Origin: Macrostomum lignano
Taxonomy: Eukaryota
Length of the DNA: 64,000 bases
Reading direction: 5' to 3'
Assembly: GCA_002269645.1 (NCBI GenBank)
Contig: NIVC01000491.1
Coordinates: forward strand, 124,001 to 188,000
The notes below the pieces were generated by a model, which had not been told where the DNA came from, searched no databases, and worked only from the letters and a program-made list of their open reading frames with translations. The position numbers and the translations under genes were made by a program. Below, in pieces: positions 1 through 64,000 of this stretch (position 1 is its first letter; each line of letters opens with the position of its first letter).

Positions 1-10733
<10,733 letters not shown>

Positions 10734-13262
10734 GACTTCCTGTACCCAAATTTCGACTGGCAGTAGAAGTTGCTGTAATCAAACAGAAAATTAATAAATG
10801 ATTTCTTTTAAAAACTTGAGTAAAAGTACAGGCAGCTATTAATTGTTAAAAAAACATCCACATGCTTCCTTCTATCGGATTATACATGTACTGCCAGTAC
10901 CAGTACATATTTTTGAATTATTGTGGGATTTAAACCTGTTGCTATCAGCAACAACTGCTGGCGCAACAGATAGGTCATTTAGTGTATATTCATATTGCAT
11001 GCATTCTAGCTTTTGACGAAAGCAGGTGCCCTCAAAATTAAAAAAATATTTGTACTTACCAAAAATTTGCAAAATAAATTAAGAATGGCCTAATGTCAAA
11101 TTGTATGGTGCTTTTAAAGTTAAATTTTCAGCATTTTCTTAAGCGACAAGTATCTCAGAAAAAGATTTTTAACTCATAAACTAATTCCTATGAAACAAAC
11201 AGTAAATTCTCTTTTTTATTGATACTCTACACATAATATGACACAATAGTAACAAAAAGAAAAGATTTTTGTTTGACTTCGAACTTATTAGCTACGAGTA
11301 TACGTACAAATTTGACTGATTAAAGAAGCAGCGATTTAGATCGTGTACTATATCACGTAGTCGTAGACTCACTAGTTTCACACGGAAATTTTTTTAAAGA
11401 CTGAAAGAGAAACGAGTTTAATATTTAGCCTTTAGTCTAGTTTTTCTAGCTTAATAGCCTATGGTTCTTAATACAGCTGATTCAGAATAACCTTAGGCTA
11501 GACGTCAAACTACAGTCTAGTCTAGGACTCTAGTAAAGTAGACTAGGCCTAGTAGACCAAAATCAGTCTTTGTATTGTTTAGAGAACATATGGTTTATAT
11601 GGTGTAATTGTGGATATGAATTCTGTGTTAATCCTTAAAATTATTTTTCTATTGATTTTTAGACTTTAGTTTAAAACCTTTCAATCTTCTGTCTTAGAAT
11701 TTACTTTTATTAATTCATAAATTAAATAGTGTTTCCTATCTATTTTCCCTACTATATAATGTATTTCATTTTTTCAAATTTTAATATGTAAGTTTTGCAT
11801 AGACATTTTAAGTCATTAGCTAGCTAAGTAGATAAGCATATATTTATTGCTAGCTCTGCAAGTTAAAAGGGACCTAAAGGGTTAAGTAGTATTAGTATAT
11901 AGCCAAATAGGCTAATATATTTAGCCTATTTTTAGCTATATACTTTAGATAGCCATAGTTAGTATAAAACTCTAAAATTAGGGATCAAACCTTGCATACA
12001 AGGCCAGGGCATAGCCATGAATTTTCTTCGGGGCCATTTGTTTTTGCTCTTAGTTTCTAAACTTATGCTTAAAAAGTTGGGAAACACTATAAATTTTCAT
12101 TTTTGTATATTATAAAATAATAAAATAAAATCTAAAAAATATTGACAGTAAATATTTAAGTAAGAATTGTTTTAAGTATTCTATTTGTGCATGTCGGCCT
12201 ATGCTTTGCTCTGCATATGTGCACTTTATTGTCATTATGTGATTGCCTTTTTTCTAATATTTTTACTTTTCTATTGAAGTCTCAAGTCTATATATGGCAC
12301 CAAGATGCACACCTAAAGGGCAGTTGCCTCCCTTCTTTGGTAGAGACTTAAAAAATGAAATGGGGACAAAGTGCACTTTTGCCAAATCTTAGGGCTAGGC
12401 CTATCCCCCTCTGCCCCCTTGGGTTTTTACCTTCTAGAATCTGCCCTCTCTTAACAAATTTTTGGTTGCACCAATGCATGGCACTAGTGTAATCAGTTTA
12501 CTGAAATATGAAAGTTTAAAAAGTTATAGGTCTCAAATTTTGGAGATTTGTGTCTAATATTCCAAAAAATATAAAAGCCCATTATAATGCAAATTTAATT
12601 TTGTTTTTAATAGTTATAGGGTTTAAAAGTTTATTTATTACTATTTTTGTGATTATATTGTATATTTAAGATTTTAATTACATTGCCATATAGCTATATA
12701 GGCTTGAGACAGCTATTTACTTCTTATAAATTAATTTATGTGGCTTTTGTAATTCCTTAGTTTCAATTCCTAATTTAAATTTTTCTACCTTTTTGATTGA
12801 ATTAGAAAAAAATATGTTCTATTATATTATATCACTTGTTTTTAGCCCCATATAGAGTTTAATATTGAACCTAAAACTTCTTTCTTGAAAATAAATTTGT
12901 TTAAAAAATGTAAGAGCATATACACAATTAACTTAATAGAGTATAAGTAGCTATAAAAGTTTAAAGAAGAAAGAAGTGCAATTCAGTTAAACATTGTGCA
13001 CTTTTATAATGCTTGCAAATTGAGTAATAAAAGCTTACATGTAAGTATGCATTAGATTCAAAAGTGCTCAGGTTCTAGAACTAGAAATGGATACTATAGA
13101 CAGAATTAATATCAAATCGAATAGAAGGCATATAATAGTTGGTTGTCGCATTAAATAAGATCTGATATGTGCACGCTATTGACTTATCTAGTGTGCATTG
13201 TAATGCTCAAAATTGACTCTCAATATTTCATTATCGGTTATCTGGTATGCATGCTTAGACGG

Positions 13263-13845
13263 TCAAGCACATCCACCTTCCAATTCATTGTTATTATCCA
13301 TTGCGTTCTCGGCACCAACTTGGGCAAGCAGTTCCTCTCGTCTGGCACACATTCGCTGAGTAGAAACTGGACCCTGCGTCAGAGAAACGTAGTGACGCAG
13401 TGCTTTGAAGGTGACGTCTTCGCTAAGAGCTGTTGGACCCAGCGCCAGCAACTGACGTAGCCGTTTTTGACCAAGCGCCCGGTTAAGCAGATTAATTAGC
13501 GTTCGTTCTGGCCCGCTAGACGTTGGTTCTGCGCAACAGCATTCTTGAATCCACGCCAATGGAATAGCCATCTGGTAGCTGGTGTCAGTTGCCAGCAGGA
13601 CCTTGTCCGGCTCACTTGGATCCTGCTTGGTGTGCTCCAGCCAGTCGCAGTTCCTGCTACCAGCATTCGAGTGTCGTTGGCTTGACCAGTCAAGTTGATC
13701 AGCTTGAATCTGGTTTAGTCGTCGGTTCAACTGCTCCAAGGTTGAATGAATCGGCGATATTGTGAATGTTAGAATGGCCGATAGTTGAGCAGTGTAGCGC
13801 TGGAAAAGTTCTTCAAGCATCGACTTGGTCAACGGTTGTTCCTGT

Positions 13846-13884
<39 letters not shown>

Positions 13885-14883
13885 AAAAGCTGCTGCGTAG
13901 CCAACAATCCGTGATGCTGTTGAGTCTGCTGCGGTGCCGCTGCAGTTAAAAAGGCACCCAGCGAAACAGCAGCAGTCGGAGGCAGATGATTTGGTGTCGA
14001 GATCGTCGGTCTGAGGGTTACACTTGCCTGTTGCTGCTGCTGCTGCTGCAACTGCTGGCACTGATTTTGCTGTGCTTGCGCCCTTGGAATCAGCGGGCGG
14101 GGGAGCACCATTTGCGGTGCGCGGCGCAGCAGCGGGATTGCGATAGTTGCACCTGTTGTCGCTGCGGCAGTTGTCGTTACAGTATGAAGCGACGGCTGCA
14201 GCGAATTTTGCACAGGCTGTAGTTGAGGCTCTGAATCGTCTTTTTCTACTGCTCCGTATTCGGCTTCAGTCTCGGTTGAATCGGCTTCCTCGCCGTCCTC
14301 GCCAGGCGGCGTCACCTCGTCGTCCACGTTGCTGGCTTGATCGTCCGCTCCACCAATAGTTGTCTCATCGCTAGCCGACGGCGTGACAAATGGACCGCCG
14401 AGATGTGCGGAAGTGGACGGATCGACGTCGATAGTGGTTGGCGTTGGCGATTTATCGGCCCGGCGGAGTCGCTTCCTATTACCCAGGCTGTGCTTGTAGA
14501 GCTCGGCAATTCGATCGCGATCTTTGATCCAGGTTGCCAGGGTGCTGGGCGGCAGGCGCATCTCTCGGATTATGGCCGACTTGGCCTCGCCGTTCTCGAT
14601 CTGTTCTCGATTGGATATGCAAAACCAAATAAAATTTAGCTGGTAATTTATCATATTACAATATCTCAGTTTTTCATTGTTTCAAACTCACCCTACTAAG
14701 CGTGTGCATTTTTGTCTCGACATCGAAATAGACCCGTTTGTTCCTTACAATCGCTCCGTTAGTCCGTCGCTGTTGAGCCGCGCTTTTAATTTTGATTCCA
14801 CCTCCACTGTTTCCGCCGACCTCTTCATCTTTCGCTTCGAGAACTCCGTCGCCATTAGCAACCACCAACACACTGTTTTGCAT
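13263..14883 (-). CDS. psq/CENP-B N-terminal-type HTH DNA-binding protein with polyQ, coiled coil and BEN-like C-terminal domain (~509 aa)
   Basis: Exon 1 14883-14692 (ATG; donor AGG|GTGAGT) and exon 2 14600-13263 (acceptor AACAG|ATC), phase 0. Splicing yields KRVYFDVETKMHTLSR|IENGEAKSAIIREMRLPPSTLATWIKDRDRI, which matches the psq/CENP-B_N HTH pattern. No DDE domain follows. Confidence 0.8.
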
Positions 14884-16664
14884 GATTCTAGTCTGAAACT
14901 CGACTTAACCAATTTCAGCTGTATGCAGTTACAGACAGAAAAACTTGGTGGAGAGGGCGCGCGCGCTGCTGGTACGCGATGTATCGCCCCGAATAGGTTT
15001 CGTCGCTGCAAATCTGCTGGTTTTAGGCCCCGCTCCCCTCTTCCTCTCTCCCCTGTCTCTCTTCAGCTCGCTTGCTTCGCTAAACTGACTTGAGTCGATG
15101 TTCTTCCCCCCTCTGTCCCTCTCTCTGTCCATTGGCTCTGGAGGCCAATGCAACGATGGACGGAGAAACTAAGCCTCCCGTTTTCTCTCCCTTTCTCTCC
15201 TCTCCCCTCGTAAGTCCGTCTCTCTCTCTCTATCCCTCAGCTACTCAACGTTCGTTCTATGTTTTCTTCCGTCACACTTATGCGCAGCGCTGCGTGGCCT
15301 GAACGAGCCTAAAGCAACGAAATAGAAATAGGAGGGGTTACTAGAACGGGTATTGCCTGCTATAGGGCCGAGATCGGGTTCAGTGCCTGGGAGTGTTTGG
15401 GGCGGGGGTGGGTACATCGTCGACTGAGAGAGAGAGACTTTCCAAATCAATGTGTGCCTCAACTGGCCCTCCCTGAGCCGGTAAAAGTCTCCCCTTTTGG
15501 CCCCGATATTTGCCTGTCCTCTCCCCTCTCCTTCTCGCTGTCTCTTTGCTCCTCGCTCTTCTCGTCTCCCTCCACTCGTCTCTGTTCCCTCTCTCTGTCC
15601 ATTATTTTCTTCCCCTCATCTTGCCTCCGCGTCCTATAGAGACTGGTCGGTTGTCCATCCTGTTCTGCGATCCGCGCGCGCCATCAGCTCCGCAACTTAA
15701 CGAATGAGCATGTTTACAGGGAAGATCTGATCCTCGTAGTTCCCAAAACCGTTCTCTCTCTCTTCTCATTCTCTCCGTGTCCTGCTCACCGTCAAATAGA
15801 AGCATCGTTTCCTTCTTCAACGAATCAATTTTCTTCCTAGCTACTCACTTACTCGCTAACGGTTGCCTGTTTATCCGGTTTGCATGATGAACTTACTAGA
15901 AATTTACATTGCCTAAAATTTTTCAAAATCCAGTTTCACAACGCCTCAACTTCCACGATTTTAGCGCTTCGTGAAATTTATTTAGTCCAAATAAATCACG
16001 AAATAGCTAAATCAAATTCACTTTGCATAGTGGTTAGCAAAGTTTTCTTGTGCCCAAAAACACCTGTTAGAAGGTATATTAAGCGTCACGTGTAGCGTAG
16101 CGGTATAAATGACATGGATATCAAAACAGTCCAAATTGAATTGGCTAGTTTCGACTTATACCAAGAAACTGAGTTATGAATTACTATATGTAACAGAGAG
16201 TTCATGGAAAGTGCATTGCTTGTAAAATCTTCTAATGATAACGAGTTAGTTCGAAAACGTTCTACGAGTGTATGTTAAACTTTCAAGCTGCGTGCGTGCA
16301 CACAATCTGTGATCTTTGAGCGTCACTAGGTACGTAGCTGAGGCCTACGTTGACCCCTAATAGTTTGTGTACGGTGGTACCACTTCTAACTTAAGATTTG
16401 GACTTTCAATTCATATGAGCCTGTTTCTATTTGGCTTTGTACGAACTTTGATATTCAATTAAAATTTTAAGCGCCGTTGGCATAAATGCTACTTAAAATT
16501 CGAAGTTTACCAGTAGTATAGTATGAAAAACTACGAGCGTATATTCAAGTTTAGCGAGAAGCTTTTGGCAAAAAAATGAGTGCGCGTTTAAACTATCAAT
16601 GAGTTCCTGCGTTGAATGCAGTTTTAAATTGGACAATGCTTTTTAAACCGGAATTCTGTAACCG

Positions 16665-16850
16665 ATAATTGATGAGAAACATCAGAATCTAAGTACAGAT
16701 GCATTGGTAATTGATGAGAAACATCAGAATCTAGGTACAGAAGCATGAGTAACTGATGAGAAACATGAGAATCTAAGTACAGATGCATTGGTAATTGATG
16801 AGAAACATCAGAATCTAGGCACAGAAGCATGAGTGACTGATGAGAAACTA
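16665..16850. repeat. 42-bp tandem repeat, ~4.5 copies in ABAB arrangement
   Basis: GATGAGAAAC recurs at 16671, 16713, 16755, 16797 and 16839. Confidence 0.85.
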
Positions 16851-17385
16851 GAGAAACTATAGGCCGAGAAGCGTTAGTAATTTATAAATAATGAGGTACA
16901 AACACTGCAGGAGTCACAGTTTTAGTTTTTTGCGTTTTTTTAAATTTGCAATTAGCATTAAAATTTAAGTTTCAATTGAATGCCAGGCCGGCTACATATA
17001 CCTGACTGCATAAAATAGAACCGTTTGTTAAATGTGGCAGCCAGTGTAATATATAGCAGAATCGTTCCATTTCTCTTCAAATTGCAGAGTAACCCTCCGT
17101 CCATGACAAGAAAGTCAACTATACTGGTCTTCGAGTATTAGACTGTGCATCCTAATCTATATAGCATATTATATCTTATCGCACTCTTAAGAAGCGAACT
17201 AGTTTGCAAATTTTTCTTTAAAATAAAACCGCGCCTTGCAAGCAGAGGCCAGATCGAACTTGAAGAAGATTTCATTATACCTTAGAATACGTTCGACCTA
17301 AAGAACCCAATACATATATAGTGCCTTATAATAACAATATCAGTATTAGTCTCTATATATAAAGTTCTACAGTTAAGAAAGCAGA

Positions 17386-20300
17386 ATGGACAGCAGTTCA
17401 GTACAGACATTAGGCGCTGGTGCAGCAGCCGTGCTGGTTGGCACTCTGTTTTATCGTTGGCTGTCATATCCCAGCAGACAGTTCGGCCCGACGCCTCTGC
17501 TAAGTGTGCTTGAGGATCGGCAACAGTCCAGGTTGCTTTCGGTAAGGTGTTTCGCAATTTGTTGTGTTTGTTCTTCTCAGTTACATTTATAAGCGTTTTA
17601 TTTTAATTATTGATTTTAGGATGCTGTCAGTGTCTTGGGCACGCAGTGACGGGCACACATTCCGTTACAATCGGAGTTAAGCAGTTTTTAAAGTTTTTTT
17701 AGCCTATCTTGTTGATAAATAAGCGTTTGTGATGCTTTGGGAATCTGATCGCTTGGGGTTGGGAGTGTAATATCTTTGGAATGCAAAGTCTTGGGAATGT
17801 AATGTCTTTAAGAATGCGATGTCTCTAAAATGTGACGCTTGGGAATGTGAAGATTGGGAATGTTTATGTAATGTTTTGGATGCGATATCTTAAAAATGTT
17901 GCGCTAATTATTGCTTGGGCAAATTTTCGTGATGATTTGGCAAATAGATTTCGTGGTTTTCACAGAAGACACAATTATGTTGATGTGGTTCATGGAACGG
18001 AATTAAAAAAATTGAATTAACTACATGGAGCTTCTGTCTGACCTCAGCCTTGACATTTCAGCAATCCCCCCGTAAACCTTCACATCTCAGCAATCCCTCC
18101 GTAAGCCTTGACAGCACAGCAACCCCCCCCCCGAAAGTCTTGATATCTCAGCAGTTCCCCCCGTAAGCCTTGACATCTCAGCACCCCCCCCCGAAAGTCT
18201 TGATAGCTCAGCAGTTCCCCCCGTAAGCCTTGACATCTCAGCACCCCCCCCCCGAAAGTCTTGATAGCTCAGCAGTTCCCCCCGTAAGCCTTGACATCTC
18301 AGCAACCCCCTCCCCCGAAAGTCTTGATATCTCAGCAGTTCCCCCCGTAAGCCTTGACATCTCAGCAACCCCCTCCCCCCGAAAGTCTTGATATCTCAGC
18401 AGTTCCCCCCGTAAGCCTTGACATCTCAGCAACCCCCGAAAGTCTTGATATCTCAGCAGTTCCCCCCGTAAGCCTTGACATCTCAGCAACCCCCGAAAGT
18501 CTTGATATCTCAGCAGTTCCCCCCGTAAGCCTTGACATCTCAGCAACCCCCGAAAGTCTTGATATCTCAGCAGTTCCCCCCGTAAGCCTTGACATCTCAG
18601 CAACCCCCGAAAGTCTTGATATCTCAGCAGTTCCCCCGTAAGCCTTGACATCTCAGCAACCCCCCGAAAGTCTTGATATCTCAGCAGTTCCCCCCGTAAG
18701 CCTTGACATCTCAGCAACCCCCCGAAAGTCTTGATATCTCAGCAGTTCCCCCCGTAAGCCTTGACATCTCAGCAACCCCCCGAAAGTCTTGATATCTCAG
18801 CAGTTCCCCCCGTAAGCCTTGACATCTCAGCAACCCCCCGTATTCTCAGTTGCAAAATTTCGGTTAGAAGCACTAGCACAGACCATGAAGTATCTTATTT
18901 CAGACTGCCCCGCCCCGTCACAGAATGCATGCCATGAACAAAACAGTAGCTATATTTTGCAATGTTCGTAAAACTTAGAAGCACTCAGACAAGTTTTGCT
19001 AGGCGTGGGCATGGGCACTTCTTTCTATTTTACGAGTACTTTCCTACGTTTAGCCATCAGCGCTCGTTGTTTTCAGTGCTGGGAAATCTTTTTTCCAAGT
19101 AATTTTTGCAGATCATTTCTCTACAATCGTTTTACTTCTTTCTTTAGCTTCCGAAACAAATGCGCTTCGTTTTTAAAAGCTTCTCGAAAAGTAGTCGTAG
19201 ACAAGAAAAAAGAGAGAAGAGAAGCCGTATTTTCTTACTCTCAGATCAGGACCAAGCTACCAGGCCGGACTCGCTTCCATTAAACAATTTAGCAGCCACT
19301 GGTTTCGAGTCTACGACATTCGTTTCATTTTTTGGCTGTGTTGAGGAGGCCACGGCGCAAGCGGTTTGGGTGAGGTCTGAGGGTGCAGAGCTTGGGGTGG
19401 GTGGGGTGGGGGTTGTGCGTGCCCTGTGGGGGGGGGTTGTGCGTGCGCTGCGGGGGTGAGGCGCTGCGGGGCGCGGCGGAGTCTAAAACTAAAACCAGAA
19501 CTAAATAAAGGCTGACGTAGACAAAATCTGGTAAGGGCCAGATTTGGAAAGACTTGGATGTACATCCACGCTTTGCTAGAGTGTACATTGGCTTTATTTA
19601 TCTGGGATAGAGGGAGAGAGATGTGAATGAACAGTGTTGTAGAACGATAAATAGCAGCAGCCCTTATTCTACGAACTTGCTTTAACATTTTCACCCCCTC
19701 TCTAGAGGCTCGCCCTCTATATTAATTGTTCAGTAATTTAACAACAGCTTTAATTTTTTTAAAACCAAACGAACAAAAGATTCTTCCACTAAAGTCTATA
19801 CTAATATACTGATAAATGGGTAATCAAAGTTCAACAGGACAATATTCTCCCAGCGGAGATGGAAATAACAATAAGTCTGGAACAATGCGCCAATCCAAGT
19901 CTGGCACATTGGTATTTACACGTTACGAAACTCAATCTACTCTCTTACCTGTAAGTACTTTAGTATAATATATAATATGCCTTTAATCTAAATGTAAATG
20001 AAAGCTCTAGTTAATAATACGCGTAGGTCAAGTCTGAAAACTGAACTGAAAGAGACCATTTATTATCGCGAGACTTGATTCTTATCTCTGCGCTTTAGTT
20101 TGAAGTTCGAATTCGAAACGGCCGAACTAAATATTATTAGACCTTATTCGCACTAATATATATACTATAGGCATAAGTGACGTGGTTGCCTCTAATTTTA
20201 GTATGAGCTACAACTACAACCACAACTAGCTAAAGGTCAAAAGTTACGTTAAAAGTCTTGAACTATTGCCAAGTCACGACTGATGGACCAGCAGATTAGT

Positions 20301-23300
20301 CATTAAAAAATCCAAATGAACAAAACACGCATTCTGGTTCTGGCACTGGCACTAGCCATCTATCGTAAATATCTACTGTTATGCTAAAAATAGACCTTAT
20401 AGCTTAACTAACTTTTATTTATAACAAATGCAAATTTTCTAACGCGAAACCAAAACTCGTACTATTTAAGCAACAGCCTAAGAGTGACTTAGTAATAGCG
20501 CCATCATGTGACTTTTCTTATGCATTCCAGCACACTACAGCAGGTTTCTATTGTATGATGTTTTTATTTATAACAGCTTGGGTTGTGGGCAAAATGGGTT
20601 TTGAAAAGCATGATATACAAATTTGTTGATGTCACATGATATTCTGCAAGGAGTAAGACTCTCTGAGGGGTGAGATTCTAGAGCCGCTTGTCTCTTAGGG
20701 GTGAGATTCTAGAGCCGCTTGTCTCTTAGGGGTGAGATTCTAGAGCCGCTTGTCTCTTAAGCTCATTCTAGAGCCGCTTGTCTCTTAGGGGTGAGATTCT
20801 AGAGCCGCTTGTCTCTTTTAGGGGTGAGATTCTGGGGCCGCTTGTCTCTGAGGGGTGAGATTCTGGGGCCGCTTGTCTCTGAGGGGTGAGATTCTAGAGC
20901 CGCTTGTCTCTTTTAGGGGTGAGATTCTGGGGCCGCTTGTCTCTGAGGGGTGAGATTCTGGGGCCGCTTGTCTCTGAGGGGTGAGATTCTGGGGCCGCTT
21001 GTCTCTTAGGGGTGAGATTCTAGAGCCGCTTGTCTCTTTTAGGGGTGAGATTCTGGGGCCGCTTGTCTCTGAGGGGTGAGATTCTGGGGCCGCTTGTCTC
21101 TGAGGGGTGAGATTCGGGGGCCGCTTGTCTCTGAGGGGTGAGATTCTGGGGCCGCTTGTCTCTGTTAGGGGTGAGATTCTGGGGCCGCTTGTATCTGAGG
21201 GGTGAGATTCTGGGGCCGCTTGTCTCTGAGGGGTGAGATTCTGGGGCCGCTTGTCTCTGTTAGGGGTGAGATTCTGGGGCCGCTTGTCTCTGATGGGTGA
21301 GATTCTAGAGCCGCTTGTCTCTCTTTAAGTGGTGAGATTCGTGAACTCGTGAGAGTCTATATATTCTGTTTTTTCATGCCCAACAAACTGTAAAGTCCGC
21401 TTTATACTAACTCACAAGCTACTCGCACTCACTCACCCACCTGTTCAGGATGGCTCTCGATGCTGGCCATTCTCGGACTCGACCGAGATTATCGAGTACT
21501 GCTACGAAGAGGCCAAAACTTTGCACGACGGGTTCCTTCGCGGCATCCGCCAGTCGAACAATGGACCCTGCTTGGGTACTCGGGTTGGCGAAGGCCCATA
21601 CGAGTGGCTGACCTACCAGCAGGTGTATGATCAGGCTAGGGAGCTGGGCAGCGCGCTGACAGGTCGGCTGGGCTTGTCTCGCGGTGAATTTGTTGGAGTC
21701 TATTCGCAAAACCGAGCTGAATGGGTGCTGACTGAAGTGGCTTGCAATCAGTTCTCACTGGTGCTCGTGCCGCTGTATGACACCCTGGGCACTGAGGCGT
21801 GCAGTCACATCCTCAGCCAGACCAGCTCGAGTGTTGTTGTTGTCGACTCCGAATCCAAAGCTAGGAATCTGTTGCAGTGCAAAGCTGAGGCGCCATCGTT
21901 TCGACATGTGGTGCTGATGGGGATTGATTCCCCTAAACCGGAGCTGGTCAAAGAGGCTCAGGAGGCCGGGGTGGAGCTGCACGCTTGGTCTGAGCTTGTG
22001 AGCTGGGGTAGAGAGAATCTCGCCGAGGTGAACCCGCCTGCGCCTGACGATTTGGCTACTCTGTGCTACACTAGCGGCACTACTGGTGAGCTTGTCTACC
22101 GATATGTATCGCTTAATTCATGTATTCGTGTATTAATCATGCGTTGACTAATCATGATTATCACTCAAATTTGAAACTCTCACAAACTCGAAAGTTCACT
22201 CAAAATCGAAGCTTCACTCAAACTCGAAGCTTAACTCAAACTCGAAGCTTCACTCAAACTCGAAGCTTCACTCAAACTCGAAGCTTTACTCAAACCCGAA
22301 GTTTAACTCAAACTGGAAGCTTAACTCAAACTCGAAGCTTCACTCAAACTCGAAGCTTAACTCAAACTCGAAGCTTAACTCAAACTCGAAGCTTAACTCA
22401 AACTCGAAGCTTCACTCAAACTCGAAGCTTCACTCAAACTCGAAGCTTCACTCAAACTTGAAGCTTTACTCAAACTCGAAGCTTAACTCAAACTCGAAGC
22501 TTAACTCAAACTCGAAGCTTTACTCAAACTCGAAGCTTTCACACAAACTCGGAGCTTCACTCAAGCTCGAAGCTTTACTCAAACTCAAAGCTTCACTCAA
22601 ACTCGAAGCTTCACTCAAACTCGAAGGTTTACTCAAACTCGAAGCTTCACTCAAACTCGAAGCTTTCACACAAACTCGGAGCTTCACTCAAACTCGAAGC
22701 TTTACTCAAACTCAAAGCTTCACTCAAACTCGAAGCTTCACTCAAACTCGAAGCTTTACTCAAACTCGAAGCTTTCACACAAACTCGGAGCTTCACTCAA
22801 ACTCGAAGCTTTACTCAAACTCAAAGCTTCACTCAAACTCGAAGCTTTACTCAAACTCGAAGCTTCACTCAAACTCGAAGCTTTACTCAAACTTAAAGCT
22901 TTCACTCAAACTCGAAGCTTCACTCAAACTTGAAGCTTTTACTCAAACTCGAAGCTTCACTCAAACTCAATTCTCTCTTAAGTTTCTATGGCGCTATCCT
23001 ATTTATTTTTGATATTTTTCTATTTATTTTTATCTTTAAATTTCTATAACTTGCATAAGTAAATAGATAAATTATGACTTCAATTGTGTTCCCCAGGTGT
23101 ACCCAAGGGTGTGCAGCTCACACACAAGAATATAATGAGCAACATGGCTGGCGTGTACAGTGTGCTGTTGTTAGACCAGAAGAGCAACGCTAATCAGGTG
23201 AGGCCTGCTTGCTTTTTACCTGTGATGAGTTTTAGCCATCAAAACTAATATGGATAATTTGTGAACATATAGTAGTTTTAGTGTCTGTAGCAGTGATATT

Positions 23301-26300
23301 TTAATATATTTGTATCGTGTTCTCACTACTTGGGTTGGGATACTGATGGAGTCTTATCTCTCGGGGTGAGATACTGATGGAGTCATCTCTAGGGGTGAGA
23401 TACTGATGGAGTCATCTCTAGGGGTGAGATACTGATAGTCATCTCTAGGGATGAGAGACTGATGGAGTCTTACCTCCAGGGGTGAGATACTGGTTGAGTC
23501 TTATCTCTAGGAGCTAAGACTCCATAAGGCTAAGGGTAAGTTGCTGATAGAGTCTCATCTCTAGGCGTGAGATACTGATGGGGTCTTATCTCTAAAGGTG
23601 AGATACTAATGGAGTCATCTCTAGGGGTGAGATACTGATGGAGTCATCTCTAGGGGTGAGATACTGATGGAGTCTTATCTCTAGGGGTGAGATACTGATG
23701 GAGTCATCTCTAGGGGTGAGATACTGATGGAGTCATCTCTAGGGGTGAGATACTGATAGTCATCTCTAGGGATGAGAGACTGATGGAGTCTTACCTCCAG
23801 GGGTGAGATACTGGTTGAGTCTTATCTCTAGGAGCTAAGACTCCATAAGGCTAAGGGTAAGTTGCTGATAGAGTCTCATCTCTAGGCGTGAGATACTGAT
23901 GGGGTCTTATCTCTAAAGGTGAGATACTAATGGAGTCATCTCTAGGGGTGAGATACTGATGGAGTCATCTCTAGGAGTGAGATACTGATGGAGTCTTATC
24001 TCTAGGAGTGAGATACTGATGGAGTCTTATCTCTAGGAGTGAGATACTGATGGAGTCTTATCTCTAGGGGTGAGATACTGATGGAATCTTATCTCTAGGG
24101 ATGAGAGACTGATGGAGTCTTATCTCTAGGAGTGAGATACTGATGGAGTCTTATCTCTAGGAGTGAGATACTGATGGAGTCTTATCTCTAGGGGTGAGAT
24201 ACTGATGGAATCTTATCTCTAGGGATGAGAGACTGATGGAGTCTTATCTCTAGGAGTGAGATACTGATGGAGTCTTATCTCTAGGGATGAGAGACTGATG
24301 GAGTCTTATCTCTAGGGATGAGAGACTGATGGAGTCTTATCTCTAGGGATGAGAGACTGATGGAGTCTTATCTCTAGGGATGAGAGACTGATGGAGTATT
24401 ATCTCTAGGAGTGAGATACTGATGGAGTCTTATCTCTAGGGGTGAGATACTGATGGAATCTTATCTCTAGGGATGAGAGACTGATGGAGTCTTATCTCTA
24501 GAAGTGAGAGACTGATGGAGTCTTATCTCTAGGGATGAGAGACTGATGGAGTCTTATCTCTAGGGATGAGAGACTGATGGAGTCTTATCTCTAGGGGTGA
24601 GATACTGATAGAGTCTCATCTCTAGGGGTGAGATACTGATAGAGTCTCATCTCTAGGGGTGAGATACTGATTGAGTCTTATCTCTAGGAGTGAGATACTG
24701 ATAGAGTCTCATATCTAGGGGTGAGAGACTGATGGATTCTTATCTCTAGGGGTGAGATACTGATGGAGTCTTATCTCTAGGGATGAGAGACTGATGGAGT
24801 CTTATCTCTAGAAGTGAGAGACTGATGGAGTCTTATCTCTAGGGATGAGAGACTGATGGAGTCTTATCTCTAGGGATGAGAGACTGATGGAGTCTTATCT
24901 CTAGGAGTGAGATACTGATGGAGTCTTATCTCTAGGGGTGAGATACTGATGGAATCTTATCTCTAGGGATGAGAGACTGATGGAGTCTTATCTCTAGGGA
25001 TGAGAGACTGATGGAGTCTTATCTCTAGAAGTGAGATACTGATGGAGTCTTATCTCTATGGATGAGAGACTGATGGAGTCTTATCTCTAGGGATGAGAGA
25101 CTGATGGAGTCTTATCTCTAGGAGTGAGATACTGATGGAGTCTTATCTCTAGGGGTGAGATACTGATGGAATCTTATCTCTAGGGATGAGAGACTGATGG
25201 AGTCTTATCTCTAGAAGTGAGAGACTGATGGAGTCTTATCTCTAGGGATGAGAGACTGATGGAGTCTTATCTCTAGAAGTGAGAGACTGATGGAGTCTTA
25301 TCTCTAGGGATGAGAGACTGATGGAGTCTTATCTCTAGAAGTGAGAGACTGATGGAGTCTTATCTCTAGGGATGAGAGACTGATGGAGTCTTATCTCTAG
25401 AAGTGAGAGACTGATGGAGTCTTATCTCTAGGGATGAGAGACTGATGGAGTCTTATCTCTAGAAGTGAGAGACTGATGGAGTCTTATCTCTAGGGATGAG
25501 AGACTGATGGAGTCTTATCTCTAGGGATGAGAGACTGATGGAGTCTTATCTCTAGGGATGAGAGACTGATGGAGTCTTATCTCTAGGGGTGAGATACTGA
25601 TAGAGTCTCATCTCTAGGGGTGAGATACTGATAGAGTCTCATCTCTAGGGGTGAGATACTGATTGAGTCTTATCTCTAGGAGTGAGATACTGATAGAGTC
25701 TCATATCTAGGGGTGAGAGACTGATGGATTCTTATCTCTAGGGGTGAGATACTGATGGAGTCTTATCTCTAGGGGTGAGATACTGATGGAGTCTTATCTC
25801 TAGGAGTGAGATACTGATTGAGTCTTATCTCTAGGGGTGAGATACTGATGGAGTCTTATCTCTAGGAGTGAGATACTGATTGAGTCTTATCTCTAGGGGT
25901 GAGATACTGATGGAGTCTTATCTCTAGGGGTATAGAGGAAGAGGAGATTCTAATCTAGTCTAGCTTATCTAAGAGTGAGAGTCTTCAGTGGTCATTTGCG
26001 ATAAGATTTTCATATTTAAATTTCATAACACGCCTAGTTATTACGGCTTCATCTACTATAAGATAATTATCGTATTAAAATAGTTGCAACCCCTCACTAC
26101 TAACTGCAGCAGGTCCTGCCGCCTCTGACGCCGGAAGACACCTACCTGTCCTACCTGCCCCTGGCGCACATGTTCGAGCGTTGCGCAATCACCATGTGCT
26201 TCCTGAACGGCATGCGTGTCGGATTCTTCCGCGGCGACGTTCGCCAGCTGATGGAGGACATGCAGGCTCTGCGGCCAACCCTGTTCTGCACCGTGCCGCG

Positions 26301-28528
26301 GCTGCTCAACCGCATGTACGACCGGGTGCTCGCTGGCGTCTCCGGCAGCGTCATCAAGTCCAAGCTGCTGCAGATGGCTGTTGATAGGAAGACTCGAATG
26401 CTCGAATGTGGAATCATACGACGGGACACGATGTGGGATAAATTGGTGTTCTCTAAGGTGCACCAGCTGACTGGAGGCCGGGTCCGAGTGGTGATTACAG
26501 GTGAGAGCGGAGTTGGTGCTTGATTGATCTGATATCGATTTTTATTAGTCCGATATCGATTTTTTCACCGATATCGATTTTTATTAGCCAGATATCGATT
26601 TTTTCACAGATATCGATTTTTTTTGCCGATATCGATTTTTATTTAACCGATATCGATTTTTCCACCGATATTGATTTATCAGTCGGATATCGATTTCTTA
26701 TAATCCTAAGATGGATATTTATTTCCTCAATATCGATTTTTATTTAACCGATATCGATTTTTCCACCGATATTAATTTATCAGTCGGATATTGATTTCTT
26801 ATAATCCTAAGATGGATATTTATTTCCTCGATATCGATTTTTAACTTATATTTGTTTTTTTAACTCGATATCTATTTTTAATGCCTCGATATTTATTTTT
26901 TACTTCGATATCGATTTTCATTACCTGGATATCGATTTTTATTAACTCGATATCGATTCTTATTAACTCGATATCGATTTTTATTAACTCGATATCTATT
27001 TTTATTACCTCGGTATCGGTTTTTCGATATTGATTTTTTTCAATATCGAGTTTTATTAACTTAATATCGATTTTTAAAAAAACTTGATGTGCATTTCTAT
27101 TAAACCTTTTTTCTATTTTGATTGGTCCAACATCGATTTGAATAAATCCGATACTAACGTTATCTTATCCAATATCAATATTAACTAATCATATCGTTAA
27201 TTTCATTAATCCCCGTTCAGGCTCGGCCCCCATCGGCGCCAAGGTGATGCAGTTCATCCGCGCCGCTTTCGGCTGCCCAGTATTCGAAGGCTACGGCCAG
27301 ACTGAGGCCACTGCCGCCGTCACGGTCACCCTGCCCGGCGAGATCAGCGTGGGTCACGTGGGCGCCCCGGTTCCCTGCAACCACGTCAAGCTGGTCGACG
27401 TGCCCGAGATGGGCCTGAAAGCCAGCGACGGTCGTGGCGAAGTTTGCGTCCGCGGAGCCAACGTGTTCAGCGGCTACTTCCGGATGGATGACAAAACTGC
27501 CGAGGTGCTGGAGCCAGACAACTGGCTGCACACGGGCGACATTGGCGAGTGGACGGAGAACGGCTGCTTGAAAATTGTGGACCGTAGGAAGCATTTGTTT
27601 AAACTGGCTCAGGGCGAATACGTGGCACCTGAGAAGATTGAGCAACTCCTTAGCCGGTCTCAGTATGTGGCACAGATCTTTGTTGATGGCGACTCACTTG
27701 AGGTGATTAGATTCAACTTGAAAACTTTACAATGATTTAAATTACAAGTTTTGCTCCTACGTTATTAGTACCCACGAACTTAAAATCGTAAAGTACAAGT
27801 GTACTCCTACATCATTAGTACACACGAACTTGAACTCGTAAAGTACAAGTGTACTCCTACATTATTAGTACACACGAACTTTAACATCGTAAAGTACAAG
27901 TGTACTTCTACATTATTAGCACACACGAACTTTAAAATTGTAAATTAAAAGTTTTCTCCTACGTTATAAGTACACGCGAACTTTAAAATTGTAAAGTACA
28001 AGTTTACTCGTACATTATTAGTACACGCGAACTTTAACATCGTAAAGTACAAGTGTACTCCTTCCTACATTTTAAGTACACGCGAACTTTAAAATCGTGC
28101 TACTCGTACGTTATTAGGACATGCGCACTAAAAGTGCAAGTGCACTTTATGAAAAGCGTCAAGTACAAGTGCACTAATGCATATTGCAGATCTACGTCTT
28201 GGGCATAGTGGTCCCTGACCCGGACGTGGTCCTGCCCTGGGCTAAGTCACACGGCTTGCCTCAGGACCTCGAGGCCCTGTGCAAGGACCCTAACGGGCCG
28301 CTGAAGCGAGCGATCCTGGAGGACCTGAACCGGATCGGCCGCGAGAACGGGCTTAAAGGCTTCGAACTGTGCAAGGACATCATGCTGTGCGCTGAGCAGT
28401 TCTCAGTTGAGAACGGCCTGCTAACGCCGACGTTCAAGTCGCGGCGGCCGGATCTGCGCGTGAGATTTCGCGACGACTTCAAGCGAATGTACGATGGACT
28501 CAGGGCCTCCAGCAGTGCAGCAGCTTAA
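17386..28528 (+). CDS. ACSL: Long-chain fatty acyl-CoA synthetase (ACSL1/5/6-like), ~700 aa
   Basis: Exons 17386-17541, 21449-22085, 23097-23197, 26110/26113-26500, 27221-27702 and 28190-28528, with compatible phases. Motifs: LCYTSGTTG|VPKGV (P-loop), YLSYLPLAHMFER, FEGYGQTE, WLHTGDIGEW, IVDRRKHLFKLAQGEYVAPEKIE, NGLLTPTFK. Confidence 0.95.
18045..18840. repeat. ~57-60-bp dimeric minisatellite (GAAAGTCTTGATATCTCAGCAGTTCCCCCC / GTAAGCCTTGACATCTCAGCAACCCCC)
   Basis: Alternating A/B subunits seen directly. Confidence 0.92.
19816..19950 (+). CDS. Putative alternative first coding exon of ACSL (MGNQSS..., N-myristoylation-type start)
   Basis: ATG 19816 opens 45 codons (MGNQSSTGQYSPSGDGNNNKSGTMRQSKSGTLVFTRYETQSTLLP) ending at a consensus GTAAGT donor in phase 0, compatible with exon 2 at 21449. 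Confidence 0.7.
20660..21340. repeat. ~29-bp minisatellite (AGGGGTGAGATTCTRGRGCCGCTTGTCTCT)
   Basis: Direct observation. Confidence 0.92.
22170..22970. repeat. ~18-19-bp minisatellite (CACTCAAACTCGAAGCTT)
   Basis: Direct observation. Confidence 0.92.
23335..25930. repeat. 31-bp satellite (GAGATACTGATGGAGTCTTATCTCTAGGGGT), ~2.6 kb
   Basis: Direct observation; contains higher-order duplications. Confidence 0.95.
26522..27065. repeat. AT-rich degenerate repeat built on GATATCGATTTTT
   Basis: Direct observation. Confidence 0.85.
27740..28170. repeat. ~45-bp degenerate tandem repeat (AAAGTACAAGTGTACTCCTACATTATTAGTACACACGAACTT...)
   Basis: Direct observation. Confidence 0.8.
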
Positions 28529-29478
28529 TGTTGTACTTGATTTTGAAGTTTATTAATTAACATAAAGGTATGACTTATTAATAGGCCGAAATGAATCAAT
28601 GTAATTAACTCATAATACATCTTGTGCCCCCCTATTTTACAACAACTTGTCTTTTCTCGCTGAGTTCTTTAAATTTCTTGAATTTCGTACTTCACAAGCT
28701 CAATATACTACTTCTATACTACTACTACTATTATTATTATTATTACAGAGCATTCCAGGTGCTTTTTGAAGACTTTATTTCTGTGTCTGTATTTTCTCAT
28801 TCTCTCTCTCTCTTTGCAAGTGTCAAAAAAGGTCATTCAAGACTAGCCATTAATTTTACCAACTTTCAACATTCTCCAATCTGAGCGTCCCAAATCGTAT
28901 GTGCGTGTTTTTTGGTGTTTATTCTCTCTGTTTTTTCCTCCTGTTGAAAAGCCAACCAATCGTGTCCGCGTGTTTTGTTTTAAACACAATTCTCAAAATC
29001 TAATCGACTTTTTGGTAATGTAGCTTCTTGAAATTCTCTTATTTATATAGTACTAATAGTAGCTTTTTGAAGTGTAGCACTGACAGCGGTCTCATGGATA
29101 AATATTGTACGCGAGTGCGGTTTTGATAATGGAAATCATGTTAATTTGTGTGTTGTTTTTTCTTCTAACCGACATTTTGCCTTGACAGAGTGACCATTAG
29201 CTACTTTATGATTCTTTATTTGTACTTTGTATTGTTATTATTATCATTAATACGCCTAGTAAAGCGAAATAAAGATATTATTCGCTGAAAAATATACCTA
29301 ACAGCCTTACACAAGCCATCATCTATTTGAAAAAATAACTTTTTAACTTTAATTTTTTGTGTATTTTTTCTAACTTTGTATTTTTTCTTTGCATACTACT
29401 GAATAGGCTTGGAAAATAGTAGTTCAGTGCGAATCTATATCGGAATGTAGTGTTGGGAGTAATTACTTTTTAGTAAGC

Positions 29479-32400
29479 GTCACTGATCCCAGTTTCATTT
29501 GCAATGTCACTCTCCATCATTTTCACTCGTCATGTCACTGATCCCAGTTTCATTTGCAATGTCACTCTCCATCATTTTCACTCGCCTTGTCACTTATCCC
29601 CGTTTCATTTGCAATGTCACTCTCCATCATTTTCACTCGTCATGTCACTGATCCCAGTTTCATTTGCAATGTCACTCTCCATCATTTTCACTCGCCTTGT
29701 CACTGATCCCCGTTTCATTTGCAATGTCACTCTCCATCATTTTCACTCGCCTTGTCACTTATCCCCGTTTCATTTGCAATGTCACTCTCCATCATTTTCA
29801 CTCGCCATGTCACTGATCCCAGTTTCATTTGCAATGTCACTCTCCATCATTTTCACTCGTCATGTCACTGATCCCAGTTTCATTTGCAATGTCACTCTCC
29901 ATCATTTTCACTCGCCTTGTCACTTATCCCCGTTTCATTTGCAATGTCACTCTCCATCATTTTCACTCGTCATGTCACTGATCCCCGTTTCATTTGCAAT
30001 GTCACTCTCCATCATTTTCACTCGCCTTGTCACTTATCCCCGTTTCATTTGCAATGTCACTCTCCATCATTTTCACTCGCCATGTCACTGATCCCAGTTT
30101 CATTTGCAATGTCACTCTCCATCATTTTCACTCGCCATGTCACTGATCCCAGTTTCATTTGCAATGTCACTCTCCATCATTTTCACTCGCCTTGTCACTT
30201 ATCCCCGTTTCATTTGCAATGTCACTCTCCATCATTTTCACTCGCCATGTCACTGATCCCAGTTTCATTTGCAATGTCACTCTCCATCATTTTCACTGGC
30301 CATGTCACTGATCGCAGTTTCACTTGCAATGTCACTCTCCATCATTTTCACTCGCCATGTCACTGATCCCAGTTTTATTTGCAATGTCACTCTCCATCAT
30401 TTTCACTCGTCATGTCACTGATCCCCGTTTCATTTGCAATGTCACTCTCCATCATTTTCACTCGTCATGTCACTGATCCCAGTTTCATTTGCAATGTCAC
30501 TCTCCATCATTTTCACTCGCCATGTCACTGATCGCAGTTTCACTTGCAATGTCACTCTCCATCATTTTCACTCGCCATGTCACTGATCCCAGTTTTATTT
30601 GCAATGTCACTCTCCATCATTTTCACTCGTCATGTCACTGATCCCAGTTTCATTTGCAGTGTCACTCTCCATCATTTTCACTCGTCATGTCACTGGGGAG
30701 TACGACGTTTGCTTGCGGGAAGTTTGCTTGCCGAACTTTGCTTGCCGAACTTTGCTTGCGGAATTTTGCCTGCCGAACTTTGCTTGCCGAACTTTGCTTG
30801 CGGAATTTTGCCTGCCGAACTTTGCTTGCCGAACTTTGCTTGCGGAATTTTGCTTGCTGAAGTTTGCTTGCCGAACTTTGCTTGCCGAACTTTGCTTGCA
30901 GGAAATTTGCTTGCAGGAACTTTGCCTGCCGAAGTTTGCTTGCCGAGCTTTGCTTGCAGGAATTTTGCTTGCCGAGCTTTGCTTGCAGGAATTTTGCTTG
31001 CCGAACTTTGCTTGCGAAATTTTGATGTCTGCTTTCTAGAAATTTGCAATCACACAATCGCAAGGTTTTAACTTGCAGAATTATTTTCTTGTTTGCTTGC
31101 TTGTTTTGATTGCTTGTAAAGTTGGTCAGTCAATTATTACTTACTACAGATGCTTTGCAAGTGGATTCTTATCAGGGTCGACGTAAACTGACTCTTGACT
31201 TTCAAAGCTTTCAAACTAGGCTTATAGAGTTTCATTCTAAGAATGTAGTATATAGAGTGCTTAGAGATTTAGTATAGGTAGATAGGGATCGGTAACAGTA
31301 TAAATCTTTGTAGTTCCTGATTTCAGCACGATTGAGCAGGTATGATAATTGCAGTGATGCTAATGTATAATATTGCATATACGAGCGTACTAATAATATT
31401 TTAGTATATAAAATGTAGTTAATAATCCGCCATATCCTCATACAAAATCATAACACTATAGGCGACTTCCACGAATCTTAGAAAATGAAAATTAGAAATA
31501 CAAGAGCTCAAAAATAGGTTTCTTTAAGGTTCCGCAATAATTTGGCTGGCAAACCTCGCAAGCAAATTTCCTGCAAGCAAAGTTCGGCAAGCAAACTTCC
31601 TGCAAGCAAACTTCGGCAAGCTTATGTGCAGCAAGCAAATTTCCTGCAAGCAAAATTCGGCAAGCAAAATTCGGCAAGCAAAGTTCGGCAAGCAAACTTC
31701 CTGCAAGCAAACTTCGGCAAGCTTATGTGCAGCAAGCAAATTTCCTGCAAGCAAAATTCGGCAGGCAAAATTCCGCAAGCAAAGTTCGGCAAGCAGACTT
31801 CCTGCAAGCAAACTTCGGCAAGCTTATGTGCAGCAAGCAAATTTCCTGCAAGCAAAATTCGGCAGGCAAAATTCCGCAAGCAAAGTTCGGCAAGCAGACT
31901 TCGGCAAGCAAAATTCCGCAAGCAAAGTTCGGCAAGCAGACTTCGGCAAGCAAAATTCCGCAAGCAAAGTTCGGCAAGCAGACTTCGGCAAGCAAAATTC
32001 CGCAAGAAAATTCGGCAAGCAGACTTCGGCAAGCAAACTTCTCGCAAGCAAATTTCATAGACCCTGTCACTGATCCCAGTTTCATTTGCAATGTCACTCT
32101 CCATCATTTTCACTCGCCTTGTCACTTATCCCCGTTTCATTTGCAATGTCACTCTCCATCATTTTCACTCGTCATGTCACTGATCCCAGTTTCATTTGCA
32201 ATGTCACTCTCCATCATTTTCACTCGCCATGTCACTGATCCCCGTTTCATTTGCAATGTCACTCTCCATCATTTTCACTCGCCTTGTCACTTATCCCCGT
32301 TTCATTTGCAATGTCACTCTCCATCATTTTCACTCGTCATGTCACTGATCCCCGTTTCATTTGCAATGTCACTCTCCATCATTTTCACTCGCCATGTCAC

Positions 32401-32925
32401 TGATCCCCGTTTCATTTGCAATGTCACTCTCCATCATTTTCACTCGCCATGTCACTGATCCCAGTTTCATTTGCAATGTCACTCTCCATCATTTTCACTC
32501 GTCATGTCACTGATCCCCGTTTCACTTGCAATGTCACTCTCCATCATTTTCACTCGCCATGTCACTGATCCCCGTTTCATTTGCAATGTCACTCTCCATC
32601 ATTTTCACTCGTCATGTCACTGATCCCCGTTTCATTTGCAATGTCACTCCATCATTTTCACTCGTCTTGTCACTGATCCCAGTTTCATTTGCAATGTCAC
32701 TCTCCATCATTTTCATTCGTCTTGTCACTGATCCCAGTTTCATTTGCAATGTCACTCTCCATCATTTTCATTCGTCTTGTCACTGATCCCAGTTTCATTT
32801 GCAATGTCACTCTCCATCATTTTCACTCGTCATGTCACTGGTCCCCGTTTCATTTGCAATGTCACTCTCCATCATTTTCACTCGTCATGTCACTGGTCCC
32901 AGTTTCACTTGCAATGTCACTCATT
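29479..32925. repeat. 55-bp satellite (GTCACTGATCCCAGTTTCATTTGCAATGTCACTCTCCATCATTTTCACTCGTCAT), split by an insertion at 30696-32064
   Basis: Arrays at 29479-30695 and 32065-32925 with the same unit and orientation. Confidence 0.95.
30696..32064. mobile_element. Non-autonomous foldback-type DNA transposon (long modular inverted arms, 8-bp TSD)
   Basis: TGTCACTG duplicated at 30688-30695 and 32065-32072; ends GGG...CCC; left arm of TTTGCTTGCCGAAC subrepeats is mirrored by a right arm of GCAAGCAAA subrepeats; AT-rich ~500-bp spacer without an ORF. Confidence 0.8.
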
Positions 32926-33796
32926 TTTGTTCAGAGTTAGAAAGCAAAGTCAAGGTTGAGTTCATCATTTCCGTCTCTTTCTCACTCTCGCTCTGCTTGC
33001 TCAGTGTTGAAGCTAACGAGTACCCCTAGCTACCATCAGCCATGCATGGTGATGAGGTGTGGAGCATGGAGTCGCATCTCTCAGCAGGGTGCTGCAAGCG
33101 CTCCCAAACACACACACTAATGGAACAGGCGCACAACAATGGATCACGCTGTGAGCATAGTAACGCGAGAAGGCAGGCGCACCTGCTCCGCCAGGGAATT
33201 AACGGGGTTCCAAAGCCTTCATCCTCTGCGCAGCTTCCTCTCTGCCTATAGCTTAACTTCAGTTTTGGTTGGCTGATTCAGCTATAGCAGCCATAATCAC
33301 AGAATATATATAGTCATTTCATCTTAAGTGTATCCAAGGCGTGGTGGGCATCAAAGAAATTCTTGGCCTAAGCCCGTTCAGCTCTGCACTCGCCATGGCA
33401 GGAAGTTAAGACGGAGAGAGGTAGATAGGCCCTATAACTCCTTAAGTCCTGCATGTATACCTGACCTTAGCGATTCTACTAAGAAGACTGAGAGAAGAGA
33501 GAAAGATTGAGATTGAGTGTGCACACTCAGACTCAGAGAAGCTTCCACACTGCACGCCACGATCGCTTGTGTGTATGTGTGTGTTTACCGAAAGACCGTT
33601 CCTTCAGAGCTCACACAGCATATATATGTAAGAGGGTATTACAACAAGACCTCCAATACAGCCAACCAATAAGCGTGCTTAGAGAAATCGACGGAGACCA
33701 AAAGTTAGCTATATATATGTACTGAGTTCCTCGGAAAGGCGACCTATTATATACTGAATCAGACTTCCGTTCCACCTAGACAGAGGCGGACGGACA

Positions 33797-35566
33797 ATGC
33801 ATCAGATGACGCAGAGTCAGTCAGATCCGGAGCAGTTGAAACGTGAGCATCTGCAGCTGTTAAAAGAGCTGCGCCAGAGGCGGATGCAGCGTTGCAGACG
33901 CTTCGCTGGTCGGTACAATGCCAGCGATGCTGAGAAATCTAAGCCAGCCAAGCTGGGACAGCATCCGGAGCTTCATCATCATAATTCAACAACAAGCAAT
34001 ATACCGGTAGCTCAGATCCTTCAGAAGCAATTATTTATAAATCCCAGCGACTGCAGCGAGTGCTGCTGCAGCGATCATGACACGGAGGACGAGGACGACT
34101 TCTCGGTAAGCTTTATTCGATAATGCAAACTGATTTAAACAAAGGACTTTAAAAAACTAAGAACTATAGACTTTGAAAGGCAGCGGAGAAACAACTACGA
34201 GTATCAATATTTTCTGGTTTTTAATTTTTTGCAGAGCGATTGTTAAAAAAAGAAATTATGCAAACATGAGGGAATAAAGAGAGTAGATAAATAGCAAGCA
34301 GAGAGAGAGAGGGGGCAGAGGTAGAGGAACAAAATGAGGTCGTGAGACTAGAGTAGTAGAGAGAGAGCAGTGGAAGATGAAGAGAGAGATGGAAAGAGTG
34401 GAGAAAGAGGAAGATAAAGGGGAGAAGGGTGGGAGAGAGAGCAAGAGTTCTGTACTCTCTCTCTCCCTCTCTCTCACTGATCATAATAGCCCTGACGAAG
34501 AATATACAATATTTGAAATATCTTAAACATCTGCGTTACCGTTGAGGTTTGAGAACGCTTCCCTATCTCCCTTCTCTCCCCCTCTCTCTCCCTTCTCTCT
34601 CCCTCTCTCTCCCTCTCTCTCCCTTCTCTCTCCCTCTCTCTCCCTCTCTCTCCCTTCTCTCTCCCTCTCTCTCCCTTCTCTCTCCCTTCTCTCTCCCTTC
34701 TCTCTCCCTCTCTCTCCCTTCTCTCTCCCTCTCTCTCATTTCTCTCTCCCTCTCTCTCTCGCCCTCTCTCTCCCTCTCTCTCGTGCTCTATCTTTCCGTA
34801 TGTCTCCCCCTCTGTCTCTCTCTCTCCCTCTCTCTTCCTCTCTACCTCTATCTATCCATAGAGATATAGAGCAGAGAGGCAGTGGAGGGCAGAGTTGATA
34901 AAGACACGAAAACCGTACTCAATTGAAACCTATACCTACTCCAGCAGTTTGTAAGCTTCCACACGCATACTCATTCCCATTACACATTGCCGCTCCAGCA
35001 ACTGCAGTAAAATATTCAGTACCAGAAGTAAAACACTCCCAGTTGCTTATGGATATGTCTCCTCTTCAATAGCTGGGAATAAAAAGTGTCTGTCTTCCAG
35101 AATCGACAGACAGACACAAAAGAGCTGCTGCAGTGGAAATGGATTAGGTAGGGCTGCAGAAATTCTTTAATTTCTTGGCGAATGCAAAGGAATATGGCTT
35201 GACTTTGGAATTCGGGAACAATGGAACGGAGATGAAGATGAGGATATAGCAGCTGCTGCGAGAGAGATGGAAATTGAGCAATTTTAAGTTAGTCATGTGG
35301 GCGAAGCATGACCGTGGTAGAGGTGGAAAATCAATGTACATTACTGCATGCACTGTGTGCTTAAATCATCGCTTGCTGGATGAAATTTCATCTTTTTCAA
35401 TTGAATTATGAGACAAAAACCAGTGTGATACCAACAGTTAAGGCTGGCACTGCTGAGTGCGCGGCTGAAAATGATTGATGATCCGATGAGGTGTAGGGGA
35501 AGCTGGGACTGCTCTTCGGTTGCAGTATGCTGGTTTGAACTGCCTCTATGTTTGTAGGTCAAAGCT

Positions 35567-35635
<69 letters not shown>

Positions 35636-36722
35636 GGATAGATAGATAGATAGATAGCACACAGTGGGACGTATTTACTGTCAGTAACTGATGGCAGTCT
35701 AACCCTTCGCCAGAGAGGTCAAGCTGCAGCTACAGCGGCAGTCAGCCAGCCGGCTTCTTGTCACTAAATAGCGCATGTCTTTGAAAAGTAAATTTCTTGG
35801 GCAAACACAAGTCTATTCAGTTGGCTAAAACTATTGAACCACTTCAGCTCAGGTAAGGTAAACGCAGCTTATTTGAAAATGCCAAATGATTTAAAAAACA
35901 GACTGACATCGCCAACAGGCAAGCAAATATGCATCTAGCAAAAAAGTAGTGAATTTCCTCGATACTCTACTTTTAACCGTAGTCTAAGTAGAGTGTAATG
36001 CGCATGAGTAATAAACTTTTCAGCAGTTTTTTATCATTGCTACCCTAAATTGAGATCTGCATTGGCTCTGTCAAACTTGCAACAGGCAGACTGTGTAACT
36101 TCATTATAATCGTTGTATAGAGACACTCGAAACTGCAGAACACACCTGGGCGTGTAGTTTGTGAATCACTCCATCATCAGACTCTATTATTATTATCGCA
36201 AAACGGTCTCAAGCAAGGCCCCCTCTTACGCGTTCTGCTCATCTCTTCAATGCAAATTGATGACACAGAATTTCTTAGAAAATTGTTCAACCGTCAAAAT
36301 GACGCTACCACCGGGCGCCACGCTTCTCGGTCAATTTTTTTATTGTATAAGTTTTTCATAAGCTGTCCATCTCAGCAATATGCGCTGCTTTTCATCGCAG
36401 AAATTTTCTTCGCATTTCACGGCGCTGGGCGTATTTACCTTGAGACCCAATCTGTCATCAGAGACTGGAACTGAGAGTGCAATTCTCTTCTGCGTTTGAA
36501 ACAATTCTTTGGAGGGAATATAGCAATTAACTAAGCAAATATGTTGCTACACTGACACTTGAGCCGAATCAAATTCATTCCTGGGTGCCGACCTCTGCTG
36601 TCGCTAATCAAGCTACACTTCTTACTAGTAAACTCTCGATTAATTACTTCGTGATTCTTCATAAGGCAATGCGGATACTGAAACTTGCGACCGTTTTCGC
36701 CTCTGGTGCTGGCGCCTCTGGC

Positions 36723-36778
<56 letters not shown>

Positions 36779-39700
36779 GGTCCGTACACCCTGTTCTCTC
36801 TTTTTTCATAAAGATTTGAGTCCAGCGAACAAACAGCCCATTGAAGTAATTTTGATCTCTAATTTTGGCAGGAACTTAAGTGGGGACTTCAGACTGCGAC
36901 AAAAATAACACAGTTTCTTCAGGAACCAGCAAACTAAATATTCATCAACTAATGCTAAAATATTCCACAGAAAAACATAGAAAAATAAAGTAACTCATCA
37001 ATGTAATTGTGAGCGGCAATAGAATTACTTCTAGAGTAATACGTGCTCGTTGAGATTTTTGGCCCCAGAGCGAGCGACAGAGAGACTTAGTAGATGAGTT
37101 TGACGCCCAGGTGAGCTGGAAACATCACAGAGCAGAAGACGCGCAGTATTGTAAAACTTGAGGGGCGCATGCACGAGATGCCACAAATGCAGCGAGTCCT
37201 GTGAGTGAACCGCTCGCCAAAAAATGTCTTTCATAGCCCCCCGACTGCGCGAGATTGCAATCTGTTCAAAAGCTGCTGCAGCAGAGAATCGCGCACAGAA
37301 TGCTATAGCCAGTCGGGCAGACAGCCTTCGGACACTCCAACCCCAGCTTGAGCCGCAGGCGCAGACGGCAGGCCATTGCACATTGCACACACACACACTG
37401 GGGCTGGTTAACTGCCAATAAGTTTTCTGGCTTTCTCCTCTTCTCTCTTTCAGGTCTGACCCTCAACAGCCCCCGCCCTTAGTCCCCAAAGGTCTCATTC
37501 TATTTCTCTAGCGAAACTAGCACCTACTCACGCATTGGCTGTCCCAGCTGTCTCGCAGGCAAAACGCAAACCGAAACCCCCTATTACAGACAGGATCAGT
37601 GGAGCAACTTCTGAGAAAGATAAACTCTCAACTAGAAGCAGACACAGCGGCTTTAGTTGAGTCAACTCAAGCGGCCACGAAAGGAGTCACTACTAGCGCT
37701 GCCTGCGATAAAAAAGTCATGATGCGATCCAGACGAACTTCTGCTGGCGGCGACAACCACAGGAATGGATATGTAAGTGAAGTCTGCGCTATCGTTCTCA
37801 GATTGGTTTAACTGCTTCCTTAGTTCTCGAAATACCTGGATTATAAATTCGGAATTCTAATAGTAATATGATTACAGTAATGTGCAGATGTGCAACCGAC
37901 AGCTCAGCCGCAGCTATTTAAGCGGCGCATCTGAAGGCTGCGTACGGCTGTTCAGTCCAAGGACTGGGGGGGGGGGTCGCCATACACAGCCTCAATTATC
38001 CCAGCTAATGCTGGCACCCATTTTACAGCTGGGTGAACTGAAGAAATGTAGAGTTAAGCGTCTTGCTCAAGGAAACAACTTCTTAGGTCGAGAATCTTCT
38101 GAAATTTCAATAGATTGGTGCTTTTTTATGCGTTTCTAGTCAAGAAAAAACATGCTTGTAGTAGACTTCTTTTTCTGGAATTGAATTGAAAAAAATACAT
38201 ACATATTAAAACAAACAAATCCGTCAAAATCCATCTCGACACAGTCCGGCACACCTGACTTTGAGAACGGCGTCATTGTCAAGCAGCGCAAAGAGCTGCA
38301 GCTGCTGGTCTCGGAGCTGCGAGAACGCGACACCGAGCTCAACGAGTTGGTCAACTCGCACCAGAAGCAGCTCAGCAACTGGGAGGCGGACAGAAAGCGG
38401 CTCATTGTACTGGAAGAGAAGCTCCGACAGAAGGACCAAGAGTTGCAGGAGAAGAACGGGCAGGTGAGCATCAATTAACGCGGCTCTCAACCATAAAAAA
38501 GAGTTTTATTGAACTCTAAAAACATTCCTACATTGCAGCTGAAGTCTGCCATGTCCCGCCTGGAAGAGTCAGTCAAGCAGTCCGAAGAGCGAGCCCTGCA
38601 GGTGCAGGAGCTGCAGAAGCAGCAGGACCGCCTGCAGGACGAGAGCGCCGGCCTGCGCGGCACCTGCGAAGAGCTGGAGGACACAAACTACCAGCTGGAC
38701 CGGAGGCTGCGCGAGACCAGCGCTCAACTCGTCCAGGTGGAGACCCGAGCTGGTCAACTTGAGCAGGATGTGCACACGGCTGCTCAGAACCTGCACCAGC
38801 TGCTCCACCGACTCAAAGCCAGCGACACGTCTCGGAAAGAGCTCCAATCCCAGCAGGAAGAGCAGCGTCAGGAGAACGAGCAGCTGCGGGCTGAGATTCG
38901 AAAGCTGGCCGGCGAGAGCCGCGACCTGCTTCGCGTCAACGAGAAACTCCAGCAGCAGAGCGAGCAGCTGCAGAAAGACTGCCAGCTCGCCGCTGAAAGG
39001 GAACGACGCAAGGACGAGCTGGTGCAGAGCCAGCGACTCAAGCAAGAGCGGACAGACGCCGAGTTGCAGCAGCTGCGCGGGATGTACGAACGAATGCAGA
39101 TGGACTTGGCCGCGCTGACTACCAATCTGGACACGAATCGGGACGGTGCAGCCGGCGGCGGGACTGACGGAGGCGCGCTGCTGGAGGCCGACCTGGCCAG
39201 GTGGACCGGCGGCAGCTCCCGCGGCGGCGCGAACGGCAGCGCGCCTGCAGCAGTCAACGGCAGGCAGCAGCGACCTCCGCCGGCGTCGCTGCCGCTGTCC
39301 AGCAAGCCGCCACTGCGACGCGGCCCGCCGTCGACTGCGGCGTCCGTGGCCTCGTCGACGTTTTCACAGCCTCCCGCATCGTCGCAGCATTATCAGCAGC
39401 ATCATCATTATCAGCAACAACAGCAGCAGCAGCAGCAGCCGCCGCCGCCGCCCTATCACGTGGGCAGCGGCCGATTTCTAGGAAACAGCAGCGGCGGCGG
39501 CAGCGGCGGCGGCGGCGGCAGCGGCGGCAGATCCGGCGGCTCCCTGCCCGACTTGAGCCCCGGCGCCAACGAGGACTCCGACAGGTGGGCCGCCGCCTCC
39601 AAACGACTCGGCGGACGCGAATCCTCATCTGGGAGGCTGGTAAGTCAGGCTAGGATTCTCGAGTTTGGTTTCTTATTGAACTCACGTGTCTTTAGTATTG

Positions 39701-39849
39701 GGTCACGATTTACCTGATCGCTTGCTTCATTCGCACTGCAGCACAGCGGCCACTATGGCAACGGAAACCTACCGTACTATTCGTCCTCGCTGGACAAATC
39801 AGTGCTCTACTCAAAAGATCTGCGCGACTACGCGTCAGATTTGGCATGA
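33797..39849 (+). CDS. CCDC62: Coiled-coil domain-containing protein 62 orthologue; the two upstream exons are tentative
   Basis: Core exons 38245-38463, 38539-39639 and 39742-39849 (TGA). They encode VIVKQRKELQLLVSELRERDTELNELVNSHQKQLSNWEADRKR and AERERRKDELVQSQRLKQERTDAELQQLRGMY, which match from recall the human CCDC62 motifs KQRKELQLLIGELKDRDKELN and EREKRKDELL..KSKQERT. Tentative phase-0 upstream exons: 33797-34105 and ~37590-37772. Confidence 0.8.
34560..34860. repeat. TC-rich low-complexity tract (with a GA-rich tract at ~34290-34445)
   Basis: Direct observation. Confidence 0.85.
35568..35657. repeat. (GATA)n microsatellite
   Basis: Direct observation. Confidence 0.95.
36724..36778. 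repeat. (TCTG)n microsatellite
   Basis: Direct observation. Confidence 0.9.
37900..38095 (+). mobile_element. Possible SINE remnant with a conserved central-domain motif
   Basis: CTGGCACCCATTTTACAGCTGGGTGAACTG...TTAAGCGTCTTGCTCAAGGAAACAAC resembles, from memory, the Nin/Deu-type SINE core; boundaries unclear. Confidence 0.4.
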
Positions 39850-40419
39850 GAAGCGCACTGCCCTGCCCACTGCCGAATCTTCACTTCAAATCCAATTGGA
39901 TCAGAATATTTATACAAAACAGCGACAGTTTTGGCGTCAGTTTGAACCATCTGAGGACCCAATTGCATTGACCAAGCGGCTGCGTGTCTGTGATGATTCA
40001 GCGATCTATTTTATACATATTATAACAAAATCTAGCAGTTTTTATATTCCTGTTTATATTCTCTTCAATAGCAAACGCTTGTGATTTTGTGTTAAGCATC
40101 TGTGCTTTTCTGTTTAAATGCGCTTCACTATACACTGGCCTACATGTACGTGTGACCTTTATTTGCTCGCACCTAATCTGCATGATGTTATTTACACTGT
40201 ATGCTCTCCACCCCAAGAGCGGGGCTTAGCGAAGTTTAATAAACGTTGACATCAAGTTAGAAACCGGATCGAATGCAATGTGAAGTACACTTGGATGGAG
40301 TCACCGCATCCTTGGGAGGGATAAAAGTTGATCATGAACAATGACTAGGGTTTACTTGATCGTATTTTGTCGGTCTGAGAACTACCGTCTGAGTTTTTAC
40401 CAGTATCAGTCTAACTCGA

Positions 40420-40952
40420 TATAATTCGATCGATAATTCTAGTCTTTCTTCGCATTCACCTCAAAAAGATCGATAATTTTGGTCTTTCTCCGCATCCACC
40501 CCAAAAAGATCGATAATTTTGGTCTTTCTTCGCATTCACCTCAAAAAGATCGATAATTTTGGTTTTTCTCCGCATCCACCCCAAAAAGATCGATAATTTT
40601 GGTCTTTCTTCGCATCCACCCCAAAAAGATCGATAATTTTGGTCTTTCTTCGCATTCACCTCAAAAAGATCGATAATTTTGGTTTTTCTCCGCATCCACC
40701 CCAAAAAGATTGATAAATTTGATTTTTCTCCGCATCCACCCCAAAACGATCGATAATTTTGGTCTTTCTCGGTCTTTCTCCGCATCACCCCAAAAAGATC
40801 GATAATTTTGGTCTTTCTCGGTCTTTCTCCGCATCCACCCCAAAAGGATCGATAATTTAGATTTTTCTCCGCATCCACCCCAAAACGATCGATAATTCAG
40901 GTCTTTCTTCGCATTCACCTCAAAAAGATCGATAATTTTGGTCTTTATCCGC
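40420..40952. repeat. 40-bp satellite (GATCGATAATTTTGGTCTTTCTCCGCATCCACCCCAAAAA), left half
   Basis: Period 40 (e.g. 40468, 40508); same family as 54095-54640. Confidence 0.93.
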
Positions 40953-43022
40953 AGCCGACATCAGCGCACCACAGAGGGCATCGGTTTAGCAGCAGCGGCA
41001 GCGGCAACGGCGGCAGCGGCAGCGGCAACGGCGGCAGCGGCAGCGGCAACGGCGGCAGCGGCAGCTCATGCAAAAGCTGTGGCGGTTCCCACGAGCGTCA
41101 TTCATGCAAGTTCAGGGACGCCAAGTGCCATGCATGCGGCAAGGTCGGCCACATCCGCAAGGTCTGCCAGTCTACCAAGTAGGCCAAGCTGCACATGCTG
41201 CAAGAGGTGCGGATGGCGCCTACTGTCGAAGGCGCGTGTGACACCCAGGCGCCGATCTTCGCAGTCCAACCATCAGGCAGCAACGCCGGCCCGTCAGTTC
41301 TGCTGCTCGTCAACGGCCAGGAATGTCAATTTGCCATCGACACCGGCTACAACTGCTTCCTCAGCTACAACTGGCTCCATCGGCTGCATTTCTGCAAACC
41401 TTCACCAATGAACGCTTTCATCCGCGAGGCCAAGCCTCAGTTTGCGTCCAGCACAACGCCCAGCAGCTACAGCTAGCGCTGCTTGTAGTCGACAAAGGAG
41501 ACACGGCGCTGCTGGGACGAGACTGGCTGGCTCACCTTCGGCTGGACTGGCCGACAATTATGGCCCAGGTGCACGCCGTGTCGGCCGATAACGACATCAG
41601 CGACCTGCATGAGAGATTCGCTGCGGTGTTCAATGACCGACTTGGCGAATATCGACACGGTAAAGTGCGGCTCAATGTCGTCGACGGTGCCCAACCTCGG
41701 TTCTTTAAAGCCCGCCTGGTTCCGTATGCCCTACGAGAGCGCGTGGACGACGAGCTGCAGAGACTGGAGGCCAACGGCATCATTTCGGCGGTTAAGCACA
41801 GCGACTGGGCCTCTCCGATCGTTCCGGTGGTCAAGAAGGATGGCGGCGTCAGGATTTGCAGTGATTATACGCAAACTTTCAACACGGCGTGCCTGACCGA
41901 GCAGTATCCTCTGCCCAAGATCGAGGACCTGTTTGCCAAGCTGGGAGGCGGCTGCAAGTGGACAAAGCTCGATCTGTCCAATGCCTTCCTGCAGCTTCCG
42001 CTCGCCGAAGACAGCAAAGCCTTCGTCACGATCAACACGCCGAAGGGACTCTACCAGTTCAATCGCATGCCTTTTGGCATCAAGTGCGCCACTGCGATCT
42101 TCCAACGGACGCTGGACACTCTGCTAGGAGATCTCGACTCAGTCCTGGTGTTTGTCGATGACATCCTGGTCACCGGCAAGACGATGCACCAACATAAGAA
42201 AACCTGGAAGAAGTTCTGCAGCGCCTCCTTGAGTCGGGACTCAGGCCGACCTGACCGACTTCGCCAGGCGCCAGAGCGAGCTGTCCATTGACCAGGGCTG
42301 CGTGCTGTGAGGCGCTCGAGTTTTGATGCCACAACAAGTGTTGAACGAGCTGCACCAAGCCCACCCTGGCATCAGCCGCATGCGCGCCCTCGCGAGAAGC
42401 TACGTCTGGTGGCCAAGTATCGACAAAGACCTGGAGGCCGCAGTAAAAGCCTGTCGCACCTGCCAGCTCAATCAGGCGGATCCATCCAAGGCCCCGGTGC
42501 AGCCATGGCCATTCCCGACTGAGCCATGGGAGCGGTTGCACATCGACTTCGCGGGACCCGTGGACGGCCGCACTTACCTGGTCCTGGTCGACGCGCACAG
42601 CAAGTGGCCAGAGGTGCACAGGATGAGCAGCACCACTGCAACTGCGACGATCAGCTGCCTGCGAGAAATCTTCGCTCGTCTCGGCCTACCGAGAAGCTTG
42701 GTGTCGGACAACGGGCCACAATTCGCTTCAGCCGAGTTTGCTGAATTCGTCAGTTCCAACCGCATCCGGCACATCTTCTCGGCGCCATTTCACCCGGCGA
42801 CCAACGGCCAGGCTGAGCGCTTCGTGTCCAGGTACTGAAGCGGCATCTGAGCAAGTGTGGTCCCTCCGATAAGCAGCTGCAACGACTGCTGATGGCCTAC
42901 CGCAATACTCCGCACAGCGTCAGTGGCACCGCGCCGAGTCATCTGCTCATCGGCCGCCGGCTGCGCAGCCGGCTGGATCTCCTGACACCATCGTTGACTT
43001 CGGCCATGCAACAGCGACAGCA
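40953..43022 (+). mobile_element. Degenerate Ty3/Gypsy (Mag-like) LTR retrotransposon, 5'-truncated: gag zinc knuckles, protease, RT, integrase; RT C-terminus/RNase H largely deleted
   Basis: [13 protein letters not shown] and [14 protein letters not shown]; AIDTG; SPIVPVVKKDGGVRICSDY, LDLSNAFLQ, FVDDIL; integrase HQAHPG...WWPSIDKDL...CRTCQ, HIDFAGP, SDNGPQF, HPATNGQAER. Contains stops and frameshifts. Confidence 0.93.
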
Positions 43023-43034
43023 TGGCCAGCCCCC

Positions 43035-43122
43035 CAGCACAGCACAGCCCCCACACCTCCTCGCGGTGTGCTGCGGACGGTGGACAAATGTCGACAGGCA
43101 GATGTGCACTGACTAAAGGGGC
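43035..43122 (+). ncRNA. HDV-like self-cleaving ribozyme fold at the LINE 5' end
   Basis: P1 CAGCAC/GTGCTG; P2 GCCCC/GGGGC; P3 ACC/GGT closing L3 TCCTCGC; P1.1 GG at 43075-43076; P4 CGGTG/CACTG; J4/2 ACTAAA. Confidence 0.75.
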
Positions 43123-43197
43123 ACACCTAGTACCTACAAGAGCTACTGTGACGACAGGTTGAAGTTGGCGGGAGATGTGGAGAAGAATCCTGGACCA
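43123..43197 (+). other. 2A (StopGo) ribosome-skipping peptide
   Basis: TPSTYKSYCDDRLKLAGDVEKNPG|P matches the D(V/I)ExNPGP consensus with an LKLAG context. Confidence 0.9.
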
Positions 43198-46100
43198 AGG
43201 TCGAATGAGGTGGAAAAACCCTGTGCAGTCTGCGCTAAGAGGACAAATGGAAGAGGACCAGTCTGCGGCGGGTGCGAAAACCATATGCACCTGGGCTGCA
43301 GCAGGATGAAACGAGGTGAACTCTACGACCTGGAGAAGGTGGAAAGGCGGCGTGAATGGATGGGACCGTGCTGCAAGCGCGACGAGGAAGAAAGGAGGCT
43401 TGGGAAGCATCACGGAAAAGAAAGGAGTGAGCTAGAAAAGTTGGAGCGATGTATAGTGTGCGGAAAGGCCATCAGGAGGGACCAATCGAGTCTAAAATGT
43501 GAAGACTGCGGAGCCGTGGGGCACCGGCAATGTACGGGGCTCAGTAGATGGGCCAAAGAGCAAGGAGCCAGATGGAGACGCCAGGAATGCCGTGAGGAGA
43601 GGCAGGAGGACAAAGCGCTGGGGAAGAAAGCGCCGATGGAGAAGCAGGAGACGGGGCAGGACCCGATGAAGAAGGGACGGTGCGCGGTCTGCGGTAGATT
43701 CAGAAGGACGGGACACGGCACCAGCTGCAGACGCTGTGGCAAAGAAGTGCACTGGACTTGCGCTGGTCTGGGCAGCCGTACGGCTAAGGAAAGAATGAAG
43801 CAGCTTGGAGGCTTTACTCGTATGTGCACGGAGTGTGAGAAGGAAAAACAAGTGAAACCCGAAAAAACGGCGGAGATGAAGCAGGACACGGAGGTGAGCG
43901 ACGAAGGCATCAGCATCCTGCAATGAAACTGTGACAACTTGATGGCTAAGATCCCGGAGCTGAAAGTCTTCTTGGACAAGCACGATGTAGACGTTGCCAT
44001 GCTCCAGGAGACCAAGTTGAGAGCTGAGGACGGAACCATCAATGTGGCTGGCTTTGAAGAGGTCAGGCAGGACAGAACCCGGCAGCAAGCTATCCGGAAC
44101 TCCGGGGGGGAGGACTGGTCACGCTCATCCGGCAGGGGATCCCCTACAGAATCTTAGGGGAGTACTGCAGCTATGGTGAGGATGGTGCGGAGATCCTAGC
44201 GGTCCAACTCACGAGGAATGGAGGTTCCATCAAGCTGGCGAATGTGTACATCTCCCCGGACAGAGGAGGAGGAGCGCAGGACATGGACAGGATCCCGAGC
44301 GGACAAAATTGGATAGTTGGAGGTGACTTTAATGCGCACCACGAGCTGTGGGACAATGAAATGGAAGCGGAGGTCGGGGAGAGCGTCTGGTAAACTGGAT
44401 GGACGACAACGATATGGTGGTTCTAAATACGGGCGATCCTACAAGGGACGCCAGAGGTGATAGTAGGGATTCGGCGCCAGATGTCACGTTTTGCTACCAC
44501 ACGCAAGAGGCGCGCTGGGGCTGGCAGACGGTCAAAGAGCTGGGATCGGATCATAGACCGATCATCATGAGTAGCGGCAGAAGCGGTAGACCGGAGGTGA
44601 GCAGAAAGATTATCACATGGAATTGGAGAAAGGCGGACTGGGAAGCCTATCGTGAGATGCTTTCGAAGCTGGCTCTGGAATACAACCCGGATGAGGGCTC
44701 TCCATCTGATGCTGAGAAACGGCTCAGGGAGGGCCTGTTAACGGCGGCCAGAAAGTGTATTGGATTGATCGCCAGGCAGACTCGCAACAGAGAAATGGTG
44801 GAACCGGAGACTAGAGTGGAGATGGAAGCTAGAGATGAGAAGAGAAAATTGGCGGACGAAAATGGTGATGGAGAGGCTGAATGGGCGGCGGCAAATGAAA
44901 AGCTGAGAGAGTATCAGGAGGAGCAAAGCCGAGGAGTGGAAAGCCCACGTCGAGGATAACGGAACTAGCGAAAGGATGTGGTCGGTGCTGCGTAAGTTGG
45001 ATGGGAAAGGAGTGGTCCGTGGCAGGGACAGGCTGCTCATCCACAACGGCAGAACGCGCGCCTCTGACTGTAAGCAAGGCTAACGCGTTCGCTAAGGAGT
45101 ACAGCAAAGTTAGCGACGTCAAAATCCCGGCAGAGAAGAGTAAAGTTGCCAATGAGGCGAACAAAATGCTTAGAGAGGAGGGCCCAAACAGTGAGGATGG
45201 GCAGGATATAACTATGCAAGAGCTCAAAGACTCTAAACAAGATGGACGGAAACAGAGCGGCAGGAATGGACAGAGTCCACCCCAGGCTGCTGAAGGCCAT
45301 CCCGGAGGCCCTGCTAAGCAAAGTGCTGGGCTTCTTCAACCGGCTACTAACCACTGGCGAAAGTCCGCAAAACTGGCGTATTATCCCGCTCCTCAAAGAC
45401 GGCAAGGACCCGGAGGAAGTGGGGTCTTCCGGTCAGCCTGACCGCGTGTATGTGCAAATGGATGGAAAGAATCCTGGCTAACAGAATCAGATACGTGCTG
45501 GAAACCAACAATCAGTTAAATGACGCGCAGGCAGGATTCAGGGAGAGCAGGAGCACAGAGGATCAGCTGCTGAGGCTCTCGCAGGCGGTGGACGATGGCT
45601 TCCAGAGAAGACAGTGTACGATGATCTTGGCGTTGTATGATTTCCTGAGGGCGTTCGACAAGGTATGGAGGGCGGGAGTGCTGTACAAACTCCTTAGAGC
45701 TGGAGTGAGCAGGAACATTGCCAGATGGATTAGAGGTTGGCTTACCAACAGATTAGCGAAGGTGCGGGTCGGCGACGAGGACAGTAAGGGCCGAAAGTTT
45801 ATCGAAAGCCTGCCGCAGGGGTCCGTGCTCTCGCCGATCCTGTTCATCCTGTTCCTGTTGGATGCGCTAGACGGTTTCGAAGGACTGCAAGCTAGCGGAT
45901 TCGCGGACGATCAGGCTACCTGGGTGAGCCACGAATCCAGAAAGGACGAGTGTAAAATACAGCAAGAAGCAGCAAACACAATCCACAGTTGGAGCAAGGA
46001 GTGGCTCATGCCCCTGGCAGCTCCCAAATGCTCCCTGACGCTGTTCAGCTCCGATGCGGCAGCTAGACCGACAGAGGAGGATCGTGTCTACATTGGCGAC

Positions 46101-47624
46101 CAAGCTATGAACTGGGTCATGACGCCCAAGTTCCTGGGGCTGACTTTTGATCCCAAGCTGACATTCAGGGCACATGTCCAGCAGGTCACGCAGAGTGCCA
46201 GGAAGAATATCAAATTGATGCGCAGAGTCGCAGACAAAGATTGGGGCTGGGAGTTGCAGCTTCTGCGTCTGACCTATGTGGCGGTCATCATGAGCGGAAT
46301 TCTATACGCGGCCACGGCCTGGACCCCTTGGATCGCAAAGGAGGGATGGCACCGGCTGGAAGTGGTTCAAAACTGCGCGGCCAGGATAACGACCGGACTC
46401 ATGAGTTCTACGCCTGTGGATGCTCTGAGAGCGGAAAGCGGATTGACATCGCTGGCGAGGAGGTGCAAGGCGCTGTGGACGGTTAAGCTGGAGCGGATGC
46501 TCAGATGCAAACCGGACTCACATCGAGGTAAACTGGCCCGAGTGGCGCCCAGACAGAGGCTTAGGAGACTTGGCTGGAGGAAGAAGGCAGGAGCGGGCAT
46601 GGCGGAGTGCAAGCTTCAGAATATGACCTTTGAGGACGAGGTGCCACCGCCACCATGGAAACCGCGTGGGAGGGATGCTGTTAAGATCGATGAAGTGAGG
46701 GAAATGCTGCCGGAGGACAATTAGAGGAAAGGACTTTACAGCATCATGGAACAGGGACCGATGGACCGGATACTCTACACGGACGGATCGGTGGTGGATG
46801 ACAAAGGAGGCAGTGGAGTGGTGGTGTGCCAACCCACGGATAATGACCCGAAGGGGGTCGGTAAAGTTGAGGCGACCATCCACCAAGCTGCGGGTACGCC
46901 CTGCTCATCTACGCAAGCGGAGCTCTATGCGGTCATCGCTGGCCTGAACTGGCTTGATGAATACGCCGGCAAATGAGGACGCGTCATGATCATCAGTGAC
47001 AGCCAGAGCTGCCTGCAAGCTATTAAAGGTCTGAGCAAAAACCCGTTGGCTATCAGAGCAAGGAAAATGCTGAGGAAGCTCGAGGAGGAACAGATTGATA
47101 TGGGTGCCCGCGCACTGCGGTCTTGCTGGAATTGAACTGGCGGATGAGGCGGCGAAAGTGGCGTCGACTAGGGCCCAGGATGGCATCACAGTGCCTGCCA
47201 GCAGCAGCAAAAATTACATTCAGAGTAAACTAGGCAGAGACGACGACAGATCGCACAGGAGGAGCAAGGAGACGTACGGCGAGCAGGGAGTGGCGCTCCA
47301 ACCGACGGGCCTTCGTAAGGATCGGAAGCGGTAGATTTCAGACGCTTCAGGAGTGGCCACTCCATGGATCTGGCGGCATACAGCAAACGGGTGGGCAAGC
47401 AAGAAGAAGGGTGGTGCACTAGGTGCGGCATGGCGCATGAGACGATTGAGCACGTTATGGACTGTCCCGTCACGCGCAGCCTGAGGGAGAAGCTGGATCT
47501 GCACGGGCTGAGAGATCTGAGCAGAAGGCCGGGGAACGCGGCTGAGTTCTGGAAGAGGTTCCGAGAGGAAGTACGTCACTAGCGGCTCGGTATCTAGGCA
47601 CACACACACACACACACACAATCA

Positions 47625-50600
47625 CGCACCGGGCACTTGTTGGTACGGTATACAATGGTGGGCACTTATTTTGCAATTTTTTTTGACACACGAAAACACA
47701 CACATACACACAGTGCAATGACCTATTAAGTATTTTTAGCATTTAAATGATGAAAAAAAGCATACATTGAAATAAAAAAGCACGTCCCATACTAATAGTA
47801 TGATCTATTGAAAGTGAAGTAATAGCGTAACATCGTGTAACTATATTGTCCTCAGTCCAGCGAATTCAGCATTACTTGAAATACAAAAGGCTTCGTTAAA
47901 GCCAATCCACATGAAGGAAAAACTAGTTACAAGCAGTCTATTGACCTTTACCTTTACTAATACGCTATAATGCTGTACGCAATATGCCTGACTAATATGA
48001 ATAAAAAATTCAATTACACTTGCGCTTAGGAAAAAACCTAAAATTGACAGTGAAACTGAAAAACTGAAACGCAGAGATTAGTTAAACAGATTAAACAACA
48101 ATTCCGGTCGAGTGAGAAAACAGGAGTCTCGTTATTTAGAGAACTCTGGCATCCAGCATTACTCTCGTAGACTATTAGCTGCTCTCCTGAGTTCGAAGCT
48201 GACAGGTCCGTTGCAGTCGGCATCGATTGAGTCGACTGCCAATTTAGTCAATGGGTTTCGTTTCTTCTTTTCACTGGAACCTGTGGTGGGATTAGCAAAA
48301 GATCGATTTCGCATATCTATTTAGTGATTTCAAGGCCGACAAAATCATTCTTCTCTGCATGTCGGCTCCAGAAGATGCTAGTTTGCTTGCAGCTTTCTGT
48401 AGGAGCATTCTACTTTAGTAAAGTGTACCCATTCTAAAATAAGCTGTTTTTAATATGTCCCAACAAGTCTCTGTGCAGTGTGTCATCCGTTTGCCCAACA
48501 ATTTGTTCTGGAGCCCTTTATTAATTGAGTTCTTTAGGTGACTTAACAAATGCGGAAAAAACTAGACACACACACACAGTGGCCCAACACTTCGTGTCCC
48601 AATAATTGCTAGGAAAAATGCACTGCAGTGTTTAAGCATCTCCTCTGAGGGGCCCTTGCATGCATAGCTATAGAATCTGCTAAGACCCGATCTGAGAGTT
48701 AAAAGTACAAAAAGTTATAACGCTTCTAGACACGAAAACGAATGCAGCCACAGCATGAACTAACCTTTCATTGAAGCTTCTGCTTAAGACTTTGATGCTG
48801 TGAAGCATTCTGGCATCTAGCATTACTCTCGTAGACTATTAGCTGCTCTCCTGAGTTCGAAGCTGACAGGTCCGTTGCAGTCGGCATCGATTGAGTCGAC
48901 TGCCAATTTAGTCAATGGGTTTCGTTTCTTCTTTTCACTGGAACCTGTGGTGGGATTAGCAAAAGATCGATTTCGCATATCTATTTAGTGATTTCAAGGA
49001 CGACAAAATCATTCTTCTCTGCATGTCGGCTCCAGAAGATGCTAGTTTGCTTGCAGCTTTCTGTAGGAGCATTCTACTTTAGTAAAGTGTACCCATTCTG
49101 AAATAAGCTGTTTTTAATATGTCCCAACAAGTCTCTGTGCAGTGTGTCATCCGTTTGCCCAACAATTTGTTCTGGAGCCCTTTATTAATTGAGTTCTTTA
49201 GGTGACTTAACAAATGCGGAAAAAACTAGACACACACACACAGTGGCCCAACACTTCGTGTCCCAATAATTGCTAGGAAAAATGCACTGCAGTGTTTAAG
49301 CATCTCCTCTGAGGGGCCCTTGCATGCATAGCTATAGAATCTGCTAAGACCCGATCTGAGAGTTAAAAGTACAAAAAGTTATAACGCTTCTAGACACGAA
49401 AACGAATGCAGCCACAGCATGAACTAACCTTTCATTGAAGCTTCTGCTTAAGACTTTGATGCTGTGAAGCATTCTGGCATCTAGCATTACTCTCGTAGAC
49501 TATTAGCTGCTCTCCTGAGTTCGAAGCTGACAGGTCCGTTGCAGTCGGCATCGATTGAGTCGACTGCCAATTTAGTCAATGGGTTTCGTTTCTTCTTTTC
49601 ACTGGAACCTGTGGTGGGATTAGCAAAAGATCGATTTCGCATATCTATTTAGTGATTTCAAGGCCGACAAAATCATTCTTCTCTGCATGTCGGCTCCAGA
49701 AGATGCTAGTTTGCTTGCAGCTTTCTGTAGGAGCATTCTACTTTAGTAAAGTGTACCCATTCTAAAATAAGCTGTTTTTAATATGTCCCAACAAGTCTCT
49801 GTGCAGTGTGTCATCCGTTTGCCCAACAATTTGTTCTGGAGCCCTTTATTAATTGAGTTCTTTAGGTGACTTAACAAATGCGGAAAAAACTAGACACACA
49901 CACACAGTGGCCCAACACTTCGTGTCCCAATAATTGCTAGGAAAAATGCACTGCAGTGTTTAAGCATCTCCTCTGAGGGGCCCTTGCATGCATAGCTATA
50001 GAATCTGCTAAGACCCGATCTGAGAGTTAAAAGTACAAAAAGTTATAACGCTTCTAGACACGAAAAAGAATGCATCCACAGCATGAACTAACCTTTCATT
50101 GAAGCTTCTGCTTAAGACTTTGATGCTGTGAAGCATTCTGGCATCTAGCATTACTCTCGTAGACTATTAGCTGCTCTCCTGAGTTCGAAGCTGACAGGTC
50201 CGTTGCAGTCGGCATCGATTGAGTCGACTGCCAATTTAGTCAATGGGTTTCGTTTCTTCTTTTCACTGGAACCTGTGGTGGGATTAGCAAAAGATCGATT
50301 TCGCATATCTATTTAGTGATTTCAAGGACGACAAAATCATTCTTCTCTGCATGTCGGCTCCAGAAGATGCTAGTTTGCTTGCAGCTTTCTGTAGGAGCAT
50401 TCTACTTTAGTAAAGTGTACCCATTCTAAAATAAGCTGTTTTTAATATGTCCCAACAAGTCTCTGTGCAGTGTGTCATCCGTTTGCCCAACAATTTGTTC
50501 TGGAGCCCTTTATTAATTGAGTTCTTTAGGTGACTTAACAAATGCGGAAAAAACTAGACACACACACACAGTGGCCCAACACTTCGTGTCCCAATAATTG

Positions 50601-51900
50601 CTAGGAAAAATGCACTGCAGTGTTTAAGCATCTCCTCTGAGGGGCCCTTGCATGCATAGCTATAGAATCTGCTAAGACCCAATCTGAGAGTTAAAAGTAC
50701 AAAAAGTTATAATATTTGTGGTTGGACACGTAGGCTATTGAATGTCAATGGATTCAGACGAAATGTCAAGTTTTACTGAAAGCCTTTACAGCTTACCGGT
50801 TAAAGTCGACGGATCCTTTGGCAATTGGCCACATGGCAGTTGATCAAAGGTGATATACCTGAAGTAAAGGTAGGTACTGCTTAGCAGGAGCAGTATTTTT
50901 TATAGCATTTAAATATAAATGCTTCTTATTTCCGACAAAGTTTTTTAATACCACTTACATGTTTCTCGCTGTGCCATTCCATGCTGTTCCTTTCCATACC
51001 ATGGTGACTCGGGTGCCATGGCAGAGGCAGAGTTGACCATTGATTTCAGCATAGCGAGTACATGCCAATTTAGTTTTACCGTACGTTTGCGGGGTGGCGT
51101 CAATAATAGACCAAAATAAATGTACACTTAACTAGCAAGGGGACTCTGGTAAATTGGAGCCATGTACACAGGGGGTAGGGCTTGGTCCTAACATGTACGG
51201 GGTAAGTCCTAATAGGAGTGGGCTATTGTAAACGACACTCTAGCACACAGTCCCAACAATTTATAGAATATCGAATGCGCGCAGCAGTCAATAGCATGAG
51301 TCCTAACAAGAGTGGGCTGTCGTATTCAACACTGCAACACTGTCCTAACAATTTAGTTCGTGTAGAGTACTGATGCCCATCACAGTCAAAAGTACATGTA
51401 AGCCCTTGTCATTTCTTTAGGTTTATCTCCATCCAGAACCATCCTTTGACAATAAAATACCCTTAAAAGTATTTTGCTATGTTTTGCTATGTATGTATTT
51501 AATGTATGCTATGTATATAAGTCTTGAAACAAAGACTGCAGCAAATGAATGCGCTTGAAATCTACTATTAGTAAAAATATGAGAAAAAAACAATAAAAAT
51601 ATGCGGGAGCAGATTAGCCATTTCAGTGTCCCAATAGTGATTTGGTCGAATTTTGTATCATTTTTCATTATTGGGACGCCAGTTTTTGCTTAATTATGGA
51701 CTCAGAAAGTAAAATTATTAAAAATGAGTTGCACCATCAAAAAGAGGCTGTCGAGCTGAATCCAAAGAGTATTTTTTTGAGCTGCTATTGTAAGTTTTTT
51801 GGAAGTGTTGGACGGACTTGATGGGACAGTCCCAACATTTTTTTTGGCCCAACAGTGCGGGTCCCGTTGTACGCGTATGGCCCAACAAATGCCCCGTGCG
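47625..51900. mobile_element. Non-autonomous TIR element inserted in the LINE (CA)n tail
   Basis: CGCACCGGGCACTTGTTGG (47625-47643) versus the reverse complement of 51882-51900 (CGCACGGGGCATTTGTTGG): 17/19 identical. CA repeats on both sides; no long ORF inside. Confidence 0.6.
48145..50711. repeat. 664-bp tandem repeat, ~3.9 near-identical copies
   Basis: TCTGGCAT(C/T) starts at 48145, 48809, 49473 and 50137. Confidence 0.95.
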
Positions 51901-51935
51901 CAAACACACGCACACACGCACACACACACACACAC

Positions 51936-52022
51936 ACAGCGACAGCAGCATCAGCTTCAGCAGCAGCGGCCAGCGCGTCAGTTCCAGCCTGGAGATCGCG
52001 TGCTCTACCGCGATTTCAGCAC
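51936..52022 (+). mobile_element. Continuation of the Gypsy integrase C-terminus
   Basis: Removing the LINE restores TSAMQQRQ|QHQLQQQRPARQFQPGDRVLYRDFS. Confidence 0.8.
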
Positions 52023-53871
52023 TGTGATGGGTTTCGACCTTCGGCCCCCTTGTTGGGAAAGCCTTCGGGCCTCAGGTCTCAGAAATAAATCAATTAGAGA
52101 CCTGGCCCCCCACTCCTGTCAGATGGTCAGCCCCATGGTAGCTTGATCGTGTGGCGAGCAGTCTAGGTCCTATAGCTAAGAGAGGGACAGCGAGAGACAA
52201 GCAGGGAGAATTTTGAAGGTAGAGATCAGCTAATCCGCAGATTAACTAACCCGCTGCCACCAGCCCGTGCGTCCTGGCTCACCAAACTTTCGAAATCGGG
52301 CTTCCGACTAGAGGGGGCTTAGCACTTACCTGCCAACTAGTGTCTTTTTGCTGTCAATCTCGAAGTCATAGCCGATGATAAGGGACACTGCTGGGACTCA
52401 ATCGCATTGGCCATGCAGGTACAGAGGGGACTTTGTGCAAGGGATTCTTGCAGTGGCGAGACTATGGGGTAGCTACATGTACTATTACATTGCTAAATAC
52501 GTGGAATTGTACTTTTGGCTTTCAACGCGCCAACTAGCCTCTCGTAGCGCTGATGATAGACTAACTCGAACCTCAGAGACCGCATGATTCATTACCCGAG
52601 CCGCTTGGCGAACCTAGAGTGCACAAAGTACATCTCTGGCGCCGATTTTGCTCACTGATTTGATAGATTGATTGATTGATTGCCATTGGTCCACTGTGAC
52701 CGGCGCCTACTAGCTTAGCTACTCATCTGAGCCATCGGCGAACAAAGAAATAAAAGCGATAAAATAACTGTCAGATTTAACCTTCTCCTTAAATAACTTC
52801 ACACCTCAGATTGAATTGGAGTTTCAGACTACTAACAGTATTATTGAATGATTTCTGCCTCAGTAACAGCACTGCTGAACAAAATGAGCAAAAGTGTGCT
52901 CCTAATCCAGCTACTGAAATAGGGGACAGATAAGGGATCACCCAATCAAGCAAGTCTACGTAGCCTCTCACCCAACCAATCAGAAACTCAACAGCCGGAG
53001 ACCAGGTAATCCACAGTGACCGAATCGGCTTAGTGCTTCGCAGCTGTAGGCCCGGGATGATGCTGATGTCACAATCTTCGCAGATAGCTAGCAGGTGATG
53101 ATCTTAACCTTGATTTTCGCTGCTGACGACCAGGGGAATTCGTCCTTGATGATTGTGGGGGGAGTCGCGATCCGGGGATCAAGAGACGACGGTCGCGAGC
53201 AGCAGCCGGGTGTCAGGTGACAGGTGACCGGCCAAGGGGTTTGAAGTCCGAGCGGGCCAAAAACTCCGGTTTAAATAGCCGCCAACTGGATCGCAATTTG
53301 TTAAAATGGAACACCTCGACGCTGATTGGCTGAGCTGATTTGTTATAACGCACGTCGAATTTTCTGATTGACTGAGCTTGTTGCCACCCAAACTCACGTG
53401 ACCAGAAGATCCTATCAGCTCCCTCGGGGCCATAAAAATACGACAGGTGCCGTCATAAATCACTCAAAATCGCTACATAAAGATTTATGCCTTTCGCGTA
53501 GGAATGACAAAAATTAATGAAAAAATATACATTAGAAAGCTCTTATTAAGTAGAAAGTGAAGATAATGAAGAGAAATCGCCAATCGCTAATCCCAAAGTA
53601 CTTTTAGGGGTAAAACGCATAGCTGTCAAAGCTGTCACGCGCTTGAGTGAGCACGAACAATAGGCCCTGACCTCATAAATCTTGATGGCCTGTCAAAATG
53701 ATGAGAAAAAAGCTACCGCCCGCATCCTCTCAGACCATCTGGCGCCAGCCTCAGCACTGAGTGAGGTGCAGGTGGCTGTCAGACCAGCTCAGACGCAATG
53801 ATTTATGACCCAAAAGTAGCAAGAAACCGCGCCTATGTTATTATAACTACAAGTATGGCAGATTAATATAG

Positions 53872-54094
53872 CTACAGGCGCTACCCGAATCGAGTTCGAG
53901 CACCACCTGACAGATTGATGCTGCAGTGAGGGCGTTAACTAAGGGGGGAGATGTGATATAGTGACACGATGGACTTTCAAATAGTTTGTGTGTACTCGTA
54001 CTGAGTGTTGACTCACTAGCAGTGGCTCTCAAGCGAGCACCTTTTCTCACTCCTACAATTCCACACTATTGCCTCGGTTAATATAGTTATCACA
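53872..54094 (+). mobile_element. Gypsy pol end, polypurine tract and 143-bp 3' LTR
   Basis: YRRYPNRVRAPPDRLMLQ*; PPT AAGGGGGGAGA at 53941-53951; LTR 53952-54094 bounded by TGTGATA...TATCACA; the 40-bp satellite resumes immediately afterwards. Confidence 0.8.
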
Positions 54095-54640
54095 CAACCC
54101 AAAAAGATCAATAATTTTGGTCGCCTTCCTCACCCACCCCAATCCAGCCGAAAAAGATCGATAATTTTGGTCGCCTTCCTCACCCACCCCAAAAAGATCG
54201 ATAATTTTGATCTTTCTCCGCATCCAGCCGAAAAGGATCGATAACTTTGGTCCCTCTCCTCACCCACCCAAAAAATCGATAATTTTATTCTCACCTCACC
54301 CACCCAAAAAAATCGATAATTTTGGTCGCCTTCCTCACCCACCCCAAAAAGATCGATAATTTTGGTCTTTCTCCGCATCCAGCCGAAAAAGATCGATAAT
54401 TTTGGTCTCTCTCCTTACCCACCCAAAAAAATCGATAATTTTGGTCGCCTTCCTCACCCACCCCAAAAAGATCGATAATTTTGGTCTTTTTCCGCATCCA
54501 GCCGAAAAAGATCGATAACTTTGGTCTCTCTCCTCACCCACCCAAAAAAATCGATAATTTTATTCTCACCTCAACCACCCCAAAAAATCGATAATTTTGG
54601 TCTCTGCTCACCCACCCCAAAAAGATCGATAGTTTTTGTC
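54095..54640. repeat. 40-bp satellite, right half
   Basis: Same GATCGATAATTTTGGTC core and period 40 as 40420-40952. Confidence 0.93.
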
Positions 54641-55246
54641 AAAGACCCTGGCCGCACGGGCCTGACTCCTGTTTCTTAACCGCTTGCGCATCTTCTCGAA
54701 CAACAATCAAGTCGCCAGCTCTCCGTACCGTCGAGATTTCAACAATTTTACCAGAAGGTCGGATTTTTCTCCATAAGCGCTAGTCTATTCAATACACCCT
54801 TATGCGCCTATCAGAACTGCGACCACATGTGTCTGCATCAGCTCTGACTTCGTTGGTCACTGACCTTCACCCAGACGGAGCTACTAGACCTTCAACAGAT
54901 GGAATCAGGTGTCTATGGACACCATATATCGCGATGCTGCTTTCTGTGACGCAAAAATTGAAGCATGACTGCCCGTTGGTGATACTTCATCTCCTGATGC
55001 AGGTGAAACACTAACATTACACCAGGTGTCAATTATGATGATGTCAAGATTTATCAAAGCAGTAAACATCGATGAAGCTACAGCCTCCACGTATGCTCGC
55101 AAATAATCCAAAATTGTAGAAAAAGCCAGTCAAGACAGAGTCACTAAGCTACAGAAATCGCAGATCGCCAGAAATCAAATGCCAGCAGACAGAGCCTCAC
55201 AAACTGCTAAAATTTTTGTTGCGATTCAAAACCGATGACATTTATT

Positions 55247-55341
55247 TCAGACAGACAGACAGACAGACAGACAGACTGACAGGCACACAGACAGACAGAC
55301 AGACAGACAGATAGACCTAAGGCTGAGACAGGCAGACAGGC

Positions 55342-55400
<59 letters not shown>

Positions 55401-55417
55401 AGGACAGACAGACACAC

Positions 55418-55458
<41 letters not shown>

Positions 55459-55473
55459 AAGACAGACACAGAC
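55247..55473. repeat. (AGAC)n microsatellite
   Basis: Direct observation. Confidence 0.95.
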
Positions 55474-56337
55474 TCTGTCTCTTTAATTGCATAAGCTTGA
55501 TTCTAAGGATAAGTTGAAAGCTTATCAGTAAACAAGGGTCGCGATTAGGAGCAATTTTTATAAATAGACTGGCTGCGATATAATAAAAAATAGACTCAAA
55601 AGTTCATTGAAAAGCATTTACGACTAAATGATGCCCTGAGATCGAGCATACTAACTGTACATGAGTGGAACTGCGGGACACGAAAGAGTCGTGAGAGCAC
55701 ACCAAGTAAGTTGCAGATCGAGTTGAAGAGGAAAACACGACAGGCCCGCCCACTCAATGGGAGTGCACTTAATGCGCTCTCATTTCTCCATTGACTATTT
55801 TTAGCAATCCCAATCTTTCACATTATTGACTCCCAGTAAAGCATTAAATATAGAAATCCGGGTTGTATCTAATTAGACAAATATCTTAGTTGAATACAAA
55901 GTCAAAAAATTGTTAAAAATTTTGAAAATTTTTAAAAATTCTTGCATTGTAGAAATCCACACCAACGAATATATTTATCCCAATGAGGAGGAATCCTAAG
56001 GGAGTTTGTGTCTTAGGCACCGCCTACGATATTTTTTAATCAAATGCTTAACTTCTCCGGCTGGCTAAATCAGACTAATTATGCACGTTTGAGTTCGTGT
56101 TTTTTCATAGTATTTCTAGTAGTAGGGAATCACTACGCAATAATTTTATAGTGAAAAAATATTTTTCACGTATTTTTTATTATCAATTTTTTTGCTTTGG
56201 TGCGAAATCAAGCGCTTTATAAGGAAAGTCGTTCTCTTGACTTTGTAGACACTTTTGGCACGATTCTCCATATTATTCGCCAGTGACATGAATGAAATGA
56301 ATTACATTGTCGCTAGTACATAAATATTTTCGCCATT

Positions 56338-57130
56338 TGCATGAACCTTGGCCCTAATTAAATGAATCTTGGCGCTAATTACATAAATCTTGGTGCTAAT
56401 TACATGAATCTTGGCCCTAATTAAATGAATCTTGGCGCTATTTACATGAATCTTGGCCCTAATTAAATGAATCTTGGCGCTAATTACATAAATCTTGGTG
56501 CTAATTACATGAATCTTGGCCCTAATTAAATGAATCTTGGCGCTAATTACATAAATCTTGGTGCTAATTACATGAATCTTGGCCCTAATTAAATGAATCT
56601 TGGCGCTATTTACATGAATCTTGGCACTAATGACTTGAATATTGACGCTATTTACATGAATATTTTCCCCCTAATTACATAAATCTTGGTGCTAATTACA
56701 TGAATCTTGGCCCTAATTAAATGAATCTTGGCGCTATTTACATGAATCTTGGCACTAATGACATGAATATTGACGCTATTTACATGAATATTTTCCCCCT
56801 AATTACATAAATCTTGGTGCTAATTACATGAATCTTGGCCCTAATTAAATGAATCTTGGCGCTATTTACATGAATCTTGGCACTAATGACATGAATATTG
56901 ACGCTATTTACATGAATATTTTCCCCCTAATTACATAAATCTTGGTGCTAATTACATGAATCTTGGCGCTATTTGCATAAATCTTGGCGCTATTTACATG
57001 AATCTTGGCGCTAGTTACATGAATCTTGGCGCTATTTACATGAATCTTAACGCTATTTACATGAATCTTGGCACAACTTACATAAATATTGGCTCCATTT
57101 ACATGAATCTTGGCTCTAATTACAAGAATC
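56338..57130. repeat. 21-bp minisatellite (ATGAATCTTGGCGCTAATTAC)
   Basis: Direct observation. Confidence 0.92.
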
Positions 57131-57604
57131 TCAGTTACATAATTCGTGGCGCCATTGAAACAGAAAAAGCTAAAAACAAGCAATTTAGGCTACTTGCTGT
57201 TAACAAATATATATTTATCTAAGCTAAAAATTTCGGGCACAATATCTTTATAAATAACAAGCGTCAGCATCTGTTTTTGTCTAGAAGCCATAGCACTGAG
57301 GCTGCTTATTATATTTCAGGTCTTGTTTTTTTTATTTTGAGGTGAGAACTTAGACAGAGCTGAGCGAGAGAGCCGACAGGTGGAATTCTCAAGAATTTTG
57401 ATTGGGTCTTAACCTTTAAATCCGCAAGTAATTAAAATTATTTTTTACTTGCTTATTTTTAGGTCACTTTTACTTGTACAAACTAAAAAATTCTCACTTT
57501 TCAAAAGCTAAATTCACTTTCTTCACGAACTCGAAAGTTTTAGATAGTAAGAGACTTAGCGGCTGTTTTAACTGTGCAATTCTTTAGTTAGAAATTCCGG
57601 TCAT

Positions 57605-58295
57605 CGGGAGGGAGACAAGAGAGGGAGAGAGGGGGAGAGAGGGAGAGAGGGGGAGAGGGAGAGAGAGGGAGGGAGAGAGGGAGAGAGGGAGAGAGGGAGA
57701 GAGGGAGAGAGGGAGAGAGAGGGAGAGAGGGAAAGAGCGAGAGAGGGAGAGAGCAATAGATAAAGAGAGAGAGGGGGGTGAGGGAGAGAGGGAGAGAGGG
57801 AAAGAGGGAGAGATGGGAGAGAAGGAGAGAGGGAGAGATGGGAGAGAAGGAGAGAGGGAGAGAGGGAGGGAGAGAGGGAGAGAGGGAAAGAGCGAGAGAG
57901 CGAGAGAGGGAGAAAGCAATAGATCAAGAGAGAGAGGGGGGGTAAGGGAGAGAGGGAGAGAGGGAGGGAGAGAGGGAGAGAGGGAGAGAGGGAGAGAGGG
58001 AGGGAGAGAGGGAGAGAGGGAGAGAGGGAGAGAGGGAGAGAGGGAGGGAGAGAGGGAGGGAGAGAGGGAGAGAGGGAGAGAAGGAGGGAGAGAGGGAGAG
58101 AGGGAGGGAGAGAGGGAGAGAGGGAGAGAGGGAGAGAGGGAGAGAGGGAGGGAGAGAGGGAGAGAGGGAGAGAGGGAGAGAGGGAGAGAGGGAGAGAGGG
58201 AGAGAGGGAGAGATGGGAGAGGGGAGAGGAGAGAGGAGAGAGGAGAGAGAAGAGAGGAGAGAGGAGAGAGAGAGGGGAGAAGGTGAGAGATAGAG
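57605..58295. repeat. GA-rich polypurine tract (GGGAGAGA)n
   Basis: Direct observation. Confidence 0.92.
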
Positions 58296-58874
58296 GAAAA
58301 TCATCCCATTTAAGCATCCCATTTAAGGAAAAATCATCACTAACATCAATACCATTGAGCATCATACAAGAGGGGAGTCTTAGACGTACCTAAAAAAGTA
58401 AGCTTTCGATTGCTGATGAATTTAGCCTTGAGCCTTTTGGCGTCAAAAACAAAGCCGTCAATCGCTTTGATCTGCAAACTCACTCGTTAGGGCGTCAATA
58501 TTTTTGGCATTGAAAAGTCATTAAAGGCCAGCGTGTGTAGGAGCAGATTGCATCGCTTTTTAGCTAGCGAGAATCGGCTACTATAGCAAGAGAATTCAAC
58601 TAATGAGCTTTCAAACAAAAGGAAATAATTATTAGAAAATTTTCTGCATTCTCTTTATCCTCCCGATTTGACGGAAGCTATTGTATTATGGTTTTTGATG
58701 GCCAAAACATAAACTCGCTTTTTATAGACATCAAAGATGGATTGGATCTGCCCTGCTAAACGGCTTGAATACTCATGCCTGAGCAGTGTATATTTAAAAT
58801 GTTTTTATTCACTCCTTCATTACATTAGTCATCGGGTTTGAAAAATGGTAAATTTGCAGGAGAACATGGTTGCG

Positions 58875-59220
58875 TGTCTGTGGCAATGGGGTGTCTGTGG
58901 CAACGGGGTGTCTGTGGCAATGGGGTGTCTGTGGTACATGGGGTGTCTGTGGCAATGGGGTGTTTGTAGCAATGGGGTGTCTGTGGCAATGGGGTGTCTG
59001 TGGCAATGGGGTGTCTGTGGCAACGGGGTGTCTGTGGCAATGGGGTGTCTGTGGCAATGGGGTGTCTGTGGTACATGGGGTGTCTGTGGCAATGGGGTGT
59101 TTGTAGCAATGGGGTGTCTGTGGCACATGGGGTGTCTGTGGCAACGGGGTGTCTGTGGCAATGGGGTGTCTGTGGCAATGGGGTGTCTGTGGCAATGGGA
59201 TGTCTGGCAGATGGGGTGTC
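58875..59220. repeat. ~18-19-bp minisatellite (TGGGGTGTCTGTGGCAA)
   Basis: Direct observation. Confidence 0.92.
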
Positions 59221-59412
59221 CAGAACAAAATCCAGAAATCCAGAGCGTCAAATTAATTCAGAATCTCGCTAAAAGTTAACTCAGAACTCTGAGTCACGAG
59301 TTTGACATTCGTTTCGTGAGGTCTCTAATTATCGTCGTGCATGCTGCGTCAAAGAAATTCCATTTATTGAGCTCGGGATTAGTGAAAATTTGAAGATGCT
59401 TCTTTCAGTAAT

Positions 59413-60066
<654 letters not shown>

Positions 60067-60538
60067 TTCTTATTATTATTATTAGAATTATGATTAGAAT
60101 TATTAAAATTACTATTTTCCGTGCTCATGCACAGCAGCAGAGTCAGTAATGTCAAGCGCCTATTAAAGGATTAGCCAGAGAAATAAGGTCATGAGGGGAC
60201 GCGGGTTACGGGCGGTGAAGATCCAAACATTCGAGCTCGCGTGACAGCTCGATTTATTAAATTCCAGTTTCAGAAATGATTCCTCAAAGCCAGGCCAGAT
60301 TAGTGAAATTTGAGCCGCCATCGCGTGACAGGCAGTTGGATTCTTCGGTTTTGAAGACACCAATAGGACAAATCCAAGCTGGACCGCTTCTGATTGGCCA
60401 GTCCAGAGCTGCAGCCAATCGCTGATGGCCAGACAAGTTACCTTGGGAGATTTCTAAGAGAGGGGATAAAAATGGAAAACAAAACCGACGCAGATTAAAC
60501 TACTGCCCTTGAGAGTCAGAACCTGAGTCCGGCCGACA

Positions 60539-61840
60539 ATGAATCCGGACTCCAATGCAACAGACGGTAACGTCACTGATGGCAGGCCTGGCACTTTTGC
60601 ATCGGTCCTGAGTCCGCTGCACATCCAGGTGATCTTGGGCTTGTGCTACGCCTCCATGGCCCTGCTAATTGCCTGCCTGTGGCTGTTGAGTCGCCGGCCA
60701 TTTGTCAGGTATCGGCTGAGCTGCCTGTTGCTGGTTCGCTGGAACTGCGCGGCAGACTTGGCCTGCCTGCTCAACAAGACCTGCTTTGCGTTGTTGGACC
60801 GGCCGGAAATGCTGGAGAATGCCGGGCAGCACGTGGCCGCCTGGGTGTGCAAGCTGTACCACTTCAGCGACAATGCGACTTTGACCCTGCAGGTGTGGGC
60901 GCTCACCCTGTTTGCTATGGAACGGGCGGCGATGTGCCTTCGACTGAAATTTGCGCTGAAACACTTCAACGCTTTCCGCCTGAAAATTGGCGTCACCGTA
61001 GCCGGGATTGTTGGTGTCGCTGCGCACCTCAACTACCTGTGGATGTTCAGCATTGTTGGCGAAGGCCTGAGCAATCGCGGAGGCGGACGCGAAGACGCCA
61101 CCGACAGCTCCGGAGATTCGTCGGGTGAGTCGCGGGCCGAACTGATCTGTAGCGTACTGCCCGAGTTCCACTCCGTGTACAGCGTGGCCGTGATCCTGGA
61201 AGTCTTCGTCAATATCTATGGCCCAATTCTGATCTGCGCTGCTTCCACCGCGGCCGTACTGGTTGGTTGGCTCTGCGGCAGGGCGGAGCAGCTCAGTCCG
61301 TTTGGTGGCAGCTTGCCCGGATCCGCTCGCGAGTGCCAGCACCAGCAGCACCAGCAGCAGTTCAGACGCGGCCGGGCCAGCAACAGTCTGAACGGAGCGA
61401 CGCCCGATGGTCGACCGACTGAGCTGGCAACGTTTCAAAGCGCCGAGTTGGTGAACATCAGCGCCAGGGTCCTGTTTCTAGCCTTGGCCTTGCTCTGCTA
61501 CCCGCCACTGGCAGTGACCGGCTTGTTCAAAGCTCACACCGTCCACAGCCGTTCCGAGCTGTCTCAGAGTATCTACCCGATTCTCTACTACATTCTGCAG
61601 CCGATCAAAAACATTCTGAGCGCTCTGTTTCACTTTGCATTCGTTGCCTACTTGCTGGTGGCGCACAGGAACTCAGCTTGTCGACGCATTCTGGGGCGCA
61701 AGTACGCCGCCGTGCGCCTGCAGACATCGGGCGACCAGTTGGAGCTTCAAGAGCGCAACGATGGAGAAAGCGGCCGAGATCAGCTGTCCGAACAGCAGCA
61801 GGCGGCTGTTCCAATGAAACGACTTGAAAATTGTACCTAA
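60539..61840 (+). CDS. Intronless divergent class A (rhodopsin-like) GPCR, probably peptide-receptor-like orphan
   Basis: 433-aa ORF with seven hydrophobic segments; N-terminal sequons NAT and NVT; TM2 AADL; TM3 WVCK...MERA; ECL2 Cys (LICS); TM5 YGPILI; TM6 LLCYPP. Confidence 0.85.
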   Translation: MNPDSNATDGNVTDGRPGTFASVLSPLHIQVILGLCYASMALLIACLWLLSRRPFVRYRLSCLLLVRWNCAADLACLLNKTCFALLDRPEMLENAGQHVAAWVCKLYHFSDNATLTLQVWALTLFAMERAAMCLRLKFALKHFNAFRLKIGVTVAGIVGVAAHLNYLWMFSIVGEGLSNRGGGREDATDSSGDSSGESRAELICSVLPEFHSVYSVAVILEVFVNIYGPILICAASTAAVLVGWLCGRAEQLSPFGGSLPGSARECQHQQHQQQFRRGRASNSLNGATPDGRPTELATFQSAELVNISARVLFLALALLCYPPLAVTGLFKAHTVHSRSELSQSIYPILYYILQPIKNILSALFHFAFVAYLLVAHRNSACRRILGRKYAAVRLQTSGDQLELQERNDGESGRDQLSEQQQAAVPMKRLENCT

Positions 61841-61927
61841 AAATATTGTAGCATTGTCACACTGTTGTTAAATCGATTTTGTTGTAGTGTCTTTTCTTTT
61901 GTACAACTGTTGTTGCATACCAGAACA

Positions 61928-62300
61928 TTGGGGAGAAAGGGAGAGAGGGGAGAGGGGAGAGAGGGAGAGAGAGGAGAGAGAAGGGAGGAAGGGAGAGAAG
62001 GGAGAGGGGAGAGAAGAAGAGAGAGATGAGAGAGAAAGGAGAAAGAAGGGAGGAAGGGAGAGAAGGGAGAGGGGGAGAGAAGAAGAGAGAGATGAGAGAG
62101 AGAGGAGAGAGAAGGGAGGAAGGGAGAGAAGGGAGAGGGGAGAGAAGGGAGAGGGGAAGAGAAGAAGGGAGAGATGAGAGAGAGAGGAGAGAGAATGGAG
62201 GAAGGGAGAGAAGGGGGAGAGAAGGGAGAGGGGAAGAGAAGAAGGGAGAGATGAGAGAGAGGAGAGAGAGAAGGGAGGAAGGGAGAGGAGAGAGAGAGTA
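61928..62300. repeat. GA-rich polypurine tract
   Basis: Direct observation. Confidence 0.9.
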
Positions 62301-62887
62301 AAAATCTGCAACCGCAGACCTCTAAAAAGCATTCTACAAGCGTCGTATTATTGATATTATTCATTTTGATAATTTTGCCACGTTATTCGATGTTATGAAA
62401 AATATTTATCCGCATAATACTTTAGCCAATAGGGTATGTATTTTTCTGTAGACGCGTCAATTAAAGGTTAAACCGTCCCGCAGTGTTTGACTGATCTGCA
62501 GTGGGCGAACAAATCACTTTGCTACATACACAGCAGCTGCTGTTTTCAATGTCTGAATTGATTGATTGGGTGTTAGTATTTTATATCGATTGGCACGATG
62601 GCAATGCTAAGTTCTGACAATAAGCGTAGATTGTATTTATTGGATTTGTTTGAAATAAATTATTAAATCTATACATGTCTCACAGTTTGAGTCAAACGCA
62701 TTGGGACTGCAGTCAACTAAGGGAAGAAACAAATATACTCGTAGGAAATTGTACTCCAATAGGTTTTGCGTTATTCTAAAATAGTTTTGTACAAATTTAT
62801 TTAGCATTGAGTAGGTAATTAATTATCACACTACAAGATAAAGGAGTCATTGGGTGCATGCAGAAGTGCAAATAAGTTGTTGAGATG

Positions 62888-63365
62888 AAGAAAAAGGAGG
62901 GAAGAGAAAAGGGAGAGGAAGGGAGAGAGGAAGGGAGAGAGGAAGGGAGAGGAAGGGAGAGGAAGGGAGAGGAAGGGAGAGGAAGGGAGAGGAAGGGAGA
63001 GGAAGGGAGAGGAAGGGAGAGGAAGGGAGAGGAAGGGAGAGGAAGGGAGAGGAAGGGAGAGGAAGGGAGAGGAACGGAGAGGAACGGAGAGGAAGGGAGA
63101 GGAACGGAGAGGAACGGAGAGGAACGGAGAGGAAGGGAGAGGAACGGAGAGGAAATGCGAGGAAGGGAGAGGAAGGGAGAGGAAATGCAAGGAAGAGAGA
63201 GGAAGGGAGAGGAAGGGAGAGGAACGGAGAGGAACGAAGAGGAAGGGAGAGAGAAAGTGAGGGAGTGAGAGAGGAGGGGTAAAAGAAGCAAAAGTAGGAA
63301 CACTTAAAAGGGACATGAAAGGGGGAGAGAGAGAAGAGAGTTAGGGAGAAAAGGAAGGGAGAGAA
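62888..63365. repeat. (GGAAGGGAGA)n 10-bp polypurine repeat
   Basis: Direct observation. Confidence 0.93.
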
Positions 63366-64000
63366 TGATAAATGACATTGCAAGCAAGTGTGGTGTGATC
63401 AACAGCAGAACAATGTCAGAAGTGCACATTGATTCATGTCAGAATTAAAAGCAAAAGCAGAAAATTTCACCCCTTGTATGGGCTGAAGCATAAATTATTA
63501 GTCTGTAATAATGACTTAAAATAATTGAGTCAACTAAAAAAACAGCTGAAGCCACTAGCTATCTGATTATTACAGAGTTCGGTTACATCTAATTACAGAC
63601 AGTTTTACTGTCTATTCAACTTCATTCAGTACCCTTTTTCCTAAATGTTGTACAGTTGCGTCAAGTCCACACAGCACTACGCCTCTGACGTAGATAGGCT
63701 GCAGGCTTTTCGCGAGTATTTTCAGCCCCACTCCAACACCCCTTCCCGGATTTACAGCAGACTAAAGCCGTGGCCTCCTGTGTGGAGTTGAGATAAAAGC
63801 AGGACAAGTTCAGCGAACTGTAGTTCCTTCGTTTCGGCCGTCAGAGAATCTTCCGTGTAAGAGAAATGCAATACCATACTTGGCAATGAGCGATTAGAGC
63901 AAGCACTAAATATTAGTGTACTCCAACAGCTCTGTAATGCACTGTAGACGCCTAAATCTGTGTCATTATTGGCGACCTAAATCTGTCAACATTGGCGCCC

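What the first reader, a model, noticed from the sequence alone, without database searches (positions are those of the whole stretch)
17386..21449. ACSL appears to switch membrane-targeting mode through two paralogous first exons
Seen in sequence: exon 1a (17386-17541) encodes a hydrophobic anchor (LGAGAAAVLVGTLFYRWL) and ends RQQSRLLS|. Exon 1b (19816-19950, absent from the ORF track) is hydrophilic, begins MGNQSS and ends ETQSTLLP|. Both have strong phase-0 donors (GTAAGG, GTAAGT) matching exon 2, and both end in QSxLL, suggesting exon duplication. Established: MGxxxS is the N-myristoyltransferase consensus, and ACSL N-termini determine localisation. Inference: one isoform is transmembrane-anchored and the other is myristoylated, i.e. 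an acyl-CoA-producing enzyme anchored by an acyl-CoA-derived lipid.
Basis: partly seen in the sequence, partly recalled or inferred. Interest (0 to 1): 0.7.

Follow-up and report, generated by a model that had tools for sequence, protein, structure and literature searches.

The report
Candidate alternative first exon in flatworm ACSL
A fatty-acid-activating enzyme gene of the flatworm Macrostomum lignano has, inside its first intron, a well-formed but unannotated second start exon. If it is used, it would replace the enzyme's membrane-spanning anchor with a tail carrying a lipid-attachment (myristoylation) signal; no RNA evidence for its use could be obtained here.

Summary
The window is Macrostomum lignano DNA. 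The gene is an ACSL1/5/6-type long-chain acyl-CoA synthetase (PAA82161.1, 701 aa), whose annotated protein uses exon 1a.

Exon 1b (19816-19950) is very unlikely to be a chance ORF:
- It runs from an ATG directly behind an in-frame TAA to a consensus GTAAGT donor, in the phase exon 2 needs.
- It ends in QSTLLP, in exactly the register of the Q-S motif that is near-invariant across animal ACSL1/5/6.
- It is intact in all three genomic copies.
- It starts with a clean N-myristoylation consensus (MGNQSST).

The weaknesses are these:
- No transcript or protein containing 1b could be found, and none of the three loci is annotated with it.
- Its codon usage is atypical (GC3 0.29, against 0.73 in exons 2-6).
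- The four substitutions between copies are 3 non-synonymous to 1 synonymous.
- 1a and 1b show no similarity beyond the terminal motif, so exon duplication is not shown. The shared QSxLL is better explained as the first ordered element of the enzyme body.

Verdict: a probable real alternative first exon (about 0.65-0.7), with myristoylation plausible but untested. Switching the ACSL N-terminus is a known principle; a myristoylated ACSL would be a new variant.

The parts
17386..17541 (+). Exon 1a: the annotated first coding exon (52 codons). It encodes the hydrophobic N-terminal anchor LGAGAAAVLVGTLFYRWL, ends ...RQQSRLLS, and has donor GTAAGG in phase 0.
   Evidence: Translation. Identical to the N-terminus of PAA82161.1/P0001. 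Maximum 19-residue Kyte-Doolittle hydropathy is 1.38, against -0.29 for 1b. The ortholog transcript of a related species has the same type of N-terminus (P0002, L003/L004).
19718..19815 (+). Putative 5' UTR / core promoter region of exon 1b. It holds a TATA-like TATATT at 19718, in-frame TGA and TAA stops directly before the ATG, and no ATG for 186 nt upstream.
   Evidence: The boundaries are inferred; no TSS data were available. No [TC]TNCAG trans-splice acceptor motif lies upstream of 1b.
19816..19950 (+). Candidate exon 1b: an unannotated alternative first coding exon of 45 codons. It is hydrophilic, begins MGNQSST (N-myristoylation consensus) and ends ETQSTLLP, in phase 0.
   Evidence: Intact in both other genomic copies: L002 identical; L001 has 4 substitutions and no indels. 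Residues 1-32 are predicted disordered, and order begins at about residue 38-41.
19951..19956 (+). Donor site GTAAGT of exon 1b.
   Evidence: It matches the M. lignano donor consensus GT[G/A]AG reported in PMC8629364 and is conserved in L001 and L002.
21449..22085 (+). Exon 2: the common acceptor exon (acceptor cctgttcag|G, phase 0). It starts DGSRCWPF and ends in the TSGTTG part of the AMP-binding signature.
23097..23197 (+). Exon 3 (VPKGVQLTH...).
   Evidence: the reconstructed protein equals P0001.
26110..26500 (+). Exon 4. It has a NAGNAG acceptor (ctgcag|cag|GTC); the annotated protein uses 26110.
27221..27702 (+). Exon 5 (GYGQTE, TGDIG, and the DRRKHLFKLAQGEY motifs).
28190..28528 (+). 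Exon 6, the last coding exon, including the TAA stop.

Best explanation
The locus is one of three near-identical copies of the Macrostomum lignano ACSL1/5/6-type long-chain acyl-CoA synthetase gene. The gene has six coding exons.

The annotated mRNA starts with exon 1a, which encodes the family's usual N-terminal hydrophobic membrane anchor. Exon 1b lies about 2.3 kb further into intron 1. It is most likely a genuine, so far unannotated, alternative first coding exon, transcribed from its own start region and spliced 19950^21449 to the same exon 2.

Exon 1b replaces the anchor with a roughly 38-residue disordered, Ser/Gly/Asn-rich segment. After removal of Met1, its N-terminal Gly fits the N-myristoyltransferase consensus. 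This gives a peripherally and reversibly membrane-associated (or largely soluble) enzyme in place of an integral one.

Both first exons must end in Q-S-x-hydrophobic-hydrophobic-x, because this is the first ordered element of the conserved enzyme body. That requirement explains the QSxLL resemblance without invoking a recent exon duplication.

Shown: gene identity, exon structure, reading-frame compatibility, motif register, and retention in three copies. Inferred: transcription of 1b, the 1b-exon 2 junction, myristoylation, and any effect on localisation.
For: - Gene and species identity: 100% to PAA82161.1; PF00501, 7e-93.
- Gene model with consensus splice sites, giving an open 694-codon CDS for the 1b form.
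- 1b is the top-scoring first-exon candidate in the intron, and such a candidate arises in only 6% of shuffles.
- An in-frame TAA and TGA lie immediately upstream of the ATG. Any cis-spliced inclusion behind 1a would therefore hit a stop, so 1b can only be productive as a first exon.
- The 186 nt upstream are free of ATGs.
- QSTLLP is in the exact register of the family motif: QS[VILT] appears in essentially all of about 119 ACSL1/5/6 homologues; Q40 is invariant and S41 at least 90% conserved in alignment A2. The pattern plus a donor occurs only 3 times in 128 kb of sequence searched, two of them being 1a and 1b.
- The shared residues use different codons in 1a and 1b, which points to protein-level constraint rather than copied DNA.
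- AlphaFold2: residues 1-32 have pLDDT below 50, while the block 41-50 averages 90 and has a beta bridge 42-43/49-50.
- The ORF and the GTAAGT donor are intact, without indels, in L001 and L002, although the flanks carry indels.
- MGNQSST fits G-{EDRKHPFYW}-x(2)-[STAGCN]-{P} with Ser at position 6. That pattern occurs in 4/225 ORFs (1/225 with Ser/Thr required at position 6).
- Predicted ACSL1/5-like proteins without a membrane anchor that still end in the QSV motif exist in other lophotrochozoans: Owenia P0005 and Lineus isoform X2 P0022.
- N-terminal variants of ACSL6 arising from different first coding exons change localisation (PMC13184358).
Against: - No RNA or protein evidence. The exact 1b isoform is not in a 15-billion-protein collection. 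The 90%-identity cluster of P0001 holds only 1a-type models or models that start at exon 2, from all three loci.
- Searches with the 1b N-terminus found nothing relevant.
- The Mlig_3_7 annotation was RNA-seq guided (PMC5730564) and still lists only 1a.
- GC3 of 1b is 0.29, against 0.73 in exons 2-6 and 0.54 in 1a.
- Between the window and L001, 1b has 1 synonymous and 3 non-synonymous changes, against 25:7 in exons 2-6. My one-sided Fisher arithmetic on these counts gives p of about 0.06, i.e. little or no purifying selection is detectable over this short divergence.
- The Kozak context of 1b is weaker (T at -3) than that of 1a (A at -3).
- 1b has no Cys and only a weak basic cluster, so myristate alone would give only weak membrane binding.
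Confidence: 0.45

Rival explanations
1. Exon 1b is real and expressed but is not lipidated. It simply yields an anchor-less, soluble or peripherally bound ACSL, like the short predicted isoforms of Owenia and Lineus or mammalian ACSL4 variant 1. On this reading the MGNQSS start is incidental.
For: - Anchor-less N-termini that end in the QSV motif and have no MG start exist in related phyla (P0005, P0022).
- The PS00008 pattern is permissive: 4/225 random ORFs match it.
- There is no second membrane signal, i.e. no Cys and only 4 basic against 2 acidic residues.
Against: Gly2, Asn3 and Ser6, a non-Pro position 7 and a hydrophilic stretch at positions 11-17 together form a strong NMT substrate signature (established knowledge of NMT specificity; not computed with a dedicated predictor here).
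Confidence: 0.2
2. Exon 1b is a silent or decaying relic. It was once a first exon, which explains its ACSL-like end and donor, but it is no longer transcribed or spliced at meaningful levels in M. lignano.
For: - It is absent from the annotation of all three loci and from all protein collections searched.
- Its GC3 of 0.29 lies close to the AT-rich flanks, whose GC is 0.33.
- dN/dS is about 1 for the four substitutions, against about 0.1 in the enzyme body.
- One copy (L001) has a 3.5-kb insertion carrying a THAP/P-element-like transposase about 190 nt upstream of the ATG.
Against: - The ORF, the ATG, the in-frame upstream stop, the myristoylation consensus, the QSTLLP end and the GTAAGT donor are all intact in three copies, with no indel, while neighbouring intron sequence has indels.
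- Disordered N-terminal linkers normally evolve fast, so 3 non-synonymous changes in the middle of the linker are not informative.
- The database searches had little power: the 1a-based positive controls were also not found.
Confidence: 0.3
3. Pure coincidence: an intronic ORF that happens to abut a GT.
For: ORF-plus-strong-donor candidates arise in 6% of shuffled introns. The intron also holds another long ORF with a GTGAGG donor (19160-19369) that has no ACSL-like features.
Against: The additional, independent match to the family-invariant QS-hydrophobic motif in exact register has a frequency of about 1e-4 per position in this window. The myristoylation consensus adds a further factor of 1-2%. 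Together these put the joint chance at roughly 1e-6 or less.
Confidence: 0.02
4. 1b is an internal cassette exon, or belongs to another transcript, rather than being a first exon of the ACSL gene.
For: AG dinucleotides preceded by T-rich sequence lie 20-36 nt upstream of the ATG.
Against: Reading in from exon 1a (phase 0) through either AG runs into TGA/TAA before the ATG, so inclusion would truncate the protein. No other gene is called in this intron at any of the three loci. The exon's end is ACSL-specific.
Confidence: 0.03

Closest known systems
Vertebrate/invertebrate ACSL1/5/6 subfamily (long-chain-fatty-acid--CoA ligase 1, 5, 6)
   Same: - About 50% identity over more than 90% of the length to mollusc, annelid, brachiopod and vertebrate ACSL1/5.
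- PF00501 is present.
- Exon 1a encodes the same type of N-terminal hydrophobic anchor, followed by the conserved QS motif.
   Different: The candidate 1b N-terminus has no counterpart among the roughly 245 homologues retrieved. None of the full-length animal sequences listed starts with a myristoylation consensus.
Mammalian ACSL6 long/short and ACSL4 variant 1/variant 2 N-terminal isoforms
   Same: Different first coding exons or start sites give different N-termini on one catalytic body and change organelle targeting. For ACSL6, see PMC13184358. For ACSL4 v1/v2, Kuch et al. 2014 is cited there; the details are recalled from my own knowledge.
   Different: In those cases the variants add, remove or modify hydrophobic or presequence-like segments. 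A lipid-modified (N-myristoylated) variant is not described in the papers my searches returned.
N-myristoylated proteins with MGNxxS-type starts (e.g. recoverin, calcineurin B, ARF family)
   Same: Met-Gly-Asn...Ser6 followed by a hydrophilic, flexible segment fits the PROSITE PS00008 pattern and the known NMT preference for Ser at position 6 (established knowledge; pattern check).
   Different: There is no experimental or predictor-based confirmation. There is also no second membrane signal (palmitoylatable Cys or a strong polybasic patch).
Anchor-less predicted ACSL1/5-like isoforms of other lophotrochozoans (Owenia fusiformis P0005; Lineus longissimus isoform X2 P0022)
   Same: A short hydrophilic N-terminus joins the body just before the QSV motif. 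In Lineus it is annotated as isoform X2, implying an alternative 5' exon.
   Different: These are shorter (about 10-20 residues before QS), do not start with MG, and have no sequence similarity to 1b.

Membership tests
ACSL1/5/6-type long-chain acyl-CoA synthetase | AMP-binding (adenylate-forming) domain with the signatures TSGTTGxPKG, GYGQTE and TGD...DRxK | tested here: met
   PF00501 at 7e-93, residues 94-508. The motifs YTSGTTGVPKG, EGYGQTE, HTGDIG and DRRKHLFKLAQGEY are visible in the translation.
ACSL1/5/6-type long-chain acyl-CoA synthetase | Full-length similarity to named ACSL1/5/6 proteins, including the N-terminal QS motif and the NNGPCLG region outside the Pfam domain | tested here: met
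   46-53% identity over 91-96% of the query to ACSL1/5 of molluscs, annelids, brachiopods and vertebrates.
ACSL1/5/6-type long-chain acyl-CoA synthetase | Long-chain fatty acid:CoA ligase activity | not testable with these tools
   Needs an enzyme assay.
Genes with mutually exclusive alternative first coding exons (alternative promoters) | Two upstream exons, each with its own ATG and a donor in the same phase, joining one common acceptor | tested here: met
   1a (GTAAGG) and 1b (GTAAGT) are both phase 0, as is exon 2. Both joined CDSs are open.
Genes with mutually exclusive alternative first coding exons (alternative promoters) | Transcripts containing each junction, and a separate transcription start (or SL acceptor) | not testable with these tools
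   No RNA-seq mapping is available. Database look-ups were negative but had low power. There is only a TATA-like hexamer at 19718 and an ATG-free 186-nt leader.
Tandemly duplicated (paralogous) exons | Significant sequence similarity between the two exons beyond a short motif | tested here: not met
   DNA local alignment score is 13, against a shuffle mean of 12.2 and maximum of 17. Protein local score is 17, p=0.76. Only QSxLL is shared, and it is encoded by different codons.
N-myristoyltransferase substrates | Met1-Gly2, a permissive residue 3, a small or Ser/Thr residue 6, non-Pro at 7, and a hydrophilic linker after residue 10 | tested here: met
   MGNQSSTGQYSPSGDGNN; pattern check. No dedicated NMT predictor was available.
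N-myristoyltransferase substrates | Covalent myristate on Gly2 of the expressed protein | not testable with these tools
   Needs metabolic labelling or mass spectrometry.

The most novel reading that the evidence does not exclude
M. lignano makes two ACSL isoforms from one gene. One is integral-membrane (1a). The other (1b) is held on membranes only by an N-terminal myristate, which is a product of the acyl-CoA pool that ACSLs themselves supply. The localisation of the 1b enzyme could then respond to myristoyl-CoA availability or to a myristoyl switch. This would be the first ACSL shown to be N-myristoylated in an animal. Several MG-start LACS-like fragments from other eukaryotes (P0168, P0170, P0185, P0242) hint that the solution may have arisen more than once.
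Probability: 0.4. Interest if true: 0.55.

Novelty: new variant of a known kind. Interest (0 to 1): 0.4.

Why it matters
Where an ACSL sits decides which pathway its acyl-CoA enters. In mammals this is set largely by N-terminal variants.

A lipid-anchored isoform would add a reversible, metabolically coupled way to position the enzyme. It would sit in a genetically tractable regenerating flatworm in which transgenic reporters can be made.

On the practical side, the finding points to a probable gap in the M. lignano annotation: a missing alternative 5' exon at three loci. It also shows that the 'QSxLL' resemblance is a structural requirement of the family, not a sign of exon duplication.

Tried and rejected
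1. Exact look-up of the full 694-aa 1b isoform: not in the collection.
2. Word-indexed homology search with 1b plus 59 residues of exon 2: no candidates at all, not even P0001, so the tool is blind to short queries.
3. Profile search with the first ~260 residues of the 1a, 1b and P0002 forms: only distant ACSL fragments of 27-52% identity. No Macrostomum fragment and no 1b-like N-terminus appeared.
4. Full HMMER scan of 1.84 billion cluster representatives with the 45 residues of 1b: three hits, all to low-complexity repeat proteins.
5. Look-up of the unspliced 50-aa ORF: not on record.
6. Guessing the partial proteins that a k=31 assembly graph would yield at the 1b/exon 2 and 1a/exon 2 branch points: none found. 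This includes the 1a controls, so the test had no power.
7. Exon duplication: tested by DNA and protein local alignment with shuffles and rejected.
8. 1b as a repeat or TE fragment: it is single-copy in the window.
9. Internal cassette exon: rejected because of in-frame stops.
10. SL trans-splice acceptor upstream of 1b: no [TC]TNCAG motif is present there; one is present 14 nt upstream of the 1a ATG.
11. Literature: no paper holds the gene id Mlig017940, and no report of a myristoylated ACSL was found.


Full report
**Identity of the locus**

The window is genomic DNA of the free-living flatworm Macrostomum lignano. I joined the open segments at consensus splice sites: 17386-17541, 21449-22085, 23097-23197, 26110-26500, 27221-27702 and 28190-28528. 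The result is a 701-residue protein identical to GenBank PAA82161.1, BOX15_Mlig017940g2.

The protein carries PF00501 (7e-93). It is 46-53% identical over more than 90% of its length to ACSL1/5-type long-chain acyl-CoA synthetases of molluscs, annelids, brachiopods, nemerteans and vertebrates.

The Mlig_3_7 assembly holds three near-identical copies of the gene: the window, L001 on NIVC01000733 and L002 on NIVC01000690. This fits the known partial genome duplication of the sequenced line (PMC5730564).

**Check of the observation**

- Exon 1a encodes MDSSSVQTLGAGAAAVLVGTLFYRWLSYPSRQFGPTPLLSVLEDRQQSRLLS, followed by GTAAGG.
- The stretch 19816-19950 encodes MGNQSSTGQYSPSGDGNNNKSGTMRQSKSGTLVFTRYETQSTLLP, followed by GTAAGT.
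- Exon 2 begins at 21449 behind cctgttcag, in phase 0.
- Splicing 1b to exon 2 gives an open 694-codon CDS.

**Is exon 1b more than a chance ORF?**

Taken alone, the ORF plus donor is only mildly unusual. In 2000 block-shuffles of the intron, 6% contained an ATG-ORF of at least 45 codons ending in phase 0 on GTRAGT.

The decisive feature is the end of the exon. Essentially all of about 119 retrieved ACSL1/5/6 proteins have Q-S-[VILT] followed by hydrophobic residues at a fixed distance upstream of the NNGPCLG region. Examples are scallop NQSVILE|DGSRC and vertebrate MQSVEV. In a 26-sequence alignment the Q is invariant and the S is at least 90% conserved, and MAFFT places Q40/S41 of 1b on these columns.

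In 1a (QQSRLLS|), in the ortholog of a related species (RQSQVLP|, P0002) and in 1b (TQSTLLP|), the motif sits in exactly the same register relative to the exon 2 junction. The pattern QS.[LIVM][LIVM]. directly followed by GT occurs three times in the whole window on both strands, and two of those are 1a and 1b.

Further features fit a first exon.
- TGA and TAA stops lie in frame immediately before the ATG, so the exon cannot be read through from 1a.
- The 186 nt upstream contain no ATG; 7% of ATG-to-ATG gaps in the window are that long.
- The sequence is single-copy, not a repeat.
- The ORF, the donor and both terminal motifs are intact in all three genomic copies. L002 is identical, and L001 has four substitutions and no indels, while the flanking intron carries several indels.

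A purely accidental origin is therefore very unlikely.

**Why both exons end alike**

I could not support that. Local DNA and protein alignments of the two exons and their flanks score no better than shuffles, and the shared residues are encoded by different codons.

An AlphaFold2 model of the 1b isoform, built with a 26-sequence alignment (mean pLDDT 83.5), gives a simpler reason. Residues 1-32 have pLDDT below 50. The 31-40 block averages 59 and the 41-50 block averages 90, and residues 42-43 form a beta bridge with 49-50. The last six to eight residues of the first exon are therefore the first ordered element of the enzyme body, and any functional first exon has to supply them.

An ancient duplication cannot be excluded, but the evidence does not require one.

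**What speaks against a working exon**

- None of the three loci is annotated with a 1b isoform. The 90% cluster of the protein contains only three 1a-type proteins and three older models that start at exon 2.
- No protein containing 1b was found by any search available to me. These searches had low power: a short query did not even recover the window's own protein, and the 1a-based controls were also not found.
- The codon usage of 1b is unlike the rest of the gene: GC3 is 0.29, against 0.73 in exons 2-6 and 0.54 in 1a.
- Of the four substitutions separating the window from L001, three are non-synonymous (Q26R, L32S, T35P). Exons 2-6 show 25 synonymous to 7 non-synonymous changes. My Fisher arithmetic on these counts gives a one-sided p of about 0.06.
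- All three replacements lie in the predicted disordered linker, and both functional ends are untouched, so this result is weak either way.
- The L001 copy also has a 3.5-kb insertion about 190 nt upstream of the ATG. The insertion carries a 977-residue ORF with a THAP-type zinc finger and a transposase-like body.
- The ATG context of 1b (T at -3, G at +4) is weaker than that of 1a (A at -3, G at +4).

**Myristoylation**

MGNQSST fits the PROSITE pattern G-{EDRKHPFYW}-x(2)-[STAGCN]-{P} and has the preferred Ser at position 6. It is followed by a hydrophilic, Gly/Ser/Asn-rich stretch, as in established NMT substrates (this comparison rests on my own knowledge).

In the window, 4 of 225 ATG-ORFs of at least 40 codons match the loose pattern, and 1 of 225 matches the version requiring Ser/Thr at position 6.

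The segment has no cysteine and only a modest excess of basic residues. Myristate alone would therefore give weak, reversible membrane binding. The enzyme body may add affinity of its own.

No dedicated predictor and no experiment were available, so this step is inference.

**Mechanism proposed**

Two transcription starts, or possibly SL trans-splicing for one of them, produce mRNAs that differ only in the first coding exon.
- The 1a form is a signal-anchored integral membrane ACSL, like ACSL1.
- The 1b form lacks the anchor and carries a flexible tail of about 38 residues, which is probably N-myristoylated. It is expected to be soluble or peripherally bound.

I put the probability that 1b is a used first exon at about 0.65-0.7, and the probability that it is also myristoylated at about 0.45 overall.

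**Comparison with what is known**

It is established that ACSL N-termini direct localisation, and that alternative first coding exons generate such variants. [quoted passage not shown] That paper also cites the ACSL3 and ACSL4 work.

Anchor-less predicted isoforms that join the body just before the QSV motif exist in Owenia and Lineus.

My literature searches found ACSLs only as suppliers of myristoyl-CoA for NMT: yeast FAA genes (PMC2120220, PMC2289438) and ACSL1 with FSP1 (PMC9992462). They did not find ACSLs as NMT substrates. If true, the 1b isoform would therefore be a new variant of a known kind, not a new principle.

**Limits**

The decisive datum is RNA-seq or 5'-end reads across 19950^21449, and it could not be reached with the tools. 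The three genomic copies are too similar (1.6-3% divergence) to measure selection on 135 bases. The only related-species sequence available is a 1a-type transcript (L003/L004), which says nothing about 1b.

Noticed in passing
window 21449 (exon 2 acceptor); window 17367-17372: The 35-nt M. lignano spliced leader ends in ATG (PMC8629364), and exon 2 starts in phase 0. SL trans-splicing directly onto exon 2 would therefore give an in-frame M+DGSRCWPF... protein with neither N-terminus, a speculative third isoform. The reported trans-splice acceptor motif [TC]TNCAG occurs 14 nt upstream of the 1a ATG (ctacag|TTAAG) but not upstream of 1b or exon 2. At the 1a site the SL ATG would be out of frame with the 1a ORF.
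   Followed up: partly
L001 12268-15749 (corresponds to an insertion at window ~19625-19632): One of the three gene copies has a ~3.5-kb insertion about 190 nt upstream of the 1b ATG. On the minus strand it carries a 977-aa ORF with an N-terminal THAP-like zinc finger (CxxC...FHFFP) and a transposase-like body, i.e. a P-element/THAP9-like transposon. This is the same copy that has the three amino-acid changes in 1b.
   Followed up: partly
proteins P0168, P0170, P0185, P0242: Several long-chain acyl-CoA synthetase fragments from other, unidentified eukaryotes (Logan, JGI and ENA assemblies) start with MG and fit the myristoylation pattern: MGVSHSA..., MGSSAST..., MGITCSD.... Lipid-anchored LACS N-termini may therefore recur outside animals.
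   Followed up: no
window 18046-18838, 20660-21322, 22161-22968, 23332-25931, 26531-27075: Every intron of the gene is filled with long tandem arrays: units of 57/114, 31, 18, 31 (85 copies) and 21/58/101 nt. The 31-nt units in intron 1 (…GGGGTGAGATTCTGGGGCCGCTTG…) and intron 3 (GGGGTGAGATACTGATGGAGTC…) share a GGGGTGAGAT core. Array lengths differ between the three gene copies.
   Followed up: no
window 26104-26112 and 23097-23197: Exon 4 has a NAGNAG acceptor (ctgcag|cag|GTC). The older UniProt/WormBase-type models (P0123-P0125, 637 aa) start at exon 2 and omit 12 residues (VLLLDQKSNANQ) by using an internal GT in exon 3, so the exon 3/4 junction is modelled in two ways.
   Followed up: no
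window 29500-32950: A very large array of ~55-nt repeats, open in several frames, lies just downstream of the ACSL 3' end. It is interrupted around 30650-32050 by a different short-period repeat.
   Followed up: no
window 13263-14654 (-) and 38509-39717 (+): Two long ORFs in neighbouring genes: a 463-aa poly-Q-rich protein on the minus strand upstream of the ACSL gene, and a 402-aa coiled-coil / Gln-, Gly-rich ORF downstream. The gene calls for L001 and L002 also list a 940-residue product with faint EF-hand hits further upstream on the minus strand.
   Followed up: no
L003 / L004 (Logan SRR30276812, SRR30276804): Transcripts from an unidentified related species encode a 700-aa ortholog (79% identity) with a 1a-type N-terminus ending QRQSQVLP, which shares its final LP with M. 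lignano 1b rather than 1a. The 160-nt 5' UTR shows no similarity to the M. lignano sequence upstream of 1a and contains no spliced-leader tail.
   Followed up: partly

What the first reader, a model, noticed from the sequence alone, without database searches (positions are those of the whole stretch)
43035..43122. HDV-like ribozyme fold at the 5' end of a full-length metazoan Ingi-type LINE
Seen in sequence: within ~12 nt of the left TSD the sequence forms a nested double pseudoknot. P1 CAGCAC (43035-40 or 43040-45) pairs with GTGCTG (43068-73); P2 GCCCC (43047-51) with GGGGC (43118-22); P3 ACC/GGT closes an L3 loop TCCTCGC identical to HDV L3; GG (43075-76) can form P1.1 with the L3 CC; P4 CGGTG/CACTG encloses a GACA-AA-TGTC hairpin; J4/2 ACTAAA carries a candidate catalytic C (43113). 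Established: HDV-like ribozymes process the 5' ends of R2, RTE and L1Tc/Ingi retrotransposons. Inference: this element self-cleaves to define its 5' end. Caveats: P1 position 1 is mismatched and a 3-nt gap separates P2 from P3, so this copy may be decayed.
Basis: partly seen in the sequence, partly recalled or inferred. Interest (0 to 1): 0.85.

Follow-up and report, generated by a model that had tools for sequence, protein, structure and literature searches.

The report
Probable HDV-like ribozyme in flatworm LINE
The first ~90 bases of a decayed LINE retrotransposon in a Macrostomum (flatworm) genome fold like the self-cutting RNA of hepatitis delta virus, a known way for such elements to trim their own RNA, so this is a likely new example of a known trick, not a new mechanism.

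Summary
A descriptor loosened to fit this fold finds it only there in the window and in 2 of 300 shuffled windows. It sits 12-17 nt inside a TSD-bounded insertion in a Macrostomum LTR-retrotransposon integrase gene. It lies in sense, directly upstream of an AUG-less 2A peptide, PHD fingers, AP endonuclease, RT and RNase H. That is the layout of trypanosome L1Tc/ingi. The core is canonical: 3-bp P3, L3 UCCUCGC, 2-bp P1.1, and a J4/2 C that aligns with the model consensus C.

Four things weaken it:
- The cleavage-site pair is A·C or C·C.
- Three unpaired bases separate P2 from P3.
- Rfam scores (19.7, 18.5 and 13.9 bits) are far below gathering.
- An equally stable competing hairpin exists.

ORF2 is broken by at least 5 frameshifts. 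No second copy of the family could be retrieved, so covariation is untested. The insert starts 11-16 nt upstream of the predicted cut, which may be junction filler.

Verdict: probably a genuine HDV-like ribozyme or its relic (about 0.7). Activity of this copy is doubtful. "Ingi-type" is untested. It is a new member of a known kind, of moderate interest.

The parts
43011..43022 (+). Left target-site duplication, (ACA)GCGACAGCA. 9 bp are unambiguous and up to 12 bp are possible. It is the last stretch of LTR-element integrase sequence before the insert.
   Evidence: blastn and alignment to the uninterrupted M. lignano copy L020: homology ends at 43022 and resumes at 51939, with L020 11851-11859 present on both sides.
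43023..43034 (+). 12-nt junction filler, UGGCCAGCCCCC, between the TSD and the first possible P1. It is 16 nt long if P1 uses the 43039/40 register. It may be templated from target DNA 21-34 nt downstream.
   Evidence: 12 of 15 matches to L020 (93 of 5000 shuffles reach this) and 11 of 15 to the window's right flank (306 of 5000). The evidence is weak.
43034..43122 (+). Candidate HDV-like ribozyme.
- P1: 43040-45 (or 43035-40) with 43068-73
- J1/2: A43046 (or 43041-46)
- P2: 43047-51 with 43118-22
- spacer: CAC 43052-54
- P3: 43055-57 with 43065-67
- L3: 43058-64
- P1.1: 43059-60 with 43075-76
- P4: 43078-43111
- J4/2: 43112-17, with candidate catalytic C43113
- predicted cut: 5' of 43039/40 or of 43034/35
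   Evidence: Pair list. Descriptor scan and shuffles. Rfam sub-threshold hits RF02682 at 19.7 bits, RF00094 at 18.5 and RF01787 at 13.9. It is the only HDV-family hit in 36000-54000.
43114..43116 (+). UAA inside J4/2, in frame with the downstream ORF. It closes this frame to translation coming from upstream.
   Evidence: Translation.
43117..43926 (+). ORF1-like reading frame with no AUG before the 2A. It holds a 19-codon leader, the 2A motif DVEKNPGP (43174-43197) and then PHD/C1-type zinc fingers. Stop is TGA at 43924-26.
   Evidence: Pfam PHD at 7.1e-09. It is the only NPGP motif in six frames of the window.
43939..47582 (+). ORF2 remnants: AP endonuclease (43939-44560), RT (45242-46724), an RNase H fragment (46746-47334) and a C-terminal Cys/His motif. 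It is broken by at least 5 frameshifts and at least 1 in-frame stop.
   Evidence: ORF list and frames. Pfam RVT_1 at 7.5e-26, Exo_endo_phos_2 at 4e-4, RNase_H at 2.3e-3, the last below its cut-off.
47598..47618 (+). First (CA)n, 16 nt after the ORF2 stop. It is the likely original 3' tail of the LINE.
47619..51903 (+). 4.3 kb of AT-rich non-coding DNA inside the same TSD-bounded insert. It includes about 3.9 tandem copies of a 664-bp unit (48145-50712, 99.5% identical). It is a nested (CA)n-tailed passenger, a 3' transduction or a long 3' UTR.
   Evidence: Self-blast and ORF repeats.
51904..51938 (+). Second, terminal (CA)n, abutting the right TSD.
   Evidence: TRF and sequence.
51936..51947 (+). 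Right target-site duplication. The integrase reading frame resumes here (…RQQHQLQQQRPARQFQPGDRVLY…).
   Evidence: and protein P0021.
38509..43022 (+). Upstream part of the host LTR retrotransposon, with pol/integrase in the same orientation as the LINE. It could supply the co-transcript. The rest continues at 51939 to about 54094.
   Evidence: Pfam rve and Integrase_H2C2. 91% amino-acid identity to M. lignano BOX15_Mlig033860g5. blastn.

Best explanation
Window 43034-43122 is the 5'-terminal HDV-like self-cleaving ribozyme, or its mutated relic, of a (CA)n-tailed LINE of a Macrostomum flatworm. The LINE has the order 2A, PHD, APE, RT, RNase H.

Proposed mechanism, inferred from the family:
1. 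The element has no demonstrated promoter of its own and is transcribed as part of a longer RNA. Here that could be the LTR retrotransposon it sits in, in sense orientation.
2. The nested double pseudoknot forms as the RNA is made.
3. The C in J4/2 (C43113), with Mg2+, catalyses cleavage at the 5' base of P1. This leaves a 5'-OH RNA that begins with the ribozyme.
4. That uncapped RNA is both the template for target-primed reverse transcription and the mRNA.
5. Translation starts without an AUG just after the in-frame UAA of J4/2. The 2A 'StopGo' site 19 codons later discards the leader, so the element's protein starts at a defined proline.

Shown here: the fold, its position and strand, the 2A and domain order, the TSDs and the host organism.

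Inferred: cleavage, co-transcription and ribozyme-assisted initiation.

This particular copy is old. Its ribozyme has two peripheral defects that may reduce or abolish activity.
For: 1. All helices and core residues are in the canonical order. The 3-bp P3 and 7-nt L3 carry the U and G expected for the reverse wobble and the CC for P1.1. P1' follows P3' with no linker. GG for P1.1 follows one base later. CUAA in J4/2 aligns with the RF00094 consensus.
2. The P1-start to P3 distance is 16 nt. This is in the range (15-18 nt) seen in 13 of the 16 loci returned by the metagenome scan for the same P3/L3 core.
3. A descriptor loosened to fit this fold hits only this locus. Shuffles give 0.0067 hits per window and 0.001 per 9.7 kb of local sequence. 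The same descriptor recovers 10 of those 16 loci. Ten chance occurrences of the 19-nt core in bacterial genomes all lack the P1.1 GG.
4. RF02682 gives E = 0.2 over 401 nt against all 4227 families. Counting about five HDV-type models (my estimate of how many Rfam holds) would give about 2e-4. It is the only HDV-family hit in 18 kb.
5. The position fits: sense strand, 12-17 nt from the verified TSD, abutting the ORF.
6. The architecture is that of L1Tc: ribozyme in the first 77 nt, then 2A at the N-terminus, then APE, RT and RNase H (PMC3185411, PMC3708506, PMC6765202).
7. Literature tolerances cover most of the irregularities. R2 ribozymes have 6-7 bp P1. One third have mismatches in the first five P2 pairs. 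Their 5' junctions often carry non-templated or target-derived filler (PMC3774820). One L1TcRz construct cleaves without P2 (PMC3185411).
8. Another LINE 5' candidate, L014, scores similarly low at 22 bits.
Against: - No Rfam model reaches gathering: 19.7 vs 44, 18.5 vs 50 and 13.9 vs 37. In an all-family search of 18 kb the hit has E = 8.8, which is noise level. Three metagenome loci with a perfect 7-bp P1 score 40-45 bits.
- The cleavage-site pair is A·C or C·C, not the usual G·U.
- Three unpaired nucleotides separate P2 from P3, which normally stack directly.
- J1/2 is 1 nt in the better register. A 1-nt spacer gave little cleavage in drz-Agam-2-1 (PMC4908430).
- A non-pseudoknotted alternative competes. 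A 6-bp CACACC/GGUGUG hairpin stacked on P2 has -33.1 kcal/mol. The double pseudoknot sums to about the same and excludes that hairpin.
- The folding z-score is only -1.66.
- The insert starts 11-16 nt upstream of either predicted cut.
- There is a single copy, so no covariation.
- ORF2 is heavily decayed, so the ribozyme may be too.
Confidence: 0.7

Rival explanations
1. Real HDV-derived fold, but it does not (or no longer does) cut. It would serve as a structured 5' UTR for cap-independent, AUG-less translation initiation or for binding the element's protein. Alternatively it is simply a dead relic in this family.
For: - HDV-like ribozymes of R2 and L1Tc are proposed to act like IRESes (PMC6765202).
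- There is no AUG between the in-frame UAA and the 2A.
- The cleavage-site pair is non-canonical, a 3-nt P2/P3 spacer is present, and the competing fold is isoenergetic.
- The 5' end of the insert lies upstream of the predicted cut.
Against: - The residues needed for catalysis are intact, and there would be no reason to keep them for a purely structural role: the J4/2 C, the L3 U and G, and P1.1.
- In the known cases, initiation activity accompanies cleavage and does not replace it.
Confidence: 0.15
2. Chance look-alike. A GC-rich 5' UTR hairpin (CACACC-loop-GGUGUG) with low-complexity CAGCA and C-run repeats happens to satisfy a loosened HDV descriptor.
For: - The CM scores are at noise level in an unrestricted search.
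- The descriptor was loosened after seeing the candidate.
- The 13-nt P3/L3 core alone, with up to 2 mismatches, is expected 0.72 times per window. The exact 19-mer occurs by chance in bacterial genomes.
- The repeats CAGCA x3 and AGCCCCC x2 make alternative pairings easy.
- The MFE z-score is not significant.
Against: - Even the loosened descriptor is met in only 2 of 300 shuffled windows. That is about 1e-5 for a given 200-nt, single-strand target such as a LINE 5' end.
- The chance bacterial cores lack P1.1.
- Position, strand and the L1Tc-like ribozyme-plus-2A layout were not part of the descriptor.
Confidence: 0.08
3. [quoted passage not shown] In that case 43023-43038 is genuine element sequence.
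For: - The insert begins at 43023, 11-16 nt before either predicted cut.
- M. lignano has SL trans-splicing (PMC8629364, abstract seen).
- L1Tc combines promoter and ribozyme in the same 77 nt (PMC3185411).
Against: - Filler and target duplications at 5' junctions are common in ribozyme-processed non-LTR elements and are not inherited (PMC3774820).
- The filler weakly resembles nearby target DNA.
- No promoter evidence was sought or found.
Confidence: 0.07

Closest known systems
L1TcRz / Pr77-hallmark ribozymes of trypanosomatid L1Tc/ingi-clade LINEs (PMC3185411, PMC4035085)
   Same: - An HDV-like fold occupies the first ~80-90 nt of a non-site-specific LINE.
- A 2A peptide at the N-terminus follows it, then APE, RT and RNase H.
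- The TSD is about 9-12 bp.
- The proposed role is release from co-transcripts plus help with translation.
   Different: - The host is a metazoan (flatworm).
- PHD fingers lie between the 2A and APE, and there is an apparent ORF1/ORF2 split.
- The tail is (CA)n instead of poly(A).
- P1.1 has 2 bp here, against 1-2 bp in L1TcRz.
- Sequence homology to Pr77 was not tested, and promoter activity is unknown.
- Clade membership by RT phylogeny was not tested.
R2, R4, Dong, Baggins and RTE ribozymes of metazoan non-LTR retrotransposons (PMC3774820, PMC6765202; Ruminski et al. 2011, cited there)
   Same: - The ribozyme sits at the 5' terminus, in sense.
- The elements lack their own promoter and rely on co-transcription. 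Baggins and RTE are often found downstream of LTR elements or in introns.
- 5' junctions are variable and carry filler.
- The ORF lacks a clear AUG.
- P1 is 6-7 bp and P2 is imperfect.
   Different: - Those elements have no 2A.
- R2 is site-specific with a restriction-like endonuclease.
- Here P2 is separated from P3 by 3 nt and the cleavage-site pair is A·C or C·C.
drz-Agam-1 (RF01787) and the HDV ribozymes (RF00094, RF02682)
   Same: - The P3-L3-P3' core is the same: ACC-UCCUCG(C/U)-GGU.
- GG is present for P1.1.
- C-U-A-A is present in J4/2 (alignments).
   Different: - Scores are 13.9-19.7 bits against gathering scores of 37-50.
- J1.1/4 is shorter, at 1 nt.
- P2 is irregular.
2A-bearing metazoan APE-type LINEs (Odon et al. 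2013, PMC3708506), e.g. Ingi-1_AC and elements with PHD between 2A and APE
   Same: - The canonical GDVExNPGP motif lies in the N-terminal region.
- PHD fingers lie between the 2A and APE in some families.
   Different: - That paper does not mention ribozymes (0 occurrences).
- Here the 2A lies only 19 codons after an in-frame stop, with no AUG.
- Flatworms are not among the hosts listed there.

Membership tests
HDV-like self-cleaving ribozymes | Nested double-pseudoknot topology, in the order P1, J1/2, P2, P3, L3, P3', P1', P1.1, P4, J4/2, P2' | tested here: met
   Pair list and descriptor hit.
HDV-like self-cleaving ribozymes | P1 of 6-7 bp contiguous with P3', with the cleavage-site pair usually G·U | tested here: inconclusive
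   There are 6 Watson-Crick pairs in either register. The seventh position is A43039·C43074 or C43034·C43074. P1 mismatches are uncommon and were linked to loss of in vitro activity (PMC3774820).
HDV-like self-cleaving ribozymes | 3-bp P3 closing a 7-8 nt L3 with a conserved U and G and two C's that form P1.1 with GG after P1' | tested here: met
   ACC/GGU, L3 UCCUCGC, C43059-G43076 and C43060-G43075.
HDV-like self-cleaving ribozymes | Catalytic C in J4/2 followed by purines, immediately 5' of P2' | tested here: met
   C43113-U-A-A aligns with the RF00094 consensus. One extra A lies before P2'.
HDV-like self-cleaving ribozymes | P2 of at least 5 bp stacked directly on P3 | tested here: inconclusive
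   A 5-bp GCCCC/GGGGC helix exists, but 3 unpaired nt (CAC 43052-54) separate it from P3. The strict descriptor fails. High-scoring metagenome loci also break a strict P2 rule. R2 ribozymes often have mismatches at the base of P2 (PMC3774820).
HDV-like self-cleaving ribozymes | Reaches the Rfam gathering score of an HDV-family model | tested here: not met
   Scores are 19.7/44, 18.5/50 and 13.9/37. Calibrators: three metagenome loci with a perfect 7-bp P1 score 40-45 bits, and LINE candidate L014 scores 22.
HDV-like self-cleaving ribozymes | Compensatory base changes among homologues | not testable with these tools
   No second copy was found in the window, the protein databases or the contig collections.
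HDV-like self-cleaving ribozymes | [quoted passage not shown] | not testable with these tools
   This needs a bench experiment.
Ribozyme-terminated non-LTR retrotransposons | Ribozyme in sense at the extreme 5' end, upstream of the ORF, within a TSD-bounded insertion | tested here: met
   TSDs were verified against the empty site. The fold starts 12-17 nt after the TSD and ends 0 nt before the ORF.
Ribozyme-terminated non-LTR retrotransposons | Element 5' end coincides with the cleavage site, apart from per-insertion filler | tested here: inconclusive
   11-16 extra nt are present. Their resemblance to nearby target DNA is weak. Other copies are needed.
Ingi clade (L1Tc/ingi) of LINEs | 2A near the N-terminus, then APE, RT and RNase H | tested here: met
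   RNase H is only a fragment below the Pfam cut-off. The element also has PHD fingers and an apparent ORF1 stop.
Ingi clade (L1Tc/ingi) of LINEs | RT-domain phylogeny places it within Ingi | not testable with these tools
   No reference RT set was available, and the Odon et al. supplement is not held. The best database RT hits are unnamed and at most 41% identical.
2A 'StopGo' peptides | D(V/I)ExNPGP motif with an upstream context of about 18 aa | tested here: met
   …YKSYCDDRLKLAGDVEKNPGP. It is the only NPGP in six frames. Activity was not tested.

The most novel reading that the evidence does not exclude
A ribozyme-plus-2A 'start module' may be shared by trypanosome L1Tc/ingi and flatworm LINEs. 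In it, an HDV-like ribozyme's J4/2 UAA closes the frame, and its 3' edge launches AUG-less translation of a throw-away leader that a 2A then removes. That would imply either an ancient, vertically kept 5' cassette of this LINE lineage or repeated convergence. It would also make ribozyme-driven, start-codon-independent initiation testable in a tractable metazoan (Macrostomum).
Probability: 0.2. Interest if true: 0.55.

Novelty: new member of a known kind. Interest (0 to 1): 0.4.

Why it matters
HDV-like ribozymes at LINE 5' ends are well documented in R2, R4, Baggins, RTE and L1Tc/ingi. One more instance is not surprising.

What is mildly new:
- The host is a free-living flatworm. No held paper links HDV-like ribozymes with Macrostomum.
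- The ribozyme directly abuts an AUG-less 2A leader. This pairing is documented for L1Tc. It is not discussed for metazoan 2A-bearing LINEs (PMC3708506 does not mention ribozymes).

If the family consensus is active, three things follow:
- The L1Tc-type 5' module would extend to animals.
- It would give a genetically tractable animal in which to test ribozyme-assisted translation initiation.
- It would help annotate true 5' ends of LINEs in the repeat-rich Macrostomum genomes.

Tried and rejected
- Rfam at gathering thresholds over the whole window gave nothing.
- A strict canonical descriptor (perfect 7-bp P1, P2 abutting P3) gave no hit. It also misses bona fide-looking loci from the metagenome scan, so it is too strict.
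- A second copy in the window was not found.
- The N-terminal 2A/PHD protein has no homologue at E <= 1e-3 in 5.8 billion proteins.
- The RT has only distant relatives (at most 41% identity) on short metagenome contigs. None of these show a 2A or an HDV core.
- Exact-protein look-ups of three LINE ORFs are not on record.
- The DNA pattern 'HDV core + 2A' gave 0 hits in metagenome, genome and viral contigs.
- The core-only pattern in metagenomes gave 16 loci. Most look like microbial HDV-like or tRNA-adjacent (theta-like) ribozymes, and one is an unrelated LINE (L014). They serve as calibrators, not relatives.
- The exact 19-mer in bacterial genomes gave 10 chance coding hits without P1.1. In viral contigs it gave none.
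- A TSD between 43000-43046 and the DNA just after the first (CA)n (47571-47760) was not found. The real right TSD is at 51936-47.
- The idea that the fold belongs to the LTR element is rejected. The empty-site comparison puts it inside the insert.
- The 'DSEKNPL*' string after the L014 fold was considered as a decayed 2A. It was left as a probable coincidence.
- Supplement files for reference RT sequences are not held.

Full report
**What is at the coordinates**

- P1 is CAGCAC with GUGCUG 43068-73. It can form in two registers (43040-45 or 43035-40) because CAGCA is repeated.
- P2 is G43047-C43051 with G43118-C43122.
- P3 is ACC 43055-57 with GGU 43065-67. It closes L3, UCCUCGC.
- P1.1 is C43059/C43060 with G43076/G43075.
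- P4 is 43078-82 with 43107-11, with further inner pairs.
- J4/2 is ACUAAA.

- The seventh, cleavage-site pair of P1 is A·C (register a) or C·C (register b).
- Three unpaired bases (CAC 43052-54) separate P2 from P3.

Two small corrections.
- L3 equals 7 of the 8 L3 positions of the RF00094 consensus. It has the 7-nt length of the drz-Agam-1 model.
- The proposed inner P4 hairpin with a 2-nt loop is implausible. The MFE fold pairs the inside of P4 differently.

**Is it more than chance?**

Rfam at gathering thresholds finds nothing in the window. In E-value mode on 42900-43300, three HDV-family models land on the same spot.
- RF02682: 19.7 bits, E = 0.2.
- RF00094: 18.5 bits.
- RF01787 (drz-Agam-1): 13.9 bits.

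All are far below gathering (44, 50 and 37). Over 18 kb and all 4227 families the best hit has E = 8.8. By covariance model alone it is therefore in the noise, although it is the only HDV-family hit there.

Covariance models cannot score the pseudoknots, so I wrote a descriptor.
- The strict form needs a perfect 7-bp P1 and P2 abutting P3. It finds nothing.
- The relaxed form leaves the first P1 pair free and allows a 0-3 nt P2/P3 gap. It finds this locus and no other on either strand of the window.
- Dinucleotide shuffles meet the relaxed form 0.0067 times per 64-kb window (2 of 300). For 9.7 kb of the local GC-rich sequence the rate is 0.001.

The descriptor was loosened after seeing the candidate, so these figures are optimistic. 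Even so, for a pre-specified 200-nt, one-strand target such as a LINE 5' end, the expectation is about 1e-5.

Controls:
- The relaxed descriptor recovers 10 of the 16 loci returned by a metagenome scan for the same core.
- Three of those loci with a perfect 7-bp P1 reach 40-45 bits on RF02682. Only one reaches gathering. Another LINE-associated candidate, L014, scores 22 bits. Low Rfam scores are thus typical for eukaryotic members.
- Ten chance occurrences of the exact 19-nt core in GC-rich bacterial genomes all lack the P1.1 GG.

**What it belongs to**

Downstream in the same frame, directly after an in-frame UAA that is part of J4/2, comes a reading frame with no AUG. It reads RGTPSTYKSYCDDRLKLAGDVEKNPGP…. 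This is a canonical 2A motif and the only NPGP in six frames of the window.

The rest of the element follows in order.
- PHD/C1 zinc fingers, with a stop at 43926.
- A new ATG at 43942 opening an AP-endonuclease.
- RT (Pfam 7.5e-26).
- An RNase H fragment.
- A Cys/His motif.
- A (CA)n at 47598-618.

ORF2 is broken by at least 5 frameshifts and at least 1 in-frame stop, so the copy is old.

**Host, target and boundaries**

The DNA upstream is the integrase of an LTR retrotransposon. Its closest protein is BOX15_Mlig033860g5 of Macrostomum lignano, at 91% identity. The corresponding DNA (L020, NIVC01000944.1) is 94% identical. The window therefore comes from M. lignano or a close relative, which confirms 'metazoan'.

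Aligning the uninterrupted copy shows homology stopping at 43022 and resuming at 51939 at 97.7% identity. L020 11851-59 is present on both sides. This is a 9-12 bp TSD, (ACA)GCGACAGCA.

The TSD-bounded insert, however, is 43023-51938. After the LINE's first (CA)n come 4.3 kb of AT-rich DNA, with about 3.9 copies of a 664-bp tandem unit, and a second (CA)n abutting the right TSD. This could be a nested (CA)n-tailed passenger, a 3' transduction primed at a downstream (CA)n, or a long 3' UTR. I could not decide between them.

**The 5' junction**

Between the TSD and the predicted cleavage site lie extra nucleotides: 11-12 nt in register b and 16-17 nt in register a. If ribozyme-cleaved RNA was the template, these are not element sequence.

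The literature on R2 reports that most 5' junctions of ribozyme-processed elements carry non-templated nucleotides or duplications of upstream or downstream target DNA. These are regenerated at each insertion (PMC3774820).

The filler UGGCCAGCCCCCCAG matches target DNA 21-34 nt downstream of the TSD.
- 12 of 15 positions match in L020 (93 of 5000 shuffled fillers reach this).
- 11 of 15 match in the window's own right flank (306 of 5000).

This is suggestive only. The offset counts against the simple claim that the ribozyme defined this copy's 5' end, but it does not refute it.

**How well would it work?**

The catalytic core is intact. Several peripheral features argue for reduced activity.
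- P1 mismatches are uncommon and were linked to loss of in vitro cleavage (PMC3774820).
- In register a, J1/2 is a single nucleotide. A 1-nt spacer gave little cleavage in drz-Agam-2-1 (PMC4908430). However, the P1-start to P3 distance (16 nt) is in the range (15-18 nt) seen at 13 of the 16 metagenome loci.
- The CAC spacer lets P3 extend to a 6-bp hairpin that sequesters half of P1'. That alternative (-33.1 kcal/mol) is about isoenergetic with the sum of the pseudoknot helices.

On the other side:
- R2 ribozymes often have mismatches in the first P2 pairs (PMC3774820).
- One L1TcRz construct cleaves without P2 (PMC3185411).

One or two mutations could account for both defects. A G-to-A transition at 43039 would explain the first. 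An AC slippage in CCCCCACACC would explain the second. This fits the degree of decay of ORF2, but it is inference. The family consensus is needed.

**Mechanism proposed (inferred from the family)**

1. The LINE lies in sense inside the LTR element. Baggins and RTE elements are reported to be transcribed from introns or from upstream LTR elements (PMC6765202).
2. The co-transcript folds, and C43113 with Mg2+ cuts at the base of P1.
3. The uncapped RNA serves as TPRT template and as mRNA.
4. Initiation occurs without AUG just 3' of the ribozyme. An IRES-like role has been proposed for R2 and L1Tc ribozymes (PMC6765202).
5. The 2A releases the leader.

**Comparison and novelty**

The closest known system is L1Tc/ingi of trypanosomatids, with the ribozyme in the first 77 nt and then 2A, APE, RT and RNase H (PMC3185411, PMC4035085, PMC3708506).

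Differences here are the metazoan host, PHD fingers with an ORF1/ORF2 split, the (CA)n tail and an irregular P2.

'Ingi-type' could not be tested by RT phylogeny. The best RT hits are unnamed and at most 41% identical.

Odon et al. describe 2A in metazoan LINEs, including PHD between 2A and APE, but do not mention ribozymes. No held paper links HDV-like ribozymes with Macrostomum.

I file this as a new member of a known kind.

**Verdict**

| Reading | Confidence |
|---|---|
| Genuine HDV-like ribozyme or its relic | about 0.7 |
| Real fold, but non-cleaving or dead | about 0.15 |
| Chance look-alike | about 0.08 |
| 5' end set by another mechanism | about 0.07 |

Interest is 0.4.

Noticed in passing
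window 47619-51938: The TSD-bounded insert carries 4.3 kb of AT-rich DNA behind the LINE's first (CA)n. It includes about 3.9 tandem copies of a 664-bp unit (48145-50712, 99.5% identical) and ends in a second (CA)n. It could be a nested (CA)n-tailed non-autonomous element, a 3' transduction or a long 3' UTR.
   Followed up: partly
window 43023-43037 vs 51967-51981 and L020 11878-11892: The junction filler UGGCCAGCCCCCCAG resembles target DNA 21-34 nt downstream of the TSD (12 of 15 and 11 of 15 matches). It may be a templated insertion made during 5' end joining.
   Followed up: partly
window 43114-43173: The UAA of the ribozyme's J4/2 is in frame with the ORF, and no AUG lies between it and the 2A. 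Translation of the 2A leader would have to start at a non-AUG codon within 19 codons.
   Followed up: no
window 43924-43944: ORF1 (2A + PHD) ends with TGA. An ATG 16 nt later, in the same frame, opens the endonuclease. The element may be a genuine two-ORF LINE, not a single ORF with a nonsense mutation.
   Followed up: no
window 39408-39534: A long hairpin inside the LTR element gives sub-threshold matches to several miRNA-precursor models on both strands (up to 26 bits).
   Followed up: no
window 48779-48816, 49443-49480, 50107-50144: Each 664-bp repeat unit gives the same weak match to a CRISPR-repeat model (21 bits, gathering 39). This is presumably a small hairpin in the satellite unit.
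   Followed up: no
L014 212-293 (JAAGOD010057916.1): An unrelated LINE-like contig has RVT_1 about 1.9 kb downstream. It carries an HDV-like candidate with the same P3/L3 core and a 7-bp P2 abutting P3 (22 bits on RF02682). The string DSEKNPL* follows immediately and looks faintly like a decayed 2A.
   Followed up: partly
L006, L011, L012, L018: HDV-like folds with perfect 7-bp P1 lie between tRNA genes in tRNA arrays. They look like the phage 'theta' ribozymes (PMC10879173).
   Followed up: no
L004 836-906 and 2297-2373; L017 332-406 and 884-946: One metagenome contig has two HDV-like hits (32 and 40 bits). Another has an HDV-like hit plus a near-threshold type II hammerhead (34.7 bits, gathering 37).
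   Followed up: no
window 42826-42892: The host LTR element's integrase is itself frameshifted or stopped (stop at 42836-38, frame change before 42892). The LTR element copy is also dead.
   Followed up: no
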